Assembly (NCBI GenBank): GCA_963782055.1
Contig: CAWAIF010000003.1
Span: forward strand, 5,344,001 to 5,408,000
DNA length: 64,000 bases
Direction of reading: 5' to 3'
Source of the DNA: an uncultured delta proteobacterium
GTDB lineage: Bacteria > Myxococcota_A > Polyangia > Polyangiales > Polyangiaceae
Every line of letters starts with the position of its first letter. Position 1 is the first letter of the stretch. The notes beneath the pieces were generated by a model. It had not been told where the DNA came from. It made no database searches and worked only from the letters and a program-made list of their open reading frames with translations. The position numbers and the translations under genes are program-made. Of the stretch, positions 1 to 64,000 are shown piece by piece.

Positions 1-431
1 TCCGCACCCGTCCTGGGGTCGCCGTCTTCCTTCGCGATGTCGTTCCGTGCACGCACGAAGGAAAGGACCGCGGAGTCCGCGCTGAGGAGATCATCGACCA
101 GTGGTTTCAGCTCAGCCGGGACCGGGCGCGCAGTGGGCCCAGAGAAGGCTGCCCGCAGACCGTGAGCCAGCGCCCCGGCCATAGCCTTCCGGAAGCTCGG
201 CTTCCCTCCGCCGCGAGCCGGCGCGAGATAGTACTCTGGACCTCGGCCCTCCCTGGTGGCGAGCTCGAGCACGACAGCGCGAAGGAACTTCTCCAGCGCC
301 GTGCTCGCCTTCACCATCCGACCAACGAGATGGCTTCCCGTTTTCGCTGGTGGGCCGTCCTCCCCGCGGGAAAGACGCTCGAGAAGGACACGCGACGACT
401 CCTCTATTTTCGTTCCACGTGCATCCGGCAT
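1..431 (-). CDS. HEPN-like hypothetical protein, runs off the left edge (not in ORF track)
   Basis: Hand translation from ATG 431 (upstream GAGGGAG): MPDARGTKIEE...ASTALEKFLR...FVRARNDIAKEDG; no stop before the edge. Confidence 0.55.
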   Translation of the reverse strand, partial: MPDARGTKIEESSRVLLERLSRGEDGPPAKTGSHLVGRMVKASTALEKFLRAVVLELATREGRGPEYYLAPARGGGKPSFRKAMAGALAHGLRAAFSGPTARPVPAELKPLVDDLLSADSAVLSFVRARNDIAKEDGDPRTGA

Positions 432-447
432 GGCTCCCTCGAGCAGC

Positions 448-1116
448 TCACGGCGTGGTGGTCGTGGTTTGCGTCATTTCCACGAACGAGGTTGGGTCAA
501 TCACGGGCCCGGTGACCGCGTAAAAGTCGAGAGTACTCGGGGCCGTGCCGATCAGCGAGCAGTTGTTGCCGGACTTGATATACCAGTTCGTCGGAGAGAG
601 CTTGCTCCCCACGAGCATCAAGTCGTTCTGCGAACAGCCCGCGACAACGGTCGCCTGGGATGCGTACTTCGGCACGTAGGAAGCAGCCCCGCAGGAGGGC
701 GCCGACGAGACGTCAACGACCGGGTTGGCGCACTGCGCGTCAACGAAGTACAATCCTGTCGGTGACGCGCCGGGTAGACACCGTGTCTTGCCATCCCCGG
801 CAAGCGCTGGGCTGCACGCCTCCTTCCTCTGCGAGTCCCACCAGCCGGCGAAGTACTTCGTGACCTGCTTTGAGCCGTCGACCCCGGTGGTCATCGTGGT
901 GGTGTACCGAGCCTTCAGCCGCGTCCCATCCGTCTCCCCGACCCCCGACGCCCCAGAGTCGCCAGAGGAGCCCGCGTCGGGGCTCAGGCCGGCCTCACCG
1001 TTCAGCCCGTTCGCCCCCGGCGGGCCCTCCGGTCCAGCCGGACCTGCCGGTCCAGTCGGCCCCTCAGGACCGCTGCACGCCACGAGCGCTACCATCACGA
1101 AACCCCACCTATTCAT
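448..1116 (-). CDS. Lipoprotein with short collagen-like (Gly-X-Y) segment and Cys-rich domain
   Basis: ATG 1116 with GGAGG RBS; lipobox LVAC; GPEGPTGPAGPAGPEGPPGANG. Confidence 0.75.
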   Translation of the reverse strand: MNRWGFVMVALVACSGPEGPTGPAGPAGPEGPPGANGLNGEAGLSPDAGSSGDSGASGVGETDGTRLKARYTTTMTTGVDGSKQVTKYFAGWWDSQRKEACSPALAGDGKTRCLPGASPTGLYFVDAQCANPVVDVSSAPSCGAASYVPKYASQATVVAGCSQNDLMLVGSKLSPTNWYIKSGNNCSLIGTAPSTLDFYAVTGPVIDPTSFVEMTQTTTTTP

Positions 1117-1189
1117 ATTCCCACCTCCGCCAGCGCCCAACTCATGCCGGTGCGCCATTCGTCGCCGAGCGACTCTCCGCTACTCGCCG

Positions 1190-2359
1190 TCATGAGGAGG
1201 CGCCAGACGCCCGGCGCGACGTCGGTGCATGGATGCGCGACACGCAGAAGAACAGCTGGTCGAGCGTCAGGAACAATCGCAAGGCGTACGCCGGCTTCTT
1301 GAGCTCTTCGTCCGGGCCGACTCCGTGGAGGAAGGCGTGACGGCTCGGCGGCACATCGCCCGCGCCGAGCTCGAAGCTCGCGTAGTAGTAAGCCTCGAGG
1401 TACTGCGCGAACGCCTCGGGCAGCAGGGCGGTGTACCCGCCCACGCTTGCGCGTACCCGGCCGACAAGATTCCGGCGGAGCTCCGGCGCTCGCGGGCTTG
1501 CGCTCTGGCCGTTGTAGAGGTGGCGGAGGACCCCCTCCACCTTCGGCATGATGGTGCTCGCGGCGGCCACGTACTCCCCGGCCGCGAACAAGCGGGCGCC
1601 CGTCCGCAACACGTCGAGGTGCGGCGCAAACGCAGGCCTCGATGCCCAACCGTCCACGATTGCCGGCAGCTGGGGCCCCACCTCGTCGACAATGCGCTGC
1701 TCAGTCTTGTCGTAGTCCCAGTCATTGACGAAGTCTTGATAGAGGGCCATCGCCAGTGCCTGCGTAAGGCGAGTGAACGGGAACCAGCCCGCGCGGGCCA
1801 TCTTCCCAAGCATGTCCGGCGTCATGCGGACACGGTCGCGGAGCATGAGCGCCGCGTGAAGAGAGCCAAGCAGCACGCCGATGTCACCCAACGGCTTGAA
1901 CTGGTCGGCGCCGGGAGCGTGCGCGGTGAGGTCGAAATAGAAGCCCCTGCGCCAGCCGTGCTGGAAGATGTAGGCAAAAGCGCCGCGGTCGGGGAACGAA
2001 AAACCTGGGATACTGGCCTTGGCGATGTCAGCGACGTCGTCGAGGCCCACAGTACGTCCGGCCTGTATCGCGACCTTCCCAATCACGTCGAGCTGCACGG
2101 GTGGGTTCAGTATAAGGGTCGCTGACGTACCATCCAAGATGCTGACAAAGGCCGTCTGAATGTCCTCGGGCCGAACGAGGCCAGCGTGACCGATGACGGC
2201 GTCGAAGAACGAGTCGAGGAAGGTGTAGAGGATGGCGCCGTCGTCGGAGGTGAAGAACCCCCGACCCAAGACGCCAAGCTGCTCCCCCGGCCGCGCAGCC
2301 GTCAGGGCCATGCCGGCCGGCGCTCCCGGCAGCGTGAAGCCGCGGCGTACGAGATTCAT
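1190..2359 (-). CDS. Protein with C-terminal HEPN (RxxxxH) domain, putative RNase effector
   Basis: PKVEGVLR plus SRHAFLHG; start overlaps hsdS stop (ATGA). Confidence 0.7.
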   Translation of the reverse strand: MNLVRRGFTLPGAPAGMALTAARPGEQLGVLGRGFFTSDDGAILYTFLDSFFDAVIGHAGLVRPEDIQTAFVSILDGTSATLILNPPVQLDVIGKVAIQAGRTVGLDDVADIAKASIPGFSFPDRGAFAYIFQHGWRRGFYFDLTAHAPGADQFKPLGDIGVLLGSLHAALMLRDRVRMTPDMLGKMARAGWFPFTRLTQALAMALYQDFVNDWDYDKTEQRIVDEVGPQLPAIVDGWASRPAFAPHLDVLRTGARLFAAGEYVAAASTIMPKVEGVLRHLYNGQSASPRAPELRRNLVGRVRASVGGYTALLPEAFAQYLEAYYYASFELGAGDVPPSRHAFLHGVGPDEELKKPAYALRLFLTLDQLFFCVSRIHAPTSRRASGASS

Positions 2360-3612
2360 CCGGCCGCCTCGGACATCCCGAGCTGCCGCTTGCCGACCGA
2401 CGCAGTCAGCTCACCCCGAAACGCCAGCTGCACCAGCGTCCCAAACAAGTCGTCGCTCGCGCCGCGTGCATCGGCAAATCGTTCCCTGACCTGGTAGGTC
2501 TGCCAGACAAGCACCGAAAAGCGCTTCTGCAGCACGATGGGCGGGACGGGCATCTCCATCGAGCGCACCTTCTCCATCGAGATATTGAGCATCGACCCGC
2601 TCGTCCCCGTGGCGCGCTTCGTAAATTCGCCACGAAAGCGCCCATGCCCAAGGAGGAACTTCAGGTACTCCGGCGTCGCAAGGCGCCCATCGGCGACGAT
2701 GCGCCAGAGCTTGTCCGGCAAGAACAGCCTCGGCTCATCTTGCTCGACGAGGCAGCATGCGGCGACCAGTTCGCGCGTGTTCGCTCGGCTAAAGAGGAGG
2801 TCACCGCGGCGGGGCGTGACGAGCTCGCGGTCGACGTCCGTCGCTGCGACGGCCTTGTGCTCCTGGGGCCGGAAGTACCCCGACGTCACCGCGCTCACCT
2901 TGAGCACACCGTATTCGTCGCCCGCTCGCTCCCGAGCCTCCCCGTTCGCGCTCCAGCCGGCCTCAAAGCGGTCGACTGCCTGCCCCAACGCCTTCACCGG
3001 CCACCCCTTCGGGTTCGTCACCGGGTCCCCGAACATCTCCAAAAACGCCGACCGCAGCAGCTCCTCGGTGAGCGCGATGGCCTCCTTGCGCTTGCGCCGA
3101 ACCGCGTCGGCCTTGTCGAGGATGTCGGCGATGCGGCGCTGCTCGGGGAGCGGGGGTGTTGGCACCTCCAGCGCAAGTAACGCCTCCTTTCGTACGGACG
3201 CCTGGTTCACCCATTGATTGCACAGGAGCGCGAAGCGACCCTGCTTCCATTGCCAGTTCAACCAACGCGCGAGGAACCTCGGCTCGAGAGCGCGGGGCTT
3301 TACGCGGACGCGGGTGAAGTGATTGCTGAAGACGACCGGCTCTTGGTGCCCACCAAAGACCGCCGACTTGCCGACCAGCTCGGGACTGTTCGTGTTGTTA
3401 AACATCACGTCGTCCGCCCTCAGTCCGAAGCGGTCAAGGTCCGCCAACGACCGCGGTACACGACGTGGCGTTCCGAGGTCAATATGTCCCTCGGTGTCGA
3501 CGTTGTTCATGCGGAGCTGAATGACACCATCCGCAGCCTTCTCGCCACAGGCAAAGCCCGTCTGCAGGTCGTCGATTAGCTCAGCGAGCGGGCGAGCGGA
3601 GGACGTTGTCAC
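2356..3612 (-). CDS. hsdS: Type I R-M specificity subunit
   Basis: Two TRDs, [14 protein letters not shown] and PPIVLQKRF conserved regions, [11 protein letters not shown]. Confidence 0.95.
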
Positions 3613-5111
3613 AGCATCCCCTCCAGCGCCTTCAGGTCCTTCGCAATCTCCGCCTCGAGCTCGCGCAGCTTCCCGAGGATGACCTTCGGCGGCTCGTACT
3701 TCACCTCCTCGTGCACGGCCTCCTTGTAGCGGTTGATGGAGAGGTCGAAGTTCTTCTCCCGAATCTCGGCAACCGGGACCATGAAGTGCTTCGCGGTCCG
3801 GTCGGCGTCCTTCTTCGGGTTCTTCTTCCGCCAGCGTTCGAGCGCCCCGGGCAGGTCGTTGTCCTGGACCGGGTCGCGCTTGTCGTCGAGGGAGAAGCCG
3901 TCGGCCTGCACGTCGTAGAAGAAGACGTGGTCGGTCTCGCCGCCCTTCGTGAACACGAGAATCGCCGTCGACACGCCGGCGTACGGCCGGAACACGCCCG
4001 ACGGCAGCGAGATGACCGCCTCGAGCTGATTGTCGTCGACGAGCATCTCGCGCAGCGCCACGTGCGCCTTCGATGAGCCGAAGAGCACGCCGTCGGGGAC
4101 GATGGTCGCGCTCCGCCCACCCTTCTTCAGCATCCGCAGGATGAGCGCGACGAAGAGGAGCTCGGTCTTCTTTGTCTTCACCTTGTGCGTGAGCGAGGGG
4201 TGGACGTCCTCGGCGTCCAGGCTGCCCTTGAAGGGCGGGTTGGCCAGCACGACGTCGAAGTGGCGCTCCGCCTGCTGCGGGAACTTCTCCGGGAAGGAGT
4301 TGGAGAGAGTGTCCTGGTAGTGGATGTCCGGGTTGTCGACGCCGTGGAGCATCAGGTTCATCGACGCGATGCGGAGCATCGTGCTGTCGAAGTCGAACCC
4401 GTGGAACATCTCCTTCTGGATGTGCTTGCGGTAGGGCTCCAGCTTGTCGCCGGTGTAGACCTTGTCGCCGGTGTCCGTCGTGTAGATGCCCTTGGGCGAG
4501 CTGTACTTCTCCAGGAGGTACTGCATGACGCCGACCAGGAAGCCGGCGGTGCCGCAGGCGGGGTCGCCCACGGTCTCGGTGGGCTTGGGGTCGAGCATCT
4601 CCACCATGAAGCGGATGATGTGGCGGGGCGTGCGGAACTGGCCGTTGATGCCCGCCGTCGTCAGCTTGCTGAGCAGGTACTCGTAGAGGTCCCCCTTGGC
4701 GTCGCCCTCGGTGATGGGGAGGGCGTCAATCATGTTCACGGCGGAGACGAGCAGGCTCGGCTTCTGAATCATGAGCTGCGCGTCGGCCATGTACTCGCCG
4801 AAGGTGGTGCCCCCGTTCAGCTTCCGGAAATGCGGGAAGACGCCGTCGCGCACCACCTTGAGCATCTCCTCGGCCTTGAGGTGCTTGAAGTGCGACCACC
4901 GGAGCTGCTGCTCCCGCTTGCCGAAGACGGGCGTGAAGGGCTTCTTGGTGCGCGCGGCGCGTGCCTCGTTCGTCGTCTCCTTCACGTCGAGCAGGCGCGC
5001 GAACATGAGGAAGGAGATTTGCTCGATGACCGTGAGCGGGTTGGTGATGCCGCCGGTCCAGAACTCTTCCCAGAGTTTGTCGATGTCGCTTCTCAGCTTG
5101 CCGGTAATCAT
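3609..5111 (-). CDS. hsdM: Type I R-M N6-adenine methyltransferase
   Basis: [23 protein letters not shown]. Confidence 0.97.
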
Positions 5112-8100
5112 GCGTGCTTGCTCTCAGGGGGCGGCGTCGAGGGCGACGCCTTGCGTGGCTGGAAGGCCTGAAGGATGACGAGGAGCTCGTCGACCTGGCC
5201 CTTCTCGGTGAACAGGCCGTCGATACTGCTGGCGCTGAGGGTTGTAAACGGCGGCTCGTAGAGGCGGTCGATGTCGATGCCGCCGTTCTGGGCGATGTGG
5301 TGCTTGAGCAGCTGCAGGAAGCGGAGCTGCTGCGCCGAGAGGTGCGGGTGCTTGTGCACGAAGCCGGTGAAGGCCGCGTTCACCGCCTCCGGGTCCAGCC
5401 CCACGAGGCCGCGGAGCACGTCGGCGAGCGACTGCTTGGTCTCCGGCTGGACGAGGTGCCGGAGGTTTGCCTTGTCGTCCACCTCGAGGACCAGCTTCGC
5501 GAGCCCGTCGAGGTCCTCGTCGCGCACCGCCTTGCCGGCGCGGATGCGTTGCAGGGTGGGGTCGCTCATGAAGTGCTCGCGGAGCACCTTCTCGACGCGT
5601 TGCCGGTAAGCGACCTCGTCGAGCCCCTCCAGCTTGGGTATGTGGTCGGCGCCGAAGGCGCCCTCGTCGGCCACGTCGTAGACGCTCGGGAGGAGCCGGC
5701 CGCCAGACGGCTGCTGCTGGTACTTCATGATGCCGCGCAGCTCGGTGCGGACCCATTCGAGCTTGGGCACGGTGACGGTGGCCCAGAAGTCCTTGCTCTC
5801 GACGGCCTTGATGGCCTCGGTCTTCGCCTTGACCGGGTTCTGGTTTCTCATGAGCAGGGCGACGGCCGCTTCCACGCCAGCCTTCAGGTCGGCGGCGCTC
5901 GACGACCCCTTGAGGACGGCGCCCTCGAGCCGGGTCACCAGAAGGTCGAAGCGGTAGGCGTCCTCCTCGCCCCGGATGTTGCGCCACTGCATGAGCGGCG
6001 CCGCGATGGAGAGGAGGTCCGCCTTGGTGGCCGCGGCGAACTGCGCGACCGTATCGCGGTTGGACAGCAGCTCCAGCTCCTTGCGCCTGTCGCGCACGTC
6101 GATGGCGTTGGAGTCCATCGCGCCGCGGATGTCTCCGACGAGCAGGTCGACCGTTTCCTGAAAGACGGGCTCCTCCATCTTGTCGAGGGCGGCCTCGGCG
6201 ACGGCGATGCGTGTCTCGAACAGCTGCTGCAGGAGAGACTTCTGCGGCGACGGTTGCTTCTCCTTGTACTTCTCCTCGAAGAACTCGAAGTTCTTGCCGT
6301 GGTCGAAGATGACGAACTCCGTCTTGTTCTTCCCGGGCTCGAAGAGGTCTCGGCATAGCCGGGTGCCGCGGCCAATCATCTGCCAGAACTTCGTCGGGGT
6401 CTTGACCGCCTTGGCGAAGACGAGGTTGACCACCTCGGGGACGTCGATGCCGGTGTCGAGCATGTCGACCGAGATGGCGATGACCGGGTCGGAGTCCTTG
6501 CTCTTGAAGTCGTCGATGAGCTGGTCCGCGCGCGGCTCCCGGTTGTCGATGACCCGGCAGAAGCTGCCGCCGTACTGCGGGTACATCTCGTCGAAGAGGC
6601 CGGCGAGGTGCACGGCGTGCAGGTGGCTCTTGGCGAAGAGGATGGTCTTGCCCAGGCGGCTGCCCGTGGCGTCCCGGATGCCCTCGTCCATGAGGCTCCG
6701 CAGGACGATGCGGCTCGTGTCCTTGTTGAAGACCTCGCGGTCGAGCTGCCCTGCGTCGTATTCGACGTCCTCCGGCGTGTCCTCCTGCTCCTCCAGCTCG
6801 GCGCGCTGCGCGCCGGACATCTCGGAGTACTTGAAGCCGCCCTCCCGGAACTTGGAGGTGAACTTCCGCACCCGGAAGGGCACGAGGAAACTTTCGCGCA
6901 CGGCCTCGTCGTAGCTGTAGTTGGAGGTGGGGTCGTTGTGCTCGCAGCCGAAGAGCTTGAAGGTGTCGCGGTCGGCGTACTTGAGGGGCGTGGCGGTGAG
7001 GCCTACCTGCAGCGCGTCGAAGTACATCGAGAGCTGCCGGTACTTCTTGTAGATGCTGCGGTGCGACTCGTCGAAGATGACCAGGTCGAAGAAGCCGACG
7101 TCGAAGGTCTCGTAGCACGCCAGCATCGCCGGGTAGGTGGCGAGGTAGATGCGCTTGTCGCGCTCGGAGGAGGTGGTGCTGCCGACGATGACGCGTGGCT
7201 CGCCCGGCAGGAACTCCTTGAAGACGTTGTTGGCTTGCTTGCGTAGCTCCCGCCGGTCGCAGAGAAAGAGGATGCGCTTCGCCCACCCGGCGCGCATCAG
7301 CAGGTCGCAGAGGGAGATGGCGACGCGCGTCTTGCCAGTGCCCGTGGCCTGCACCAGCAGCGCTCGCCGGAACTTCTGCTCGAAGCGCTCGCTCACGCGG
7401 GTGATGGCCTCGAGCTGGTAGATGCGGTCGGCGATGGCGAGGTCGGGGGCGACGGTGGCGAGGGGCTTCTTGTTCTTCCGCTGGTGCAGCAGGTACTCGA
7501 GGCTGTCCTTGGAGTAGAAGCCGTAGACCTTGCGGGGCGTGTAGCCCTGCGCGTCGTCCCAGACGTGAATCTCGATGCCGTTGGTGTAGAAGATGACCGG
7601 GCGCTGGCCGGTCTCCTTCTCGAGGCAGGTGGCGTAGATGCGCGCTTGCTCTTGCCCCTCGCGCGCGTCCTTGGAGGTTCTCTTCGCCTCCACCACCGCG
7701 AGCGGCTTGCCGTCGTCGCCGTAGAGAACGTAGTCGGCGTAGCCCTCGCGTGACTCGGTGGGCATCGTCGAGAGCTCCACCTCCTGCTTCACCAGGGCGG
7801 TGTCCGCGCCGTTGGGGCCGACGTCCCACCCCGCCTGGGTGAGCTGCTCGTCGATGAGCCGGTGGCGCGTCGCCTCCTCGCTCAGCTGCAGGATGTTGGC
7901 GGCTCGCTGGCCTTCGAGACGCAGGGCCGCGAGCTGCTCCTTCGACTGCGCGACGAACTGCTCCGCGGCTTCCCGCTGGCGGCGCTCCTGCTCCAGGTCG
8001 GCGAGCACCTTCGCGAGCTGCGCCTCGTGCCGGGCCGCCTTCTCGAGCGCGGCCTTCTTCTCCTTCTCGAGCGCCGCGGCGTCGGGAGGCGCCGGCGGCT

Positions 8101-8527
8101 CCTTGTAGGTGGGGCAGTCGGCGCGCTGCCCGCCATCGACGCGAAGGAAGACCCACTGCGCGATGTCGAAGGTCTCGCGCAGGCACCGGAGCGCGTCGTG
8201 CGCGCTCACGGGCTTGCCGTGGGCGGCCTTGTTGCCCGTGATGCGCACGAGATGGAGCTTGTCGAGCACGACGGCGGGCACCGCGCTCATGAACGGCTGC
8301 TCGTTGAGCAGGTCGTAGATGTTGTCGCTGTACGGGCGCGGCAGTCGGTAGGTCTCGTAGATGATGGCGACGACGGTCTCGGCGAACCTCCGGAGGTTGA
8401 AGAGCGCACTCCCCGGGTCCGGCCGGGCGTACGCCTCCGCGAACCCGCCCAGGTCGGCGAGCTCGGCGTGTCTGCGTCGCAGGAACTCGAAGTTCTGCGA
8501 CTTCATGAGCGCGTCCACCGGGGCCAT
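5108..8527 (-). CDS. hsdR: Type I R-M restriction subunit (alternative start 8506)
   Basis: ADYVL..VVEAK nuclease motif, ATGTGKT Walker [13 protein letters not shown]. Confidence 0.95.
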
Positions 8528-8555
8528 GCGCAGCCCTTGAGCACGTCCCGTTCCA

Positions 8556-10061
8556 TCAGCTCTCCACCTCGTACTTCTGGAGCCAGTTCTTGAGGGTCTG
8601 GTAGCTCGGCAGGCCGACGAGAGACGCGGCTTTGGTCATGTTGTCCGGCGCCTCCTTCACGGCGCGCGAGAGGTAGTGGCGGGCGACATCTCCGAGCAGG
8701 TCCGCGAGCTTGAAGCCGTCGCCGAGCGGGCGGCCAAGCACCTCGTCGTCCGCGCCGCCTGGGACGGTGCGCAGGGCATCGCGAGCCTCGGCCTCGTCGA
8801 CGATGGGCCCCTTCGACCAGATGAAGGCGCGGCGCAGCGACGCGTCCAGCTCCCGGACGTTGCCCGGCCAGCGGTACCGGAGAAGAAGATTCCTCGCCCC
8901 GACAGAAAGCTTCTTCTGCACCGCGCCAGGCCGCTTGCCGAGCTCGGTGTTGAGCTTGTCGAGGAGGCGGTCGATGAGGAAGCCCACGTCCCCTTCGCGC
9001 GCGCGGAGCGGCGGGACCTGCAGCGGCAGGATGCTCAGGCGGTAGTAGAGGTCCTCGCGGAAGCGACCTGCACCCACTTCCTCGAGGAGGTTGCGGTTGG
9101 TCGCGGCGATGACGCGGACGTTCACCGAGATGTCCATCTTGCCGCCCACCTGGCGCACCTTCTTCTCCTGCAGCGCGCGGAGCAGCTTCACTTGATGCTG
9201 CGGCGCGAGCTCGCCGACCTCGTCCAGGAAGAGCGTGCCGCCGTCCGCCTGCTGGAAGTAGCCGGTGTGGGGCGCGGTGGCGCCGGTGAAGGAGCCCTTG
9301 GTGTGGCCGAAGAACTGCGACTCGAAGAGCTCACTGGGGATGGCGCCGCAGTTCACCTCGGTGAAGGGGCCGGCCCTGCGCGGGCTCTCCGCGTGTATCG
9401 CCGCGGCGAGCAGCTGCTTGCCGGTGCCCGACTCTCCCTCGATGAGGATGGCCTCCGAGAACGGCGCGGCCTGGCGGGCGCGCCGTACCAGGCCCTTCAT
9501 CACCTCGCTCCGGTGCAGGATGTCGCCGAACCTCGGCTCCTCCGGGCGCTGCTCCTCGGCGAGGCGGGCGAGGTCCTCGCTCGTCTGCTGCACCGCCGCC
9601 GGGATGAACTCCGCCGCCAGCTCGAAGGGCACCTCCACGGTGGCGACCCCCTTCTGCCTGGACGACTCGATGAGCTCCGCCTCGAAGCGGGTCTTGGCGA
9701 CGATGATCCAGATGGCCGCCATCGCCGGCGTGCCGGGGCTCAGGTGGAAGGTGAGCCGGGTCTTCTGCCCGTACTTCGCGAGCGTCCACGCGACCGCCGC
9801 GGTGACCGCGCCGTAGATGTCCCTGTAGTGGGTGGGAGAAGAGAGCGGGTACTTGCGGACGACCACGCTCGCCTTGGTCTTCTTCTTCACCCAGCGCTCG
9901 AAGCCGCCGAGCTTGTCCGCCGGCATGTCGTTCAGGAGCACGACGTGGTCGAAGGTCCGCGCGGCGAGGGCCTGCCCGATGGGCCCGAGCTCGCCGGGCG
10001 CGTCGCTCTTGGCCGCGTTGACGTCCGCCGTTCCTATCCACGCCAGAAGAACGCCCGCCAT
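8556..10061 (-). CDS. Sigma-54-dependent activator with N-terminal CARF (RtcR/PspF-like) sensor, AAA+ and HTH
   Basis: LLAWIG..D and FHLSPGTPAM (CARF-like); GESGTGK, GSFTGA, FLDEVG, WPGNVREL; C-terminal HTH. Confidence 0.88.
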   Translation of the reverse strand: MAGVLLAWIGTADVNAAKSDAPGELGPIGQALAARTFDHVVLLNDMPADKLGGFERWVKKKTKASVVVRKYPLSSPTHYRDIYGAVTAAVAWTLAKYGQKTRLTFHLSPGTPAMAAIWIIVAKTRFEAELIESSRQKGVATVEVPFELAAEFIPAAVQQTSEDLARLAEEQRPEEPRFGDILHRSEVMKGLVRRARQAAPFSEAILIEGESGTGKQLLAAAIHAESPRRAGPFTEVNCGAIPSELFESQFFGHTKGSFTGATAPHTGYFQQADGGTLFLDEVGELAPQHQVKLLRALQEKKVRQVGGKMDISVNVRVIAATNRNLLEEVGAGRFREDLYYRLSILPLQVPPLRAREGDVGFLIDRLLDKLNTELGKRPGAVQKKLSVGARNLLLRYRWPGNVRELDASLRRAFIWSKGPIVDEAEARDALRTVPGGADDEVLGRPLGDGFKLADLLGDVARHYLSRAVKEAPDNMTKAASLVGLPSYQTLKNWLQKYEVES

Positions 10062-10093
10062 GGTCCACCGGGCAGAGTAACAAGTGTTCTGGC

Positions 10094-10137
10094 AGTAGAA
10101 GTGTTCTTCTTCTACTTTCCGCGCGTTCTGTCAGAAC
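10094..10137. promoter_or_regulatory. Two palindromes, candidate activator-binding (UAS) sites
   Basis: AGTAGAAG-N7-CTTCTACT (10094-10116) and GTTCTG-T-CAGAAC (10125-10137). Confidence 0.55.
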
Positions 10138-10174
10138 AACCGGGCAAACCGCTACTTCTCACCGCGCGGCGCGC

Positions 10175-10190
10175 TGGCACGGGACGTGAA
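10175..10190 (+). promoter_or_regulatory. Sigma-54-like -24/-12 promoter
   Basis: TGGCACGGGACGTGAA versus consensus TGGCACG-N4-TTGCW; -12 is GA instead of GC; 12 bp before ATG 10203. Confidence 0.55.
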
Positions 10191-10202
10191 ATAGGGGTCG
10201 GC

Positions 10203-11879
10203 ATGAACACGCAAGCCCCTCTCACCGTCCTGGTCGATGTCGACGCCGACGCCGTCGAAGCCCACATCCGCGACCACCGCGCCGACGCCCTCGCGGTGTT
10301 CGCCCCGCTCAACGAGTCGCAGCGCACCGGCCTGGTCACCGACGCGTGGTCCATCGGCCTGCGCGCGCTCACCAACGCCTACAAACAGGCGGAGGAGTCG
10401 CGCCTCTCCGACATCAGCAGGACGCTGAAGGAGGACCTGGACAAGCAGCTCGACGCCTACATCGAGCGGCAGCAGGACGGCTTCGTCCAGGTGCTCGCCC
10501 GCTACTTCGACCCGCAGGACGGCCAGGTGGTCGCGCGGCTCGAGGGCTTCCTGCGCGACGAGGGCGAGCTCTCCCGGACCATGGCCCGCTTCCTCGCGCC
10601 GGAGCACGGCGCCCTCGCGCAGACGCTCGCCCGCGAGGTGGGCCAGAACAGCCTGCTAGTGAAACGGCTCAGTCCGACCGACAGCGAGGGAGTGGTCTTC
10701 CTGCTGGAGACCAAGCTGCGCGAGGCGCTCGCCGAGAACAAGCGGCAGGTCTCCCACGCGCTCGACCCCGTCGCCGAGGATGGCGCGGTCGCCCGGTTCC
10801 TGCGCGCGCTCCGGCAGGAGCTGGAGAAGGCGGACAACGACCGGAGCAAGCAGCTGGCGCTCGCGACCAAGGCGCTCGACGCCAACGACGAGAGCTCTCT
10901 CCTCAGCCGGCTGATGCGGGAGACGGCGGAGGCGAAGAACGCGTTCGTCGCCGCGATGAACCCGGAGCTCCCGAGCTCGCCGATGGCGGTGCTCAAGACC
11001 ACCCTCTCCACGCTGCTCCAGGACCACGTGAAGTCGCAGCACGAGGTGATGGTGCTCATGCAGGAGCGGCAGACGAAGTTCGAGCAGGACGTGCGCGAGT
11101 CGCTCGTGCGGCTCGAGGAGCGCAAGCGCGGGGACGCCAAGTCCACCCGTGGCGGCTTCACCTACGAGGAGGCGGTCTTGCGCTTCGTCCAGCACACCGT
11201 CCAGGGGGCGCCTGTCACCGTCGACACGACGGGCAGCACCGTCGGCGCCAAGCCCGGCTGCAAGGTGGGCGACCAGGTCGTCCGCTTCACGCCGGAGAGT
11301 ATCTACGCCGGCGGCGCGCTCGTCATCGAGGCGAAGCACGATTCCAGCTACTCGGTCACCAAGGCCCTGCAGGAGCTGGAGGTGGCGCGCGGCAACCGCA
11401 CCGCCGGCGCGGGACTGTTCGTGATGGCCCGGAGCCACGCCCCGGCGGCGTTCCCCGCGTTCGCGCGGTACGGCAACGACATCCTGGTCGTGTGGGACGA
11501 GGAGGACGAGGCGACCGACCCCTACCTGCAGGCCGCGGTCTTCCTGGGCGTGGCTCTCGCCAGCCGGCAGCGCCGGCCCGACGACGCCGGCGATATCGAG
11601 GCGCTCGCGGACATCGAGCATCGCATCCAGAAGCAGCTCGAGCGGCTCGACCGGATGCGCAAGCTGGTCGAGTCCATCCAGGGCGACGCCAAGAAGCTGG
11701 GCGACGAGGTCGACAAGGGCGGCAAGGCGCTGGGGGTCCTGCTCAAGAACGCGAAGTCGACCCTCAAGGCGCTGAACGTCGAGCTGACCGAGGCGGAGGA
11801 GGCGAAGTCGGAGCCGGTGATGCTCCCCGTGGCGTCCCTCGCCGAGGCGCGGACTGCGCTTGCCAGCGCCGGGGAGTGA
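10203..11879 (+). CDS. Coiled-coil protein with C-terminal PD-(D/E)XK nuclease (RmuC-like architecture)
   Basis: ATG 10203; long helical region, then GFTYEE..KVGDQVV..LVIEAKHD. Confidence 0.75.
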   Translation: MNTQAPLTVLVDVDADAVEAHIRDHRADALAVFAPLNESQRTGLVTDAWSIGLRALTNAYKQAEESRLSDISRTLKEDLDKQLDAYIERQQDGFVQVLARYFDPQDGQVVARLEGFLRDEGELSRTMARFLAPEHGALAQTLAREVGQNSLLVKRLSPTDSEGVVFLLETKLREALAENKRQVSHALDPVAEDGAVARFLRALRQELEKADNDRSKQLALATKALDANDESSLLSRLMRETAEAKNAFVAAMNPELPSSPMAVLKTTLSTLLQDHVKSQHEVMVLMQERQTKFEQDVRESLVRLEERKRGDAKSTRGGFTYEEAVLRFVQHTVQGAPVTVDTTGSTVGAKPGCKVGDQVVRFTPESIYAGGALVIEAKHDSSYSVTKALQELEVARGNRTAGAGLFVMARSHAPAAFPAFARYGNDILVVWDEEDEATDPYLQAAVFLGVALASRQRRPDDAGDIEALADIEHRIQKQLERLDRMRKLVESIQGDAKKLGDEVDKGGKALGVLLKNAKSTLKALNVELTEAEEAKSEPVMLPVASLAEARTALASAGE

Positions 11880-11949
11880 CGCGCCAGCGGCGCCGTCTCG
11901 GCGAGCGCCGCGTCAACATTTGCACCGCCACCACGTCTACAATCAGACC

Positions 11950-12837
11950 ATGCCGCTACAACTACTTCCTACCCTCACGACCTGGACGGCTCGATGCGAC
12001 CCCCAACCAGGGCTCGACCTCGAATTGCGAATGGAGGCCCTTGCCCCGGACCGTACGAACAGCTGGGCGTTCGGCGGCTGCTTTCCATCGGTGACCTTCG
12101 GTGGCAGCTCCGGGGAGGCGGTGGGATTCCCAGTGTGGCTCTCTCGCGCCATTCCGGCAGTCATCGACCCCGCGCAGGACGCGGCGTTCGCGCTGAGCTT
12201 CCACATCGACACCCCCTACGAGCTGCTTGAGCGGTTCGAACGCGTCCGCGCGGGCAAGGGCGACGTGGTGGTACGCCTCTCGCTGCACGTGCAACTCTTC
12301 CCCGTGCTACCGCCCCTGAATGGCCACCCCGTCCTCGGGGTACCGCGGGACTTCTACGAGAACCACGTCTTGTCGCCCAATCTCAACCTGTCAGCCGACC
12401 AGTGGCGGGAGCTTCTCTCGAAGCTTCGCTTCGTCGATGTGCTCATCGCCGAATTTCCATTGCTCCAGTTTGGGCGTCCACCCTCTGCGCGCCTGGTGGC
12501 CGCTCGCCAGGAGCTGGACGTTGCGCGCAAGGCCTACCACGACCACCGCTACGACGACGCGGCGGTCCATTCGCGCAAGGCTCTGGATGCTCTCGTCGAG
12601 AATGGGCGCGCCGCACTCGCGGACCGCATCGTCGACGGTTACTTCGGCCGCGCGCACGACGAGGTTCGCACCCGTGCCCGCGCCGCCATCAACGGCATCC
12701 TGCGGGTGTTCCAATTGGGGCCCCACGCCGTCGGCGACGACGCCTTCCCGACCGTGCCGGTTACGCGGCAGCTTGCTGCCTTCGTCTTTGGCACCGCGCA
12801 GCTCATCGTCGGCTGGTGCGGCGACGGTGCCGTCTGA
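11950..12837 (+). CDS. Hypothetical protein with HEPN/Abi-like helical C-terminus
   Basis: ARKAYHDHRYDDAAVHSRKALDAL; no canonical RxxxxH. Confidence 0.55.
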   Translation: MPLQLLPTLTTWTARCDPQPGLDLELRMEALAPDRTNSWAFGGCFPSVTFGGSSGEAVGFPVWLSRAIPAVIDPAQDAAFALSFHIDTPYELLERFERVRAGKGDVVVRLSLHVQLFPVLPPLNGHPVLGVPRDFYENHVLSPNLNLSADQWRELLSKLRFVDVLIAEFPLLQFGRPPSARLVAARQELDVARKAYHDHRYDDAAVHSRKALDALVENGRAALADRIVDGYFGRAHDEVRTRARAAINGILRVFQLGPHAVGDDAFPTVPVTRQLAAFVFGTAQLIVGWCGDGAV

Positions 12838-12898
12838 GTCACCGCTACCAGCGAAACGCTGAAGCGTTCCAGTTTCCGTCTTTGTCGTAGCAGAGGTT

Positions 12899-13080
12899 AT
12901 GCGCATCGCCCGCGGTACGTCCGCGTCGAGCTGCTCCCAGCAGAACGTTCGGAAGAATGAGAGTGTCGCGCCCGACCTGCTCGACCGCGCGCTCCTCGTC
13001 ACGCTCCGTGAACGCACGAAGCGCATCACGGAGGAGGAGCTGATGGGCAAGTTCGACGAGCTCCCCCCCCCCCCGCGTCT
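12899..13080 (+). pseudogene. Possible remnant of a mobile-element primase-associated ATPase/helicase, hit by IS66
   Basis: APDLLDRALLVTL..RITEEELMGKFDEL, continuing PRLMG after the IS; C12 homopolymer just before the IS. Confidence 0.3.
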
Positions 13081-14596
13081 GTGTCTGCTTAGCGGTGTCG
13101 CACACTGTGGGTCCATTCTTCGTTCCTGATGCGAGAAGTTCTTTCCATGGGACCTGATCGGGAGCATCCCGGATCACGTGACGCCCGAGCAGCGGATCCA
13201 GGAGCTGGAGCAGGAGAACGCCGCGCTTCGCGAAGAGCTGGCGAAGCTGCGCAAGGAGATCGAGGAGTGGAAGCGCGGGTTCCGGGAGCGCGGGAAGCGG
13301 CGGACGTCGCGTTCCGAGGGTCGGCGGGCGGCCTCGGGCAAGCCACGCGGCCGCAAGGCGGGGCATGTCGGATCGCGGCCCGCCGCACCGGCCCACGTCG
13401 ACGACGAAGTCGTGCACGAGATGCCGGCGACGTGCAGCTGTGGCGGGGCAGTCGTGGCGACGGGCGAGACGGACAGCACAGTCGTCACCGACATCCCAGT
13501 GGTGCAGCCGCGGCAGACGCATCACGTGGCGCACGTCGGCAGCTGCGAGGTGTGCCACAAGCGCGTGGTCGCGAAGCTGCCGGGCGCGCCGGCGGCGGGC
13601 AAGAGCGTCGCCGCGGTGTCGTTCGGCCCCAACGTGCAGGCGATGGCGCTGGACCTGCGCTTCGAGCGGGACATGCCGCTGGGCAAGATCCGTGCGTTCC
13701 TCGGACAGTGGCTCGGCATCTCGATCACGACGGGCGGCCTGGCGCAGATGTTCGACCGATTGCGACGCCGCTCGGCGCCGAGCTACGACGAGCTGGTCGA
13801 CGCGGTGCGCGCATCGCCCGTGGCGGGCCTCGACGAGAGCGGCCATCGACAGGACGGCGTGCCGGGTTGGATGTGGCTGATGCGCACCGACCGCGTCTCG
13901 GTCTTCCGCGCCGAGCTGTCGCGCGGCGCGTGGGTCGCCGAGTCGATGCTCGGCGCGGGCTTCAAAGGCGTCCTGTGCACCGACTTCTACGGCGTGTACA
14001 CGAGTCACGACGGTTGGACCCACGCCTACTGCGGTGCGCACACCATCCGCGAGGCCAAGAAGATCGCCGAGCTCACCCCGTGCGCCGCGACCGAGGAGTT
14101 CCGCGACCGACTCATCGGCTTCTACGTCGCGGGCAAGCAGGCCGCGGCGAGCGGCGATCCCGAGCAGCGCCGAGGCGCGCGCATCCGCCTCGGCCATCTC
14201 ATCAGCAGCACCAACTTCGTGGAGTTCCCGGACATCGTCCGGCTGCAGGAGCGCCTCGACGAGCACAAGGTGGGGGTGACGCTCTTCATCGACCGCCCCG
14301 ACGTCCCGGCCACGAACAACGCGACCGAACGCGACATCCGCGCCCACGGGCGGCACCGCGCGATGACCGGCGGCACGCGCTCGGCCGCCGGCAGCGCCAC
14401 CCTGGCGCACTGGATGAGCATCACGCAGACGCGGCGCAAGTGCCGGCTCCCGCTTCGGGGCTTCGTCATCGGGCTGTACGAAAGTCACCTCCACGGCAAG
14501 CCGCCTCCGTCTGTCTTTGCCCACTAGCCGGCGAGTCCTCCGACGGTCGACGTCACGCCCGGGCCGCGGGCCGTCTTCCGGCCGCTAAGCAGAGAC
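13081..14596 (+). mobile_element. IS66-family (single-ORF, ISBst12-like) element, copy 1, 1516 bp
   Basis: TIRs GT(G/C)TCTGCTTAGCGG; 8-bp TSD CCGCGTCT at 13073-13080 and 14597-14604. Confidence 0.93.
13178..14527 (+). CDS. IS66-family DDE transposase
   Basis: N-terminal leucine zipper, Zn finger, LDESG, TDFYGVY, CGAHTIRE, TNNATERDIR. Confidence 0.93.
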   Translation: MTPEQRIQELEQENAALREELAKLRKEIEEWKRGFRERGKRRTSRSEGRRAASGKPRGRKAGHVGSRPAAPAHVDDEVVHEMPATCSCGGAVVATGETDSTVVTDIPVVQPRQTHHVAHVGSCEVCHKRVVAKLPGAPAAGKSVAAVSFGPNVQAMALDLRFERDMPLGKIRAFLGQWLGISITTGGLAQMFDRLRRRSAPSYDELVDAVRASPVAGLDESGHRQDGVPGWMWLMRTDRVSVFRAELSRGAWVAESMLGAGFKGVLCTDFYGVYTSHDGWTHAYCGAHTIREAKKIAELTPCAATEEFRDRLIGFYVAGKQAAASGDPEQRRGARIRLGHLISSTNFVEFPDIVRLQERLDEHKVGVTLFIDRPDVPATNNATERDIRAHGRHRAMTGGTRSAAGSATLAHWMSITQTRRKCRLPLRGFVIGLYESHLHGKPPPSVFAH

Positions 14597-14706
14597 CCGC
14601 GTCTGATGGGCTCGCTGACGCCCTAGTTCAACGCGACGACTTCGTCCACGGGCCCGCGCGCCGCCGTGCAACTTCCATTGGATTCCGGGGATAAGAACTA
14701 CGAGCG

Positions 14707-14748
14707 ACGCCGCATCCGGCAATCCCGCCGGGTGCGGCGTTCTTCTTT
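14707..14748 (+). terminator. 14-bp stem hairpin with pyrimidine/U tract
   Basis: ACGCCGCATCCGGC-aatccc-GCCGGGTGCGGCGT-TCTTCTTT. Confidence 0.6.
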
Positions 14749-14764
14749 CCGGAGGAATCCCATC

Positions 14765-14902
14765 ATGACCGAGCCCACCGTCCCCCCGTCCTTCTTCCGC
14801 CGCGTCGCCGGCAACGACTCCGCCCGCAAGGGCTTCGCCGCCGCGATCGCCGGCGTGCTCGTGGCCGCCATCAGCGAGGTGCTTTGGCCGCACGCGGGGT
14901 GA
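14765..14902 (+). CDS. 45-aa single-TM small protein
   Basis: GGAGG RBS; GFAAAIAGVLVAAISEVLW; stop overlaps next GTG. Confidence 0.6.
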   Translation: MTEPTVPPSFFRRVAGNDSARKGFAAAIAGVLVAAISEVLWPHAG

Positions 14903-15204
14903 GCCTGCACGTCGGCGACGCGCTCGTCGCCCTGCTCGACTGGGCCTGGCCCCACATCGAGCCCAGGGTGGAGGCCGCCGCCGAGTTCATCGCCGACGCA
15001 GTACGGCCCGAGCCACCGATGAGCATCCGCACCCTGGACGGCGAGACCGTCACCGGGCTGCTCGTCGCGGACCGCGGCCGGGTGCTCGCCTTCATCGGCA
15101 TCCGTCAGCCGCCGCCGGCGACGGCGCCCATGCGGCACGAGCGGTTCGAGGAGCCGCTCTGGCCGCGCGACGTGCAAGTCGACCCGTACCGCCGGCCGCC
15201 CTGA
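14899..15204 (+). CDS. Hypothetical protein
   Basis: GTGA coupling to previous gene; GC3-rich codons. Confidence 0.55.
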   Translation: MSLHVGDALVALLDWAWPHIEPRVEAAAEFIADAVRPEPPMSIRTLDGETVTGLLVADRGRVLAFIGIRQPPPATAPMRHERFEEPLWPRDVQVDPYRRPP

Positions 15205-15239
15205 GGGCGCCGGACTTCCACAACAAGAGCTCCCAACCC

Positions 15240-15288
15240 GAAGAAGGGCACCTGCGCCGCAGCCAGCGTGGGTGCCCTTCTTCATTTT
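15240..15288 (+). terminator. 18-bp stem hairpin with T tract
   Basis: GAAGAAGGGCACCTGCGC-N8-GCGTGGGTGCCCTTCTTC-ATTTT. Confidence 0.65.
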
Positions 15289-15305
15289 CCAGAGAGGTTC
15301 ACACC

Positions 15306-15566
15306 ATGCGCGTTCAAGGTCGTCTTCTTCGCCCCGCCACCCTCGCCGAGCGGCGCCTGTTGAAGTCCATCGGCATCGACTTCATCCGCGTGCCCCGGAA
15401 GTACAACCCCTTCGCCGTCGCCCGCCTGGTGCGGCGCATGTCGTTCGGCGGCGCCGACATGCCCAAGCTCCGCACGATGGTCATGAAGCGGCCGGAGCCC
15501 AGGCCCGTGCCCGCCGAGCTGCCCGACTCCACGCCGGAGCCGCGGGATGCGGAGCGCGCGGCCTGA
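15306..15566 (+). CDS. Small basic hypothetical protein
   Basis: AGAGAGG RBS, ATG, GC3-rich codons. Confidence 0.65.
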   Translation: MRVQGRLLRPATLAERRLLKSIGIDFIRVPRKYNPFAVARLVRRMSFGGADMPKLRTMVMKRPEPRPVPAELPDSTPEPRDAERAA

Positions 15567-16203
15567 GCTTCGCGAGCTCGCGCTGCTTGCCCGGACGCCA
15601 GAAGAAGGGGGCTACAACCTCGGCGCCTACCTGTCCGAGCACGCGGCCGAGCTCGCGCCGCTTCTTCTGACCACGCCGGCGGACCTCGAGGCGGGCGCCG
15701 CGCTGACCGACGACCAGGTCGTCGTGCGGCTGCGGCCTCGCCTGGAGCGCGCCCTCGCAGGGCAGCAGCAAGGGCAAGCGCAACGGCGAGAACAAGAAGC
15801 CCGCGCCGCTGCCGAGCGGCTCGCGCTCTCGGTCCGGTGGGACGAGGGGCGCGCCGTGCTGGACGAGAGCATCTTGCTCTCGCGCGAGCTCTGGGCCGGC
15901 AGGAACAAGTACGCGGTCTTCGTCGCCGACGACTTCGAGACGGCGGTGCGGCGAGACCTCGTCACCGGCGCGCGCGCCGCGCTGCGCACCTTCATCGACA
16001 CGGCCGCGTGGGTGGACCGGGAGGGACTCCACCTCGCGTGGCGCGCCGGCCGCGGGAGGCTCAACTTCTTCCCGCAAGGGTTGTCCCCCGCCGACCGCGG
16101 CAAGGCACTGGTCATCGCGCTGCCGGGCCCCGCGCGCGTGGCCACCGTGCGCCATGCCCGCCGTCCCATTCCCATCGGCGATGGGCTCGCCGACCTCGCC
16201 TAG
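15547..16203 (+). CDS. Hypothetical protein (start uncertain)
   Basis: Coding-like codon bias, operon context. Confidence 0.55.
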   Translation: MRSARPELRELALLARTPEEGGYNLGAYLSEHAAELAPLLLTTPADLEAGAALTDDQVVVRLRPRLERALAGQQQGQAQRREQEARAAAERLALSVRWDEGRAVLDESILLSRELWAGRNKYAVFVADDFETAVRRDLVTGARAALRTFIDTAAWVDREGLHLAWRAGRGRLNFFPQGLSPADRGKALVIALPGPARVATVRHARRPIPIGDGLADLA

Positions 16204-16280
16204 TTCTGACCGCGGACGTCTGCACGTCGCGCGGCACCACCACGACGGGCTGCGCCTCCGACGAGAGCGCGCCCGCTGGA

Positions 16281-17018
16281 ATGTCCATGGCCAACGTGCA
16301 CACCATCAAGGACAGCGCCGGGTCTTCGTCCCGGCTGCGCTCCGCCCCGACACCCGCCCATCGCGCCGCCGTCGAGGGCGCCCACGTGCTGGGCGACGCC
16401 GACCTGCTCGGCATCCTCCTCGGGACCGGAGGAGGCGGCGCACCTCTCTCGGCCCTCGCTGCAGGTCTGCTCGACGACCATGGCGGTGTCGGCGGCCTGT
16501 TGCGCGCCGGCGTGGACGAGCTTGCTCAGCGCCGCGGCATGGGACCGGCCAAGGCCGCGAGGCTCGTGGCCGCCATCGAGCTCGGACGGCGGGCCGTGCA
16601 GGCTGCGTCCCTCGAGGCCGCGCCCATCCTGTCCGACTTCACCGCCGTCGCCGCGTGGGCCCGCCCCAGGCTCGCCACCCTCGACCACGAGGAGCTCTGG
16701 GTGCTCGGGCTCGACGGACGCAACGGCCTGCGAGCCGCACGGCGTGTCGCCTCCGGCGGCATCCACGGCCTGCACGTCGGCGTGCGCGATGTGCTTCGCG
16801 CCGCCCTCCGCGAGGCGGCGAGCGCCATCGTGCTGGTGCACAACCACCCGAGCGGCGATCCGCAGCCGAGCGAGCAGGACGTGACCTTCACGAGGGCGGT
16901 GGCGGAGGGCGCCGCCGCCGTGGGCACCCCGCTCGTCGACCACGTGATCATCGCCCGCGAGAGGGCGAGCTCGCTGCTGGAGCTCGGGCTGCTCGCTGCC
17001 GGCAGCGACCGACGCTGA
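16281..17018 (+). CDS. radC: RadC/JAB-domain protein
   Basis: DADLLGILLGTG, GMGPAKAARL (HhH), HNHPSGDPQPSEQD, LVDHVII. Confidence 0.9.
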   Translation: MSMANVHTIKDSAGSSSRLRSAPTPAHRAAVEGAHVLGDADLLGILLGTGGGGAPLSALAAGLLDDHGGVGGLLRAGVDELAQRRGMGPAKAARLVAAIELGRRAVQAASLEAAPILSDFTAVAAWARPRLATLDHEELWVLGLDGRNGLRAARRVASGGIHGLHVGVRDVLRAALREAASAIVLVHNHPSGDPQPSEQDVTFTRAVAEGAAAVGTPLVDHVIIARERASSLLELGLLAAGSDRR

Positions 17019-17119
17019 CCGATGCGCCCGCGGACGGCCCTCGCCGTCGCCGGGTCTCTCCCACCGCTTGCGCGGGCGTGACGACGGCCCCGCGTCTGCA
17101 CGCCCCGCCCCCAGCAACC

Positions 17120-17482
17120 ATGCTCATCATCCGAAACCCGCAGCACTTCGACGCCGTCGTGGACTTCGCCAGGTCCCACGCCCTCTACGAGCCCGACCCT
17201 TCCAGGCCCGACCTGCACTGCCTGCGCCGGTCTCTCGGCCGCCTCGAGTCCTTCTGCCGCACGGGCCCCGACGGTGAGCCCACCGTGCGCGTCGTCCTGG
17301 TCCCGGACAGCGCTCCCCACTCCTTCGGCTTCTCGGTGGAGGTGGCCGTGGACGGCGGCTGGGAGGCGACCCTCATCGGGGGCCTGCTCTTCCACGGTCC
17401 CGCCGACGGCTTCGGCAGCGGCTCCGCGCCGAGCTTCGCCTGCACCCTCACCCCGACCCTCGGCTGGTCGCTCCACACCTGA
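17120..17482 (+). CDS. DUF4120-like protein
   Basis: DSAPHSFGF, GGLLFHG, C-terminal GWSLHT. Confidence 0.65.
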   Translation: MLIIRNPQHFDAVVDFARSHALYEPDPSRPDLHCLRRSLGRLESFCRTGPDGEPTVRVVLVPDSAPHSFGFSVEVAVDGGWEATLIGGLLFHGPADGFGSGSAPSFACTLTPTLGWSLHT

Positions 17483-17559
17483 CGACGCCTCCCGCGTCCG
17501 CAGGGTTGCTCTCGCCCGGGCTGCGCTGCAGCGCGCCCCACCACTCCAGAAAGAACATC

Positions 17560-18642
17560 ATGACCAACGGAACCACCGTGATGGGCGGACGGACTCTCCC
17601 GCCGCCGCTACGCACCGCGCCCGACATGCCCGCGCGCTGGGAGGACGTCGAGCTCAGCTTCGACGAAGCCGCCGAGCGCATCATCGCCGCCCACAAGAAG
17701 GATGGCGACGCCGAGGACCTGCCCATCGGCGACCTCAAGACCTGGGTGGTCGCGCCCGAGGACGGGCACTTCGCGCTCGTACCGCTCGCCCGCCACCACG
17801 CGCCCAAACCGCTGCGCACCAACGCCTTCTCCAATCTGATGGCGCGCATCGGCGCACCGGCCGACTTCATCCGGCGGCTGCCCGCGCCGCTGCAGCTCGC
17901 CAACATCAACTACATGATGAGCGAGCACGCCGAGACGTCCGCCGCCACCCTGCGCCTGCGCGGGCACGAGGTGGCCGCCGTCGTCAGCGGCCGGTACGCG
18001 CCGCTCGACCCGGAGGAGCTCCTGTCGTCGGTGCGCGATGCGCTGGTGCGCTTCGACCTGGTGCGCCAGGTGCGCGTCCGGGGCGTCGCCACCGGCCTCA
18101 TCGACAACATGCGCCTCATCCTGCCGGGCGAGTCGGTCGCGGTGAAGCCCGGCGACGTCTCCAACGTCGGCCTCGACATCTCGACCTCCAGCTTCGGCCG
18201 GAGCGCCATCCACCTGTCGCCCGTGGTGTGGCGCCTGGTCTGCACCAACGGCCTGCGCTCCCCCGAGCGCCGCGGGCAGCTGTCCTTCCGCCACATCGGC
18301 GACACGGACAGGCTGCGTGCCGGCATCGCCGAGGCCATCCCGTCCGCCCTCGCCCATGCGCGCGGGCTCATGACCCAGTGGCAGCGCGCGGTCACCTTCA
18401 TGGTGGAGGACGTGGCGCGCCAGGTGGAGGAGATGCGCGAACTCACCAATCCCGAGCGCAACGCGCTCGCGGCGGAGGTGAAGCGCGAGGCGCAGACGCC
18501 GGAGCTGCCCGAGCACATGCCGCTCTACTCGCTGGTCAACGCGCTCACCTCGACGGCCAGGAGCGCGCAGCCGGCGCGAAGGCTGGAGCTCGAGGGCCTG
18601 GCCGGCGAGCTGCTCACCCGGCACGTGGGGAGGTCGTCATGA
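17560..18642 (+). CDS. DUF932-family phage/plasmid protein
   Basis: VVSGRYAPLD, RLVCTNG, LYSLVNALT. Confidence 0.8.
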   Translation: MTNGTTVMGGRTLPPPLRTAPDMPARWEDVELSFDEAAERIIAAHKKDGDAEDLPIGDLKTWVVAPEDGHFALVPLARHHAPKPLRTNAFSNLMARIGAPADFIRRLPAPLQLANINYMMSEHAETSAATLRLRGHEVAAVVSGRYAPLDPEELLSSVRDALVRFDLVRQVRVRGVATGLIDNMRLILPGESVAVKPGDVSNVGLDISTSSFGRSAIHLSPVVWRLVCTNGLRSPERRGQLSFRHIGDTDRLRAGIAEAIPSALAHARGLMTQWQRAVTFMVEDVARQVEEMRELTNPERNALAAEVKREAQTPELPEHMPLYSLVNALTSTARSAQPARRLELEGLAGELLTRHVGRSS

Positions 18643-19247
18643 AGAAGGAGCTACTCACGAAGCCGTTCCCGCCCGAGGCCATCCGCCAGCGTCAGGGTCA
18701 GGGCGGCAAGACCCTGAACTACGTCGAGGCCCACGCCGTCGTCGCCCGGCTCAATGAAGCGAGTGACTTCGGCTGGAGCTTCGAGGTGGTGCGGCACGAG
18801 GTCCTGGCCGACGAGGTCATCGTGCTCGGCAAGCTCACCATCGACGGCGTCACCAAGATGGCGTTCGGGGGCAGCGGCGTCACCCGCGACCAGTCCGGCA
18901 AGGACGTGTCGCTGGCGGACGACCTGAAGGCCGCAGCGAGCGATTGCATCAAGAAGTGCGCGTCCCTCTTCGGCATCGGCCTGGAGCTCTACGGCGGCGC
19001 GGCAGCTGCACCGGCGCAGGCGCACACCGCCATGACGCGCGGTGGTCCGCCCGAGCCGCTCGACCGCCTCACCAGCCGGCAGCTCGCGGCGATTCATGCG
19101 GCCGCGCGCCGGCGGGGCATCGCGCTGCCTGCGCTGGGCGCGGCGCTCATCGAGCGGACGGGCAAGGACGCGCCGCAGCACCTGACCCGGCGGGAGGCGA
19201 GCGCCCTGCTCGACGAGTGGTCGGGCGCGAACGGGACGCGGTCGTAG
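18639..19247 (+). CDS. Rad52/Rad22-like (Sak-type) single-strand annealing protein
   Basis: RQGQGGKTLNYVEAHAVVARLN, KAAASDCIKKCASLFGIGLELY. Confidence 0.85.
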   Translation: MKKELLTKPFPPEAIRQRQGQGGKTLNYVEAHAVVARLNEASDFGWSFEVVRHEVLADEVIVLGKLTIDGVTKMAFGGSGVTRDQSGKDVSLADDLKAAASDCIKKCASLFGIGLELYGGAAAAPAQAHTAMTRGGPPEPLDRLTSRQLAAIHAAARRRGIALPALGAALIERTGKDAPQHLTRREASALLDEWSGANGTRS

Positions 19248-19353
19248 AAGAGAGCGGCGGAGGGCGGCGGGGGTCTCCGATGGACGCCTCCGCCGTGGCT
19301 CCAGCCGGCGGTCTCCGGCGCCGAGTCTACGCAAGAGGGCCGTTTGATGTGTT

Positions 19354-19656
19354 TCAGACGCCCTTCAGCGCGATGCGCTTGTTGTCGAACACTGCGACGA
19401 CCTCGAGCTCTCCACCGAGGGCCGTCACGTAGCGTCGTAGCGTCGAGATGAGGTGGTCTTCCCGGCGCTCGAACTTCGACAGCTCGGCCTGCGTCATCTC
19501 GGCGATCTCGCCGACTTCCGCCTGGGTCTTGCCGGCCTCCTCGCGCAGCTCGCGCAGCTCCATCGTGAGAAGCTCTCGGCGGACAGCCGCGTCCACCCGC
19601 GCCCTGCGCGCGGGCGCCATCTTGCCCTTCAACTCGCTCCACTTGTGCGTGGCCAT
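19354..19656 (-). CDS. XRE-HTH antitoxin (HigA-like)
   Basis: LRELREEAGKTQAEV..LSKFERRED..ISTLRRYVTALGG. Confidence 0.88.
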   Translation of the reverse strand: MATHKWSELKGKMAPARRARVDAAVRRELLTMELRELREEAGKTQAEVGEIAEMTQAELSKFERREDHLISTLRRYVTALGGELEVVAVFDNKRIALKGV

Positions 19657-19701
19657 AATGCTGCTCCTAAAAATACGTCCGCCGTCTCGGCGGGTCATGG
19701 G

Positions 19702-20064
19702 TCACTTCTTCTTGGGCTTGTTCTGGTCGGTCTCCTCCAGGTATTCGGTCCAGAGCCGTTCGGCGAGGGGGATCATCCTCGCGTAGAAGCGGTCATCTCC
19801 GGTCTTGTCGCCGCCGATGAGCAGGACGGCGTGCCTCGACGGGTCGAAGGCGTACAGGGTTCGCAGAGGGTCACCTTCCGCCTGCGTGCGCAGCTCTCGA
19901 AGGGCGAACGACGCGCCCTTGATGGAGCTGGAGTAGGGGTGCGGCAACGTCACGCCGCGCTCCTCGAGCAGCCCAATCGTGAAGGCCACACGGTCCTGTT
20001 CCGACTCGGAGAGGCCCTCGTACCAGGCCGCAAACGCGTCCGTGACGACCACCTCTACGCCCAT
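19702..20064 (-). CDS. RelE/ParE-fold toxin (HigB/Gp49-like)
   Basis: PYSSSIKG, LRELR, RTLYAFDP..VLLIGGDKTG; toxin precedes antitoxin. Confidence 0.88.
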   Translation of the reverse strand: MGVEVVVTDAFAAWYEGLSESEQDRVAFTIGLLEERGVTLPHPYSSSIKGASFALRELRTQAEGDPLRTLYAFDPSRHAVLLIGGDKTGDDRFYARMIPLAERLWTEYLEETDQNKPKKK

Positions 20065-20118
20065 CGCCTACCTCTCCAATCCAAGCGCTCCTGCTTCGGC
20101 ACCGTCGCCTCGGCGCAC

Positions 20119-20147
20119 AATATGTGCCTGATGGCATAGTCTGTCAA
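20119..20147 (-). promoter_or_regulatory. Sigma-70 promoter of the TA operon with overlapping imperfect palindrome
   Basis: TTGACA-17 bp-CATATT on minus strand; TATGCC-atca-GGCACATA. Confidence 0.7.
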
Positions 20148-20224
20148 GTGACTGCGCTTCGCGCTTCATCCATTCAACCCCGCGCTGCGGCCCAGGCCGC
20201 GCGCTCCACGAACGAGGTCCCCTC

Positions 20225-21028
20225 ATGGATTCATCGCTCGCCGAGCTGCGCGCTCGGCCGCACACGTCCGTCTCCCAGGTGAAGTGCTACCTGCAGTGCC
20301 CGCGGAAGTACTTCTACCAGTACATCCAGCGGGCCACGCCCGCGTTCCGGCCGCTCGCCCTGGTGTTCGGCACGGCGTGGCACGCCACCATCGGCGAGCA
20401 CCTGCTCCGGTCGCGTCCCGGGTCTCCCGTCCCCGTCGACGAGCTGCGCGCCCACCTGCGCGACGACATCGTCCGCGGCATCGAGGGTGACGGCGTGCCC
20501 GTCCTGTTCGAGGAAGAAGAACAAGACGCCGCCACGGTCGTCGACGTCGCCCTCTCGATGCTGGATGTATTTCTCGCCCGCGTCCCGCTCCCGGAGAAGG
20601 TGCACGGGGTGGAAGTACCTTTCAGCCTCGAGCTCGCACACCCCGTCACGGGGGAGATACATCCGCTGCCGCTCGTCGGCGCGATGGACGCGGTTGTAGA
20701 AATACAACACCACCCCGTCGTCTGGGAGCTCAAGACGGGGAAGAAGAAGTGGTCGGCGGACCAGCTGGACTGGGACCTGCAGCCGACGGCGTACGGGATG
20801 GCGGCGCGGGCGCTCGGCTACGGCGACGCGGGCGTGACGCTGGTTGTTACAACCAAGACGAGGAAGCCCGACGTGCAGGTAGAACAACTGGTCCGGCACC
20901 GGCGCGACGAGAGGGAGCTCGCGGAGGTGGCGCTCGCCGTGCATCACGCGGTGGAGGCCGGGGTGGAGTACCCGCTGCGGGGCTGGCAGTGCCGCACGTG
21001 CGGCTATGCGGACGTGTGCGGATCATGA
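20225..21028 (+). CDS. RecB/Cas4-like PD-(D/E)XK exonuclease with 4-Cys cluster
   Basis: SVSQVKCYLQCPRKY, GTAWH, GAMD, WELKTG, QPTAY, CRTCGYADVC. Confidence 0.85.
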   Translation: MDSSLAELRARPHTSVSQVKCYLQCPRKYFYQYIQRATPAFRPLALVFGTAWHATIGEHLLRSRPGSPVPVDELRAHLRDDIVRGIEGDGVPVLFEEEEQDAATVVDVALSMLDVFLARVPLPEKVHGVEVPFSLELAHPVTGEIHPLPLVGAMDAVVEIQHHPVVWELKTGKKKWSADQLDWDLQPTAYGMAARALGYGDAGVTLVVTTKTRKPDVQVEQLVRHRRDERELAEVALAVHHAVEAGVEYPLRGWQCRTCGYADVCGS

Positions 21029-21270
21029 GCTGGCCGAAGGAGGACATCTTCGCGGTCACGCTGGACGGCAAGGTGTTGCTCAACGCCCGCGCGCTCGACG
21101 GCGTGGACCTCGGCGAGCTCGCGAAGAAGAAGAACATCTTCGTCGGCGTTGTTCTGACCAAGCGGGAGGTGCGGAGCCTCAGCGAGTCCTTCTACGACGC
21201 CTCGTCGGAGGCGGCGGCGGTCATCGTGGGCGCGCGGCGGAAGAAGAAGCTCAACAAGAAGAAGAAGTAG
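21025..21270 (+). CDS. Small protein with Lys-rich tail
   Basis: ATGA coupling; ends RRKKKLNKKKK. Confidence 0.6.
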   Translation: MSWPKEDIFAVTLDGKVLLNARALDGVDLGELAKKKNIFVGVVLTKREVRSLSESFYDASSEAAAVIVGARRKKKLNKKKK

Positions 21271-21275
21271 AACCC

Positions 21276-21608
21276 CTACTTCTTCCGCGCCGCCGTCAGC
21301 TCCTTCACCAGCTTGCGCAGCGCGCCCGGCGGCAGTCCGCGCGTGAGCTCCAGGAGCTTCGCACGGTCACCTTCCCTTGGGTCGGCGACGAGGTCTGCGA
21401 CAAGGACGCCGAGCCCATCGGCGATGACCTTCAGGGTCGCGACCGTCGGCATGACCAGGCCCGCCTCGATGTTCGAGAGGTGGCCCTTCGAGCCCAGCTC
21501 CGAGGTGTACGCGAGCGCCTCCTGGGTCAGGCCCGCCTCCTCGCGCAGCGCCCGGATGCGCCGCCCGATGGTGAGGGCGAGAGCGTCCGGCTTGGTGCGG
21601 CGCGGCAT
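21276..21608 (-). CDS. XRE-family HTH regulator
   Basis: IGRRIRALREEAGLTQEALA..HLSNIEAG..PTVATL. Confidence 0.88.
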   Translation of the reverse strand: MPRRTKPDALALTIGRRIRALREEAGLTQEALAYTSELGSKGHLSNIEAGLVMPTVATLKVIADGLGVLVADLVADPREGDRAKLLELTRGLPPGALRKLVKELTAARKK

Positions 21609-22073
21609 GACGGTCGACCGTACGAGGGCAGGCACACGCCGTAGTTTGTCGTGACAAACCACTCCCAGCTGGCGACAATGAAAGGGACAACATCATGGTG
21701 AATCTCCCGCTCGGCATCCGCGCACTCGTACTAGTCCGACGCCACTCCGCGACCGCGACGGCCATGGGTCTGGCCACGCTCGTGCTCGTGACTCTCCCGG
21801 CCACGGGCTGCAAGAAGCTCCTTTCGAGGTTGTCGGAAGGGCACGCAGACGCCGGAGACGCGGGGCCGGTCGGGCCCGTCGTCGACTTCGTGGGAAGGTG
21901 CGCGAACGAGACTGCAGGCACCCCGGACACACTCGTCGCGGCGGCTCCCAGCTTGAAGTCGTGAATCACGGTCGCCGGACGGCCGAGGTGAGCCGGCGCT
22001 GCGCGCGGCCGCCGACGGCGCCACAAATCAATGCGAATCGCAGGACACCGAAAGGTTGCTTAGGAGGTGACAC

Positions 22074-22760
22074 GTGACGAGAAGTACGCCGATAGCACGA
22101 GCGCTGGTGGCTGCCGCCACTGGCCTACTCCTTCTGCCCGGCTGCGGAAAGTTGTCGAAAGCGGACGCGACGAGAACGCTGCAGGCTGGCGAGTATGACC
22201 ACGTCTACTGCTACATGCCGGACATGTCAGTGCACAGCGAGCCCGACGCACATGGCAGCGCCCGGTACTCGTTCGACACGAAGAACGTGAAGTGCCTGAA
22301 CGAACTCACGCGCGCTGGCCTGCTCAAGCAGGACGAATGTCTAAAGCATCACGACAGCGAGGCGGACCTCGCCCGCCTCAGAAGCCGCGGACTCCTGGAT
22401 GCAAACAACAAGCCGACCGTGGATGGGAATGCGACGCTGGACGAGGCCACGAGGGCTTACGTGAAAGAGGCAATAGAGCTTGCCGTGTCGTGCCTCTCGT
22501 ACGCATACATCCCCGGCGGCGGTGCGCGCGTTCACGAGCAAACCTTCGAGGTCGAGTGTGGCAGTGGAAAGGTCGACACCGTGAGCTCGGTAACGACCGC
22601 AGGGAGTACCGCGACCGCCAACTTCACCCTCACGGTGACGCGAAACGAGGCGCTATCGAGGTCGCTGCCGGATTGTTCGCTACACGACAAATATCACGAC
22701 GCCCAGCGCCGGCAGTTTCGTCGAGGCGCAGACGGCAAGTGGGAACTGGCCCCCGAGTAG
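22074..22760 (+). CDS. Lipoprotein
   Basis: AGGAGG RBS; lipobox LPGC. Confidence 0.7.
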   Translation: MTRSTPIARALVAAATGLLLLPGCGKLSKADATRTLQAGEYDHVYCYMPDMSVHSEPDAHGSARYSFDTKNVKCLNELTRAGLLKQDECLKHHDSEADLARLRSRGLLDANNKPTVDGNATLDEATRAYVKEAIELAVSCLSYAYIPGGGARVHEQTFEVECGSGKVDTVSSVTTAGSTATANFTLTVTRNEALSRSLPDCSLHDKYHDAQRRQFRRGADGKWELAPE

Positions 22761-22796
22761 ACGAGCGAACGCGTCCATGACTGAAGGAGAACGCCC

Positions 22797-23372
22797 ATGG
22801 CTTGTTGGTACGTTCAATATCCAGGTGCCGCGCCGGTTGGGCCCATCGATGCCGCCGAGCTTCGGGCGGCGTGGGGTCGGCAGGCCGCCCCGGCCGGTAC
22901 GATGGTGGCCGCCGAGGGGACTTCCCAGTGGGTGCCGTTTCACTCGGTCGCGGAACTTGTAGGAGCGGCCCCTGTAGTGGCAACGGCGGGCGTTTGCGGC
23001 CCGCCGAGAAAGCGCAACGCGGCAGTCCGCGCCGCGGGCGTCACCGCCGTCATCGGAGTCGCCGTGCTACTTATCGGCGGCGGCGCCTACTGGCTGTTTG
23101 TCGCCTCAACAATTGAGTTCGAGCGCGCCCAGACTCATGACTAGGACTGCCGCAAGCTTCGGGAGAGCCTGCGAGGCTTCAAGCTCACGGGGCCGTTGAG
23201 TGTCGCGGACGACTGCAGAGTCATGGGCGAGAACTGTGCGTTCACGAGCCCAGCGTCCTCTGCGGACGTGGTGAAGAAGTTTGCGTGCACGGACATCACC
23301 GCGAGCGATGGCTACTATTGCTGCACCGCAACGGAGAGCAAGTCGCGGCCAGATCGAGTAAGGGAAGAGTAG
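22797..23372 (+). pseudogene. GYF_2 (DUF4339)-like TM protein with in-frame TAG at 23142-23144
   Basis: WYV..VGPI..EL..GTMV..EG..W; TM helix; same frame continues after TAG as a Cys-rich domain to 23372. Confidence 0.6.
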
Positions 23373-23567
23373 CCGCCGCCGACCAGGCGGCGCCAAACTC
23401 TTTGTCGTCCCGAACCGCGATTCGCCCGCGAGAATTCGGGCCGCGCCAACCCCACGTGCTGAGCGACAATTACGTCTCCCCAGCGACGACGATTAGATCG
23501 CCCCATCCCGAGAGGCGTGGTTGGTCGGCCAGGCGCCGGCCCTCTCCGGGATGGAGAGGCGGTAGCC

Positions 23568-25061
23568 GTGCGGCCGGTGAGCGACGCGCAAGTGAGGAAG
23601 CTGATGGAGGAAATGAGCAAGCACGGGCAGGTCGGCCGTGCCGCCTTGAAGGCGGACATGGACCGAAAGACGGCCCGCAAGTACGTGTCGGCGGGCAAGC
23701 TGCCCTCCGAGATGGCGGCGCCGCATGACTGGCGCACGAGGCCCGATCCTTTCGAGGAGCACTGGCCGGAGGTCGAGCAGCGGCTGGTCGAGACACCCGA
23801 GCTCGAGGCCAAGACGCTCTTCGAGTGGCTGACGGACAGCTACCCCGGTCGCTACGAGCCGGGGCAGCTACGGACGATGCAGCGGCACGTGCGGGCATGG
23901 CGGGCGGAGCGCGGGCCCGACAAGCTCGTGGTGCTCGCGCAGGCGCACCGGCCGGGCGAGGCGGCGCAGACCGACTTCACGTGGGCGAAGGAGCTGTCGA
24001 TCACGATCGCCGGCGAGGTCTTCGCGCACATGCTCTGCGACTTCGTGCTGCCGTACTCCAACTGGCAGTGGGCCACCGTGTGCCAGAGCGAGTCGATGCT
24101 GGCGCTGCGCCGCGGGGTGCAGCGGGCGCTGTTCCAGCTCGGGCGCGTGCCGCGCTACCACCAGACGGACAACTCCACGGCGGCGACGCACGACGTGCCC
24201 CCGGGGACGCCGGGGGAGAGGCGGCGGTTCAACGACGAGTACCTCGCGTTGATGCGCCACTTCGGCATGACGCCCAGGACGATCGAGGTCGGCGAGAAGG
24301 AGCAAAACGGCGACGTCGAGGCGAGCAACGGCGCGCTCAAGCGGCGGCTCGAGCAAGCTCTGCTCGTGCGCGCGAGCCGCGACTTCGAGAGCGTCGAGGC
24401 GTACCAGGCCTTCATCGACGGCGTCGTGCACAAGGCCAACCAGGCGCGCGGCCGGCGCGTCGCCGAGGACCTCGAGGCGATGCGCGAGCTGTCGGCGACC
24501 AAGCTCCCCGAGTTCCGCGAGGAGCCGGTCAAGGTCAGCGAGTGGAGCACCGTGCGCGTCAAGGGCTGCGCCTACTCGGTGCCGTCGAGGCTCATCGGCG
24601 AGCTCGTCCGTGTCCGCATCTTCGAGGAGCGCATCGAGGTGAGGTACGCTGGCAAACTCGAGCTCGCTTGCGAGCGTCTTCGCGGCGACCATCGCCATCG
24701 CATCGACTACCGGCACGTCATCTGGTCGCTCGTGCAGAAGCCCGGCGGCTTCGCCAGGTACGTCTACCGCGAGGAGATGTTCCCGTCGCTCGTCTTCCGC
24801 AAGGCGTACGACGCCATCCAGTCGCACGACGCCGGCACGCGCGGCGACCTCGAGTACCTGCGCATCCTGCACGTGGCCGCGAGCACGATGGAGGCCGATG
24901 TCCAGGCGGCGCTCGAGCTGCTGCTCGCCGGTGGGCTCGCCGTGACCGCCGACGCCGTCAAGGCGGTCGTCGGCCCGGCCCGCATCGAGGTGCCCGCGCT
25001 CGCTCCGCACGTGGTGGACCTCGCGAGCTACGACACGCTGTTCGAGGAGGTGGGGACGTGA
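23568..25061 (+). CDS. istA: IS21 transposase
   Basis: PGEAAQTDFT, QTDN, NGDVE, YSVPSRLIG. Confidence 0.92.
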   Translation: MRPVSDAQVRKLMEEMSKHGQVGRAALKADMDRKTARKYVSAGKLPSEMAAPHDWRTRPDPFEEHWPEVEQRLVETPELEAKTLFEWLTDSYPGRYEPGQLRTMQRHVRAWRAERGPDKLVVLAQAHRPGEAAQTDFTWAKELSITIAGEVFAHMLCDFVLPYSNWQWATVCQSESMLALRRGVQRALFQLGRVPRYHQTDNSTAATHDVPPGTPGERRRFNDEYLALMRHFGMTPRTIEVGEKEQNGDVEASNGALKRRLEQALLVRASRDFESVEAYQAFIDGVVHKANQARGRRVAEDLEAMRELSATKLPEFREEPVKVSEWSTVRVKGCAYSVPSRLIGELVRVRIFEERIEVRYAGKLELACERLRGDHRHRIDYRHVIWSLVQKPGGFARYVYREEMFPSLVFRKAYDAIQSHDAGTRGDLEYLRILHVAASTMEADVQAALELLLAGGLAVTADAVKAVVGPARIEVPALAPHVVDLASYDTLFEEVGT

Positions 25062-25906
25062 GCGCCGTCGCCACCCCCGCATCGCCCGCCTCCTCACTCG
25101 CCATGATGCTGCGCGCGCTCAAGCTGCCCGCGTTCCAGCGCTACGGCGAGGAGGTGGCGCACAAGGCCGAGCGCGAGGGCTGGTCCTTCGGACAGTACCT
25201 GCTCCACCTCTCCGAGCTCGAGCTCCAGGAGCGTCGCCGCCGCCGCATCGAGCGCAACCAGAAGCACTCGGAGCTGCCGCTCGAGAAGACCCTCGCGACG
25301 CTCGATCGCGGGCGTCTGTCGCCCAAGGTCCAGAAGCTGCTCCCCGTCCTCTGCCAGGGCGGCTTCCTCGAGCGCGGCGACAACGTCCTCGCCTTCGGGC
25401 TGCCCGGCCGAGGCAAGACGCACCTGGTCTGCGCCATCGGCCACGAGCTGGTGCAGCGCGGCTACCGCGTGCTCTTCACCGCCACCTTCGCCCTCGTGCA
25501 GCGCCTGCTCGCCGCCAAGCGCGACCTGCGCCTCGAGCGCGAGCTGGACTCCCTCGACGGCTTCGATGCCGTCATCCTCGATGACCTCGGCTACGTGCAA
25601 CAGAGCCGCGAGGAGATGGAGGTCCTCTTCACCTTCCTCGCTCAGCGCTACGAGAGAAAGAGCGTGGTCATCACCAGCAACCTGGTCTTCAGCGAGTGGG
25701 ACCGCATCTTCAAGGACCCCATGACCACCGCCGCCGCCATCGACCGCCTCGTGCATCACTCGGTCATCCTGGAGATGACCGGCGGGAGCGTGAGGGCGGA
25801 TCAAGCGAAGAAGAGAGGAGCACCGACAGCCTCGACGACGACAACTACCCCAGCGACAACTACGAACGGAACGCAGTCAGGTAAGGACCTGGATGGGGAG
25901 ATGTAA
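25058..25906 (+). CDS. istB: IS21 AAA+ helper ATPase
   Basis: GLPGRGKTHL, LDDLGY, ITSN, AAIDRLVHH. Confidence 0.95.
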   Translation: MSAVATPASPASSLAMMLRALKLPAFQRYGEEVAHKAEREGWSFGQYLLHLSELELQERRRRRIERNQKHSELPLEKTLATLDRGRLSPKVQKLLPVLCQGGFLERGDNVLAFGLPGRGKTHLVCAIGHELVQRGYRVLFTATFALVQRLLAAKRDLRLERELDSLDGFDAVILDDLGYVQQSREEMEVLFTFLAQRYERKSVVITSNLVFSEWDRIFKDPMTTAAAIDRLVHHSVILEMTGGSVRADQAKKRGAPTASTTTTTPATTTNGTQSGKDLDGEM

Positions 25907-25966
25907 TTGTCGTTGAGGGGAGAACGTAGTTGACGTCAGCCACCCACGCTGCCGTACGCTGGGCTC

Positions 25967-26583
25967 GTGGACCCCATCGGCATCTTCCCGTTCGGCCGCC
26001 CCGTCCTGCCTCGGCCTCCCTCCGCGGCGACGAAGCGGCGAAGCGGCGGGTGTTTCTCCTGGGCGCCTACCCAAGCGCGCTGCACGTCGCGTGGCGCCCG
26101 CCTGCGCGCAAGCCCGTCAGGGCGATGGCGGTCGACAACGAGCCCACGCCGTTCTGGAACGGCGCGGATGAGGATGAGCGCATCGCCCAGTGGAAGGCTG
26201 CCGTCGGGTCCCGGGACGGAGAGTGGGGCGAGGTCACCGGCGTGGGCGACCTGAACGGCTCTTCGGGCACCTGGGTCGATGACAACGTGCTCGCTCCGCT
26301 CGGGGTGGGTCGGGACGCGGCGTGCATCACCGATTGCATCGACACGTACTTCGCCAGCGAGGGCGGCGCCGCCCGCGTGGCCGACACCTGCGTGCCGTTC
26401 GTGAAGACCGTCGGGCTACCGGTGCCGCGCCTCGCGCCGCACCCCTCGGAGGGCGCCATCGTCGACGGGGCGCCGCACGCGCTCCGGCTCCTCGACCTTG
26501 AGCTCGCGCAAGGGCACGTCGCCGTGCCAGAACGGGACCGAGGACTCCGCGGTGCCGCGCGCGTTCACGGCTTCCTCTGGTAG
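25967..26583 (+). pseudogene. Frameshifted, probably 3'-truncated UDG-fold-like protein
   Basis: FPFGRPV and VFLLGAYPSALH are in different frames and are joined if one copy of the tandem 8-mer at 26031-26046 is removed; family call from memory. Confidence 0.5.
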
Positions 26584-27404
26584 TGCCCCTGCTGGGGACC
26601 GCCCCCGTGAGGAAACCACGTGTCCAGGAAGCCGGAGACGCCCATGTACCACTCGACGCCGCCCGAATCGTCGCGCCATACCGCCTGCACGTCGTCCAGC
26701 GGAACACAGAGGTTGAGGCCGCTCCTCAGCCGGAAGTGAACGGCGTTGGCTTTCGCGCTGAAGTCGAGCAGCGTGACCGGTTCCGGCAACGTGCGCACAC
26801 CCGGCGCTTGGTGGACCACGCACACCTTGCTGTAGTGCTCGCCCGGGATGCTCTCCAAGAGGACGAGCACCCTCCGAACGTGGGCGTTCATATACATCGG
26901 CATGACCTCCGGCGTCAGGGGAACGTTGTCGTCATCCACGCGCACGTAGAACTGCCACGCGTTCGCGCCCTCGGGCTCGCCACTCCCATTGAGGGTGTAG
27001 AACTGCGCGCCGACGAGCGCGTTGGGGTAAGCCTCCACGTTCACAGCGAGCATCTCGCGCCCGTCCTTCCACGGGATGACGTGCGGCACGGCAACGGGGG
27101 ACGGCCTGCAACGGTCACGCGCAATGTGCTCGTATGCGCGCCGAATGTCCGCGATGCGGTCCGGGGCGAGCCCGGCGAGGTTGGGGCAGCGCGTGGCCGG
27201 ATTCTCGAACGCGCCGACGAGTAGGACGCCGCCGACGTGATTGGCCAGCGCGGCGACGTCCTTCGCCAGCTCCCACCAGTGCTGCGGTTTGACGTCGCCC
27301 TTGTAGTCGAGCGTCGGCCCCTCGCGCTCGTCGTGCGTCGCTTCGACCTGTGCGCGCGTCGTGATGCGCCGGTTGATGACGCCGGTTGTCACGCGCGGGC
27401 TCAC
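26565..27404 (-). CDS. AlbA_2 (Schlafen-like) domain protein
   Basis: EREGPTLDYK, LAKDVAALANHVGGVLLVG, FYVR; GTGA coupling to upstream gene. Confidence 0.8.
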   Translation of the reverse strand: MSPRVTTGVINRRITTRAQVEATHDEREGPTLDYKGDVKPQHWWELAKDVAALANHVGGVLLVGAFENPATRCPNLAGLAPDRIADIRRAYEHIARDRCRPSPVAVPHVIPWKDGREMLAVNVEAYPNALVGAQFYTLNGSGEPEGANAWQFYVRVDDDNVPLTPEVMPMYMNAHVRRVLVLLESIPGEHYSKVCVVHQAPGVRTLPEPVTLLDFSAKANAVHFRLRSGLNLCVPLDDVQAVWRDDSGGVEWYMGVSGFLDTWFPHGGGPQQGHYQRKP

Positions 27405-27697
27405 GGCTCGGGCTCCGCGTGGGCGCGGCGCTTCGGGCCGAGGTCCGTCACGACCCCCACAAGGTCGTCTTGGTTTGGCGAGTCGTCGAGCCCTTCGGCG
27501 AAGGTGAGGAACATCTCCCCCACCTCCCCGCACGCCTGCGGGGTCGTACTGCTCGCGAGAGTCCTGAAGTAGCAGGCGTTCGCGTCGGTACCGGCGGCGA
27601 CGGGTGCCGGGTTCGAACGCGTTGCAGGTCGTGCGGCCGGGCCGCTCGGCCGCGTCGTGCGGAGCTTGAAGGGTCGCGGTTGGTTGTTGCTGCTCAT
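27401..27697 (-). CDS. Hypothetical protein
   Basis: 4-nt overlaps at both ends. Confidence 0.5.
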   Translation of the reverse strand: MSSNNQPRPFKLRTTRPSGPAARPATRSNPAPVAAGTDANACYFRTLASSTTPQACGEVGEMFLTFAEGLDDSPNQDDLVGVVTDLGPKRRAHAEPEP

Positions 27698-28344
27698 GGT
27701 GTCGGCGTTCCTCCGTCTGTCGGCTTCCTCTCGAGTCTTCTCCCATCAATGTCAGGCGTCGGGGCTTGGTGCACAGCTGCCGACACCGCAACGCCGACCT
27801 GAAGCAGCGGGATGACGACGAGCGCAAGCGTGTAGATTTTGAGCCACTTGGTGTGGTCGTTGAGCGCCTTCGCGGCCGCGACCTGCTCGCTCGCGAGCGC
27901 AGTGGCGCGGTCGGCGATCTCCTTGCTGGCCTTCGCGATGGCCACTTGGTCTCGCGCGAGCCGCGCGGACTCTGCGTCGTTCGCGGCGCGGCGCGCCTCG
28001 AAGTACTCCTCGCGCGCGTCCTCGTACTCCGCTCGCGCTTCCTCCTCGGCTAGCCTCGCCTGCTCGCGACGATGCGGGAGCGCGGGCCCGTTCTCGTCGC
28101 TTGCGACGAGCGTCCTACCGCCCGCTGTTCGGAACCTCCCCGAGATAGGCTCGAAGCGGCTCGCGGCCAAATGCTCGCCCGCGGGCTGCGTGCGTGTACT
28201 CGTAACCCATCGGGCAAGCACGGCCCTCTCGTGTGCCGCTCGCGCATCGCGGAGCTTCCTCCGTGCCGCTTCATGGGCTTCGCGCGCCGTGCGCACGTCG
28301 CTCGTTGCCAGCTCCGGTTCCTTCGCCTCGAGCTCTTCGCTCAT
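27694..28344 (-). CDS. Coiled-coil protein with C-terminal TM helix
   Basis: ATG 28344; helical Ala/Glu/Arg-rich region; WLKIYTLALVVIPLLQVGVAV. Confidence 0.6.
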   Translation of the reverse strand: MSEELEAKEPELATSDVRTAREAHEAARRKLRDARAAHERAVLARWVTSTRTQPAGEHLAASRFEPISGRFRTAGGRTLVASDENGPALPHRREQARLAEEEARAEYEDAREEYFEARRAANDAESARLARDQVAIAKASKEIADRATALASEQVAAAKALNDHTKWLKIYTLALVVIPLLQVGVAVSAAVHQAPTPDIDGRRLERKPTDGGTPTP

Positions 28345-28526
28345 GGGCGCGCCTCGGGCGGCGTCGCCAGCGCGTCTACGGTGGCGGCGGCGAGCAGTGC
28401 GGCGCGGCGTTGGCGCTCGCCGTGAGGCTCCCACGCGTAGGCGTTGCTCGCGTCGAGCACGTCGGCCAGGAGCCGGCGCGCGGCGGTGCGGCGGTCGGCG
28501 TACGTGTGGGTCGGGGTCGTGTGCAT
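28341..28526 (-). CDS. Small hypothetical protein
   Basis: AGGAGGA upstream; stop overlaps next ATG. Confidence 0.45.
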   Translation of the reverse strand: MHTTPTHTYADRRTAARRLLADVLDASNAYAWEPHGERQRRAALLAAATVDALATPPEARP

Positions 28527-28738
28527 TGCGCAAGTATCCTAGTCCTCCTGCTGCGACTGAAAAAGCGACGCCAGTCCGCCGCACGAGGTCGGCGCGCCAC
28601 TCCGTCGGCACGTCGCCGGCTGCGGGCCAATGGAGGTTCCGCTGGCCCGCCCCTCCGCAAGTGCTAATGAGGAGCCGCCCCGCGTCGACGGTAATCGACC
28701 CGGGCGGGCTCTCAAGGGAGAGCGCCGGACCCAGGTAC

Positions 28739-30862
28739 ATGAGCAAGACCACGAAACTTCGCGCACGTGCGCTGCGCCTGCGGCCAGAGGTCGCGCGCTT
28801 GCGCGCCGCGGGCGGGCTCACTCCCCAGGTCCTGGTCGACGGCGCGTCCCTCGGGGTGTGGTCTGCCCGCGTCGGGGCCGACGTCCAGGCGGTTCTCGAG
28901 GTGCTTCGGGAGGCTGCTGACGTGGGCCGCCGTCAGCTCGTCCTCGTCGTCTCCGCACGCCTCGCGCCGGCAAGCTGGCCCGCACCGCACGCGCAAGTGC
29001 TGTCAGCTCCGGGTATCGCCGGCCTGCTTCGGGGGCACGCGTTTGGAGATGTAGACCTGCCTGCTCTTCCCAGCGTGGTCGTCGCGGGCGTGGAGCACGA
29101 CCGGCAGCTGCTGGACTGCCTGGAGGCCGGCGCGACCAGCGTTTTGGACATCGCCACCGGTCGCCTATGGACCGGCAGCCAGCGCGAGCACTACGACGCC
29201 GACTTCGCTGCCGCCGCGGGCAACGCCGCCGTCGACCAGGCACCCGCGGCCAGCAGGGCGCTCGCGGCCATGGTGACGGCTTCACCCGCAGCGCTGCGAA
29301 CTGGTCGCGTGCACGTAGTGTCCGCATTGCACCGTGAGGAGGGCCACGTGGTCCTGGACAGCGTCACTGTCGACGACGGCGCACGGCATCGCGCCGACGG
29401 CCACGTCGCAGGGCTACGACTCCTGCGCGGTGTTCTCGCCCGCGGTGCGTTGCCCGTGATGACGTCCTCGATGGACGTGCTCGACGCGCTCTACGACGCC
29501 GGAGAGCCGCTGCCTTTCCGTGTGGAGGACCCGGCACTCGCGTGCGCCGTGCTGGACCCCGACCTCCGCTCCCTGCCTCCCGGCGTCGGCTCGGCGTGGC
29601 ACGCGGTACTCTCTGGCCGGCGAAGTGAGCGCCCAGTCAAGCCGGCCGCGGACCTGCTGCTCGATGAACTGCCCACGCTTCACGACGAGCTCCGCGATGC
29701 GCTGCGAGCGGCCTCGCTCCTGCCGCTCTACGAGGAGGACGTCTGCGCGACGGCGCCGCTCTTCGCCGCGCTCGAGTCGGAAGGGTTTCGCGTCGACAAG
29801 GCGGGGCTGAGCACAGACCTCGCTGCCGTCGAAGCGGAGATGGTCCTGGCCCGCGCCGTCGTCCTGAAGGGCGTAGGGGACCACGCACTCCGCAACGCGG
29901 ACCTCGTCGGCGGGTCGAGGGTCCATATCGGTCAGCTCATCCGGATGGCCGACAGTTCGCTCCCCAGTGCATGGCGCAACGAAGACCAGCTGCTCGAGCG
30001 CTACGCGCTCTACCGCAATCCACGCGCGATGGCCGTCCTCCGACTCCGCGCGCTGGATGCGGTCTACTCGTGGATGAAGAAGCTGGAGGGGCTCGACCGG
30101 CTCCGCAGCACGCTCGACCCTTCCGCCACCGGCCGCTGGTACCCTCATGGAGAGGCGCTCTTCACCATCTCCAAGCGGGAGTCCGAGGCCATGAGACTCC
30201 GCGCGCACCTGGTTCCCGAGCCGGGCCACGTGCTTGTCGCAGGTGACTTCGCCGCGTTCGAGCCGCGCTTGCTCGCCCACCAGTCCGGCGACACCACGCT
30301 CGTTGCCGGCTGCCAGCCCGGCCGCGACATCTACACCCATCTGATGCCCCTGCTCGGCGTCACCGACCGCGACATCGCCAAGCAGGCCCTCCTCGCCTTC
30401 ATGTATGGGCGGTCCGCTCGGTCGTTCGCCGTGTCGCTGCCCCTCCCACTGCCGGAAGGGCATGCCGTGTTCAACAAGCTCGAGAGCCAGTTGACTGGCT
30501 CGCTCGCGTTCCGCAAATCGGTGCAAGAGAGCGACACCACGTCGGCCCGGTCGCTCCTCGGCTGGCGACGCCTGCGGAGCACCCAATCGCCCGCCAAGTT
30601 CGCGCGGCAGGCGTTCAACCTGCGGATGCAGGGGTCGGCCGCAGACCTTCTTCGCAAACTGCTGCGGGACCTGCATGCCGCGCTGCCCGCCTCGGTACGC
30701 GTCGTGCACCAGGAGTTCGACGCCGTGATTCTGACATGCCCGGCTCCGCAGGCGGTCGCCGTCGAGGCGTTGCTCAAGAACACGATGGAGAATGTCGCGA
30801 AGCTCACGGTGCCGCTCGTTGCCAAGACCAAGCATGGAGCTACTCTCGCCGCCGTATCGTGA
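28739..30862 (+). CDS. Divergent family-A DNA polymerase (707 aa)
   Basis: ATGRW, motif A GDFAAFEPRLLAH, motif B RDIAKQALLAFMYG, AFNLRMQGSAAD, motif C HQEFDAV, LTVPLVA. Confidence 0.88.
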   Translation: MSKTTKLRARALRLRPEVARLRAAGGLTPQVLVDGASLGVWSARVGADVQAVLEVLREAADVGRRQLVLVVSARLAPASWPAPHAQVLSAPGIAGLLRGHAFGDVDLPALPSVVVAGVEHDRQLLDCLEAGATSVLDIATGRLWTGSQREHYDADFAAAAGNAAVDQAPAASRALAAMVTASPAALRTGRVHVVSALHREEGHVVLDSVTVDDGARHRADGHVAGLRLLRGVLARGALPVMTSSMDVLDALYDAGEPLPFRVEDPALACAVLDPDLRSLPPGVGSAWHAVLSGRRSERPVKPAADLLLDELPTLHDELRDALRAASLLPLYEEDVCATAPLFAALESEGFRVDKAGLSTDLAAVEAEMVLARAVVLKGVGDHALRNADLVGGSRVHIGQLIRMADSSLPSAWRNEDQLLERYALYRNPRAMAVLRLRALDAVYSWMKKLEGLDRLRSTLDPSATGRWYPHGEALFTISKRESEAMRLRAHLVPEPGHVLVAGDFAAFEPRLLAHQSGDTTLVAGCQPGRDIYTHLMPLLGVTDRDIAKQALLAFMYGRSARSFAVSLPLPLPEGHAVFNKLESQLTGSLAFRKSVQESDTTSARSLLGWRRLRSTQSPAKFARQAFNLRMQGSAADLLRKLLRDLHAALPASVRVVHQEFDAVILTCPAPQAVAVEALLKNTMENVAKLTVPLVAKTKHGATLAAVS

Positions 30863-32766
30863 GGTTGTACACCCCGTGGAGCAACTGCCAGCGCTGTGAG
30901 CGCGCGGAGTATCGATGGGGCATCTTCGCGCCGGCGACGACGAGGCCCAAGGTTCTGGTTCTAACCGCGGGCGCCTCGCGGGCGAGCCAGTGCATCGGGA
31001 AGCCCGACCCGCTCCCGGCGCTCATCGCGCGAGGCATCGCCTTCCTCTACCGGCTCCGGCCCGCGGACATCCATGTCGACACGCTCCTCGCGTGCGGGGC
31101 CTCCGGCGATGCTCACGCTCACGACGCGGCCGCGTGCGCGCAGCGGATCGAGGACCAGGCAGTACTTGGTGCCTGGCCGGTTGTTCTTGTTGTTCTGGTC
31201 GGTGAACGTGCCGCCAGGCTCGCTCGGTACGCCGGCTTGCTCACCACGTCAGGCTTTCGGCTCGCCGGTCAGCCTCGGCCGTTCGTCGTCGTGCACGAGC
31301 CCTGGGAGGTGGGGGTCGACGCTCCGTGGTCCGCCCTGGGCACTCGCCGCAGGCTACCCGAGTCGCTCCAGCTGTACCCTTCGGCGGAGGGCGTGCTTCT
31401 GGACGTGGTTGCCGGGCGCTGCGACGGACACGCTTGGCGTCCCATCGGCGGCGAGTGGCGCCGCTCCTATGAGCGACCGTCGGCCGAGCTCGTGGCGGCT
31501 CACGTCGGAGGGTACGGCTGGCTGTCTCCGTATCGCCCGGTCGGCGCCTGGCCCTACGTCGTCATCGACGTGGACCTGCACAACGCCATCCAGTACGCGC
31601 GCTACGACAGCGTGCTGAGGAAGCTCGACAAGCTCTTCAAGACGAGCCTGGTCTTCCAGAGCAGCCCCACCGGCGGCGCGCACATCTACGTGCGCCTGCC
31701 GCCCGATACGACGTACGCAGCCGGCGCGGTCTGGCTGACCGAGTTCCTTCTTGTCCACGGTCTACTCTTTGAGGGCACGGCACCCGGGCCGTCTGCGACC
31801 GTGCGTGGCAACGTTGCCACCCGGCTTGTCGATGTGCCGCTACATCCCCCGCGCCTTCCCTTCGGTATTGGCTCTTGGCTGCGCGGATTCCCTGACCCCG
31901 TCAAAGCCGTGGAGAGATTCAAGCGGTGGCTGGCGGCGCAGGACTTCGGCGACTTCGAAGGCGCGCGTAGCGCCGTCGAGGCGAAGCGGAAAGGGAGGGT
32001 ACGCTGGACTGCGCGCGCGCGGTGGGCGCGCACCTACGTGCACGACCTCGAGCTCGAGGCGCTCGGGAGCCCGGGCAGGAAGAAGCCGTTGGCCGCAGGC
32101 GACCCCTGGTTGCCGTACTTGCCCCGCCTTGCACCGAGCGTCGCCGTGCTGGCCACCAACGGCTGCCTCGCCTTCGGTACAAGAACCGGGACGATGATGC
32201 GGCTCGCCGAAGCCCTCGCCGAGATGGTCGAGCCAGCGACCGCTCGAGAACTACTCCGGTACTGGGTGGAAGAAAGAGAACACCGCTCGGAGGACATTCA
32301 CGTCGCAAAGGAGGATGTATTGGCCTTCGCCGACCATCTCATCGATGAGTGCTTCGCCGGGCGCGGAATCCCGGTACGCACCTGGGCGCTCGCCGAAGCC
32401 GCGGTGAAGAAGCTGTATATCGCCATCGGCGCCGGGCGGGCGGCGCCGATGGCCCTGACGGAGGAAGAATGCCGTCGCGCAGCCTTTCACGTCCTGCGCC
32501 TCTTCTACGAGGCTCGCCACGGCTGCATCGTCATCACGGCCGAGCAATTCGGTCTGGCGCTCAAGCGCGACGACATCGGCGGGCTACCGGTACGCCGCCC
32601 GAACCAGGCCCGTGTGGAGAGCGTTCGGAAGGCGATGAAGCGACTGCTTCTCACCCAGACCAGGGAGCCCAACTACACGAGCGGCAAGGCTGGCGAGTAC
32701 GAGCTCGGCGCCCCCTATTGGCCCCCACCCCCAAACGGCGAGCCGCTCCTCTACCAGCCGACTTAG
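30859..32766 (+). CDS. Fusion: inactivated family-4 UDG-like domain + AEP primase + PriCT-like + wHTH-like
   Basis: GTGA coupling to Pol; CQRC..LLAC..AAAC; VIDVDLH and SPTGGAHIY; GTRTGTMMRLA; GKAGEYEL. Confidence 0.75.
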   Translation: MRLYTPWSNCQRCERAEYRWGIFAPATTRPKVLVLTAGASRASQCIGKPDPLPALIARGIAFLYRLRPADIHVDTLLACGASGDAHAHDAAACAQRIEDQAVLGAWPVVLVVLVGERAARLARYAGLLTTSGFRLAGQPRPFVVVHEPWEVGVDAPWSALGTRRRLPESLQLYPSAEGVLLDVVAGRCDGHAWRPIGGEWRRSYERPSAELVAAHVGGYGWLSPYRPVGAWPYVVIDVDLHNAIQYARYDSVLRKLDKLFKTSLVFQSSPTGGAHIYVRLPPDTTYAAGAVWLTEFLLVHGLLFEGTAPGPSATVRGNVATRLVDVPLHPPRLPFGIGSWLRGFPDPVKAVERFKRWLAAQDFGDFEGARSAVEAKRKGRVRWTARARWARTYVHDLELEALGSPGRKKPLAAGDPWLPYLPRLAPSVAVLATNGCLAFGTRTGTMMRLAEALAEMVEPATARELLRYWVEEREHRSEDIHVAKEDVLAFADHLIDECFAGRGIPVRTWALAEAAVKKLYIAIGAGRAAPMALTEEECRRAAFHVLRLFYEARHGCIVITAEQFGLALKRDDIGGLPVRRPNQARVESVRKAMKRLLLTQTREPNYTSGKAGEYELGAPYWPPPPNGEPLLYQPT

Positions 32767-32769
32767 ACA

Positions 32770-33062
32770 TTGGACCCCCTCTTTTCCCGAAGTATTTCGA
32801 CGAGACCGCGTCGAAACGACGCCAGTAAATAGAAAGGCCCGTGTGGTCCCGGTGGGGTGTCACCGGTGTCACCGACATCTGCCCCCCCCTCCTCTGCAGG
32901 ATTGTAGTCCGCTACCGGAGAGTGTCCCTCCTGAGTTCGGGAGACCCAGGAGGGCTCACCGCCTTGGGGGATGACTAGGCGGGGCGCACCCACGCCTTTC
33001 TATTTACTGGCGTCGTCTGTGGAGCAACCCGCGAGGAAACGCCGAGAAAACGAGGGGCCCAA
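32770..33062. repeat. Nested inverted repeats, candidate replication origin or structured RNA
   Basis: Perfect 23-bp IR ACGACGCCAGTAAATAGAAAGGC (32816-32838 and 32994-33016); imperfect outer IR (32770-32786 and 33046-33062). Confidence 0.8.
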
Positions 33063-33257
33063 CTCCGAAGTCGATTCGTCAGGGGAGGTGGGCTTGGCAC
33101 CCTTGGTTCCTCAAGAGCCCCCCTTCACGTTCGCCGGCTTCACCGGCCGGAGCGGGAAGAACACCGACGACCGTGCCGTGGTTATCGGGCACGGCCACAT
33201 TCTTGTACTCGTCGTCGTCAACACGGGAGAACGCGCGGCCGGAGCTAAGGCCTGGCC

Positions 33258-33580
33258 GTGTTCGGAAAGAAACGCTCGTTCCTATTCGAGGCGAAGAACT
33301 GGAGCTACTACTCACCGACAGTAATCGGCAAGGCGCTGCAGCACGACGCCCAGAAGCTGCGTGAGCTGGACACACGGAGGTCTCGCACGGGCTTCGCATT
33401 CCTGAAGAAGCCCTCGAGGTACTTGCTGCTCTTCGGGTACGAGGGCCGCGACGGGACGCATGACGAGCAGCTTTGCTCTGCCGCCGACGTCGAACTCGTC
33501 GGAAGTGCGCGATTTCGTGCGGCTGCCGGTCCGAGCCGGGAGATGACCATTTCATCATCACCGTGTTCGGGGTCACGTAG
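33258..33580 (+). pseudogene. Decayed PD-(D/E)XK-like nuclease fragment
   Basis: FLFEAKNW..HDAQKL..YLLLFG; apparent frameshift before GDDHFIITVFGVT-stop. Confidence 0.3.
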
Positions 33581-33627
33581 TGGTCGCATTGGTAGATCCT
33601 TACACCTTGGCCGCCCTACGGCGGCGG

Positions 33628-35143
33628 GTCTCTGCTTAGCGGCCGGAAGACGGCCCGCGGCCCGGGCGTGACGTCGACCGTCGGAGGACTCGCCGGCTAG
33701 TGGGCAAAGACAGACGGAGGCGGCTTGCCGTGGAGGTGACTTTCGTACAGCCCGATGACGAAGCCCCGAAGCGGGAGCCGGCACTTGCGCCGCGTCTGCG
33801 TGATGCTCATCCAGTGCGCCAGGGTGGCGCTGCCGGCGGCCGAGCGCGTGCCGCCGGTCATCGCGCGGTGCCGCCCGTGGGCGCGGATGTCGCGTTCGGT
33901 CGCGTTGTTCGTGGCCGGGACGTCGGGGCGGTCGATGAAGAGCGTCACCCCCACCTTGTGCTCGTCGAGGCGCTCCTGCAGCCGGACGATGTCCGGGAAC
34001 TCCACGAAGTTGGTGCTGCTGATGAGATGGCCGAGGCGGATGCGCGCGCCTCGGCGCTGCTCGGGATCGCCGCTCGCCGCGGCCTGCTTGCCCGCGACGT
34101 AGAAGCCGATGAGTCGGTCGCGGAACTCCTCGGTCGCGGCGCACGGGGTGAGCTCGGCGATCTTCTTGGCCTCGCGGATGGTGTGCGCACCGCAGTAGGC
34201 GTGGGTCCAACCGTCGTGACTCGTGTACACGCCGTAGAAGTCGGTGCACAGGACGCCTTTGAAGCCCGCGCCGAGCATCGACTCGGCGACCCACGCGCCG
34301 CGCGACAGCTCGGCGCGGAAGACCGAGACGCGGTCGGTGCGCATCAGCCACATCCAACCCGGCACGCCGTCCTGTCGATGGCCGCTCTCGTCGAGGCCCG
34401 CCACGGGCGATGCGCGCACCGCGTCGACCAGCTCGTCGTAGCTCGGCGCCGAGCGGCGTCGCAATCGGTCGAACATCTGCGCCAGGCCGCCCGTCGTGAT
34501 CGAGATGCCGAGCCACTGTCCGAGGAACGCACGGATCTTGCCCAGCGGCATGTCCCGCTCGAAGCGCAGGTCCAGCGCCATCGCCTGCACGTTGGGGCCG
34601 AACGACACCGCGGCGACGCTCTTGCCCGCCGCCGGCGCGCCCGGCAGCTTCGCGACCACGCGCTTGTGGCACACCTCGCAGCTGCCGACGTGCGCCACGT
34701 GATGCGTCTGCCGCGGCTGCACCACTGGGATGTCGGTGACGACTGTGCTGTCCGTCTCGCCCGTCGCCACGACTGCCCCGCCACAGCTGCACGTCGCCGG
34801 CATCTCGTGCACGACTTCGTCGTCGACGTGGGCCGGTGCGGCGGGCCGCGATCCGACATGCCCCGCCTTGCGGCCGCGTGGCTTGCCCGAGGCCGCCCGC
34901 CGACCCTCGGAACGCGACGTCCGCCGCTTCCCGCGCTCCCGGAACCCGCGCTTCCACTCCTCGATCTCCTTGCGCAGCTTCGCCAGCTCTTCGCGAAGCG
35001 CGGCGTTCTCCTGCTCCAGCTCCTGGATCCGCTGCTCGGGCGTCACGTGATCCGGGATGCTCCCGATCAGGTCCCATGGAAAGAACTTCTCGCATCAGGA
35101 ACGAAGAATGGACCCACAGTGTGCGACACCGCTAAGCAGACAC
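33628..35143 (-). mobile_element. IS66-family element, copy 2, inside intron domain VI
   Basis: Same TIRs and length as copy 1; 8-bp TSD GGCGGCGG at 33620-33627 and 35144-35151. Confidence 0.93.
33697..35046 (-). CDS. IS66-family transposase
   Basis: Protein identical to 13178..14527 in the ORF track. Confidence 0.93.
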   Translation of the reverse strand: MTPEQRIQELEQENAALREELAKLRKEIEEWKRGFRERGKRRTSRSEGRRAASGKPRGRKAGHVGSRPAAPAHVDDEVVHEMPATCSCGGAVVATGETDSTVVTDIPVVQPRQTHHVAHVGSCEVCHKRVVAKLPGAPAAGKSVAAVSFGPNVQAMALDLRFERDMPLGKIRAFLGQWLGISITTGGLAQMFDRLRRRSAPSYDELVDAVRASPVAGLDESGHRQDGVPGWMWLMRTDRVSVFRAELSRGAWVAESMLGAGFKGVLCTDFYGVYTSHDGWTHAYCGAHTIREAKKIAELTPCAATEEFRDRLIGFYVAGKQAAASGDPEQRRGARIRLGHLISSTNFVEFPDIVRLQERLDEHKVGVTLFIDRPDVPATNNATERDIRAHGRHRAMTGGTRSAAGSATLAHWMSITQTRRKCRLPLRGFVIGLYESHLHGKPPPSVFAH

Positions 35144-35230
35144 GGCGGCGGTTGGAGTCAAGACCCCCTCTCAAACCGTGCGTGCGGATTTCCCGCACAC
35201 GGCTTACCGGTGGTCTCTCGTGACGCGGCA

Positions 35231-36535
35231 TTACGCGGCCTCCGGGTAGCGGATGGTCCCGCGCAGGCGGTGGAGCCCGAAGCCTTCGACGAAGTAGTCG
35301 CGGGTCCAGCGCTCGGCTTGTCCGGCCTTGAGCTTCGAGCCGGCCCGTTTCAGGCGCAGCGCTCGAAGCCGTTCGTACACGTACTCGTCGAGTCGGTTGA
35401 ACTTCACGTCGGCGTTCCCGGTGCGAAAGTACTCGCCCCAGCCACGCAGCACGGGGTTGAGCTGCGCGACGACGTCGCGCAGGTCCGCGTGGCAGCATGA
35501 TCGCGGGGTGAGGTCCCTCACGCGCTGCCGGATCCGCTTCATCGCGCGAGCCGATGGCCAGCGCTGGAGGAAGTACACGCGTTTGCGCGACCTCTCCCAG
35601 ATGGACCCGCTCAAGCGTTTCCGCAGGTGGCAGCCGAGGAAGTCGAACCCCTTCTTACCCCAGGAGAGGTCCAGCTTCCTCGTCTTGTCCGGGTGCAGCT
35701 CGAGCCCGAGTCGCGTCATCACGTGCTTCACGCGAAGCTCGGCCTCGTCGACGTCACGCTTCGTCCTGCACATCACGACGAAGTCGTCCGCATAACGAAC
35801 CAGCTCGCCAAGATGCGCGCACCGCTTCGTCCACACGTCGTCGAGCACGGCGAGGTAGATGTTCGAGAGCAGCGGCGAGATCACCCCGCCCTGCGGCGTG
35901 CCGCTGGAGGGGTTGGTCACCGTGCCTTCGTCCATCACCCCCGCCGTGAGCCACTGCCGCAGCAGCTTGAGCACCCTCCGGTCCGAGATGCGCCGCTCGA
36001 CGAGCTTCATCAGCTTGTCGTGATCGATGCTCCCGAAGTAGTCACGGATGTCGGCGTCGAGCACGTGGTTGTACCCCTTCGCGCCGAGCTTCCTCAGCGT
36101 CTCCAGGGCGTCCGTCGCGCTCCGCCCGATACGGAAGCCGTACGAGCACGAGCGAAAGCTCGCCTCGAAGATCGGCTCCAGCACGAGCTTCGTCGCCATC
36201 TGCACCACCCGGTCTCGGACCGTCGGGATCCCAAGCGGCCGCTTCTTCCCATCGGCCTTCGGGATGTACCGGCGCAGCACCGCTGCCGGCCGGTACCTGC
36301 CTGCACGGAGCACGTCATGGATCTCTCCGAGGAGTCGATCCACTCCGTACACCTCGAGCGCCGCGATCGTCTGGGCATCGACGCCCGCGGCTCCCTTGTT
36401 CCTCCTTACCCGCTTCCACGCTTCCGCGAGGACGTCACGCCTCGCGATGCGGTCATACAGCGCGTGGAATCGGCGCTCCGGATGCCGCTTGGCCGCGGCA
36501 CACAGCCGGCGTTGCAGTTGTCGCACTTTGTCCAT
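35231..36535 (-). CDS. ltrA: Group II intron reverse transcriptase/maturase, no endonuclease domain (alternative start 36580)
   Basis: GAAGVD, RPLGIPTVRDR, GTPQGGVISPLL, RYADD, LRGWGEYF. Confidence 0.95.
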   Translation of the reverse strand: MDKVRQLQRRLCAAAKRHPERRFHALYDRIARRDVLAEAWKRVRRNKGAAGVDAQTIAALEVYGVDRLLGEIHDVLRAGRYRPAAVLRRYIPKADGKKRPLGIPTVRDRVVQMATKLVLEPIFEASFRSCSYGFRIGRSATDALETLRKLGAKGYNHVLDADIRDYFGSIDHDKLMKLVERRISDRRVLKLLRQWLTAGVMDEGTVTNPSSGTPQGGVISPLLSNIYLAVLDDVWTKRCAHLGELVRYADDFVVMCRTKRDVDEAELRVKHVMTRLGLELHPDKTRKLDLSWGKKGFDFLGCHLRKRLSGSIWERSRKRVYFLQRWPSARAMKRIRQRVRDLTPRSCCHADLRDVVAQLNPVLRGWGEYFRTGNADVKFNRLDEYVYERLRALRLKRAGSKLKAGQAERWTRDYFVEGFGLHRLRGTIRYPEAA

Positions 36536-37160
36536 GGGCTGTCGCCGATGGGGGTGGTTGGGACCGGTCTCGCCGGCCATGCCCTCGCGCTTACCTGCTC
36601 CGCCGACACGACCACTGCAGGGGTCTTTCCCTCCTGCCGCGTTGTTCTTCACGGCGTTCGTTCGCGAAGCTCGCGCCTCGCTCTTCGGTACAGTGACCCC
36701 CTCGGACTCCCGCTGCGCAGCGGCCGACTTCGCCTCTGGCTTATACGACGCGCCTTGCCCCGACGAGGGCGACGCAGACGGGCCTCCCGAGTTCCGCACT
36801 CCTCCTTGCACGCGTGCTGCGCTCCCTACCCCGCCGGGACCGACGGCGCGTTTCGGATCTGGCGCCGCCGATATTGCCTTCGCCGCGACATGATCGGCTC
36901 GGCTCCCGGTTTGTAGATCTGACGAGGCTGCAAGCTTCACTTCATGTTGCGGCCCGCGTGCTCGCTCGGTCCGTGGACCCTTTCGACGCCCCGCTCGGCC
37001 AACGGGATCTCTCCCGCTCGGCTGGGGCCTGCTACCCGGCGCTCCGACGCTTACCGGTGCGGGACTCTCACCCGCTGGAGAAGCGCAGCTTGAGGCAGGT
37101 CGTTCGTCGGGCATGCCCGACGGACGACCTGCTTCTTCACGGCGCACCATGCGCGCAGCC

Positions 37161-37625
37161 CTACTCCGTCGGCGTCGGCTTCGACCTGTCCCTCGGTGAG
37201 GCTGCGGGGTTGGTCGCTACGCCCTCCCCGCGGGGCGGCTCCACCGATGGGGCCGGCGCGCTGACCTCACGGTCCATCGCGGCCGGGTCGACCACAACAC
37301 CCGCGTTCTTGAGCTTGTTCATGGCGACGCGCGCGGCGTAGGCCAGCCGGCGAAGTTCCGCTTCAACTTCTACAACGTCTTCTACTTCCGCCCGGCAGCG
37401 TGTGCCGTTCGGCATCGCGAGCAGCTTCGAGGGCGGGCGCGCTTCATCGCCGCGGAACATCGTCGCGGTGAGCTCGGCCAGGTGCTCGTAGATCAACGCT
37501 CGGGTCTGAGAGCGAACGAGCGCGCGCAGGACGGCGCTCAGAGGCTGCGGTGCCGATGGCGCCGCGGCCGGCGAAGGCGCCGTGGGCTTGGGGCGTGGCT
37601 TCGCCTTCTTCTTCTTCTTCTTCAC
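37161..37625 (-). CDS. Hypothetical protein with Lys-rich N-terminus
   Basis: GTGA coupling at 37622-37625. Confidence 0.5.
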   Translation of the reverse strand: MKKKKKKAKPRPKPTAPSPAAAPSAPQPLSAVLRALVRSQTRALIYEHLAELTATMFRGDEARPPSKLLAMPNGTRCRAEVEDVVEVEAELRRLAYAARVAMNKLKNAGVVVDPAAMDREVSAPAPSVEPPRGEGVATNPAASPRDRSKPTPTE

Positions 37626-38113
37626 CCGGTCACGGCGGCGGCCCGCAGCGCCTCCAGCTGCTCCCTCAGCAGGGCGACGCGCGCGCGGTCCATCTGCAGC
37701 AGCGTGCTCACCAGGCGGCGGGCTTGCCGTCGCCGGCTCTCTTGCCTCCGCGACGGAACCAGAAGAAGGCGGAGCACTTGGTCTTCCTCGAGGCCGCCTC
37801 TGCGCCGGAAGTCGGCGCGATGCCGCTCCGTCTGCCGGCGGGTCTTGTAGCGGTGACAATGTCGGCATTTCAGGTGGCCCTTCCGAGCGAGGAGTAGATG
37901 GCACGGCAGGCGGCACGCCGGACACAGGATGGCGCGGCGGTGCCCGTGGCCGGCTGCAACATCGACGAGCTCTAGCCGGGCAGTCACCGGGGCGCCCGCG
38001 TCCGCCACGACAACGACGTCGACGTACTCTAGGTGTCCAAGCCGCGCACCGTAGGCGGCGCGAAGGTCCCGTGACCGCACCTCGCCCTTGCGGGGGACGA
38101 CAGCCTCAACCAC
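37622..38113 (-). CDS. Zn-finger protein
   Basis: LCPAC..LKCRHC..Y..Q. Confidence 0.6.
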   Translation of the reverse strand: MVEAVVPRKGEVRSRDLRAAYGARLGHLEYVDVVVVADAGAPVTARLELVDVAAGHGHRRAILCPACRLPCHLLLARKGHLKCRHCHRYKTRRQTERHRADFRRRGGLEEDQVLRLLLVPSRRQESRRRQARRLVSTLLQMDRARVALLREQLEALRAAAVTG

Positions 38114-38633
38114 GAAGCCCGCCACGCGGAGCCGCCAAGAGAACGCGCTGGGCGCGTAGCCCGGCGATGGCGGACAAGCTGTTCTCGGTCCTGCGGCGCA
38201 CCGCCGTCGACAGCCCGAACACTTCCCGGGCCACCTTGGCCACATGCATGGCGAGCGCAGGGTTGTCCATCGTGCGCGCCAGCAGCGCGGTTGCCATCCC
38301 CTCGAGATTTTGCAGCTCGTGGCCCAGACCGACCTCGCCGGCGACAAGGTCCTCGAGGATGCGCTCGGCGGGGTCGCCGTCCGATTGGGCTTCGAGCGTC
38401 TCGCGCGCCCGCCGGGCCAACGTCAGGCTCGCGTCCGAGATGGTGAGATGCGCGAGGCTCACGGCGCGGTTGGAGCTGGCCGCACGCCGCTGCCGCTCCA
38501 GCTCGTTCGCCTCCTCGTGGGTCATCAGCTCCTGCGCGACCTCCGGCTCCGACGCGGTGGCGTCCACCAGCGTCACCTCTTCGGTGGCTGATGAGTTCAC
38601 CACCCGGAGTCCGGCGGTCCGTCGGATGCTCAT
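38106..38633 (-). CDS. Helical hypothetical protein
   Basis: ATGA coupling, operon context. Confidence 0.6.
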   Translation of the reverse strand: MSIRRTAGLRVVNSSATEEVTLVDATASEPEVAQELMTHEEANELERQRRAASSNRAVSLAHLTISDASLTLARRARETLEAQSDGDPAERILEDLVAGEVGLGHELQNLEGMATALLARTMDNPALAMHVAKVAREVFGLSTAVRRRTENSLSAIAGLRAQRVLLAAPRGGLRG

Positions 38634-39136
38634 GGGCGCCCCGCCGGGGAGGGGACCATGGGCCCCTCGTCGAGGAGGGTGGAGTAGGTGGCGAACTCGC
38701 GCGCCGCAGCACGTTCGGCCCCCTCCGCGCGGGCCTCCGCATCGTCAAGCGAGCGCCCCATGCCGGCCTTGTCGTCGGCCCGGCCCAAGAGCACCGGACG
38801 GCGGCGCCTCAAGCTGGCGCGGACGTGAGCGTGGTGCTCCTGACTTTGAGCGGCCAGGTCGCGGAGCTCGAGGATGTCATCGTCGGTAACCACCACCACC
38901 TTCGGGGCGACGGAACGCGCGCCCCGGCGCCACGCCAATGCATCCTCCAGCGTCGCCCCCGCCGCAAGCGCGAGCAGTACTTGTTCCACGCGCGCAAGTG
39001 CGCGAGCGGCGGCTTGCGGGTCGCGGACGTCGGGGAGCCATTCGGGGCCATGTTCACGCAGCTGCGTGAGCAGCCAGTGATGGATTGCCTCATCCGGAGA
39101 GGCCTTGGCGGGTGTGACCGATGTAACGTTTGTCAT
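38630..39136 (-). CDS. Hypothetical protein
   Basis: GGGAGA RBS, operon context. Confidence 0.6.
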   Translation of the reverse strand: MTNVTSVTPAKASPDEAIHHWLLTQLREHGPEWLPDVRDPQAAARALARVEQVLLALAAGATLEDALAWRRGARSVAPKVVVVTDDDILELRDLAAQSQEHHAHVRASLRRRRPVLLGRADDKAGMGRSLDDAEARAEGAERAAAREFATYSTLLDEGPMVPSPAGRP

Positions 39137-39197
39137 GTGATTCTCCCGTGAGTGTATTGTCCGCCGTGCACCACCCCGAAGGGAAGACGTGCTCTCT

Positions 39198-40712
39198 TCA
39201 TCTGGAAAGTAGAGTCAACGCTTCATCAAGGTGGCGCACGGCGTCTGCCCATCGGGCGGGCGCGCCCGCGCGGACCGACGCGGGGGGGTGACGCTCGTTC
39301 TCCTCGGCGAGTCGCTGGATGTCCTCCCGTACTGAGCGCAGCCGAGACAGCACGCGCCGCGTCCGTGGCCCATCCGGTCCTGCAGCCACCCTCGTAGGCG
39401 TCGTCGCTGGCTGGGCCTTGCCTAGGAGCGTGAGCGCCCCGCGCGCCGTGGGACTCCTGCCCTGCGCTTTCGTCGTCCTGAGGTAGTCCTCGAAGATGCG
39501 GGCCGGCACGCTCGCGAGCTGCTCGAACCTCGAGCACTCTTGCTTGGAAATGCCGAGGTCCGATAGTGCCGTCGCCTTCGGCGTCGTGAAATGGGTCGCA
39601 ACGTGCGACCTATTCCCCTTGCGCCCCGCCGGAGCCTGCGGGAGCTCCCGCGTGAGCTCGCCCAGTCGACGGCGAGCGCGCAGGAAAATCTCGTCGGCCG
39701 CCACACGCGCGGCCTCGGCGGCGAGTGCGGAGCGTAGGTAGGCGCGCACCGCGGCTGCGCGGTCCACGAGGTCTTTCGCCTCGGCCACATGGTGGCAGCG
39801 GACCAGTACGTCACGCGCCTGCTCGACGTGGGCGGCCAGCTCCTCTGGGCCCATGAGCACGAGCGCCGTGCTGGGCTGAGGCTGCGTATCGGCTTGGGCG
39901 GGCGGTGGCGATGCCGGCGTAGCCTGCGGCTCGGGGGAGGCCGCGGCCTCCCTGGCCGTGACGCTGGCGTGGAGTCGGGCAATCGCATCGCTCAGGGCGG
40001 GGGTCAGCATGATCTCTCGCATGTGCTCCGGGGTGTCGAGTCGCCGCCGCACTCCCTCGAGTACGCTGGGGTAGAGGGCGAGCAGGAGTGCATCGAGCTC
40101 GGCGCGGCGAGCTTGGCCGCCGCCGCCGCCGCGCTCAAGACCAACCCGTTCGTGCGTCAAGCTAACGAACCGCGCCATGTCCGGCGTGCGCTCGGCCACC
40201 GGGACCGCCCACTGAGTCAGCGGCGCCAGCTGGATGCCTTCAAGTCCATCGCGGACCGCGGCAGGAAGCCGGGGAGCGGGAGTCACGGTCGTGATGCTCT
40301 TGCCGTTCACCGTCATGGTGAACGTCTGGCGCGCCCATTGCGACGGGGGCGGACGCTCTGGGCCAACCGGCATCAGCCCAAGTGGAGGGGCCGAGCGGCG
40401 GGCGGCGGATGCTCGCAGCAGTTCCACGAGCGCCCGACGGGCACCGGGGTACGCGTCGACCACCTGCAGCCCAAACAGGTTCGCTGCGGCTACGTTACCG
40501 GCGCGCGTGTACGTCTCGAAGCGCTTGAACAAAGCGGGCAGGCCCAGAGGATAGTCGCCCGTCAGGTCCGCGGAGTCTTGGACGCGCGCGCGAATGAGGC
40601 GGACGAGCGGCTCCGCCTCCGCGGCGGCCGCGATGGTCTCGGCGACGCCCGTCAGCGCCGCGTCGGAGTCGCCGAGCGCGCCCCCTGGCGATGGGATGTT
40701 GTCGCGCATCAT
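39198..40712 (-). CDS. Two-domain hypothetical protein with phage-like C-terminal helical/HTH domain
   Basis: VAEAKDLVDRAAAVRAY..EIFLRARRRLGEL..LSDLGISKQECSRFEQLA. Confidence 0.65.
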   Translation of the reverse strand: MMRDNIPSPGGALGDSDAALTGVAETIAAAAEAEPLVRLIRARVQDSADLTGDYPLGLPALFKRFETYTRAGNVAAANLFGLQVVDAYPGARRALVELLRASAARRSAPPLGLMPVGPERPPPSQWARQTFTMTVNGKSITTVTPAPRLPAAVRDGLEGIQLAPLTQWAVPVAERTPDMARFVSLTHERVGLERGGGGGQARRAELDALLLALYPSVLEGVRRRLDTPEHMREIMLTPALSDAIARLHASVTAREAAASPEPQATPASPPPAQADTQPQPSTALVLMGPEELAAHVEQARDVLVRCHHVAEAKDLVDRAAAVRAYLRSALAAEAARVAADEIFLRARRRLGELTRELPQAPAGRKGNRSHVATHFTTPKATALSDLGISKQECSRFEQLASVPARIFEDYLRTTKAQGRSPTARGALTLLGKAQPATTPTRVAAGPDGPRTRRVLSRLRSVREDIQRLAEENERHPPASVRAGAPARWADAVRHLDEALTLLSR

Positions 40713-40741
40713 TGGCTGGAGTATGTATCACAATCTCCAAC

Positions 40742-41368
40742 ATGAAGCCATACACGTTCACGGCCGGGCAGGTGGTCGACCTCACCGGGATGAGCAAGCC
40801 GGTGCTCTCGGACCTCATCCGGCGCGGCATTCTTGCCCCGACCAGACATCGCGGGGCGGGCACGGGCGACAACCACCTCTTCGACACGGCGGACCTCCTC
40901 GGCATCGCGAGCGTCCAACGTCTTCGTCCGAAGGGCGAGACCACGAGCCTACTCAGAACCCTCTTCGAGTTCTGGCATTCCGACGAGGGCCTGCGTTTGG
41001 TCGACGGCCCGCGTCCCATCGCCGGGGTGGTCGTCATCGACGGCAAGGGAGTCTCCTTCCTGGCGGAGACGGACGTTGTGAGGCTGAGCGCATTGGTGAA
41101 GTCGGCGGCCTTCTACGTCATCGAGCCAAACAGTTTGGCGGAGGACTTGTTTGGCGACGTCGCGCACTTCCGCATGACCCACGAGCACATGGAGCCCTTG
41201 CCATCCGGACGTGAGCCGCGCCTCCGGCCGGCGGCGACGAAGAAGCCCCGCAAGGGCGGCGACACCAAGCCCGGGAAGAACAAGAAAAAGCTGCCCGCGC
41301 TGCTGCGTGAGTCCCGCGCGAAGTTGGAGACGAAGAAGCCCGGGAAGAAGAACGGGGGGAACAATTGA
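40742..41368 (+). CDS. MerR-like HTH regulator
   Basis: FTAGQVVDLTGMSKPVLSDLIRRGILAP..FDTADL. Confidence 0.7.
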   Translation: MKPYTFTAGQVVDLTGMSKPVLSDLIRRGILAPTRHRGAGTGDNHLFDTADLLGIASVQRLRPKGETTSLLRTLFEFWHSDEGLRLVDGPRPIAGVVVIDGKGVSFLAETDVVRLSALVKSAAFYVIEPNSLAEDLFGDVAHFRMTHEHMEPLPSGREPRLRPAATKKPRKGGDTKPGKNKKKLPALLRESRAKLETKKPGKKNGGNN

Positions 41369-41721
41369 GCCAACAGTACGACGACGACTTCCCGATGCCG
41401 CCCGACCTGGTCGCCGAGCACGAGTACATCCTCACGCACGGCGAGCCGTACAACCCCCGTCCCATCCGCCTCCGGTCGCGTGGAGCGCCGGCATCGACCC
41501 GGGAAGAAGTAGCGCGCTTCCAGCGGCGCTGTCGCATGCGTGCTCGCCGGGCGAGTGTGCGCGGCCGTACTCCTCCCACCCGCCGGGCTCCGCGGTCACG
41601 TGGCCCCCGCGCCCGCGTCGGCCACGTCCACACCACGGCGACACCGCCGGCGCCGAGCTCCGACCCACCACCACCGCCCAGGCCGCCACCGCCGCCCTCG
41701 TTGCCGGGAGCGGCGCGATGA
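41365..41721 (+). CDS. Hypothetical protein
   Basis: 4-nt overlaps on both sides (TTGA, ATGA). Confidence 0.45.
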   Translation: MSQQYDDDFPMPPDLVAEHEYILTHGEPYNPRPIRLRSRGAPASTREEVARFQRRCRMRARRASVRGRTPPTRRAPRSRGPRARVGHVHTTATPPAPSSDPPPPPRPPPPPSLPGAAR

Positions 41722-42275
41722 CCCGCAGGTCCTTCCCGCCGTTCGTCACGACCACGGTCGCCGCGGCGTACTGCGGCTACAAGGACGCGAGCGCCATCCG
41801 CAAAGCGCATCGCGAGGGACGCCTGCGGCCGGTGGGTCGCCGCGGCGGGACCGGCCCGTGGATGTGGGCGCTCGACGAGCTCGACCGATACCTGCGGGGG
41901 GAGCCACCGGCTGATACAATCGCGTCGGACCGCCTGAGTGCGCCCTCCGACCCTGGAGAAGTGCATGAAGGACAAGAAGCAGTGGTTGTACCGATGGAAG
42001 AACTGGCTCAGGGCCAGCGCCGTTCCGGGCGTCTGGCAGAGAAAGGAGGGCGGCCACTTCGTGCGGGTCCGCGTGATGGACCCGACGTCGGGGCACATGA
42101 AGGAAATCAAGAGGTCGCTCCCGGAAGCGGACGAGGCCACGGCCTACAAGTGGCTGAGCGAGGAGAAGAAGCGCATCCGCGCCGGGCTCGCCTCGGCGCC
42201 GCCTCAGCAGACGCGCTTCGCCGACTTCGTGACGTCCTTGGTGGAGCAAAAGGTGGCGAACAGGGACATCAGTAG
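41718..42275 (+). CDS. Excisionase-like HTH protein, overlaps integrase 5' end
   Basis: VTTTVAAAYCGY..AIRKAHREGRL..WALDELDRYL. Confidence 0.7.
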   Translation: MTRRSFPPFVTTTVAAAYCGYKDASAIRKAHREGRLRPVGRRGGTGPWMWALDELDRYLRGEPPADTIASDRLSAPSDPGEVHEGQEAVVVPMEELAQGQRRSGRLAEKGGRPLRAGPRDGPDVGAHEGNQEVAPGSGRGHGLQVAERGEEAHPRRARLGAASADALRRLRDVLGGAKGGEQGHQ

Positions 42276-43296
42276 CGCCAAGGGTCGCGAGCGTTGGCGA
42301 CACACGCTGACGCATCTCATCGCGGGCACGAAGGGCGAGAAGTCCGGCACCTTCGTTCCGGGGTTCGGGGAGTACTACATCGACCGGTTGCACGTGACGC
42401 ACGTCGAAGCCTGGCGGACGGGAATCGCCACGCTCATCGTGGCGGGGGACTACTCCCCGAACACGTGCAACAGCTGGCTCGCGATTCTGCGGGTCATCAT
42501 GCGAGCCGCGAAGAAGACCTTCGGGCTCGCCCACCTGGCCACCGAGGACGTGAAGGACTTCGACACGTCGGAGTTCGACACGTACACGGAGGAGGAGCCC
42601 AACGCGCTGCTCCCCGAGGAGGTGGGCCTCTTCTTCGAGGCCATGCGCACGCGGTACCCACAGTACTATGCCATGGCCTACCTCGGCCTCGTCACGGGCC
42701 TGCGACCGTCGTCGCTTCGCCCGCTGCGCCGCCGAGGACCGGAGGCTGACTTGCTCTGGGAGGAGGGGCGACTGCGGGTGCGTCGCTCGCAGACGCTCGG
42801 CAACGAGGTGATGAACACCACCAAGCAGAAGCGCAAGTACACCATCGACCTTCCGGAGGAGGTGATGGGGGTGCTGCGCTGGCACGTCGAGACGCAGCTC
42901 TCGACGCCGGAGCAGAAGGCGTCCGAGCTGCTCTTCCCCTCGGTCAGCGGGGGCTTCCGTTCGCCTTCCGTCCTCAACAAGCCGTTCGCCGAGGTGGCGG
43001 AGGAAATCGGGCTGGGCAAGAAGTTCACCCAGCGCGGGCTCCGCCGCACGTTCAACGACCTCGCCCGCATCGCGCAGGTGAGCGACGTGGTGACCCGGAG
43101 CATCTCCGGTCACCTCACCCAGAAGATGCAGGACCACTACTCGACGCCGAGCGCGGACGAGAAGCGGCAGAGCATCGCGCGCGTCATCGAGCTGGCCAGC
43201 CGCCGGCCGGCTCCCGCCCCCTCCCCTCCGGGAGGTGGTGCTCCAGGTGGTGCTCCGAACGCCGGAGGTGGTGCTCCCAACGACAAAGCCGGCTGA
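41965..43296 (+). CDS. Tyrosine integrase
   Basis: TGLRPSSL, TTK, RGLRRTF, ISGH, HY; adjacent to tRNA 3' end. Confidence 0.92.
   Translation: MKDKKQWLYRWKNWLRASAVPGVWQRKEGGHFVRVRVMDPTSGHMKEIKRSLPEADEATAYKWLSEEKKRIRAGLASAPPQQTRFADFVTSLVEQKVANRDISSAKGRERWRHTLTHLIAGTKGEKSGTFVPGFGEYYIDRLHVTHVEAWRTGIATLIVAGDYSPNTCNSWLAILRVIMRAAKKTFGLAHLATEDVKDFDTSEFDTYTEEEPNALLPEEVGLFFEAMRTRYPQYYAMAYLGLVTGLRPSSLRPLRRRGPEADLLWEEGRLRVRRSQTLGNEVMNTTKQKRKYTIDLPEEVMGVLRWHVETQLSTPEQKASELLFPSVSGGFRSPSVLNKPFAEVAEEIGLGKKFTQRGLRRTFNDLARIAQVSDVVTRSISGHLTQKMQDHYSTPSADEKRQSIARVIELASRRPAPAPSPPGGGAPGGAPNAGGGAPNDKAG
43233..43277 (+). repeat. Three copies of AGGTGGTGCTCC, candidate integrase arm-type sites
   Basis: 43233-43244, 43245-43256, 43266-43277. 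Confidence 0.65.
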
Positions 43297-43335
43297 GGGA
43301 CACCCTCAACCGGCCAATTTTCAGCGCTTTTTTCG

Positions 43336-43407
43336 AGCGGGAGAAGGGATTCGAACCCTCGACGTCCACCTTGGCAAGGTGGCACTCTACCACTGAGTTA
43401 CTCCCGC
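43336..43407 (-). tRNA. tRNA-Gly (GCC), no encoded CCA; probable integration site
   Basis: GCGGGAG/CTCCCGC acceptor stem, CCACC-TTGCCAA-GGTGG anticodon arm, TTCGAAT T-loop. Confidence 0.97.
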
Positions 43408-43515
43408 AGTGGGGACGCGGTTTCTACCACGCCGGGTGCCCGTGTCAACGGCGATACCGACGGCACCCTCCGGCAATTCTGACGGAAAAACGCGGCCGTG
43501 CGATAACGGCACCGG

Positions 43516-44268
43516 ATGATCGACCGGGCGACCTACGTCACCCTCGCCGTGGCGATGCTCGGCCTCGCCGTGGTGACCTTCCTCGCCCTGCGCTTCGTGG
43601 TCGCACCCTACGGGCGCCACGCGCGGCCCGGGTGGGGTCCCACCCTCCCCGAGCGGCTGGGGTGGATGGTGATGGAGAGCCCCTCCCTCGTGCTCTTCGC
43701 CGCGATCTTCGCCGTCGGAGCGCATCGCGCCCAGGCCGCGCCCATCGCCCTCGCCGCGATGTGGCTCACGCACTACGGGCACCGCACCCTGGTCTATCCC
43801 TTCCGCCTGCGCGGTCACAAGCACATGCCCGCGATGGTGGTCGTGCTCGGCTTCGGCTTCAACCTCCTCAACGCCACCATCAACGCCAGCTGGATCTCCG
43901 GGCTGGGCACCTACCCGGCCGGGTGGATCACCGGCGGGCGCTTCCTCGCGGGCGCCGCCCTCTTCGTCGCGGGCATGGCCGTCAACCTGGACGCCGACCG
44001 GCGCCTCTTCGCGCTGCGCCGCGAGGCGCAGGGCTACGCCATCCCGCGCGGCGGCCTGTACACCTGGGTCAGCTGCCCCAACTACCTCGGCGAGATCGTG
44101 GAGTGGTCCGGGTGGGCGCTGGCGAGCTGGTCGCTCGGCGGCGCGGCCTTCGCCGTCTACACGATCGCCAACCTGGCGCCACGCGCGGCGTCACACCACG
44201 CGTGGTACCTGCAGCGGTTTTCGGAGTACCCGCGCGAGCGCCGGGCGCTCGTGCCGTTCGTCTGGTGA
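43516..44268 (+). CDS. 3-oxo-5-alpha-steroid 4-dehydrogenase family membrane protein
   Basis: APYGRH, GWMVMESP, YAIPRGGL..VSCPNYLGEIVEW, HHAWY. Confidence 0.92.
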   Translation: MIDRATYVTLAVAMLGLAVVTFLALRFVVAPYGRHARPGWGPTLPERLGWMVMESPSLVLFAAIFAVGAHRAQAAPIALAAMWLTHYGHRTLVYPFRLRGHKHMPAMVVVLGFGFNLLNATINASWISGLGTYPAGWITGGRFLAGAALFVAGMAVNLDADRRLFALRREAQGYAIPRGGLYTWVSCPNYLGEIVEWSGWALASWSLGGAAFAVYTIANLAPRAASHHAWYLQRFSEYPRERRALVPFVW

Positions 44269-44844
44269 TCAGCCGGGACCGGCGTCCTTCGGCGGGGGGA
44301 AGCCGCCGTCGAACGAGGGCGCGCAGACCATCAGCCCGCCGAAGGCCGGCCGGCAGGTGTCCGGCGGCGTGCACTCGGAGGAGTCCTCGCAGAGCTGCGG
44401 GTTCTGGTAGCCACCCTTGCACGCCTGCTGGCAGGTGGCGGTGATCTTCTGGTTCTGGAAGGCGCCGCAGCACACCTCCCCGTTGGGGCAGCTCTTGGCG
44501 CTGGAGCAGTCGAGCTGGGCGCCCTGACACTGGCCGCCCTTGGCGACGCACGTCGTGCCCTGCTGGGTCGCGCAGCAGAACTCGGTGTCGGCGTTGCACG
44601 TGGCCTTGCCGCAGGTGATGGTGCCGCCTGTCGTCGTGCCGGAGTCGGTGCCGATGACCCCACCATCGACGCCCGTGGAGCCGTCGGGGTTGGTGGTGCC
44701 GGTGTCGGTACCGGTGCTCGCGTCGTTGCCTGTCGAGGCGTCTCCCTGTCCATCGTCCACCGTGCTGCCGCCGCACGCGCCGGCGACGACGGCGAGGATG
44801 GCGAGAGAGGTCACGGCAACGAACCCACGTCGGAAAGTAAGCAT
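44269..44844 (-). CDS. Cys-rich lipoprotein
   Basis: Signal with AGAC lipobox; many Cys. Confidence 0.75.
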   Translation of the reverse strand: MLTFRRGFVAVTSLAILAVVAGACGGSTVDDGQGDASTGNDASTGTDTGTTNPDGSTGVDGGVIGTDSGTTTGGTITCGKATCNADTEFCCATQQGTTCVAKGGQCQGAQLDCSSAKSCPNGEVCCGAFQNQKITATCQQACKGGYQNPQLCEDSSECTPPDTCRPAFGGLMVCAPSFDGGFPPPKDAGPG

Positions 44845-44989
44845 GCGTCTTCTCCTCGGGCGTGCAGTGTAAAGCAACCTGCAGCGCCGCACACGGGTGC
44901 AGTGTGCCGCGCGGCGGTGTCGAAAAATTCCAGCGGTGCGGGCGCTCGGTCCACGCCCTGCGGGTCGTCGGCCGGCGCTCGGCCAGACC

Positions 44990-46219
44990 TCACTCGAAGC
45001 GCAGGGCGTCGATGGGCTCGAGCTGCGACGCCTTGTGCGCCGGGTAGAGGCCGAACACCACGCCGACGAATGCGCTGAAGCCGAAGGAGACGGCGATGAC
45101 CTGCGGCTGCACCAGCATCGGCCAGCGGAAGCGGGCGGCGAGCAGGATGGCGGTCCCCAGACCCAGCGTGACGCCGATGAGGCCGCCGGCCATGGAGAGG
45201 ACGAGCGCCTCGATGAGGAACTGCGCGCGGATCTGGCCGGGCTTGGCGCCGATGGCCATGCGAATGCCGATCTCGCGGGTGCGCTCGGTCACGCTCACCA
45301 GCATGATGTTCATGATGCCGATGCCGCCCACGAGCAGCGACACGGCGGCGACGCTGGCGAGCAGGGTGGTCATGGTCTCGGTGCCCTGCGCGCGGGCGCC
45401 GGCGATCTCGCTCAGGTTGCGGATGGAGAAGTCGTCGTCCTGGCCGGACAGAATGTGGTGCCTGTCGCGGAGCAGCTCGCTGATGCCCTTCTCCGCGCGC
45501 GCCGTCGACTCCGAGTCGACGGCCTCCACCATGATGGCGCCCTGCACGTACTTGGAGAGCCCGCCCTGGACCTTCTGCGCGAAGGTCGTGTAGGGGATGA
45601 ACGCCGCGTCGTCGTAGTCCTGACCGTTGGCCGACTGCCCCTTCGCCGCCGCGACGCCGACGACCTGGAACGGGGTCGTGCCGATGCGCACCGTCTGACC
45701 CACCGGGTTGGCGTTGGCGCCGAAGAGCTTGTCGGAGACCGTCTTGCCCAGCACCACCACCTTGGTGCCGCCCTCGACGTCGATGCTGGTGAAGCTCGCG
45801 CCGAGCGCGATGGGCCAGTTGCGGATCTGGAAGTACTCCGGGCTGGTGCCGGTGATGCTCGTCGTCCAGTTCTGGTCCTCGCTCACCACCGGGAGGTTGG
45901 CGCGCATCGAAGGGGCGACCGCCTTGACGCTCGGCACCTCCGTCCCCATGGCCCGCACGTCGTCCCACGTGAGCGTCGGCATGGTGCCGAAGCCGCCGTG
46001 GACGCCGCCGGCGGTGGTGGACCCCGGCAGCACGATGAGCATGTTGGTGCCCATGGAGGCGAAGGCCTGCTCGACCTGCGCCTTGGCGCCCGCGCCGATG
46101 GCCATCATGGCGATGACCGCGCCGACGCCGATGATGATGCCCAGCGTCGTGAGGAACGCGCGCATCTTGTTGCGGAGGATGGCGCGGAGGGCGACGCGCA
46201 GCGTCTGGAAGGCGTTCAT
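44990..46219 (-). CDS. MacB/FtsX-like ABC permease
   Basis: LLVGGIGIMNIMLVSVTERTREIGIRMAIGA. Confidence 0.95.
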   Translation of the reverse strand: MNAFQTLRVALRAILRNKMRAFLTTLGIIIGVGAVIAMMAIGAGAKAQVEQAFASMGTNMLIVLPGSTTAGGVHGGFGTMPTLTWDDVRAMGTEVPSVKAVAPSMRANLPVVSEDQNWTTSITGTSPEYFQIRNWPIALGASFTSIDVEGGTKVVVLGKTVSDKLFGANANPVGQTVRIGTTPFQVVGVAAAKGQSANGQDYDDAAFIPYTTFAQKVQGGLSKYVQGAIMVEAVDSESTARAEKGISELLRDRHHILSGQDDDFSIRNLSEIAGARAQGTETMTTLLASVAAVSLLVGGIGIMNIMLVSVTERTREIGIRMAIGAKPGQIRAQFLIEALVLSMAGGLIGVTLGLGTAILLAARFRWPMLVQPQVIAVSFGFSAFVGVVFGLYPAHKASQLEPIDALRFE

Positions 46220-46283
46220 GCCTTCCCTCCCTGCGGGCGGTCGGCATGGTCATGCCGCTCGCCCTGCGGGCTCGCTTGCATGG

Positions 46284-47018
<735 letters not shown>

Positions 47019-47025
47019 CGCGCGC

Positions 47026-48402
47026 TCAGAGCCTGAAGTGCATGCCGCCGCCGCCGGAGGGAGGAGGCGCCGACGAAGACGAGGTCGCGTCGGTGACGAC
47101 CTTCTCCCCCGCCTTCAGATCGCCGCTGGTGATCTCGGTGTAGGTGCCGTCGGTGAGGCCGGTCTTCACCGAGACCTGCGCGGGCGCGCCGCCACGCATG
47201 ACCCATAGGGGGCGCTCGGTGGAGGCGGCGGCGCCCGCGTTGCCATGGCCCCCGTGAGCCGCCGACCCCTCGGGCGAGGCGCTGCCCGCCGCACGACCGC
47301 CGCCGGCGCGCGCGCTGCCGGCCGGCCTCGCGCCGCCCGCCCCCTTCGTGCGAGCGGTGCTCGCCGCGCCCGGCATGCGGAAGCGCAGGGCGGCGTTGGG
47401 AACCGCGAGCGCGTTGTCGCGCTGGTCGTAGATGATGGTGACGTTCGCCGTCATGCCGGGGCGCAGCTTGAGGTCTGTGTTGTCCACCGCGATGACGGCG
47501 TCATAGGTGACCACGTTCTGCAGCGTCTGCGCGGCGTTGCGGATCTGCGCGATGGTGCCGCGGAAGGTGCGGCCGGGGAAGGCGTCGACCGTGAAGCGCG
47601 CCTGCTGGCCCGCCTCCAGGCGCCCCACGTCGCCCTCCGAGACGTTGGTGTCGACCTGCATCTTGCTCAGGTCGCCGGCGATGGTGAAGAGCACCGGCGC
47701 CTGCAGCGAGGCGGCGACGGTCTGGCCGACGTCCACGTTGCGCGAGATCACCGTGCCGTCGATCGGCGAGAAGATGCTGGTGTACGAGAGGTTGACCTGC
47801 GTCTGGTTGAGCGAGGCCCGCGCCTGCTGGAGCGAGGCGTTGGCGACGTCGATGCCCGCCTTGGCGAGGGTCAGGTTGGTCTCGGCCGTATCCACGTCTT
47901 GCTGGGCCGCCAGGCCCTGCGCGTGAAGCGCGCTGGTGCGATCGAAGACGCGCTTGGCGTCGGTGAGGCGCGCCTTCGCCTGCGTGAGGCTCGCCTGCGC
48001 CGAGAGGAAGTTCGCGCGCGACTGCGCGACGGCCGCCTCGATCAGCTGCGGGTCGATCTTCGCGATGAGCTCCCCCTTCTTCACGGGCGAGTTGAAATCG
48101 ACGTAGAGCTTCTGCACGCGGCCGGAGACCTGGCTGCCCACCTGCACGGTCGTGACGGCCTGCAGCGTGCCCGACGCCGTGACCTTGCCGACGATGCGAC
48201 GCATCTCCGCCGGGGCGGTCTTGTACTCCACCGCCGGGGCCGCGTGGGTCGTGCGGTAGTGCCAGTAGTAGAGCCCGCCCGCGATCCCGCACGCCAGCAC
48301 CAGGAGCCAGACCAGGTTCTTGCGCCAGCGCGAGAACCACGCCGCGACCGGGCTGGCGGTCGTCTGGTGCTGCTCGCTGACGGAGGAGGTCTGCATGGTC
48401 AC
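47026..48402 (-). CDS. MacA-like periplasmic adaptor
   Basis: VQVGSQVSG, SPIDGTVI, LRPGMTA. Confidence 0.93.
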   Translation of the reverse strand: MTMQTSSVSEQHQTTASPVAAWFSRWRKNLVWLLVLACGIAGGLYYWHYRTTHAAPAVEYKTAPAEMRRIVGKVTASGTLQAVTTVQVGSQVSGRVQKLYVDFNSPVKKGELIAKIDPQLIEAAVAQSRANFLSAQASLTQAKARLTDAKRVFDRTSALHAQGLAAQQDVDTAETNLTLAKAGIDVANASLQQARASLNQTQVNLSYTSIFSPIDGTVISRNVDVGQTVAASLQAPVLFTIAGDLSKMQVDTNVSEGDVGRLEAGQQARFTVDAFPGRTFRGTIAQIRNAAQTLQNVVTYDAVIAVDNTDLKLRPGMTANVTIIYDQRDNALAVPNAALRFRMPGAASTARTKGAGGARPAGSARAGGGRAAGSASPEGSAAHGGHGNAGAAASTERPLWVMRGGAPAQVSVKTGLTDGTYTEITSGDLKAGEKVVTDATSSSSAPPPSGGGGMHFRL

Positions 48403-48489
48403 GGCACTGGATTGGACGACCGCGCTGGGGCGCGGCGCACGGGCCTTTGCAAAGCTTTACCCTTGCAGAACCCGGACCACCACTCTTGC

Positions 48490-49416
48490 TCAACCGGCAA
48501 GGGACGCCCACGCCGCGGCGAGCCGCTTGTCGCGCGCCGACTGCGCGACGGCCAGCAGACCGCGGTCGCGCTGCCATCGCTCCTGCACCTCCGCCGGCGC
48601 TTCCTTCCAGTGGGGGTCGGCCGCCTGGAGGAAGCGATGCACCGCGCGCAGCGCGCCGCCGAGCACCACCTGCACCGCGCGCGACGACGGGTCTTCCGCG
48701 GCGAGCGCGCGCAGCAAGGCCACCGCGGCGGCGCCGTCCTCCACGAGCTCGCGCGGCCACCCGAACGCGCGCGCCGCGCCGATCAGATGGGCGACGAGCG
48801 CGCCCATCACGTGCACGTCCTCCACGGTGCGAAAGGGCTTCACGTAGCGCTCCCAGCCGTCACCCTCGAGCACGTCCTCGTCGCGCACGCGCACCCCCTC
48901 CAGCCGCAGCTCCGCGTGAGGGATCTCCGGGGCGAAGGGCGTGGGCGGCATGGCGGTGAGCCGCACGCCCGGGTCGCCGGAGGCGACCTCCACGAGCGCC
49001 AGGCGCCTGCGCCCGTCGGCCTCGACGCCGCGCATGGCGAGGACGAGCAGCACGTCCGCCGAGGCGCCGAGCGTGACCCACCTCTTCGCGCCGTCCAGCA
49101 CCAGGCCCCCCTCGGGCGAGGGTGCGAGGCGCGTGGCGATGGCGCGAGGATGGGCGCCGCCTTCCTCCGTCGCGCAGAGCGCGAGGCGCCGGGGCGCGCC
49201 GGGAGCGGCGAGCTCCGGGATCAACGCCTCCAGCGCTCCCTGGTAGCCCGCCGCGAAGGCGAGCCCCACCCGGTCGGCCTCGCAGCCCAGCCTCACGGCG
49301 CGGTCGAACGCCGAGCCTGGCGTGTTGGCCAGCTCCGCGCGGCGCGCGTCGAGCCGCTCGAGCGAGTCGATCGACCACGGGTGGCCACCCGCGAGGAGGA
49401 GACCGAGGAGGTGCAC
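48490..49416 (-). CDS. Acyl-CoA dehydrogenase-like protein
   Basis: ALCATEEGG, LDGAKRWVT, VKPFRTVED. Confidence 0.75.
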   Translation of the reverse strand: MHLLGLLLAGGHPWSIDSLERLDARRAELANTPGSAFDRAVRLGCEADRVGLAFAAGYQGALEALIPELAAPGAPRRLALCATEEGGAHPRAIATRLAPSPEGGLVLDGAKRWVTLGASADVLLVLAMRGVEADGRRRLALVEVASGDPGVRLTAMPPTPFAPEIPHAELRLEGVRVRDEDVLEGDGWERYVKPFRTVEDVHVMGALVAHLIGAARAFGWPRELVEDGAAAVALLRALAAEDPSSRAVQVVLGGALRAVHRFLQAADPHWKEAPAEVQERWQRDRGLLAVAQSARDKRLAAAWASLAG

Positions 49417-49435
49417 GGCTCGAGTCTACGCCCGC

Positions 49436-49885
49436 TCACGAGGGCTTGGTGATGGCGCGCACGGTCAGCACCGGGATGGGCGAGAGGCGCACCACCTTCT
49501 CCGCCACGCTGCCGAGCAGCAGGTGCCCCATGCCGCTGCGGCCGTGGGTGCCCATGACGATCAGGTCGGCGCCGGCGTCCTCCGCCGCGCTCAGGATCTC
49601 CTGCCACGCCACGCCGGTGCGCACGATGGCCTCGGCGGGCGCGTAGAGCTTGCGCACCTCGGGCAGCTTGATGCTCATCTGCTCCTCGGCGGCGTCCTCG
49701 ATGGGCGTCAGCAGGTCGACCGGAGCCTCGGCCATGCCGGAGTAGGCGTACGCCGGGATCTCGCAGACGTGCAGGAGGGTGAGGCGGGCCTCGAAGCGGC
49801 GAGCGAGCTCGACGGCCGTGGAGAGCGCGCGCTCGGAGGACTCTCCGAAGTCCACGGGCACCAGGATGTGACGGAAGAGCGCCAT
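49436..49885 (-). CDS. Universal stress protein
   Basis: ILVPVDF, DLIVMGTHGR, LLGSVAEKV. Confidence 0.93.
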   Translation of the reverse strand: MALFRHILVPVDFGESSERALSTAVELARRFEARLTLLHVCEIPAYAYSGMAEAPVDLLTPIEDAAEEQMSIKLPEVRKLYAPAEAIVRTGVAWQEILSAAEDAGADLIVMGTHGRSGMGHLLLGSVAEKVVRLSPIPVLTVRAITKPS

Positions 49886-50000
49886 GCGTGAAGTCCTTGC
49901 ACCGCGCGTGCCTTTCCGGGAGGGCGAGAAGTCTGGTCGCCACCGCGCGAGAGCACGCAATCTGCGCAGCGACGCGCAATGGGTGCGGGCACGGCGCCAG

Positions 50001-51221
50001 CTACAGCGCCGGCTGCTCGAACCCGGGCGTTGGGCGAGCGAAGACGTACCCCTGGCCGAAGTCGCACCCGAGGCGGCGGATCATCGCCAGCTCCTCCGGC
50101 GTCTCGATGCCCTCGGCGACGATGCGCATGCTCAGGCTTCGGCAGAGGCCCACGATGGACTCGATGAGCCGCTGCTTCACCGGCTGCGTGTGCACGTCAC
50201 GCACGAGCGACATGTCCAGCTTCACCACCTCCGGCTCGAGCACCGCGAAGCTCGTCAGGCCCGCGTAGCCGGCGCCGAGGTCGTCCACGGCGAGCTGGAA
50301 GCCGAGGCGGCGCAGGTCGTTGATGCGCACCCGCACGTCGGTGACCTTCTCCAGCGTCGTCCGCTCGGTGATCTCCAGCACCACGCGCTCGGCGCGCGCG
50401 GAGAGCGGCGCGCGCTCTGCGAAGAGCATGGGGTCGACCAGATCGTCCACGTGCAGGTTGACGAACATGAGCTGGTCGGGGGCGGGCATGTGCGGCATCG
50501 CCTCGGCCACCATCGCGCGCACCCGGCGGCCGAGGTCGCGTGTGCGCCCTAGCTGCTCGGCGGCGGCGAGCACCTCCGGCGGCGTGGCGAGGGTGGCGTC
50601 GGAGGAGCGGAGCAGGGCCTCGTAGCCCATGACGCGCTTGCGCCGCAGCTCGATGATCGGCTGAAAGGCCATGTACATCCCGGAGAGCGCGCTCTCGAAG
50701 GCGAGGCCGAGGTCCACGTCGCCGGCGAGGTGCACGCCGCTGGTGTGCTTCTCCAGGCCGAGCGCCTCCTTCTTCGCCCGACCGAGCTGCCGCAGGTTCC
50801 AGGCGCGGTCGACGCTGCGGAGCAGCGTGTCGCGGCTGACCGGCTTCTGCAGGTACTGAACCGCCCCCAGGTCCACCGCGTCGATCGCCGTCTCCAGGCT
50901 GGGCTGGCCGGTCACCAGCACGACGGGGACCTCGGGGTCGTAGGTCCGGATCGTGCGCATGAGGTCGGTGCCGAGGCCGTCGGGCAGGCTGATGTCGCTG
51001 ACGATGACGGCGAAGTGCGTCTGCATCGCCATCTGCGCGGCGTCCGCCGCCGTGGCCGCCGCGGTCACCTTCCACCCTGCCGCCTCCAGCACGCGCTGCT
51101 CGGCCTTGGCGACGAGCAGGTCGTCCTCGACCAGCAGCAGGCGCCGCGGGTCGGCGGAGTCGGGCTCGGGGCCGGGCACCCTGGTGATTCGCGAATCCCT
51201 CATGCCTGTCCATACGGACAC
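50001..51221 (-). CDS. Receiver + EAL c-di-GMP phosphodiesterase
   Basis: [34 protein letters not shown]. Confidence 0.92.
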
Positions 51222-51279
51222 TGTCGCCGCCTGCTTGAGTGCGCGGAGGTGAGCCGAGGTGGGCGGGAGCGCCGCGACT

Positions 51280-52239
51280 TCACGCCTCCCGGGGGACGAC
51301 GGCGAGCTGCTTGCGCGACGCGCCGCGCACCACCTCCACGTCCAGCCTCTCCGTCGGCGGCCACTGCGCGAGGAGGCGGAGCAGCGCCTCGATGCCGGGC
51401 ACGCGCTTGCCCCCGGCGACGATGACGACGTCCCCCGCCTGCAGGCCGGCGCGCGCCGCGGGGCTGCCCTCCTCCACGCTCACCACCTCCACCCCCGACG
51501 CACCCTCCACGCCGAGAGCCCGCACCACCCGCGTCTCCAGCGGACGGCTCTGCCCCTGCACGCCGAGGTACGCGCGCCGCACGCGGCCGTCGGCCAGGAG
51601 CTTGGGGACGACCCAGTTCACCGTGTCGGCCGGGACGGCGAAGCTCATGCCCTGGGCGTACGGGATGATGGCGGTGTTGATGCCGACGAGGCGGCCGCGG
51701 AAGTCGACGAGCGGACCGCCGGAGTTGCCAGGGTTGAGCGGCGCGGTGTGCTGCAGCAGGTTGTCCACCGGCCGCCCGCGCGCGCCGCGCAGGGAGCGGC
51801 CCGTCGCGCTGACGACGCCCGTCGATACAGTGGACTGGAAGCCGAGCGGGTTGCCGATGGCGACGACGAGCTGACCGGGCCGCAGGGCGCGTGGCTCTCC
51901 GACGCGCACGTGCGGGAGGGCGGACGCCGTCACGCGAACGACGGCGAGGTCCGTCGGTGCGTCGGCGCCGACGACGCGTGCATCATGCACACGTCCGTCC
52001 ACCAGCACGACCTGGATGCGCGACGCGCCGTCTACGACGTGCGCGTTGGTGAGCACGTAGCCATCCGGCGCGATGACGACGCCGGAGCCGGCGCCCTCCC
52101 CGTACCGCCGCCGGCCGACCGCGAGGCTGACGACGGAGGGGCCGACTGCATCCACTGCGTCGACGACCGCGCGGGAGTAGGCGTCCAGCGCCTCGCGCTC
52201 GATGTCGGTGGAAGAGCCCGAGGCCGACGCGTCACCCAT
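51280..52239 (-). CDS. HtrA/S1C serine protease with PDZ
   Basis: TNAHVV, TDLAVV, GNSGGPL. Confidence 0.93.
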
Positions 52240-52314
52240 GGTCGCACGGTAAGTCGGCGATCGGCCGCGGTCACCCTAGCCGAAGGGACGAGCGACTCCC
52301 CACCCTTCCGGCCC

Positions 52315-53106
52315 TCACCGGAACTGGATGCGCCCGAACCGGCTGGCCTTGTGGAAGTTGCCCTGGTGCCGGATGGGGGACCACGCGAGCGCCTGCCGCT
52401 GCCCGTCGCGGAAGCTGTAGAGGTTGACGCGCCAGACGTCGCCCGCCTTCGGCGGGATGGGCGTGCGCCCCGGGACCAGCGCCGACCACGGGATGGCGAT
52501 CTCCACGCCGTAGAAGCCCGCGGGCGAGACCCACGCGCCGCGCTCCGCGTGACTCGACCACTCCATGTGACCGAAGCGCTTCGACTCCCCGCTGCCGGTG
52601 ATGGGCACGTTGTAGTCGTCCCAGTGGGTGTCGAAGACCGCGCCGTGCACGCCCACCTGGATCTCGTAGTAGTCGCGGTTGTCGCCGTGATCGCCGGGCT
52701 GGAGCATGATCTCCACCGCCGAGGCCTTCTCCCAGAGGTGCGGGTCGTCCTGGTCGCGGGTGAAGGGCGAGGCGGCGCTGGCGTCGCGCACCACCACCGC
52801 GACGTAGAGCTTGCTCTGGTCCCAGCCCATCTTGGCGTAGGCCGGCACCAGGCTCCGACCCGCCGGACCACCCTCGCCGGGATCGACGAAGGGGCCCAGC
52901 ACCGCCGCCGACCTCCACGCGGGATCGTCCAGCTTGCCGTCCAGCACCGGCGGCGTGGCAAAGGACCCCACCGTCGCGGGCGCGCCGCTCACCGTCGAGT
53001 CGCCGGAGGTGCCCGACGCCGGGAGCTTCGCCCAGTCCGGCTCGTCGCGGTGAGCGCAGGAGGCCGCGACGAGCAGGGCGAGCAGGGCGAGGACGGGAGC
53101 GCGCAT
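52315..53106 (-). CDS. CBM9-like sugar-binding lipoprotein
   Basis: AASC lipobox; LDGKLDDPAW, EIAIPW, WRVNLY. Confidence 0.8.
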   Translation of the reverse strand: MRAPVLALLALLVAASCAHRDEPDWAKLPASGTSGDSTVSGAPATVGSFATPPVLDGKLDDPAWRSAAVLGPFVDPGEGGPAGRSLVPAYAKMGWDQSKLYVAVVVRDASAASPFTRDQDDPHLWEKASAVEIMLQPGDHGDNRDYYEIQVGVHGAVFDTHWDDYNVPITGSGESKRFGHMEWSSHAERGAWVSPAGFYGVEIAIPWSALVPGRTPIPPKAGDVWRVNLYSFRDGQRQALAWSPIRHQGNFHKASRFGRIQFR

Positions 53107-53202
53107 CGCGTGGGAGCCTAGCGCCGACGCGCCGTCGCGAGAAGGGAACGCCTCCGGCCGGACCTCTTGACGCACCCCCCGAACGCCGGAATGGTGCGCG
53201 CC

Positions 53203-54228
53203 ATGGAGCTCCGGTCTCTGGGCACTTCGGGGTTGAAGGTCAGCGCGCTCTCCCTCGGGGCGATGACCTTCGGCGAGTCGGCGACGTTCATGAAGGGCGT
53301 CACCTCCACCGACGCCGAGGCGCGCCGCGTCTTCGACCGCGCCGTGGAGCGCGGCGTCAACCTGGTGGACACCGCCAACGTCTACGGTGAGGGCCGCAGC
53401 GAGGAGCTCACCGGTCAGTGGATCAAGGGCAAGCGCGACCGCGTGCTGCTCGCGACCAAGTGCCGCTTCCCCATCGGCTTCGGCGTCACTCACACGCCCG
53501 GCCCGCACGACGCGGGGCTCTCGCGCCAGCACATCCTCGCCGCGTGCGAGGCCTCCCTGCGCCGGCTCGACACCGACGTCATCGACCTCTACCAGGTGCA
53601 CATGCAGGACACCTCGGTGCGCGTGGACGAGACGCTGCGCGCGCTGGACGACCTCGTCACGCAGGGCAAGGTCCGCTACGTCGGCTGCTCCAACTACACC
53701 GGCTACCGCCTCGTCGAGTCGCTGTGGAGCGCGGAGAAGAACCGCACGCACCGCTACGAGAGCGCGCAGCTCCAGTGGAACCTGCTGGAGCGCGGCGCCG
53801 AGCGCGAGGTGATCCCCGCGTGCCGCGCCCACGGGGTGGGCGTGCTCGTGTGGTCGCCGCTCGCGAGCGGCTTCCTCAGCGGCAAGTACCGACGCGGCAA
53901 GCCCGCGCCGGAAGGCGCGCGCCTCGCCGAGTGGAAGGACACCATGGCGCGTGTGGGGGTGGACCGCGCCTACGACCTCATCGAGATCATGGACGACGTC
54001 GCGAAGCGCCACGAGACGAGCCACGCGGCGATCGCGCTGGCGTGGCTGCTCGCGCGCAAGGAGACGTCCAGCGTGATCGTCGGGGCGCGCACCGTCGCCC
54101 AGCTCGACGACAACCTGCGCGCGCTGGAGGTGAAGCTGGCGCCGGAGGACGTGGCGAAGCTGGACCTCGCCTCCGCGCCCGACTGGGCGTACCCGTACTC
54201 CTTCATCGGTCGCTCGCAGCCCTGGTGA
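53203..54228 (+). CDS. Aldo/keto reductase
   Basis: DTANVYG, LATK, DLYQVH, WSPLASG. Confidence 0.95.
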   Translation: MELRSLGTSGLKVSALSLGAMTFGESATFMKGVTSTDAEARRVFDRAVERGVNLVDTANVYGEGRSEELTGQWIKGKRDRVLLATKCRFPIGFGVTHTPGPHDAGLSRQHILAACEASLRRLDTDVIDLYQVHMQDTSVRVDETLRALDDLVTQGKVRYVGCSNYTGYRLVESLWSAEKNRTHRYESAQLQWNLLERGAEREVIPACRAHGVGVLVWSPLASGFLSGKYRRGKPAPEGARLAEWKDTMARVGVDRAYDLIEIMDDVAKRHETSHAAIALAWLLARKETSSVIVGARTVAQLDDNLRALEVKLAPEDVAKLDLASAPDWAYPYSFIGRSQPW

Positions 54229-54247
54229 CGGGGGAGACCGGGCCCGC

Positions 54248-55507
54248 GTGAAGGCCGTGACCTTCGACATCCGCGTGGTGCGGCTCGCGCTCGCCAAGGT
54301 GCTCGGCGCCATCTCGCCGCGCGCGTACGTCTCGGGCCTCGGCCCGGTGCGCTGCGAGCGCGTGCCCGATCCGCAGCCGCACGGCGAGGACTGGGTGCTC
54401 GTGGAGCCCCGGCTCGCGGGCATCTGCGGCAGCGACGTCATGCAGGTGTTCCTGAAGGCGGCCGCGGACAACCCGCTCTCGGCGGTGGTCTCCGCGCCGC
54501 ACGTGATGGGACACGAGGTGGTGGGCACCGTCCTGGAGTCGGGCAGGCGGGTGACGCGCTTCGCGAAGGGAGACCGCGTGGCGGTGTCGCCCTGGCTCCC
54601 GTGCGCGCCGCGCGGCCTCGCCCCCTGCGACGCCTGCGAGCGCGGTGACTACCCGCTGTGCGAGCACTTCTTCGACGGCAAGATCGCCCGCGGCATGCAC
54701 CTCGGCAACTGCCGCGACGTGGGGGGCGGCTTCGCCGAGGCGATGTCGCTCCACGAGTCGATGCTCTTCCCCATCCCGGAGGGCGTCGCGTGGGACGCCG
54801 CGGTGCTCGCCGATCCCTTCGCCGTCGCGCTCCACGCGGTGCTGCGCGCGCCGCCGGAGGAGGGACAGACCGTCCTCGTCTTCGGGTGCGGCTCGCTCGG
54901 GCTGATGACCATCCACCTGCTGTCGGTGCTCTACCCCGACGTGACCGTCCTGGCGGTGGACCACAAGCCGCGGATGGCGCCGGTGGTCGAGCGGCTGGGC
55001 GGGCACGCCCTCTTCACCTCGCGCGGCGCCGCGCTCGTCGCCGAGCTGGGGGAGCGGACGAAGTCGCCGCTGCGCAAGCCCTTCTTCGGCCTGCCCTGGC
55101 TGCAGACCGGCGTCGACCGGATCTACGACACGGTGGGCGCGCCCGGCACGCTGGAGGTGGGCGTGCGCGTCGCCCGCCCGCGCGCGGCGATCGTGATGGT
55201 GGGCGTCGCCCAGCCGCGACGCTTCGAGTGGACGCCCCTCTACTTCAAGGAGATCGCCCTGTACGGCTCCAACGCCTACGGCGTGGAGACGCTGGAGGGC
55301 CGGCGCGATCACGCCATCGCCCTCTACCTCCATCTGCTCGCCGAGGAGCGGCTGCACCTCGACGGCCTGATCACCCACCGCTACCCGCTGGAGCGCTACG
55401 GCGACGCGTTCATGGCCATCCACGACAAGCGGCGCTCCGGCGCGGTGAAGGTGCTCTTCGACCCGAAGCTGAGCGCGCCCCAGGTGGAGAAGGGAGCGGG
55501 CGCGTGA
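54248..55507 (+). CDS. Zn-dependent MDR dehydrogenase
   Basis: GICGSD, GHE, 4 structural Cys, GCGSLG. Confidence 0.92.
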   Translation: MKAVTFDIRVVRLALAKVLGAISPRAYVSGLGPVRCERVPDPQPHGEDWVLVEPRLAGICGSDVMQVFLKAAADNPLSAVVSAPHVMGHEVVGTVLESGRRVTRFAKGDRVAVSPWLPCAPRGLAPCDACERGDYPLCEHFFDGKIARGMHLGNCRDVGGGFAEAMSLHESMLFPIPEGVAWDAAVLADPFAVALHAVLRAPPEEGQTVLVFGCGSLGLMTIHLLSVLYPDVTVLAVDHKPRMAPVVERLGGHALFTSRGAALVAELGERTKSPLRKPFFGLPWLQTGVDRIYDTVGAPGTLEVGVRVARPRAAIVMVGVAQPRRFEWTPLYFKEIALYGSNAYGVETLEGRRDHAIALYLHLLAEERLHLDGLITHRYPLERYGDAFMAIHDKRRSGAVKVLFDPKLSAPQVEKGAGA

Positions 55508-56739
55508 AGGCGGTCTGCTTCGAGATGTCCTTCCCGCGGCTCGCCGCCGCCCGCGTGGCAGGCTTCTTCCACACCCGCGGCTTCGTCGCGCCCTTCGGCC
55601 CGGTGCGCCTGCGGGAGCTGCCCGACCCGCGCCCGCTCGGCGACGACTGGGTGGTGGTGCGGCCGCGCGTGACCGGCGTGTGCGGCAGCGACATCAAGGA
55701 GATCTTCCTGGACGCCGACATGGACAACCCGCTGCGCGCCCTCATCTCCTTCCCGCACGTGCTCGGGCACGAGGTGGCGGCGGAGGTGCTGGAGGTGGGG
55801 CCGGCGGTCGGCCGCGTGAAGGCCGGCGACCGCGTCGCCGTCTCGCCGTGGCTGCCGTGCGAGGTGCGCGGGCTGGCCGCGTGCGACTACTGCAAGTCGG
55901 GTGACATCTCCCTCTGCGACAACTTCACCGCCGGGGAGATCGCGCCGGGGATCCACGCGGGCAACTGCGCCGACGTGCCCGGGGGCTACGCCGAGCGGAT
56001 GATCGCCCACGAGTCCATGTGCTTCCCCGTCCCGGAAGAGGTGACCGACGAGCAGGCCGCGCTCTCCGATCCCTTCGCGGTCGCGCTGCACGCCATCCGC
56101 AAGGCGCCGCCGCGGCCGGGGGAGACGGCCCTCGTCTACGGCTGCGGCCCGCTGGGGCTGCTCACCATCCACGCCCTCTCGCGCCTCTACCCCGAGACGC
56201 GCATCCTCGCCGTCGATCTGCACGAGTACCTGCGGCCCTTCGCGGAGCAGATGGGCGCGCACGACTTCTTCGCCGCGCAGGGCGCAGAGCTCATCGAGCG
56301 CGTGGCGGAGGCGACCTCGTCGAGGGTGCGCAAGGTGCGGATGGCCCTGCCCTGGGTGTTCGGCGGCGTCGACCGCGTCTACGACACCGTGGGCGTCGCG
56401 CGGACGCTGGAGACCGCGGTGCGCCTGATCAAGCCGCTCGGCACGGTGCTGCTGGTCGGCGTGGGCACCCCGCGCCGCTACGAGTGGACGCCCATCTTCT
56501 TCCGCGAGGTGACGGTCATCGGCTCCAACGCCTACGGCATCGAGACCTTCGACGGCGAGCGCCGCCACGGCTTCGAGCACTACCTGGGCCTCTGCGCCGC
56601 CGGCCAGGTGGACCCGACGCCCATGATCACCCACCGCTTCCCGCTTGCGCGCTACCGGGACGCCTTCGTGGCGGCGCGCGCGAAGCGGTCGCAGGAGGCA
56701 GTGAAGGTGGTGTTCGACCAGCGCGACGGGCCGGCGTGA
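55504..56739 (+). CDS. Zn-dependent MDR dehydrogenase (tandem paralog)
   Basis: GVCGSD, GHE, GCGPLG; GTGA coupling. Confidence 0.92.
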   Translation: MKAVCFEMSFPRLAAARVAGFFHTRGFVAPFGPVRLRELPDPRPLGDDWVVVRPRVTGVCGSDIKEIFLDADMDNPLRALISFPHVLGHEVAAEVLEVGPAVGRVKAGDRVAVSPWLPCEVRGLAACDYCKSGDISLCDNFTAGEIAPGIHAGNCADVPGGYAERMIAHESMCFPVPEEVTDEQAALSDPFAVALHAIRKAPPRPGETALVYGCGPLGLLTIHALSRLYPETRILAVDLHEYLRPFAEQMGAHDFFAAQGAELIERVAEATSSRVRKVRMALPWVFGGVDRVYDTVGVARTLETAVRLIKPLGTVLLVGVGTPRRYEWTPIFFREVTVIGSNAYGIETFDGERRHGFEHYLGLCAAGQVDPTPMITHRFPLARYRDAFVAARAKRSQEAVKVVFDQRDGPA

Positions 56740-57107
56740 CCAGCGCTACTTTTGCTACCTTCTGCACGAGTAGAAGTACACTGGGACTTCGTATTCAGAA
56801 GTAGCATCCGGGGACTCCAGGAGGATTACCGACCTCACGCACCGGACTCCATAGTCGCTTCGTCGCATCAATCTGTACTGTCTCTGTGCGACCGTACGAC
56901 TTGGCCAGCGCAACACTGCCTTGCATATTGTGGTCTTGCACGCGACAGATTCGACATGGAACATCGCCGACTTCGCGACATCCGCCAAGCCCCGGCTAAT
57001 CCCCTCGGCAGCACCCGAAGCCCAAGACGGGTCCATGGCCTCCGCCTGAAACTGCTGCTCCAGACGCCTGGTTGATTGCTCGTAGCCGGACACGATCTGC
57101 GATTTTG

Positions 57108-58665
57108 GGCTCTTCGGCCGAATCGGGGCCGCACGGCGAGGCGACGCGTGCATAATGCAACAAACGGCTCACGCGGCCTCCTGCCCAGGCGCAGGCAGCC
57201 CGAGCGCGAGGAAGCGCAGGACGCCTTGTCGATTGCGGACGGGGTTGGCGGTGAGGAATCGCAGTTTGCGTAGAAGGTAATCATGGTTTCGATAGCCTCT
57301 GCCGCGACGGACGAGCGTCTCCCAGTTGCCGTTGAGCGCTTCGATGCGACCCGTCGGGGGGTGATGTTCGCCGAGAGCGACGATGGAGTCGTAGTGCCTG
57401 CGGAGCGAGTCGTGGAGCTTGCGCATGGGGACATTCGTTCGCTTTTCGGTGCGGTAGAGCACGTGCTGGAGCCCGGTCTCCATGGCGTCCTTGTCGGGCG
57501 CTTTGAGCACTTCGCGCAGCTCCTCGACCACCTGATAGGCGCGCGCGAGCTTGCCGTTGAACGAGAAGAGCCGACGAAGGCGAAGCTTGTCCGCCGCGCT
57601 CGTGCGATCCCAGGCGCGCAGCACGAGCCAGCGCGTACCGCGTCCGACCTCGCGCAGCTCGAGGCTCGCGCGGAAGAAGATGCTGCGACGCAGCTCGGTG
57701 ATCGCCTCGCCAGCGCGCTTCGTGACGTGAAACGGATCGTGGACGACGGGCGCGTGCGCGAGCGACGGGTCGGCGCGGATCGCGGCGGCGAACGGCGCGT
57801 GCATGTCGGTCGCGAAGAGACGGAGCGCCGCCTTTTGTTCGGGCGAAAGCGACGCAATCCACTGCGCGAGCGTGGCCTCGCCGCGCCCGTAGCCGATCCA
57901 GACGGGCTCGCCGCTCTCGAGGTCGCTGACGATGGTGACGAACTTGTCGGCGCGCTTGTGGCGACGACCAAGCCACTTCTCGTCGACGCCGACCTGAACC
58001 AGCGGCTTCGACGGCCGCGAACCCTCCCAGCGCGCGAGCGCGTCGGCCTCGGCGCGCCGCACCGTGCGCCAGCTCAGCGCGTACTTCGTCGCGACGTGCG
58101 AGAGCGGCATCGAGTAGGCGTCGAGCGCGAGGTGATGTTGAAGCCGCCTGGTCTGACGCTGCTTCGGCTCCGCCCACGGGACCTTCTCGGTCGCGTGCGC
58201 CCCGCACCGCGGACACTTCACGCGAACGGGCGTGTACTCGAGGCGCACGCGATGCCCAGCCCACGGCAGATCTTCCCACCGCCGCGTCTTGCGATGCTCG
58301 TGGGTGCGGCCCGAAACGATCGTCAAGCACTGCCCGCACCGCGGCCGCCATCGGCGCACGAGCACGAGCACGAGCACGGCGCCGGCGGGCACGTCGAAGC
58401 CCACGATCGGCTCGATGCGCTCGCCCTGCCGTGTCTCCCACCTCGTGTCCTGCACGTTGAACCCTCGAAACCCGACAATCTGTGTGAGAATCTGTCCTCG
58501 CTGACCCATCGCGGCGTCCTCCCGGTTGTTTTCACCTCCAAGAGATCGCCACGGCAATTCGGCCGCGTCGATGGGTCAGCTCTCTTTCCTACGCGAGGCC
58601 TGAAATGCCGCCCCTTTCACGCCGCCGCTTCGCCGGCACGCCAGCCCCCATTTGGCCGAAGAGCC
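57108..58665 (-). mobile_element. ISL3-family element, 1558 bp
   Basis: TIR GGCTCTTCGGCC(G/A)AAT; 8-bp TSD CGATTTTG at 57100-57107 and 58666-58673. Confidence 0.92.
57169..58509 (-). CDS. ISL3 transposase
   Basis: Zn finger, GVDEK, TDMH, HDPFHV, IEALN, RGRGYRN. Confidence 0.93.
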   Translation of the reverse strand: MGQRGQILTQIVGFRGFNVQDTRWETRQGERIEPIVGFDVPAGAVLVLVLVRRWRPRCGQCLTIVSGRTHEHRKTRRWEDLPWAGHRVRLEYTPVRVKCPRCGAHATEKVPWAEPKQRQTRRLQHHLALDAYSMPLSHVATKYALSWRTVRRAEADALARWEGSRPSKPLVQVGVDEKWLGRRHKRADKFVTIVSDLESGEPVWIGYGRGEATLAQWIASLSPEQKAALRLFATDMHAPFAAAIRADPSLAHAPVVHDPFHVTKRAGEAITELRRSIFFRASLELREVGRGTRWLVLRAWDRTSAADKLRLRRLFSFNGKLARAYQVVEELREVLKAPDKDAMETGLQHVLYRTEKRTNVPMRKLHDSLRRHYDSIVALGEHHPPTGRIEALNGNWETLVRRGRGYRNHDYLLRKLRFLTANPVRNRQGVLRFLALGLPAPGQEAA

Positions 58666-58838
58666 CGATTTTGAAGGCGCGTCCAGCCGACGCATTGCAT
58701 CGTGAGTTGTACCGCTGTCTTGGATCGACGCAGATCCATCCGCGCGTGTGCGCTCGTGCCTTGGCACAACCTCGCCCAAGAGAAAGCCTGCGCCAAGTGC
58801 CACCGCGATGGCAATGATCAGTTGGTGGTGCCGGCGTC

Positions 58839-59417
58839 TCACTGCAGATACGATACGAATATGCCGACAACCTCCGAGGGCGTAGGAGACGTGTATACCG
58901 GCAGATACACAGCGGCAAACGGGTAGTCGTATGGATAGTTGGCGAGAAAGTTCAAGTACCCACCGGTATGTGTTAGGCCAATCTCGCCCCAGCCAAATCC
59001 AGAAGATGTCGGTTGTGTAACGCCGTAATCGTCTTCGCAATCCTCGCCGTAGCCCTGGTAGTGCTCCGCGCATATCTGCATAAAAACATGATTTCCGCCC
59101 GTCCCCTCAATTATGTCGGCATGAATCGAGTCGAGGTTGTTGATCCATGATGTCCCGTTCCAGCGAACTACTTGGAACGAACTATTGTATGGAATTGGAC
59201 AGTCCACAAAACCCCCCGAACCGTAGTTCCGCCACGCAGCGTCTTCGCCGTCATAGCCGAGGCCGTTGTTTGGGTTGTTGAGTGTGTCAGCCTGACACTC
59301 GGCCGCCGACACTCGCGACCAAGGCGCGGCACTGGCATCCTCCTCCAAGAATCCCAAAGCTCCAACGAGCGCAAGGGCGATCATGCCAGACTTCATCGCG
59401 CACCTCTTCATCTTCAT
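58839..59417 (-). CDS. Secreted Tyr/Gly/Asn-rich protein, visibly lower GC
   Basis: Signal peptide ending ASA-A; atypical codon usage. Confidence 0.7.
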   Translation of the reverse strand: MKMKRCAMKSGMIALALVGALGFLEEDASAAPWSRVSAAECQADTLNNPNNGLGYDGEDAAWRNYGSGGFVDCPIPYNSSFQVVRWNGTSWINNLDSIHADIIEGTGGNHVFMQICAEHYQGYGEDCEDDYGVTQPTSSGFGWGEIGLTHTGGYLNFLANYPYDYPFAAVYLPVYTSPTPSEVVGIFVSYLQ

Positions 59418-59860
59418 CTCGTTCCCCTTCTTTTGTAGTCTCGCTACCGTACTCAGTTTTGTCGTACTCGTATCTGTATCGGTGTCAACTGGGGGTTGAT
59501 TCGTGTTCCCGCGACACGTACGCCGCAACTGCTCGCGCTACCACGTGCCCAGGGCATATCGCCCCAGCGCCGCCGACGCGCGACGCGCGCTGAGCACCAC
59601 AGGTCCGCCGGAAGGAGGATCTGGCCCCGCATCGCGGCTGTGCGGCGATCGCCGCCTACGCCGCCTGTAAGCTCGGCAATCCACGTCATCGTGGGATCTC
59701 AGGGTGGTCGGGCGCCGCCAGGCTTGAATGTGCGGCACACACGCGCGCAGCCTTCCGCGAGGGGGATGTTCTCGGTTCCGCGCACGCTCGAAGTGATGGT
59801 GCGCCGCAAAAAGATGGGTTTGGGTCGCCAAGATCTCGGCGTGAAAGGGCCACGCGCACC

Positions 59861-61174
59861 GTGCGCTCGAGCGTGACACACGCCCCGGCAGCGGGTATCC
59901 CCTGCCCCGGGATGAAGGCGAGCGAGATCGCGAGGACGCGGTGGTTCGGCACTGTCGCGCTTGGCACGGCGTGCGTCGCCTGGGTCGCGGCGCTGATCGC
60001 GCCGCAGCACGACTCGCCTGGCTACGATCTGTCCGCGCTGGTGGTCGGCGCCAAGCTCGTCGCCGACGGCGACAAGGCCCAGCTCTACGCGCACCACGCG
60101 ATCTTCTACAACCTCGCCGACTCGCCGGCCTTCCTCGACGCCGCGCGCGCCCTGGGCTTCACCGGCACGGTGCCGACGGCCTTCGTTCAGGCGCCGCTCG
60201 TGGCCTTCGTCGCGCAACCTCTCACCCACGTCTCCTTCCCGGTGCTGCTGCAGGCGTGGAACGTCTTCTCCGCCGCTGCGCTCGCGTGGGGGCTTTGGCT
60301 GGCGCTCGAGGCTTATGCACCGCGGTTGCGCACGCACCCCGTGATGGCGCTCCTCATGCTCGCCATGCTCCCCTTCGAGCCGGTCCGCTACATGTTCTGG
60401 CTCGGCCAGACGACACCGATGATCTTCGCCGCAGTGCTGGGAGCGATCGTCCTGCTGCGACGCGGCCGGCCGCTCTCGGCGGGCCTGCTCATGGCGCTGC
60501 CCGCGTTCGTCAAGCTCACGCCGCTCGTCTTCGGCCTGGTGTGGCTGTGGCAGAAACGCTGGCGTGCGCTCGCCGGGCTCTCCGGAGGCGTGGCGACCCT
60601 CGCGACCGCCAGCATCGCGACGATGGGCTGGGCGTGCAACGTGACCTACGTGCACCGCGTCCGCGAGATCGGCCGCATCGTGCTGGTGGCCTACAACAAC
60701 CACTCCATCGGCGCGCTGCTCACGCGGCCGTTCGTCTCCCACGACGAACTGGACAAGTTCACCATGTTCACGCCGACGCCGGCCGTCCGCGCGGCCGTGG
60801 TCCTCTGCGCGCTGGCGCTCGTGGCGACGCCGGCCTGGCTGCTGCGCGCGCGGCGGCGCGACCCCCTCGCCGAGGCGTTCGCTCTCCTGCTCACGCTGCT
60901 GGTGCCGAGCATCTCGTGGACGCACTACTTCGTGCTCCTGGTTCCGCTCGCGCTGCTCGCCGTCCACCGCGCCACGGACCTCGCGCCACGCGCGCGCACC
61001 GCCGTGCTCGCGCTCACCGGCGCGGCCATGCTCGTGTGCATGCGGCCCTTCGCCCCGGACGAGTCCGCCTTCGCCTCCGCTCACGGGCTCCTCATCGTGG
61101 GCCCGACCCTCGCCGGGATCGTCGTGGCCGGCGTGCTAACCTTTCTCGCGGTCCGGACCCGAACCGCTTCATGA
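59861..61174 (+). CDS. GT87 (DUF2029)-like membrane glycosyltransferase (start uncertain)
   Basis: LGQ, VKLTP, NHS, ISWTHY; multiple TM helices. Confidence 0.8.
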   Translation: MRSSVTHAPAAGIPCPGMKASEIARTRWFGTVALGTACVAWVAALIAPQHDSPGYDLSALVVGAKLVADGDKAQLYAHHAIFYNLADSPAFLDAARALGFTGTVPTAFVQAPLVAFVAQPLTHVSFPVLLQAWNVFSAAALAWGLWLALEAYAPRLRTHPVMALLMLAMLPFEPVRYMFWLGQTTPMIFAAVLGAIVLLRRGRPLSAGLLMALPAFVKLTPLVFGLVWLWQKRWRALAGLSGGVATLATASIATMGWACNVTYVHRVREIGRIVLVAYNNHSIGALLTRPFVSHDELDKFTMFTPTPAVRAAVVLCALALVATPAWLLRARRRDPLAEAFALLLTLLVPSISWTHYFVLLVPLALLAVHRATDLAPRARTAVLALTGAAMLVCMRPFAPDESAFASAHGLLIVGPTLAGIVVAGVLTFLAVRTRTAS

Positions 61175-62970
61175 CCGAGCCTTCCCTCGCGACCGCGGAC
61201 GAGCCGCGCGCCAAGGGCGACCGCCTCCGGAGGGCGCTGCGCCTCGCGCCGGTGGTCGTCCCGCTGCTACTGGTGGTGCCTGCGCTCTGGCCGGAGCTGC
61301 GCATCGCGTGGCTCGCCGTGCACGAACCGTTCGGCCGCGACCAGGGCATCTTTCAGTACATCTCCTTCGCCTTGACGAAGGGGCAGCGCGACTACGCCGA
61401 CTTCCACGAGATCAACGGCCCGCTCGTTCACCTGCTGCAGCTCGTCCTGTACTGGATCGGCGGGGAGAACGAGCTGGTGATCCGCGCCGTCGACTTCGCG
61501 GCCACTGCCGTCGTCTTCTTCGGCGCGGGCGCCGTCATTCCGGGCATCGGCTGGGCCAAGGGCGACGCGCCGAACCGCCCACCCTTCTCCTCGCGCATCC
61601 TGTGGGGCCTCGCCGGCTCGGTGGCGCTGTGGGGCAATCTCCTCCGGTACAACTGGTGGGACCACACCCAGCGGGAGAGCTTCTACGACCTCTTCATCGT
61701 GGCGGCGCTCGCCATCCAGCTCTACGCGCACATCCCCTCGCGCCTGTCCGACCGACGGCGCCTCCTGCTCTTCGGCGTGGCCGGCGCGCTCTCCCTCTTG
61801 CCGAGCTTCGGCAAGCCGACGTGTGGACTCTACTTCCTCGGGCAGATCGCCGGCCTGTGGCTGGACGGGGAGGCTCCGCTCGATCGACGACGCCGGCTGC
61901 GTGCGTTCCTCCTCGGCGCGGCGGCGGGCTGCATCCCTGTGGCGATCTTCGTGGCGATCTACGCCGACCCGGCCGCCATGGTGCGCGACGTGCTGCTCGA
62001 CGGCCCGCGCATCTACCGCCACATCTGGCACAAGTCCTTCGCCGAGGGCTACTTCGCGTGGGGGAACGCACCCCGCCTCAACTACGGCGTCTTCACCGCC
62101 CTCGCGTTGGTGCCGCTCGCCTGGGTGGGCCTGCTTCCACGCCGGGTGTGGCCCGCGGCGTTCTTCCTCGTGGGCGGCATCATCAACTTCTTCCTGCAGG
62201 GGAAAATGTTCCCTTACCACCTGCACCCGATCACTTGCGGCGCCTTCCTCATCTGGGTCTGGACACTCGGCGTGCTCGTCGAGCGCGCGCCGCTCGGGCG
62301 GGTGCGCCGGACGCCGCCGGCGGTGGGGCTCGGGCTCGCCGCGTTCGTGGCGGCGTTCCTCTCCTGGCAGTGCATCGAGGAGGCCACGCTGTCGCAGACC
62401 GCGCGGGAGATGACGCCCGATCGTATGGCGGTCACGCACACCCTGTACGACCGCGAGCACAAGCTGCCCAAGTTCTACAACGGTGGCGACTACTACCCCT
62501 GGGACCTGCGGCGCGCGGGGTGGTTCATCCGTGACGTGACGGCCCCCTCGGAGCGCGTGCAGGTGTGGGGGATGGATCCCTACGTGCTGTTCTTCGCGCA
62601 GCGCCTCAGCGCCACCCCTTTCCTCTACAGCTTCGAGATCAACGTCGACGCGGCGATCGCCGGCGGGAGCGGCGGCAAGCCGAGCCCGAGCCAGGCCGCG
62701 TGGATCCGCGCCAAGGGCGCCGCCAACGCGAAGGAGCTCGATGAGGCGGTGCGCGCGCACCCGCCGGCCGCCTTCGTGATGATCGACAACCAGCCGTTCA
62801 GCTACCCGCAGGACGCCGACGAGGACTTCCACACGCACTGCCCCGCAACTTGGAGCTTCCTCGTCGATCGCTACACCCGGGTGCGGCGCTTCGGGCACGT
62901 GCGCGTGTGGCTCCGCAAAGATCTGGCGTCGAAGGTGGCACCACCGGCGGACCCGGCCGACGCGGGCTGA
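61171..62970 (+). CDS. GT-C fold membrane glycosyltransferase-like protein
   Basis: GRDQGIFQY, multiple TM helices, FPYHLHP, VQVWG. Confidence 0.7.
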   Translation: MTEPSLATADEPRAKGDRLRRALRLAPVVVPLLLVVPALWPELRIAWLAVHEPFGRDQGIFQYISFALTKGQRDYADFHEINGPLVHLLQLVLYWIGGENELVIRAVDFAATAVVFFGAGAVIPGIGWAKGDAPNRPPFSSRILWGLAGSVALWGNLLRYNWWDHTQRESFYDLFIVAALAIQLYAHIPSRLSDRRRLLLFGVAGALSLLPSFGKPTCGLYFLGQIAGLWLDGEAPLDRRRRLRAFLLGAAAGCIPVAIFVAIYADPAAMVRDVLLDGPRIYRHIWHKSFAEGYFAWGNAPRLNYGVFTALALVPLAWVGLLPRRVWPAAFFLVGGIINFFLQGKMFPYHLHPITCGAFLIWVWTLGVLVERAPLGRVRRTPPAVGLGLAAFVAAFLSWQCIEEATLSQTAREMTPDRMAVTHTLYDREHKLPKFYNGGDYYPWDLRRAGWFIRDVTAPSERVQVWGMDPYVLFFAQRLSATPFLYSFEINVDAAIAGGSGGKPSPSQAAWIRAKGAANAKELDEAVRAHPPAAFVMIDNQPFSYPQDADEDFHTHCPATWSFLVDRYTRVRRFGHVRVWLRKDLASKVAPPADPADAG

Positions 62971-63018
62971 CACCATTGCGACTGAGGAGCCCCTCGAGGG
63001 CGCCATTGTGACGCTTCC

Positions 63019-64000
63019 TCAGTTGATGCGCTCGTAGAGGAGGATGAAGTTGCCGCGGTGGTCGGAGTAGTCCCACCGCCAGTACCTGGGCACCGCGCGG
63101 TAGTGCGCGGTGAACTCCGGGGCGTGCACCAGTGCCGTCTCGCCCTCCCAGTAGCCCTCGTGGTACCAGACGCCGTCCAACCCGGGCTGCACGCGAGAGT
63201 TGAGGACGATCCAGTGCGGGCGACGTCGCAGGACGTACGTCGGGTCGTACTTCTCGTGGAGCCCACCGACGACGCGCGCGATGTGGCGATCGGCAAGGCC
63301 CGTCATGTCGACGGTGGGAAGCCTCGTGTAGAAGGGAACGGCGCCGGCATGGTTCACCGCAATGAGCGTGTCGGGCGTGGAGTGAGCCACGATCCACGCG
63401 GCGACGTCGCGCGACGCCTCGGTCATGGTTCCCTCAACGCGATCGGTAGGTGCCATTCGCCGGCCGGCGAGCGCGTCGGCGATCGTCCCGAGCGGGCGCA
63501 CGAACCGGTAGGACAGCGCCTTGCCAGGGTCGGCCAGGATCTGCTTGCGCGCCTTCAGCCCGAACCAGCTCGCCTCCTCCAGCCGGTCGTGCCAAGGCAG
63601 ATCGTCGTTGATCATGACGAACATGGTGACGGCGAGCAGCGAGGCACGGCGCCTCTGGCCGCCGGCCCTCCCGGTGAATGTCGCGGCGAGCAGCGCGAAC
63701 AGCGGCGGAAAGATGGGGAGCGAGAGGCGATGACCCCACATCCAATCGCCACCGCCACCCACGACGACGAACGCCAGCGCGCCGAGCAAGAGGAGGATGG
63801 CCGTGCGCACGCGCAACGCGAGCGATGGGGGGCAGCGCGCGCGCCACGCCACCCAGAGCCCTCGACCAACGACGGCGCATGCCACGGCGAGGCCGACGAG
63901 CATCCAGCAGCCGTACTCCAGCCCGAGGCCCAGCCGGTCGGCGAGCGGTCCCGTCGCCTTGGCGTAGTACGTGTTCGGAAAGATGGGCCCGTAGTACGCG
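63019..64000 (-). CDS. GT-C (arabinofuranosyltransferase-like) membrane protein, 5' partial
   Basis: PNTYYAK, GGDWM..R, DMTGLAD. Confidence 0.7.
   Translation of the reverse strand, partial: AYYGPIFPNTYYAKATGPLADRLGLGLEYGCWMLVGLAVACAVVGRGLWVAWRARCPPSLALRVRTAILLLLGALAFVVVGGGGDWMWGHRLSLPIFPPLFALLAATFTGRAGGQRRRASLLAVTMFVMINDDLPWHDRLEEASWFGLKARKQILADPGKALSYRFVRPLGTIADALAGRRMAPTDRVEGTMTEASRDVAAWIVAHSTPDTLIAVNHAGAVPFYTRLPTVDMTGLADRHIARVVGGLHEKYDPTYVLRRRPHWIVLNSRVQPGLDGVWYHEGYWEGETALVHAPEFTAHYRAVPRYWRWDYSDHRGNFILLYERIN

Follow-up and report, generated by a model that had tools for sequence, protein, structure and literature searches.

A Pol I-like polymerase, an AEP-fold protein and a conserved palindrome as the probable replication module of an integrated myxobacterial island

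Background

What would an island integrated at a tRNA gene do with a DNA polymerase, a primase-like protein and a large palindrome of its own, set side by side? The question is raised by a locus of a soil myxobacterium, which lies within the 64,000-nt stretch of DNA analysed here (the window). Taken together, the three components give the impression of a dedicated replication system for the element, of a previously undescribed type. It is, in our judgement, fairly probable that a rare family of integrative elements uses the two genes and the palindrome as its replication module; this module would work like those of ColE2, RSF1010 or SCCmec without belonging to any of these groups.

Genomic context

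The two ends of the island, approximately 58.5 kb apart, are marked by copies of a 44-nt sequence, in direct orientation, that repeats the 3' end of tRNA-Gly (Table 1). The left copy of this repeat is located 15.1 kb before the window start (L019 position 2893), while the right copy adjoins the tyrosine integrase gene. The MerR/HTH_17-like protein encoded next to the integrase is, judging tentatively from its sequence, a possible excisionase or regulator. Genes for defence functions include a type I R-M system, an RtcR/CARF-like activator, AbiEi, a SIR2-like protein, a PIN protein and a Gp49/HigB-HTH pair. We found no gene for a capsid, a terminase, conjugation or a replicative helicase in the island, and neither a helicase nor an initiator ATPase in the module, nor a helicase adjoining it. 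A sequence-only reading of this DNA had proposed an analogue of the defence-rich pipolins, an integrative element with no intact helicase visible in the module, as opposed to an ordinary prophage, and these findings agree with it on each of these points. The IS66-family insertion and the group II intron downstream of the palindrome are later arrivals, the former lying outside the module. The IS66 copy forms a 1539-nt inverted repeat with positions 13073-14611 (99% identity), and RVT_1 and GIIM domains are found in the intron ORF (35231-37150), with the 5' end of the intron located past 37077.

Table 1. Coordinates of the module and of island features in the window
Feature	Position	Strand	Details
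Pol I-like family-A DNA polymerase	28739..30862	+	707 aa; ATG 28739, TGA 30860-30862
UDG-like/AEP Prim-Pol/helical, winged-helix-like protein	30859..32766	+	635 aa; stop TAG 32764-32766
Family-4 UDG/UdgX-like fold, residues 1-162	30859..31344	+	VIA Z 9.4-10.3 to 4zbx, 1ui0, 1l9g, UdgX
AEP primase-polymerase catalytic domain, residues 172-381	31372..32001	+	VIA and motifs
Winged-helix-like C-terminal domain, residues about 502-635	32362..32763	+	Middling VIA scores
Nested palindrome, candidate origin or single-strand initiation site	32770..33062	.	293 bp, starts 4 bp after AEP TAG
IS66-family insertion	33613..35151	-	About 550 bp downstream of palindrome; DDE_Tnp_IS66 E-value 1.5e-34
Group II intron with RT/maturase	35145..37150	-	Rfam Intron_gpII 35145-35207, group-II-D1D4-4 36942-37077
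MerR/HTH_17-like protein adjoining integrase	40691..41368	+	Pfam MerR_1 E-value 5e-4, HTH_17 E-value 6.5e-3, both below cut-off
Tyrosine integrase of island	41938..43296	+	Pfam Phage_integrase 30 bits (cut-off 27.1); phrog_1 integrase E-value 1e-26
tRNA-Gly(GCC)	43335..43407	-	3' 44 nt (43335-43378) are the right attachment repeat

Polymerase

The first protein of the module has the Pfam domain DNA_pol_A (103.6 bits against a cut-off of 34.3; E-value: 1.4e-29), and its homologues share the same first residues, MSKTT. It is made up of a reduced 5'-nuclease-like N-terminus, an exo-like domain from which the DxE proofreading motif is missing, and a polymerase domain. In VIA comparisons of the AF2 model (pLDDT 87), residues 187-707 align with KlenTaq (3lwl; Z 32.0, rmsd 3.2, 491 residues) and residues 28-707 with full-length Taq. 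D503/E508 of motif A and R544/K548 of motif B are invariant among homologues and D661 of motif C is retained; both catalytic aspartates are intact. Motif C reads FDA instead of HDE in the subfamily to which this protein belongs, while a more distant subfamily retains HDE.

UDG-like/AEP/winged-helix protein

The GTG start of the second gene (30859-30861) overlaps the polymerase stop codon as GTGA, and homologues of the protein begin at the same residues. This protein has no Pfam, PHROG, NCBIfam or PDB sequence match. Its relatives number 18 by word search and 144 cluster representatives among 1.84 billion by profile search. The AF2 model is well defined (pLDDT 87, pTM 0.85), and three domains can be discerned in it.

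The N-terminal domain has a family-4 UDG-like fold with four conserved cysteines, C10 and C13 (CxxC), C79 and C93. Three of 15 relatives have a weak match to Pfam UDG, below the curated cut-off, and the sole PDB match to a profile of the domain is 4zbx (E-value: 1.1), with the C79 and C93 regions aligned. The glycosylase motifs of family-4 UDG are unrecognisable in the alignment. The central domain is most similar to the CAPP Prim-Pol (7nqd; VIA Z 14.1, rmsd 3.7, 184 residues aligned), followed by Prim-PolC (Z 10.8), LigD-Pol (approximately 10) and RepB' (6.9). All three AEP catalytic motifs are present: motif I (D237-V-D239) and motif II (G-A-H275-I-Y), in which D237, D239 and H275 are invariant in all 15 aligned relatives, and motif III ([DE]325, then PPRLPFG). 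Seven of 15 relatives have a weak match to Pfam Prim-Pol, again below the curated cut-off. In the C-terminal domain, residues 535-616 of the model are ordered helix-strand-helix-helix-strand-strand. A wider VIA search returned Fur (2xig, Z 7.0), ORC (7jgr_B, 6.0), TFIIE (1q1h, 5.8) and ORC2 (5c8h, 5.4), and Atlas leads below the trust level (0.82-0.88) point to MarR/IclR-type regulators and PriCT_1. The domain is a candidate for the DNA-recognition part of the protein.

Much of what had been read from the letters alone is upheld by these data: a divergent family-A polymerase, translational coupling through GTGA, the DVD and GAHIY motifs, and UDG and AEP folds. The claimed wHTH-like tail gains middling support from its Z scores of 5-7 to winged-helix domains. 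A PriCT-like segment, also claimed, is not confirmed, as none of the 15 family members has a PriCT match and the single Atlas lead (0.88) is sub-threshold.

Predicted complex

A complex of PolA and the UDG-like domain was predicted in three runs with ipSAE values of 0.83, 0.84 and 0.47 (median 0.83; best of three controls 0.00), although part of this score could stem from resemblance to structures such as the solved UDG-PolA fusion 9qhs. Among solved complexes, 116 of 157 reach the mark used, as do 2 of 215 mismatched pairs; these counts hold only roughly here because our own alignments were used. The runs have at least 67% of contacts in common, with partner pLDDT of at least 83. The predicted interface involves a conserved N-terminal helix of PolA (residues 7-27) and invariant residues of the UDG-like domain (A91, A92, C93, R96, A122, A125 and G126). 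The primase is thus predicted to dock onto PolA, probably through its UDG-like domain.

Palindrome

The large nested palindrome that had been noted 4 bp past the stop codon is indeed present. Within its outer arms, the inner arms (32816-32850 and 32982-33016) contain two perfect 23-nt boxes (32816-32838 and 32994-33016), and the core of either box is AT-rich. The palindrome occurs once in the genome and, as folded DNA, has a predicted energy of -74 kcal/mol (z = -5.2; 0 of 100 shuffles as good).

Related loci retain both the position of the palindrome and the sequence of its boxes. An inverted repeat begins within approximately 100 nt of the AEP stop codon in 8 of 10 judgeable loci, or 9 of 10 if L011 is included, which has a short, 12-nt version of the same boxes; in L015, no inverted repeat adjoins the AEP gene. 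RNAalifold analysis of six loci gave 25 pairs, 16 with compensatory change, a covariation that suits a DNA hairpin, paired protein-binding sites or an RNA structure alike. The box sequence varies between protein subgroups, such that the repeat changes along with the AEP protein. Because the same box type adjoins a tyrosine integrase in the window and a serine recombinase in L012, the repeat tracks the primase and not the recombinase.

Distribution of the gene pair

The sequence-only reading had made its case depend on homologues being linked to each other and to integrases, and linkage is found both between the two genes and to site-specific recombinases. The AEP gene follows the PolA gene on the same strand in all 11 judgeable loci (the window, L001, L002, L003, L011, L012, L013, L014, L015, L031 and L032; the L008/L028 locus, which starts inside the AEP gene, was left out), with protein identity down to approximately 27-30%. 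In seven of the eight loci with enough flank, a site-specific recombinase is encoded within 10 kb of the module. In L012, L015, L031 and L032 it lies downstream of the AEP gene at a distance of 0.8-1.3 kb, whereas the flanks examined of L011 showed none. From its flanking genes, the L032 element would be at most about 13 kb. Of 383 genomes of one bacterial family, 7 have the pair, always in islands. Searches of 72,556 plasmid records, 50,697 phage records and IMG/VR viral contigs gave no relative of the module, which has therefore never been seen on a free replicon.

Function of the module

Replication of the element has to be weighed against other functions for the same genes. It is unlikely that the substrates of the module are single-stranded intermediates of transfer or of rolling-circle replication, with the palindrome serving as an ssDNA initiation hairpin and not as a vegetative double-strand origin, and with the primase and polymerase turning incoming ssDNA into dsDNA. 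This would suit the long, stable hairpin with compensatory changes that the region forms as ssDNA, the structural neighbour RepB', the weak NikA-like match upstream of PolA in L031 (E-value: 1e-5, below cut-off) and the genes of transfer-leading-region types common to the island and L014 (DUF932, RadC-like/DUF4120 and a Rad52-type annealing protein). However, the island ORFs scanned include no gene for a relaxase, a coupling protein or type IV secretion, and boxes on opposite strands fit bidirectional initiation equally well.

It is improbable that the pair is a DNA-synthesising anti-phage or conflict system carried as defence-island cargo, in which case the palindrome would encode an RNA, either a structured template or a regulatory one. 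Defence genes are plentiful in the island, PolA matches the PADLOC model RTasPolA (DRT; E-value: 2.2e-13), and distant AEP relatives match Pfam AEP-TOTE, which is named for a conflict system. However, the PADLOC match is confined to the generic core of the polymerase (residues 487-693), no PADLOC model matches the AEP protein and no conserved effector gene lies beside the pair. The small elements L012, L031 and L032 share pair, repeat and recombinase as a core and not as cargo, and the repeat type goes with the primase across different recombinase types.

A DNA-repair cassette on mobile elements (base-excision, gap filling or damage tolerance), comparable to Prim-PolC/LigC or LigD polymerase modules, is very improbable: after CAPP the nearest AEP folds are indeed the repair enzymes Prim-PolC and LigD-Pol, the AEP protein begins with a UDG fold, PolA lacks proofreading and Prim-PolC partners BER enzymes (PMC5663958, in the part cited), but the family-4 UDG catalytic motifs are unrecognisable, neither a ligase nor a Ku gene is nearby, the pair is so rare and confined to islands, and repair would leave the conserved cis repeat unexplained.

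The favoured reading, replication, would involve the following steps. Once excised, the element would be circular. Through its C-terminal domain, the primase would recognise both inverted boxes, with their AT-rich cores, in the palindrome, and the AEP domain would lay down a primer on each strand. It would use either melted or extruded DNA, as at the ColE2 ori, or a pair of single-strand initiation sites like ssiA/ssiB of RSF1010. The UDG-like domain, its glycosylase motifs lost, may serve as a tether through which the primer is passed directly to the element's own polymerase. As the module has no helicase, unwinding could be accomplished by strand displacement or by a host helicase loaded on a D-loop.

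Comparison with known systems

ColE2-type Rep proteins are AEP-PriCT-1-HTH primases that act at an ori downstream of rep and pass the primer to host Pol I. These primases have no helicase and unwind DNA by means of PriCT-1 plus the HTH (PMC5862659, in the part cited). The present module is similar in its helicase-less AEP primase with a C-terminal (here predicted) DNA-binding part, its presumed Pol I-type extension and its candidate cis site immediately 3' of the primase gene. It differs in the additional UDG-like domain, the unconfirmed PriCT-1, the 293-bp palindrome in place of a short ori, and a Pol I-like enzyme encoded by the element instead of the host. Membership in the ColE2 Rep family fails at the sequence level (0 matches among 72,556 plasmid records). 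In the origin of RSF1010/IncQ plasmids, two initiation sites, one on either strand, form an inverted repeat, and IncQ replication requires the RepA helicase and RepC initiator. RepB' has an AEP-like fold similar to that seen here (3h25/3h20, Z 6.8-6.9), with scores below those of CAPP or Prim-PolC, whereas neither a RepA helicase nor a RepC initiator was found.

A replication module built around a PolA is also known from SCCmec: in CCPol-MP-Cch2, the initiation site is located immediately 3' of the final gene (PMC7581432, as far as excerpted). Both are integrative islands with their own exo-less family-A polymerase and an operon partner whose tight binding and role in priming are, here, predicted (PMC7581432 and PMC10061031, excerpts), and both have a specific site directly after the last gene, here the candidate palindrome (PMC7581432, same excerpt). 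In SCCmec, however, the PolA is itself the primase, the partner is a small OB-fold protein and the helicase Cch2 is present (PMC7581432 and PMC10061031, excerpts). Here, with CCPol compared by description, the primase is an AEP protein with UDG-like and winged-helix-like parts, there is no helicase, and the host is a myxobacterium instead of a member of the Bacillota. The earlier proposal of a PolA-based integrative analogue is supported as regards an integrative element with a conserved PolA/AEP-fold pair followed by an inverted repeat, but not as regards PriCT or ColE2 Rep membership. Its remark that no described family has this layout holds for the domain combination, which was not found in the literature searched, and has to be tempered by the similar SCCmec module.

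Pipolins resemble the island in their tRNA integration, direct-repeat bounds, replicative-type polymerase and variable defence cargo, but have a primer-independent PolB (PMC7385651, in the part cited), whereas the polymerase here is of family A, primer-dependent by family, and accompanied by a separate AEP primase. Finally, AEP-PolA fusions (PolA cluster 8) and UDG-PolA fusions (N4-like and SPO1-like) have been described in the cited part of PMC10201439; in the latter, the UDG domain is packed onto the polymerase. Together, these fusions share with the module a family-4 UDG-like domain with unconserved catalytic residues, AEP and PolA. They are phage or cellular genes, while the module is the core of an integrative island; here the UDG-like domain is joined to the AEP domain and not to PolA, and its association with PolA is predicted to occur between two proteins.

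Gene pair and polymerase

The source genome (7.6 Mb, approximately 69% G+C) yields many spurious ORFs because of its high G+C content, so genes were called by codon-position G+C and strand choices were checked against homology matches. The GTG start codon of the AEP gene overlaps the TGA stop codon of the PolA gene (GTGA), as the sequence-only reading had proposed. In family alignments, homologues of the PolA protein and of the AEP protein alike begin at common residues. The open frame immediately upstream (27839-28738) is thus not coding, and its assignment to the PolA gene is ruled out as homologues start at ATG 28739.

Coordinates of the module, the island genes and selected features of related loci (window coordinates unless a locus is named; L019 is the stretch of the source genome left of the window that carries the left copy of the tRNA repeat)
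Feature	Location	Strand	Remarks
PolA-like gene	28739 (ATG) to 30860-30862 (TGA)	+	read from sequence
AEP gene	30859 (GTG) to 32764-32766 (TAG)	+	GTGA overlap with PolA stop
Nested palindrome	32770-33062	.	inner arms 32816-32850 and 32982-33016
tRNA-Gly(GCC)	43335-43407	-	integrase gene adjoins 3' end
Tyrosine integrase gene of island	41938-43296	+	at 3' end of tRNA-Gly(GCC)
Second tyrosine integrase gene	L019 1573-2721		followed by left 44-nt repeat (L019 2893-2936); 15.1 kb left of window
Type I R-M operon (hsdS, hsdM, hsdR)	2356-8527	-
RtcR/PspF-like CARF-AAA-HTH activator	8556-10061		PADLOC E = 6.7e-182; after type I R-M operon
IS66-family copies	13073-14611 and 33613-35151		inverted to each other; 1539 nt, 99% identical
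Transfer/recombination-type genes	17506-21028		DUF932 among them
Rad52/Erf-type annealing protein	about 18630-19247	+
Gp49/HigB-HTH pair	19354-20064	-
Cas4-like PD-(D/E)XK exonuclease	20225-21028
HTH_31/HTH_3 regulator	21276-21662; L032 3258-3647	-; -	59.5% identical
IS21-family pair	23517-25061 (istA-like), 25058-25906 (istB-like)
Second IS21-type transposase	L019 9451-11073		left part of island
Group II intron with RT/maturase ORF	35145-37150	-
420-aa ORF	within 26565-27827 (-) / 37161-40712		beside module; weak Schlafen AlbA_2 match
504-aa ORF	within 26565-27827 (-) / 37161-40712		beside module; unknown-function PHROG match only
Larger PolA-family genes	L011 2741-5866, L012 1436-5320	-; -	1041 and 1294 aa; divergent, upstream of module

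The first protein can be assigned to the family A DNA polymerases by a Pfam match above cut-off (DNA_pol_A, residues 454-702 only; E-value: 1.4e-29, 103.6 bits against a cut-off of 34.3), a Klenow-type fold and motifs A, B and C. It falls far short of the cut-offs of the NCBIfam equivalogs for canonical Pol I (PRK05755: 90.8 bits, cut-off 720). Residues 187-707 of an AlphaFold model built from 16 sequences (pLDDT 87) align with KlenTaq (3lwl_A; Z 32.0, rmsd 3.2, 491 residues), and full-length Taq aligns over residues 28-707, with an N-terminal domain of approximately 160 residues compared to approximately 290 in Taq. By these alignments, the modelled protein has a Pol I-like architecture in which the 5'-nuclease-like domain is shortened and the exo domain resembles that of Taq. 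The family alignment shows invariant residues in motif A (D503, E508) and motif B (R544, K548, YG). Motif C keeps its aspartate (D661); it reads FDA in the close subfamily of the window, with Phe and Ala replacing His and Glu, and HDE in a more distant subfamily (related loci L012, L013 and L003). No DxE aligns with the exo motif in the family alignment; an active 3'-5' exo DxE and a full-length 5' nuclease are the canonical Pol I features absent from the protein. With the aspartates of motifs A and C retained, the polymerase is probably active, without proofreading. Its close relatives number 11, including the window's own protein, and the next-best matches are canonical Pol I enzymes (24-30% identity).

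UDG-like and AEP domains of the second protein

The 635-aa AEP protein has no match in Pfam, PHROGs, NCBIfam, PADLOC or PDB sequences. Its AlphaFold model (15 sequences; pLDDT 87, pTM 0.85) nonetheless contains the AEP fold that had been read from motifs: residues 174-381 align with the CAPP Prim-Pol 7nqd_B (Z 14.1, rmsd 3.7, 184 residues), and a search independent of Foldseek again finds this structure (Z 13.4). Other neighbours of residues 172-381 are Prim-PolC (Z 10.8), LigD-Pol (Z approximately 10) and RepB' (Z 6.9). AEP superfamily proteins have a DxD motif (I), a (s)xH motif (II) and an acidic residue (motif III). The DVD and H-containing motifs recognized earlier are borne out by the alignment, in which all 15 sequences have D237, D239 and H275 and carry D or E at position 325, followed by PPRLPFG. 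None of the relatives matches a curated AEP profile above cut-off, and seven of the 15 match Prim-Pol below it (best E-value: 3e-4).

Residues 1-162 have the alpha/beta fold of a UDG (4zbx, 1ui0, 1l9g and UdgX; Z 9.4-10.3). Foldseek links them to family-4 UDG and UdgX with E-values of about 1e-3, and three of the 15 relatives have weak Pfam UDG matches. Family-4 uracil-DNA glycosylases carry a motif A of the type GE[AG]PG, an H-containing motif B and four Cys ligands of an Fe-S cluster. Neither motif is recognizable in the family alignment, where the stretches that we take to correspond are L-T-A-G-A-S-R and a variable V-V-x-[ED]. A CxxC (residues 10 and 13), C79 and C93 are conserved in this part of the protein; of these, C79 and C93 lie in regions that can be aligned to Cys-containing parts of 4zbx, but with an E-value of only 1.1, and residues 1-22 have low pLDDT.

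The C-terminal tail (residues ~502-635), described from the sequence as wHTH-like, does match winged-helix DNA-binding domains in the model, but with middling scores (Fur Z 7.0, ORC 6.0, TFIIE 5.8). A PriCT segment is a lead only: PriCT gives no match in any of the 15 family members at E-values up to 5, hhalign between the family and a distant relative with PriCT_2 covers no more than the N-terminal AEP half, and the Atlas link to a PriCT_1 cluster (0.88) is below trust level.

Predicted complex of PolA and the UDG-like domain

In published UDG-PolA fusions the UDG domain packs on the polymerase (PMC10201439), and PolA was for this reason tested against residues 1-170 of the AEP protein. The prediction scores 0.83 (runs of 0.83, 0.84 and 0.47), compared to 0.00 for the best of three controls. 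Among 157 solved complexes 116 reach the mark used, against 2 among 215 mismatched pairs, a calibration that is rough because our own alignments were used. At least 67% of contacts are common to the runs, with partner pLDDT of at least 83. The predicted interface joins a conserved N-terminal helix of PolA (residues 7-27) to invariant residues of the UDG-like domain (A91, A92, C93, R96, A122, A125 and G126). The prediction supports binding of PolA to the UDG-like domain, and use as an interface would explain the conservation of these residues in a domain without glycosylase motifs. The score may in part reflect resemblance to known structures of this type, as a UDG-PolA fusion has been solved (9qhs).

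A conserved inverted repeat downstream of the AEP gene

The palindrome does begin 4 bp after the AEP stop codon. Its inner arms include two perfect 23-nt boxes, and the box motif occurs at these two places only within the window. As single-stranded DNA, the palindrome folds at -74 kcal/mol, compared to -51 ± 4 for shuffled sequences (z = -5.2; none of 100 as good). The region is single-copy in the genome; a MITE is ruled out, as the 334-bp palindrome region has no second copy there.

An inverted repeat begins within approximately 100 nt of the AEP stop codon in eight of the ten loci that could be judged. L011 retains a 12-nt version of the same boxes after its AEP gene, and L015 has no inverted repeat there. 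A box with an AT-rich core (…CCAGTAAATA…AAAGG) is common to the window, L001, L002, L011 and L012; L013 and L031 share a different type, and L014 and L032 each have their own. Of the 25 pairs predicted from an alignment of six loci, 16 have compensatory changes, which show that the symmetry of the repeat is maintained but not in which molecule it is formed. The arms are separated by a spacer of 65-260 nt that lacks conservation. A recombinase att site is ruled out by the location of the repeat within the elements and by the occurrence of one box type beside tyrosine as well as serine recombinases. The repeat occupies the downstream-of-rep position of a ColE2-type origin and is a candidate origin.

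Linkage and distribution of the module

A same-family PolA gene lies directly upstream on the same strand in all 11 loci with enough upstream sequence (the window, L001, L002, L003, L011, L012, L013, L014, L015, L031 and L032; L008/L028, which begins inside the AEP gene, was left out), so the two genes are linked among homologues. A recombinase is encoded within 10 kb of the module in seven of eight loci with enough flank, of the serine type in L012, L014, L031 and L032 and of the tyrosine type in the window, L013 and L015. The expected co-occurrence with integrases and a downstream repeat thus holds in most loci but fails for the recombinase in L011 (none within 10 kb) and for the repeat in L015, and half of the eight loci have the serine type. 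Housekeeping-type genes directly follow the recombinase in L012, L031 and L032, and the L032 element appears to be no longer than ~13 kb. The loci have little gene content in common besides the pair and the repeat.

A word-based search found 18 relatives of the AEP protein, including the window's own; their source names are Sorangium cellulosum and Polyangium aurulentum, which places the source organism among the myxobacteria related to these. Among 1.84 billion cluster representatives, an exhaustive profile search matched 144 (E ≤ 1e-3), with 68 reaching E ≤ 1e-30; about 50 of them are full length. More distant matches differ in their N-termini and show weak signatures of AEP-TOTE or Prim-Pol; one bears AEP-TOTE, PriCT_2 and an AAA_25 ATPase. 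With the source genome counted, whole-genome search shows the protein in 7 of 383 genomes of the family, 5 of 401 of the order and 2 of 401 sampled from the phylum; it is found in none of six other genomes of the genus. Among the genomes searched, the module is limited to one bacterial family. Tblastn found no match in 72,556 plasmid records (E ≤ 1e-3) or 50,697 phage records. Pattern scans for relatives gave 113 matches in genome contigs and 37 in viral contigs, none confirmed, and tblastx of the module flanks against related loci gave composition-driven noise only. Among sequencing runs, one soil-metagenome contig run has 0.09 of the words; no RNA run is listed.

The tRNA-Gly island

An exact copy of the 3' 44 nt of the tRNA gene lies 58.4 kb to the left at a site without a tRNA gene, giving an island of ~58.5 kb of which the window covers the right 43.4 kb. 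The second integrase gene, just left of the left repeat, suggests that a further island is integrated in tandem at the same tRNA-Gly site. Defence-type content includes AbiEi, PIN, SIR2-like and ResIII/YgjP helicase-like proteins, a Ser/Thr kinase, the type I R-M system, the RtcR/CARF-like activator and the Gp49/HigB-HTH pair. The island also carries two IS21-type and two IS66-type elements, a group II intron, RadC-like/DUF4120 and DUF932 genes, and genes for the Rad52-type annealing protein and PD-(D/E)XK exonuclease.

Among the island ORFs scanned there is no capsid, terminase, portal, relaxase, secretion or replicative helicase family, and the only tail-like matches are to the collagen repeat of the ORF at 448-1158. 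An ordinary prophage with capsid and helicase genes is ruled out on these grounds. The observation that no intact helicase lies at the module extends to the related loci: Pfam finds no helicase or SSB family beside the pair in any of them.

Proposed model

The folds and motifs, the overlap and linkage of the two genes, the conservation of the repeat and the location in an island are observed; the model proposed from them is as follows. The element would be excised as a circle and replicated from the palindrome. The winged-helix part of the AEP protein would read the two boxes, and the AEP domain would prime both strands at or near the AT-rich cores. The UDG-like domain would pass the primer to the element's own polymerase, with unwinding by strand displacement or a host helicase. 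We tentatively read the module, as possible rather than probable, as a self-contained, helicase-less two-protein replisome of a new class of self-replicating integrative elements. A Fe-S-bearing, catalytically retired UDG domain would couple the AEP primase to the Pol I-like polymerase, with a bidirectional start at a palindromic origin read by the primase's winged-helix domain, independently of host Pol I and DnaG.

A close variant of the proposed model, in which the module primes on single-stranded transfer intermediates, is considered unlikely. Quite unlikely is a DNA-synthesizing defence system, which is supported by the defence-island setting, a PADLOC RTasPolA match of PolA and the AEP-TOTE matches in distant kin of the AEP protein; such a system does not account for the conservation of a repeat in cis, nor for minimal elements linked to a recombinase. 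A repair cassette leaves both of these unexplained and is very unlikely.

Comparison with known replication modules

ColE2 Rep and RSF1010 RepB', which works with ssiA and ssiB sites, are functional parallels of the module; membership of their families is not supported. Homology to ColE2-type plasmid Rep is not seen for the AEP protein (no tblastn match in the plasmid records). Pipolins encode their own primer-independent PolB, whereas the polymerase here is of family A and no PolB family turns up in the island ORFs that were scanned (Pfam, PHROGs). The SCCmec CCPol-MP-Cch2 module is another functional parallel (PMC7581432). It has a small OB-fold partner, MP, and the Cch2 helicase. The Pfam search that finds neither helicase nor SSB beside the pair here could miss OB folds; such partners are said to escape sequence searches (PMC10061031). 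In the portions consulted of the literature on PolA classification, mobile-element AEP families and the SCCmec module, no UDG-like-AEP protein is described as paired with PolA in integrative elements, although supplementary tables could list such proteins. This absence may be because the family is very rare and, among the genomes searched, limited to one bacterial family. Under the proposed model, the module would join the replication modules of mobile elements that encode a polymerase themselves, with the pairing of a UDG-like-AEP protein with PolA as its apparently new feature.

The usual assumption is that integrative islands are copied passively. Pipolins, casposons and SCCmec, the few that encode a polymerase themselves, have changed ideas on persistence after excision and on the origin of new replication enzymes. 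The module would be a third solution, in which a recycled DNA-glycosylase domain ties an AEP primase to a Pol I-like enzyme and the UDG fold is possibly reused as a protein-protein adaptor. It is a compact three-part system for biochemistry, its candidate origin is easy to test, and it is a candidate minimal replicon for myxobacteria, for which, to our knowledge, few plasmid tools are available.

Other genes near the module

The HTH_31/HTH_3 regulator is a candidate element repressor, as it is the sole gene besides the PolA-AEP pair that the island and the L032 element share. The RadC-like, DUF932 and Rad52 genes of the island also occur in L014. Several sizeable ORFs at 26565-27827 (-) and 37161-40712, these two among them, could be assigned to no family, the 420-aa and 504-aa ORFs included. 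A 12.3-Mb genome has three copies of the module, two of them with a second, much larger PolA-family gene (L011 and L012) that has no counterpart in the window; one of the encoded proteins has a 3'-5' exo domain and a ~700-residue N-terminus without assignment. The two IS66 copies bracket 19 kb that includes the module, and recombination between them could invert this segment, or the two copies could move it as a composite. The 3' domain of the group II intron (35145-35207) abuts the end of an IS66 copy (35151), so one was inserted at the edge of the other. In L013, an IS21-type transposase gene lies between the repeat and the integrase gene.
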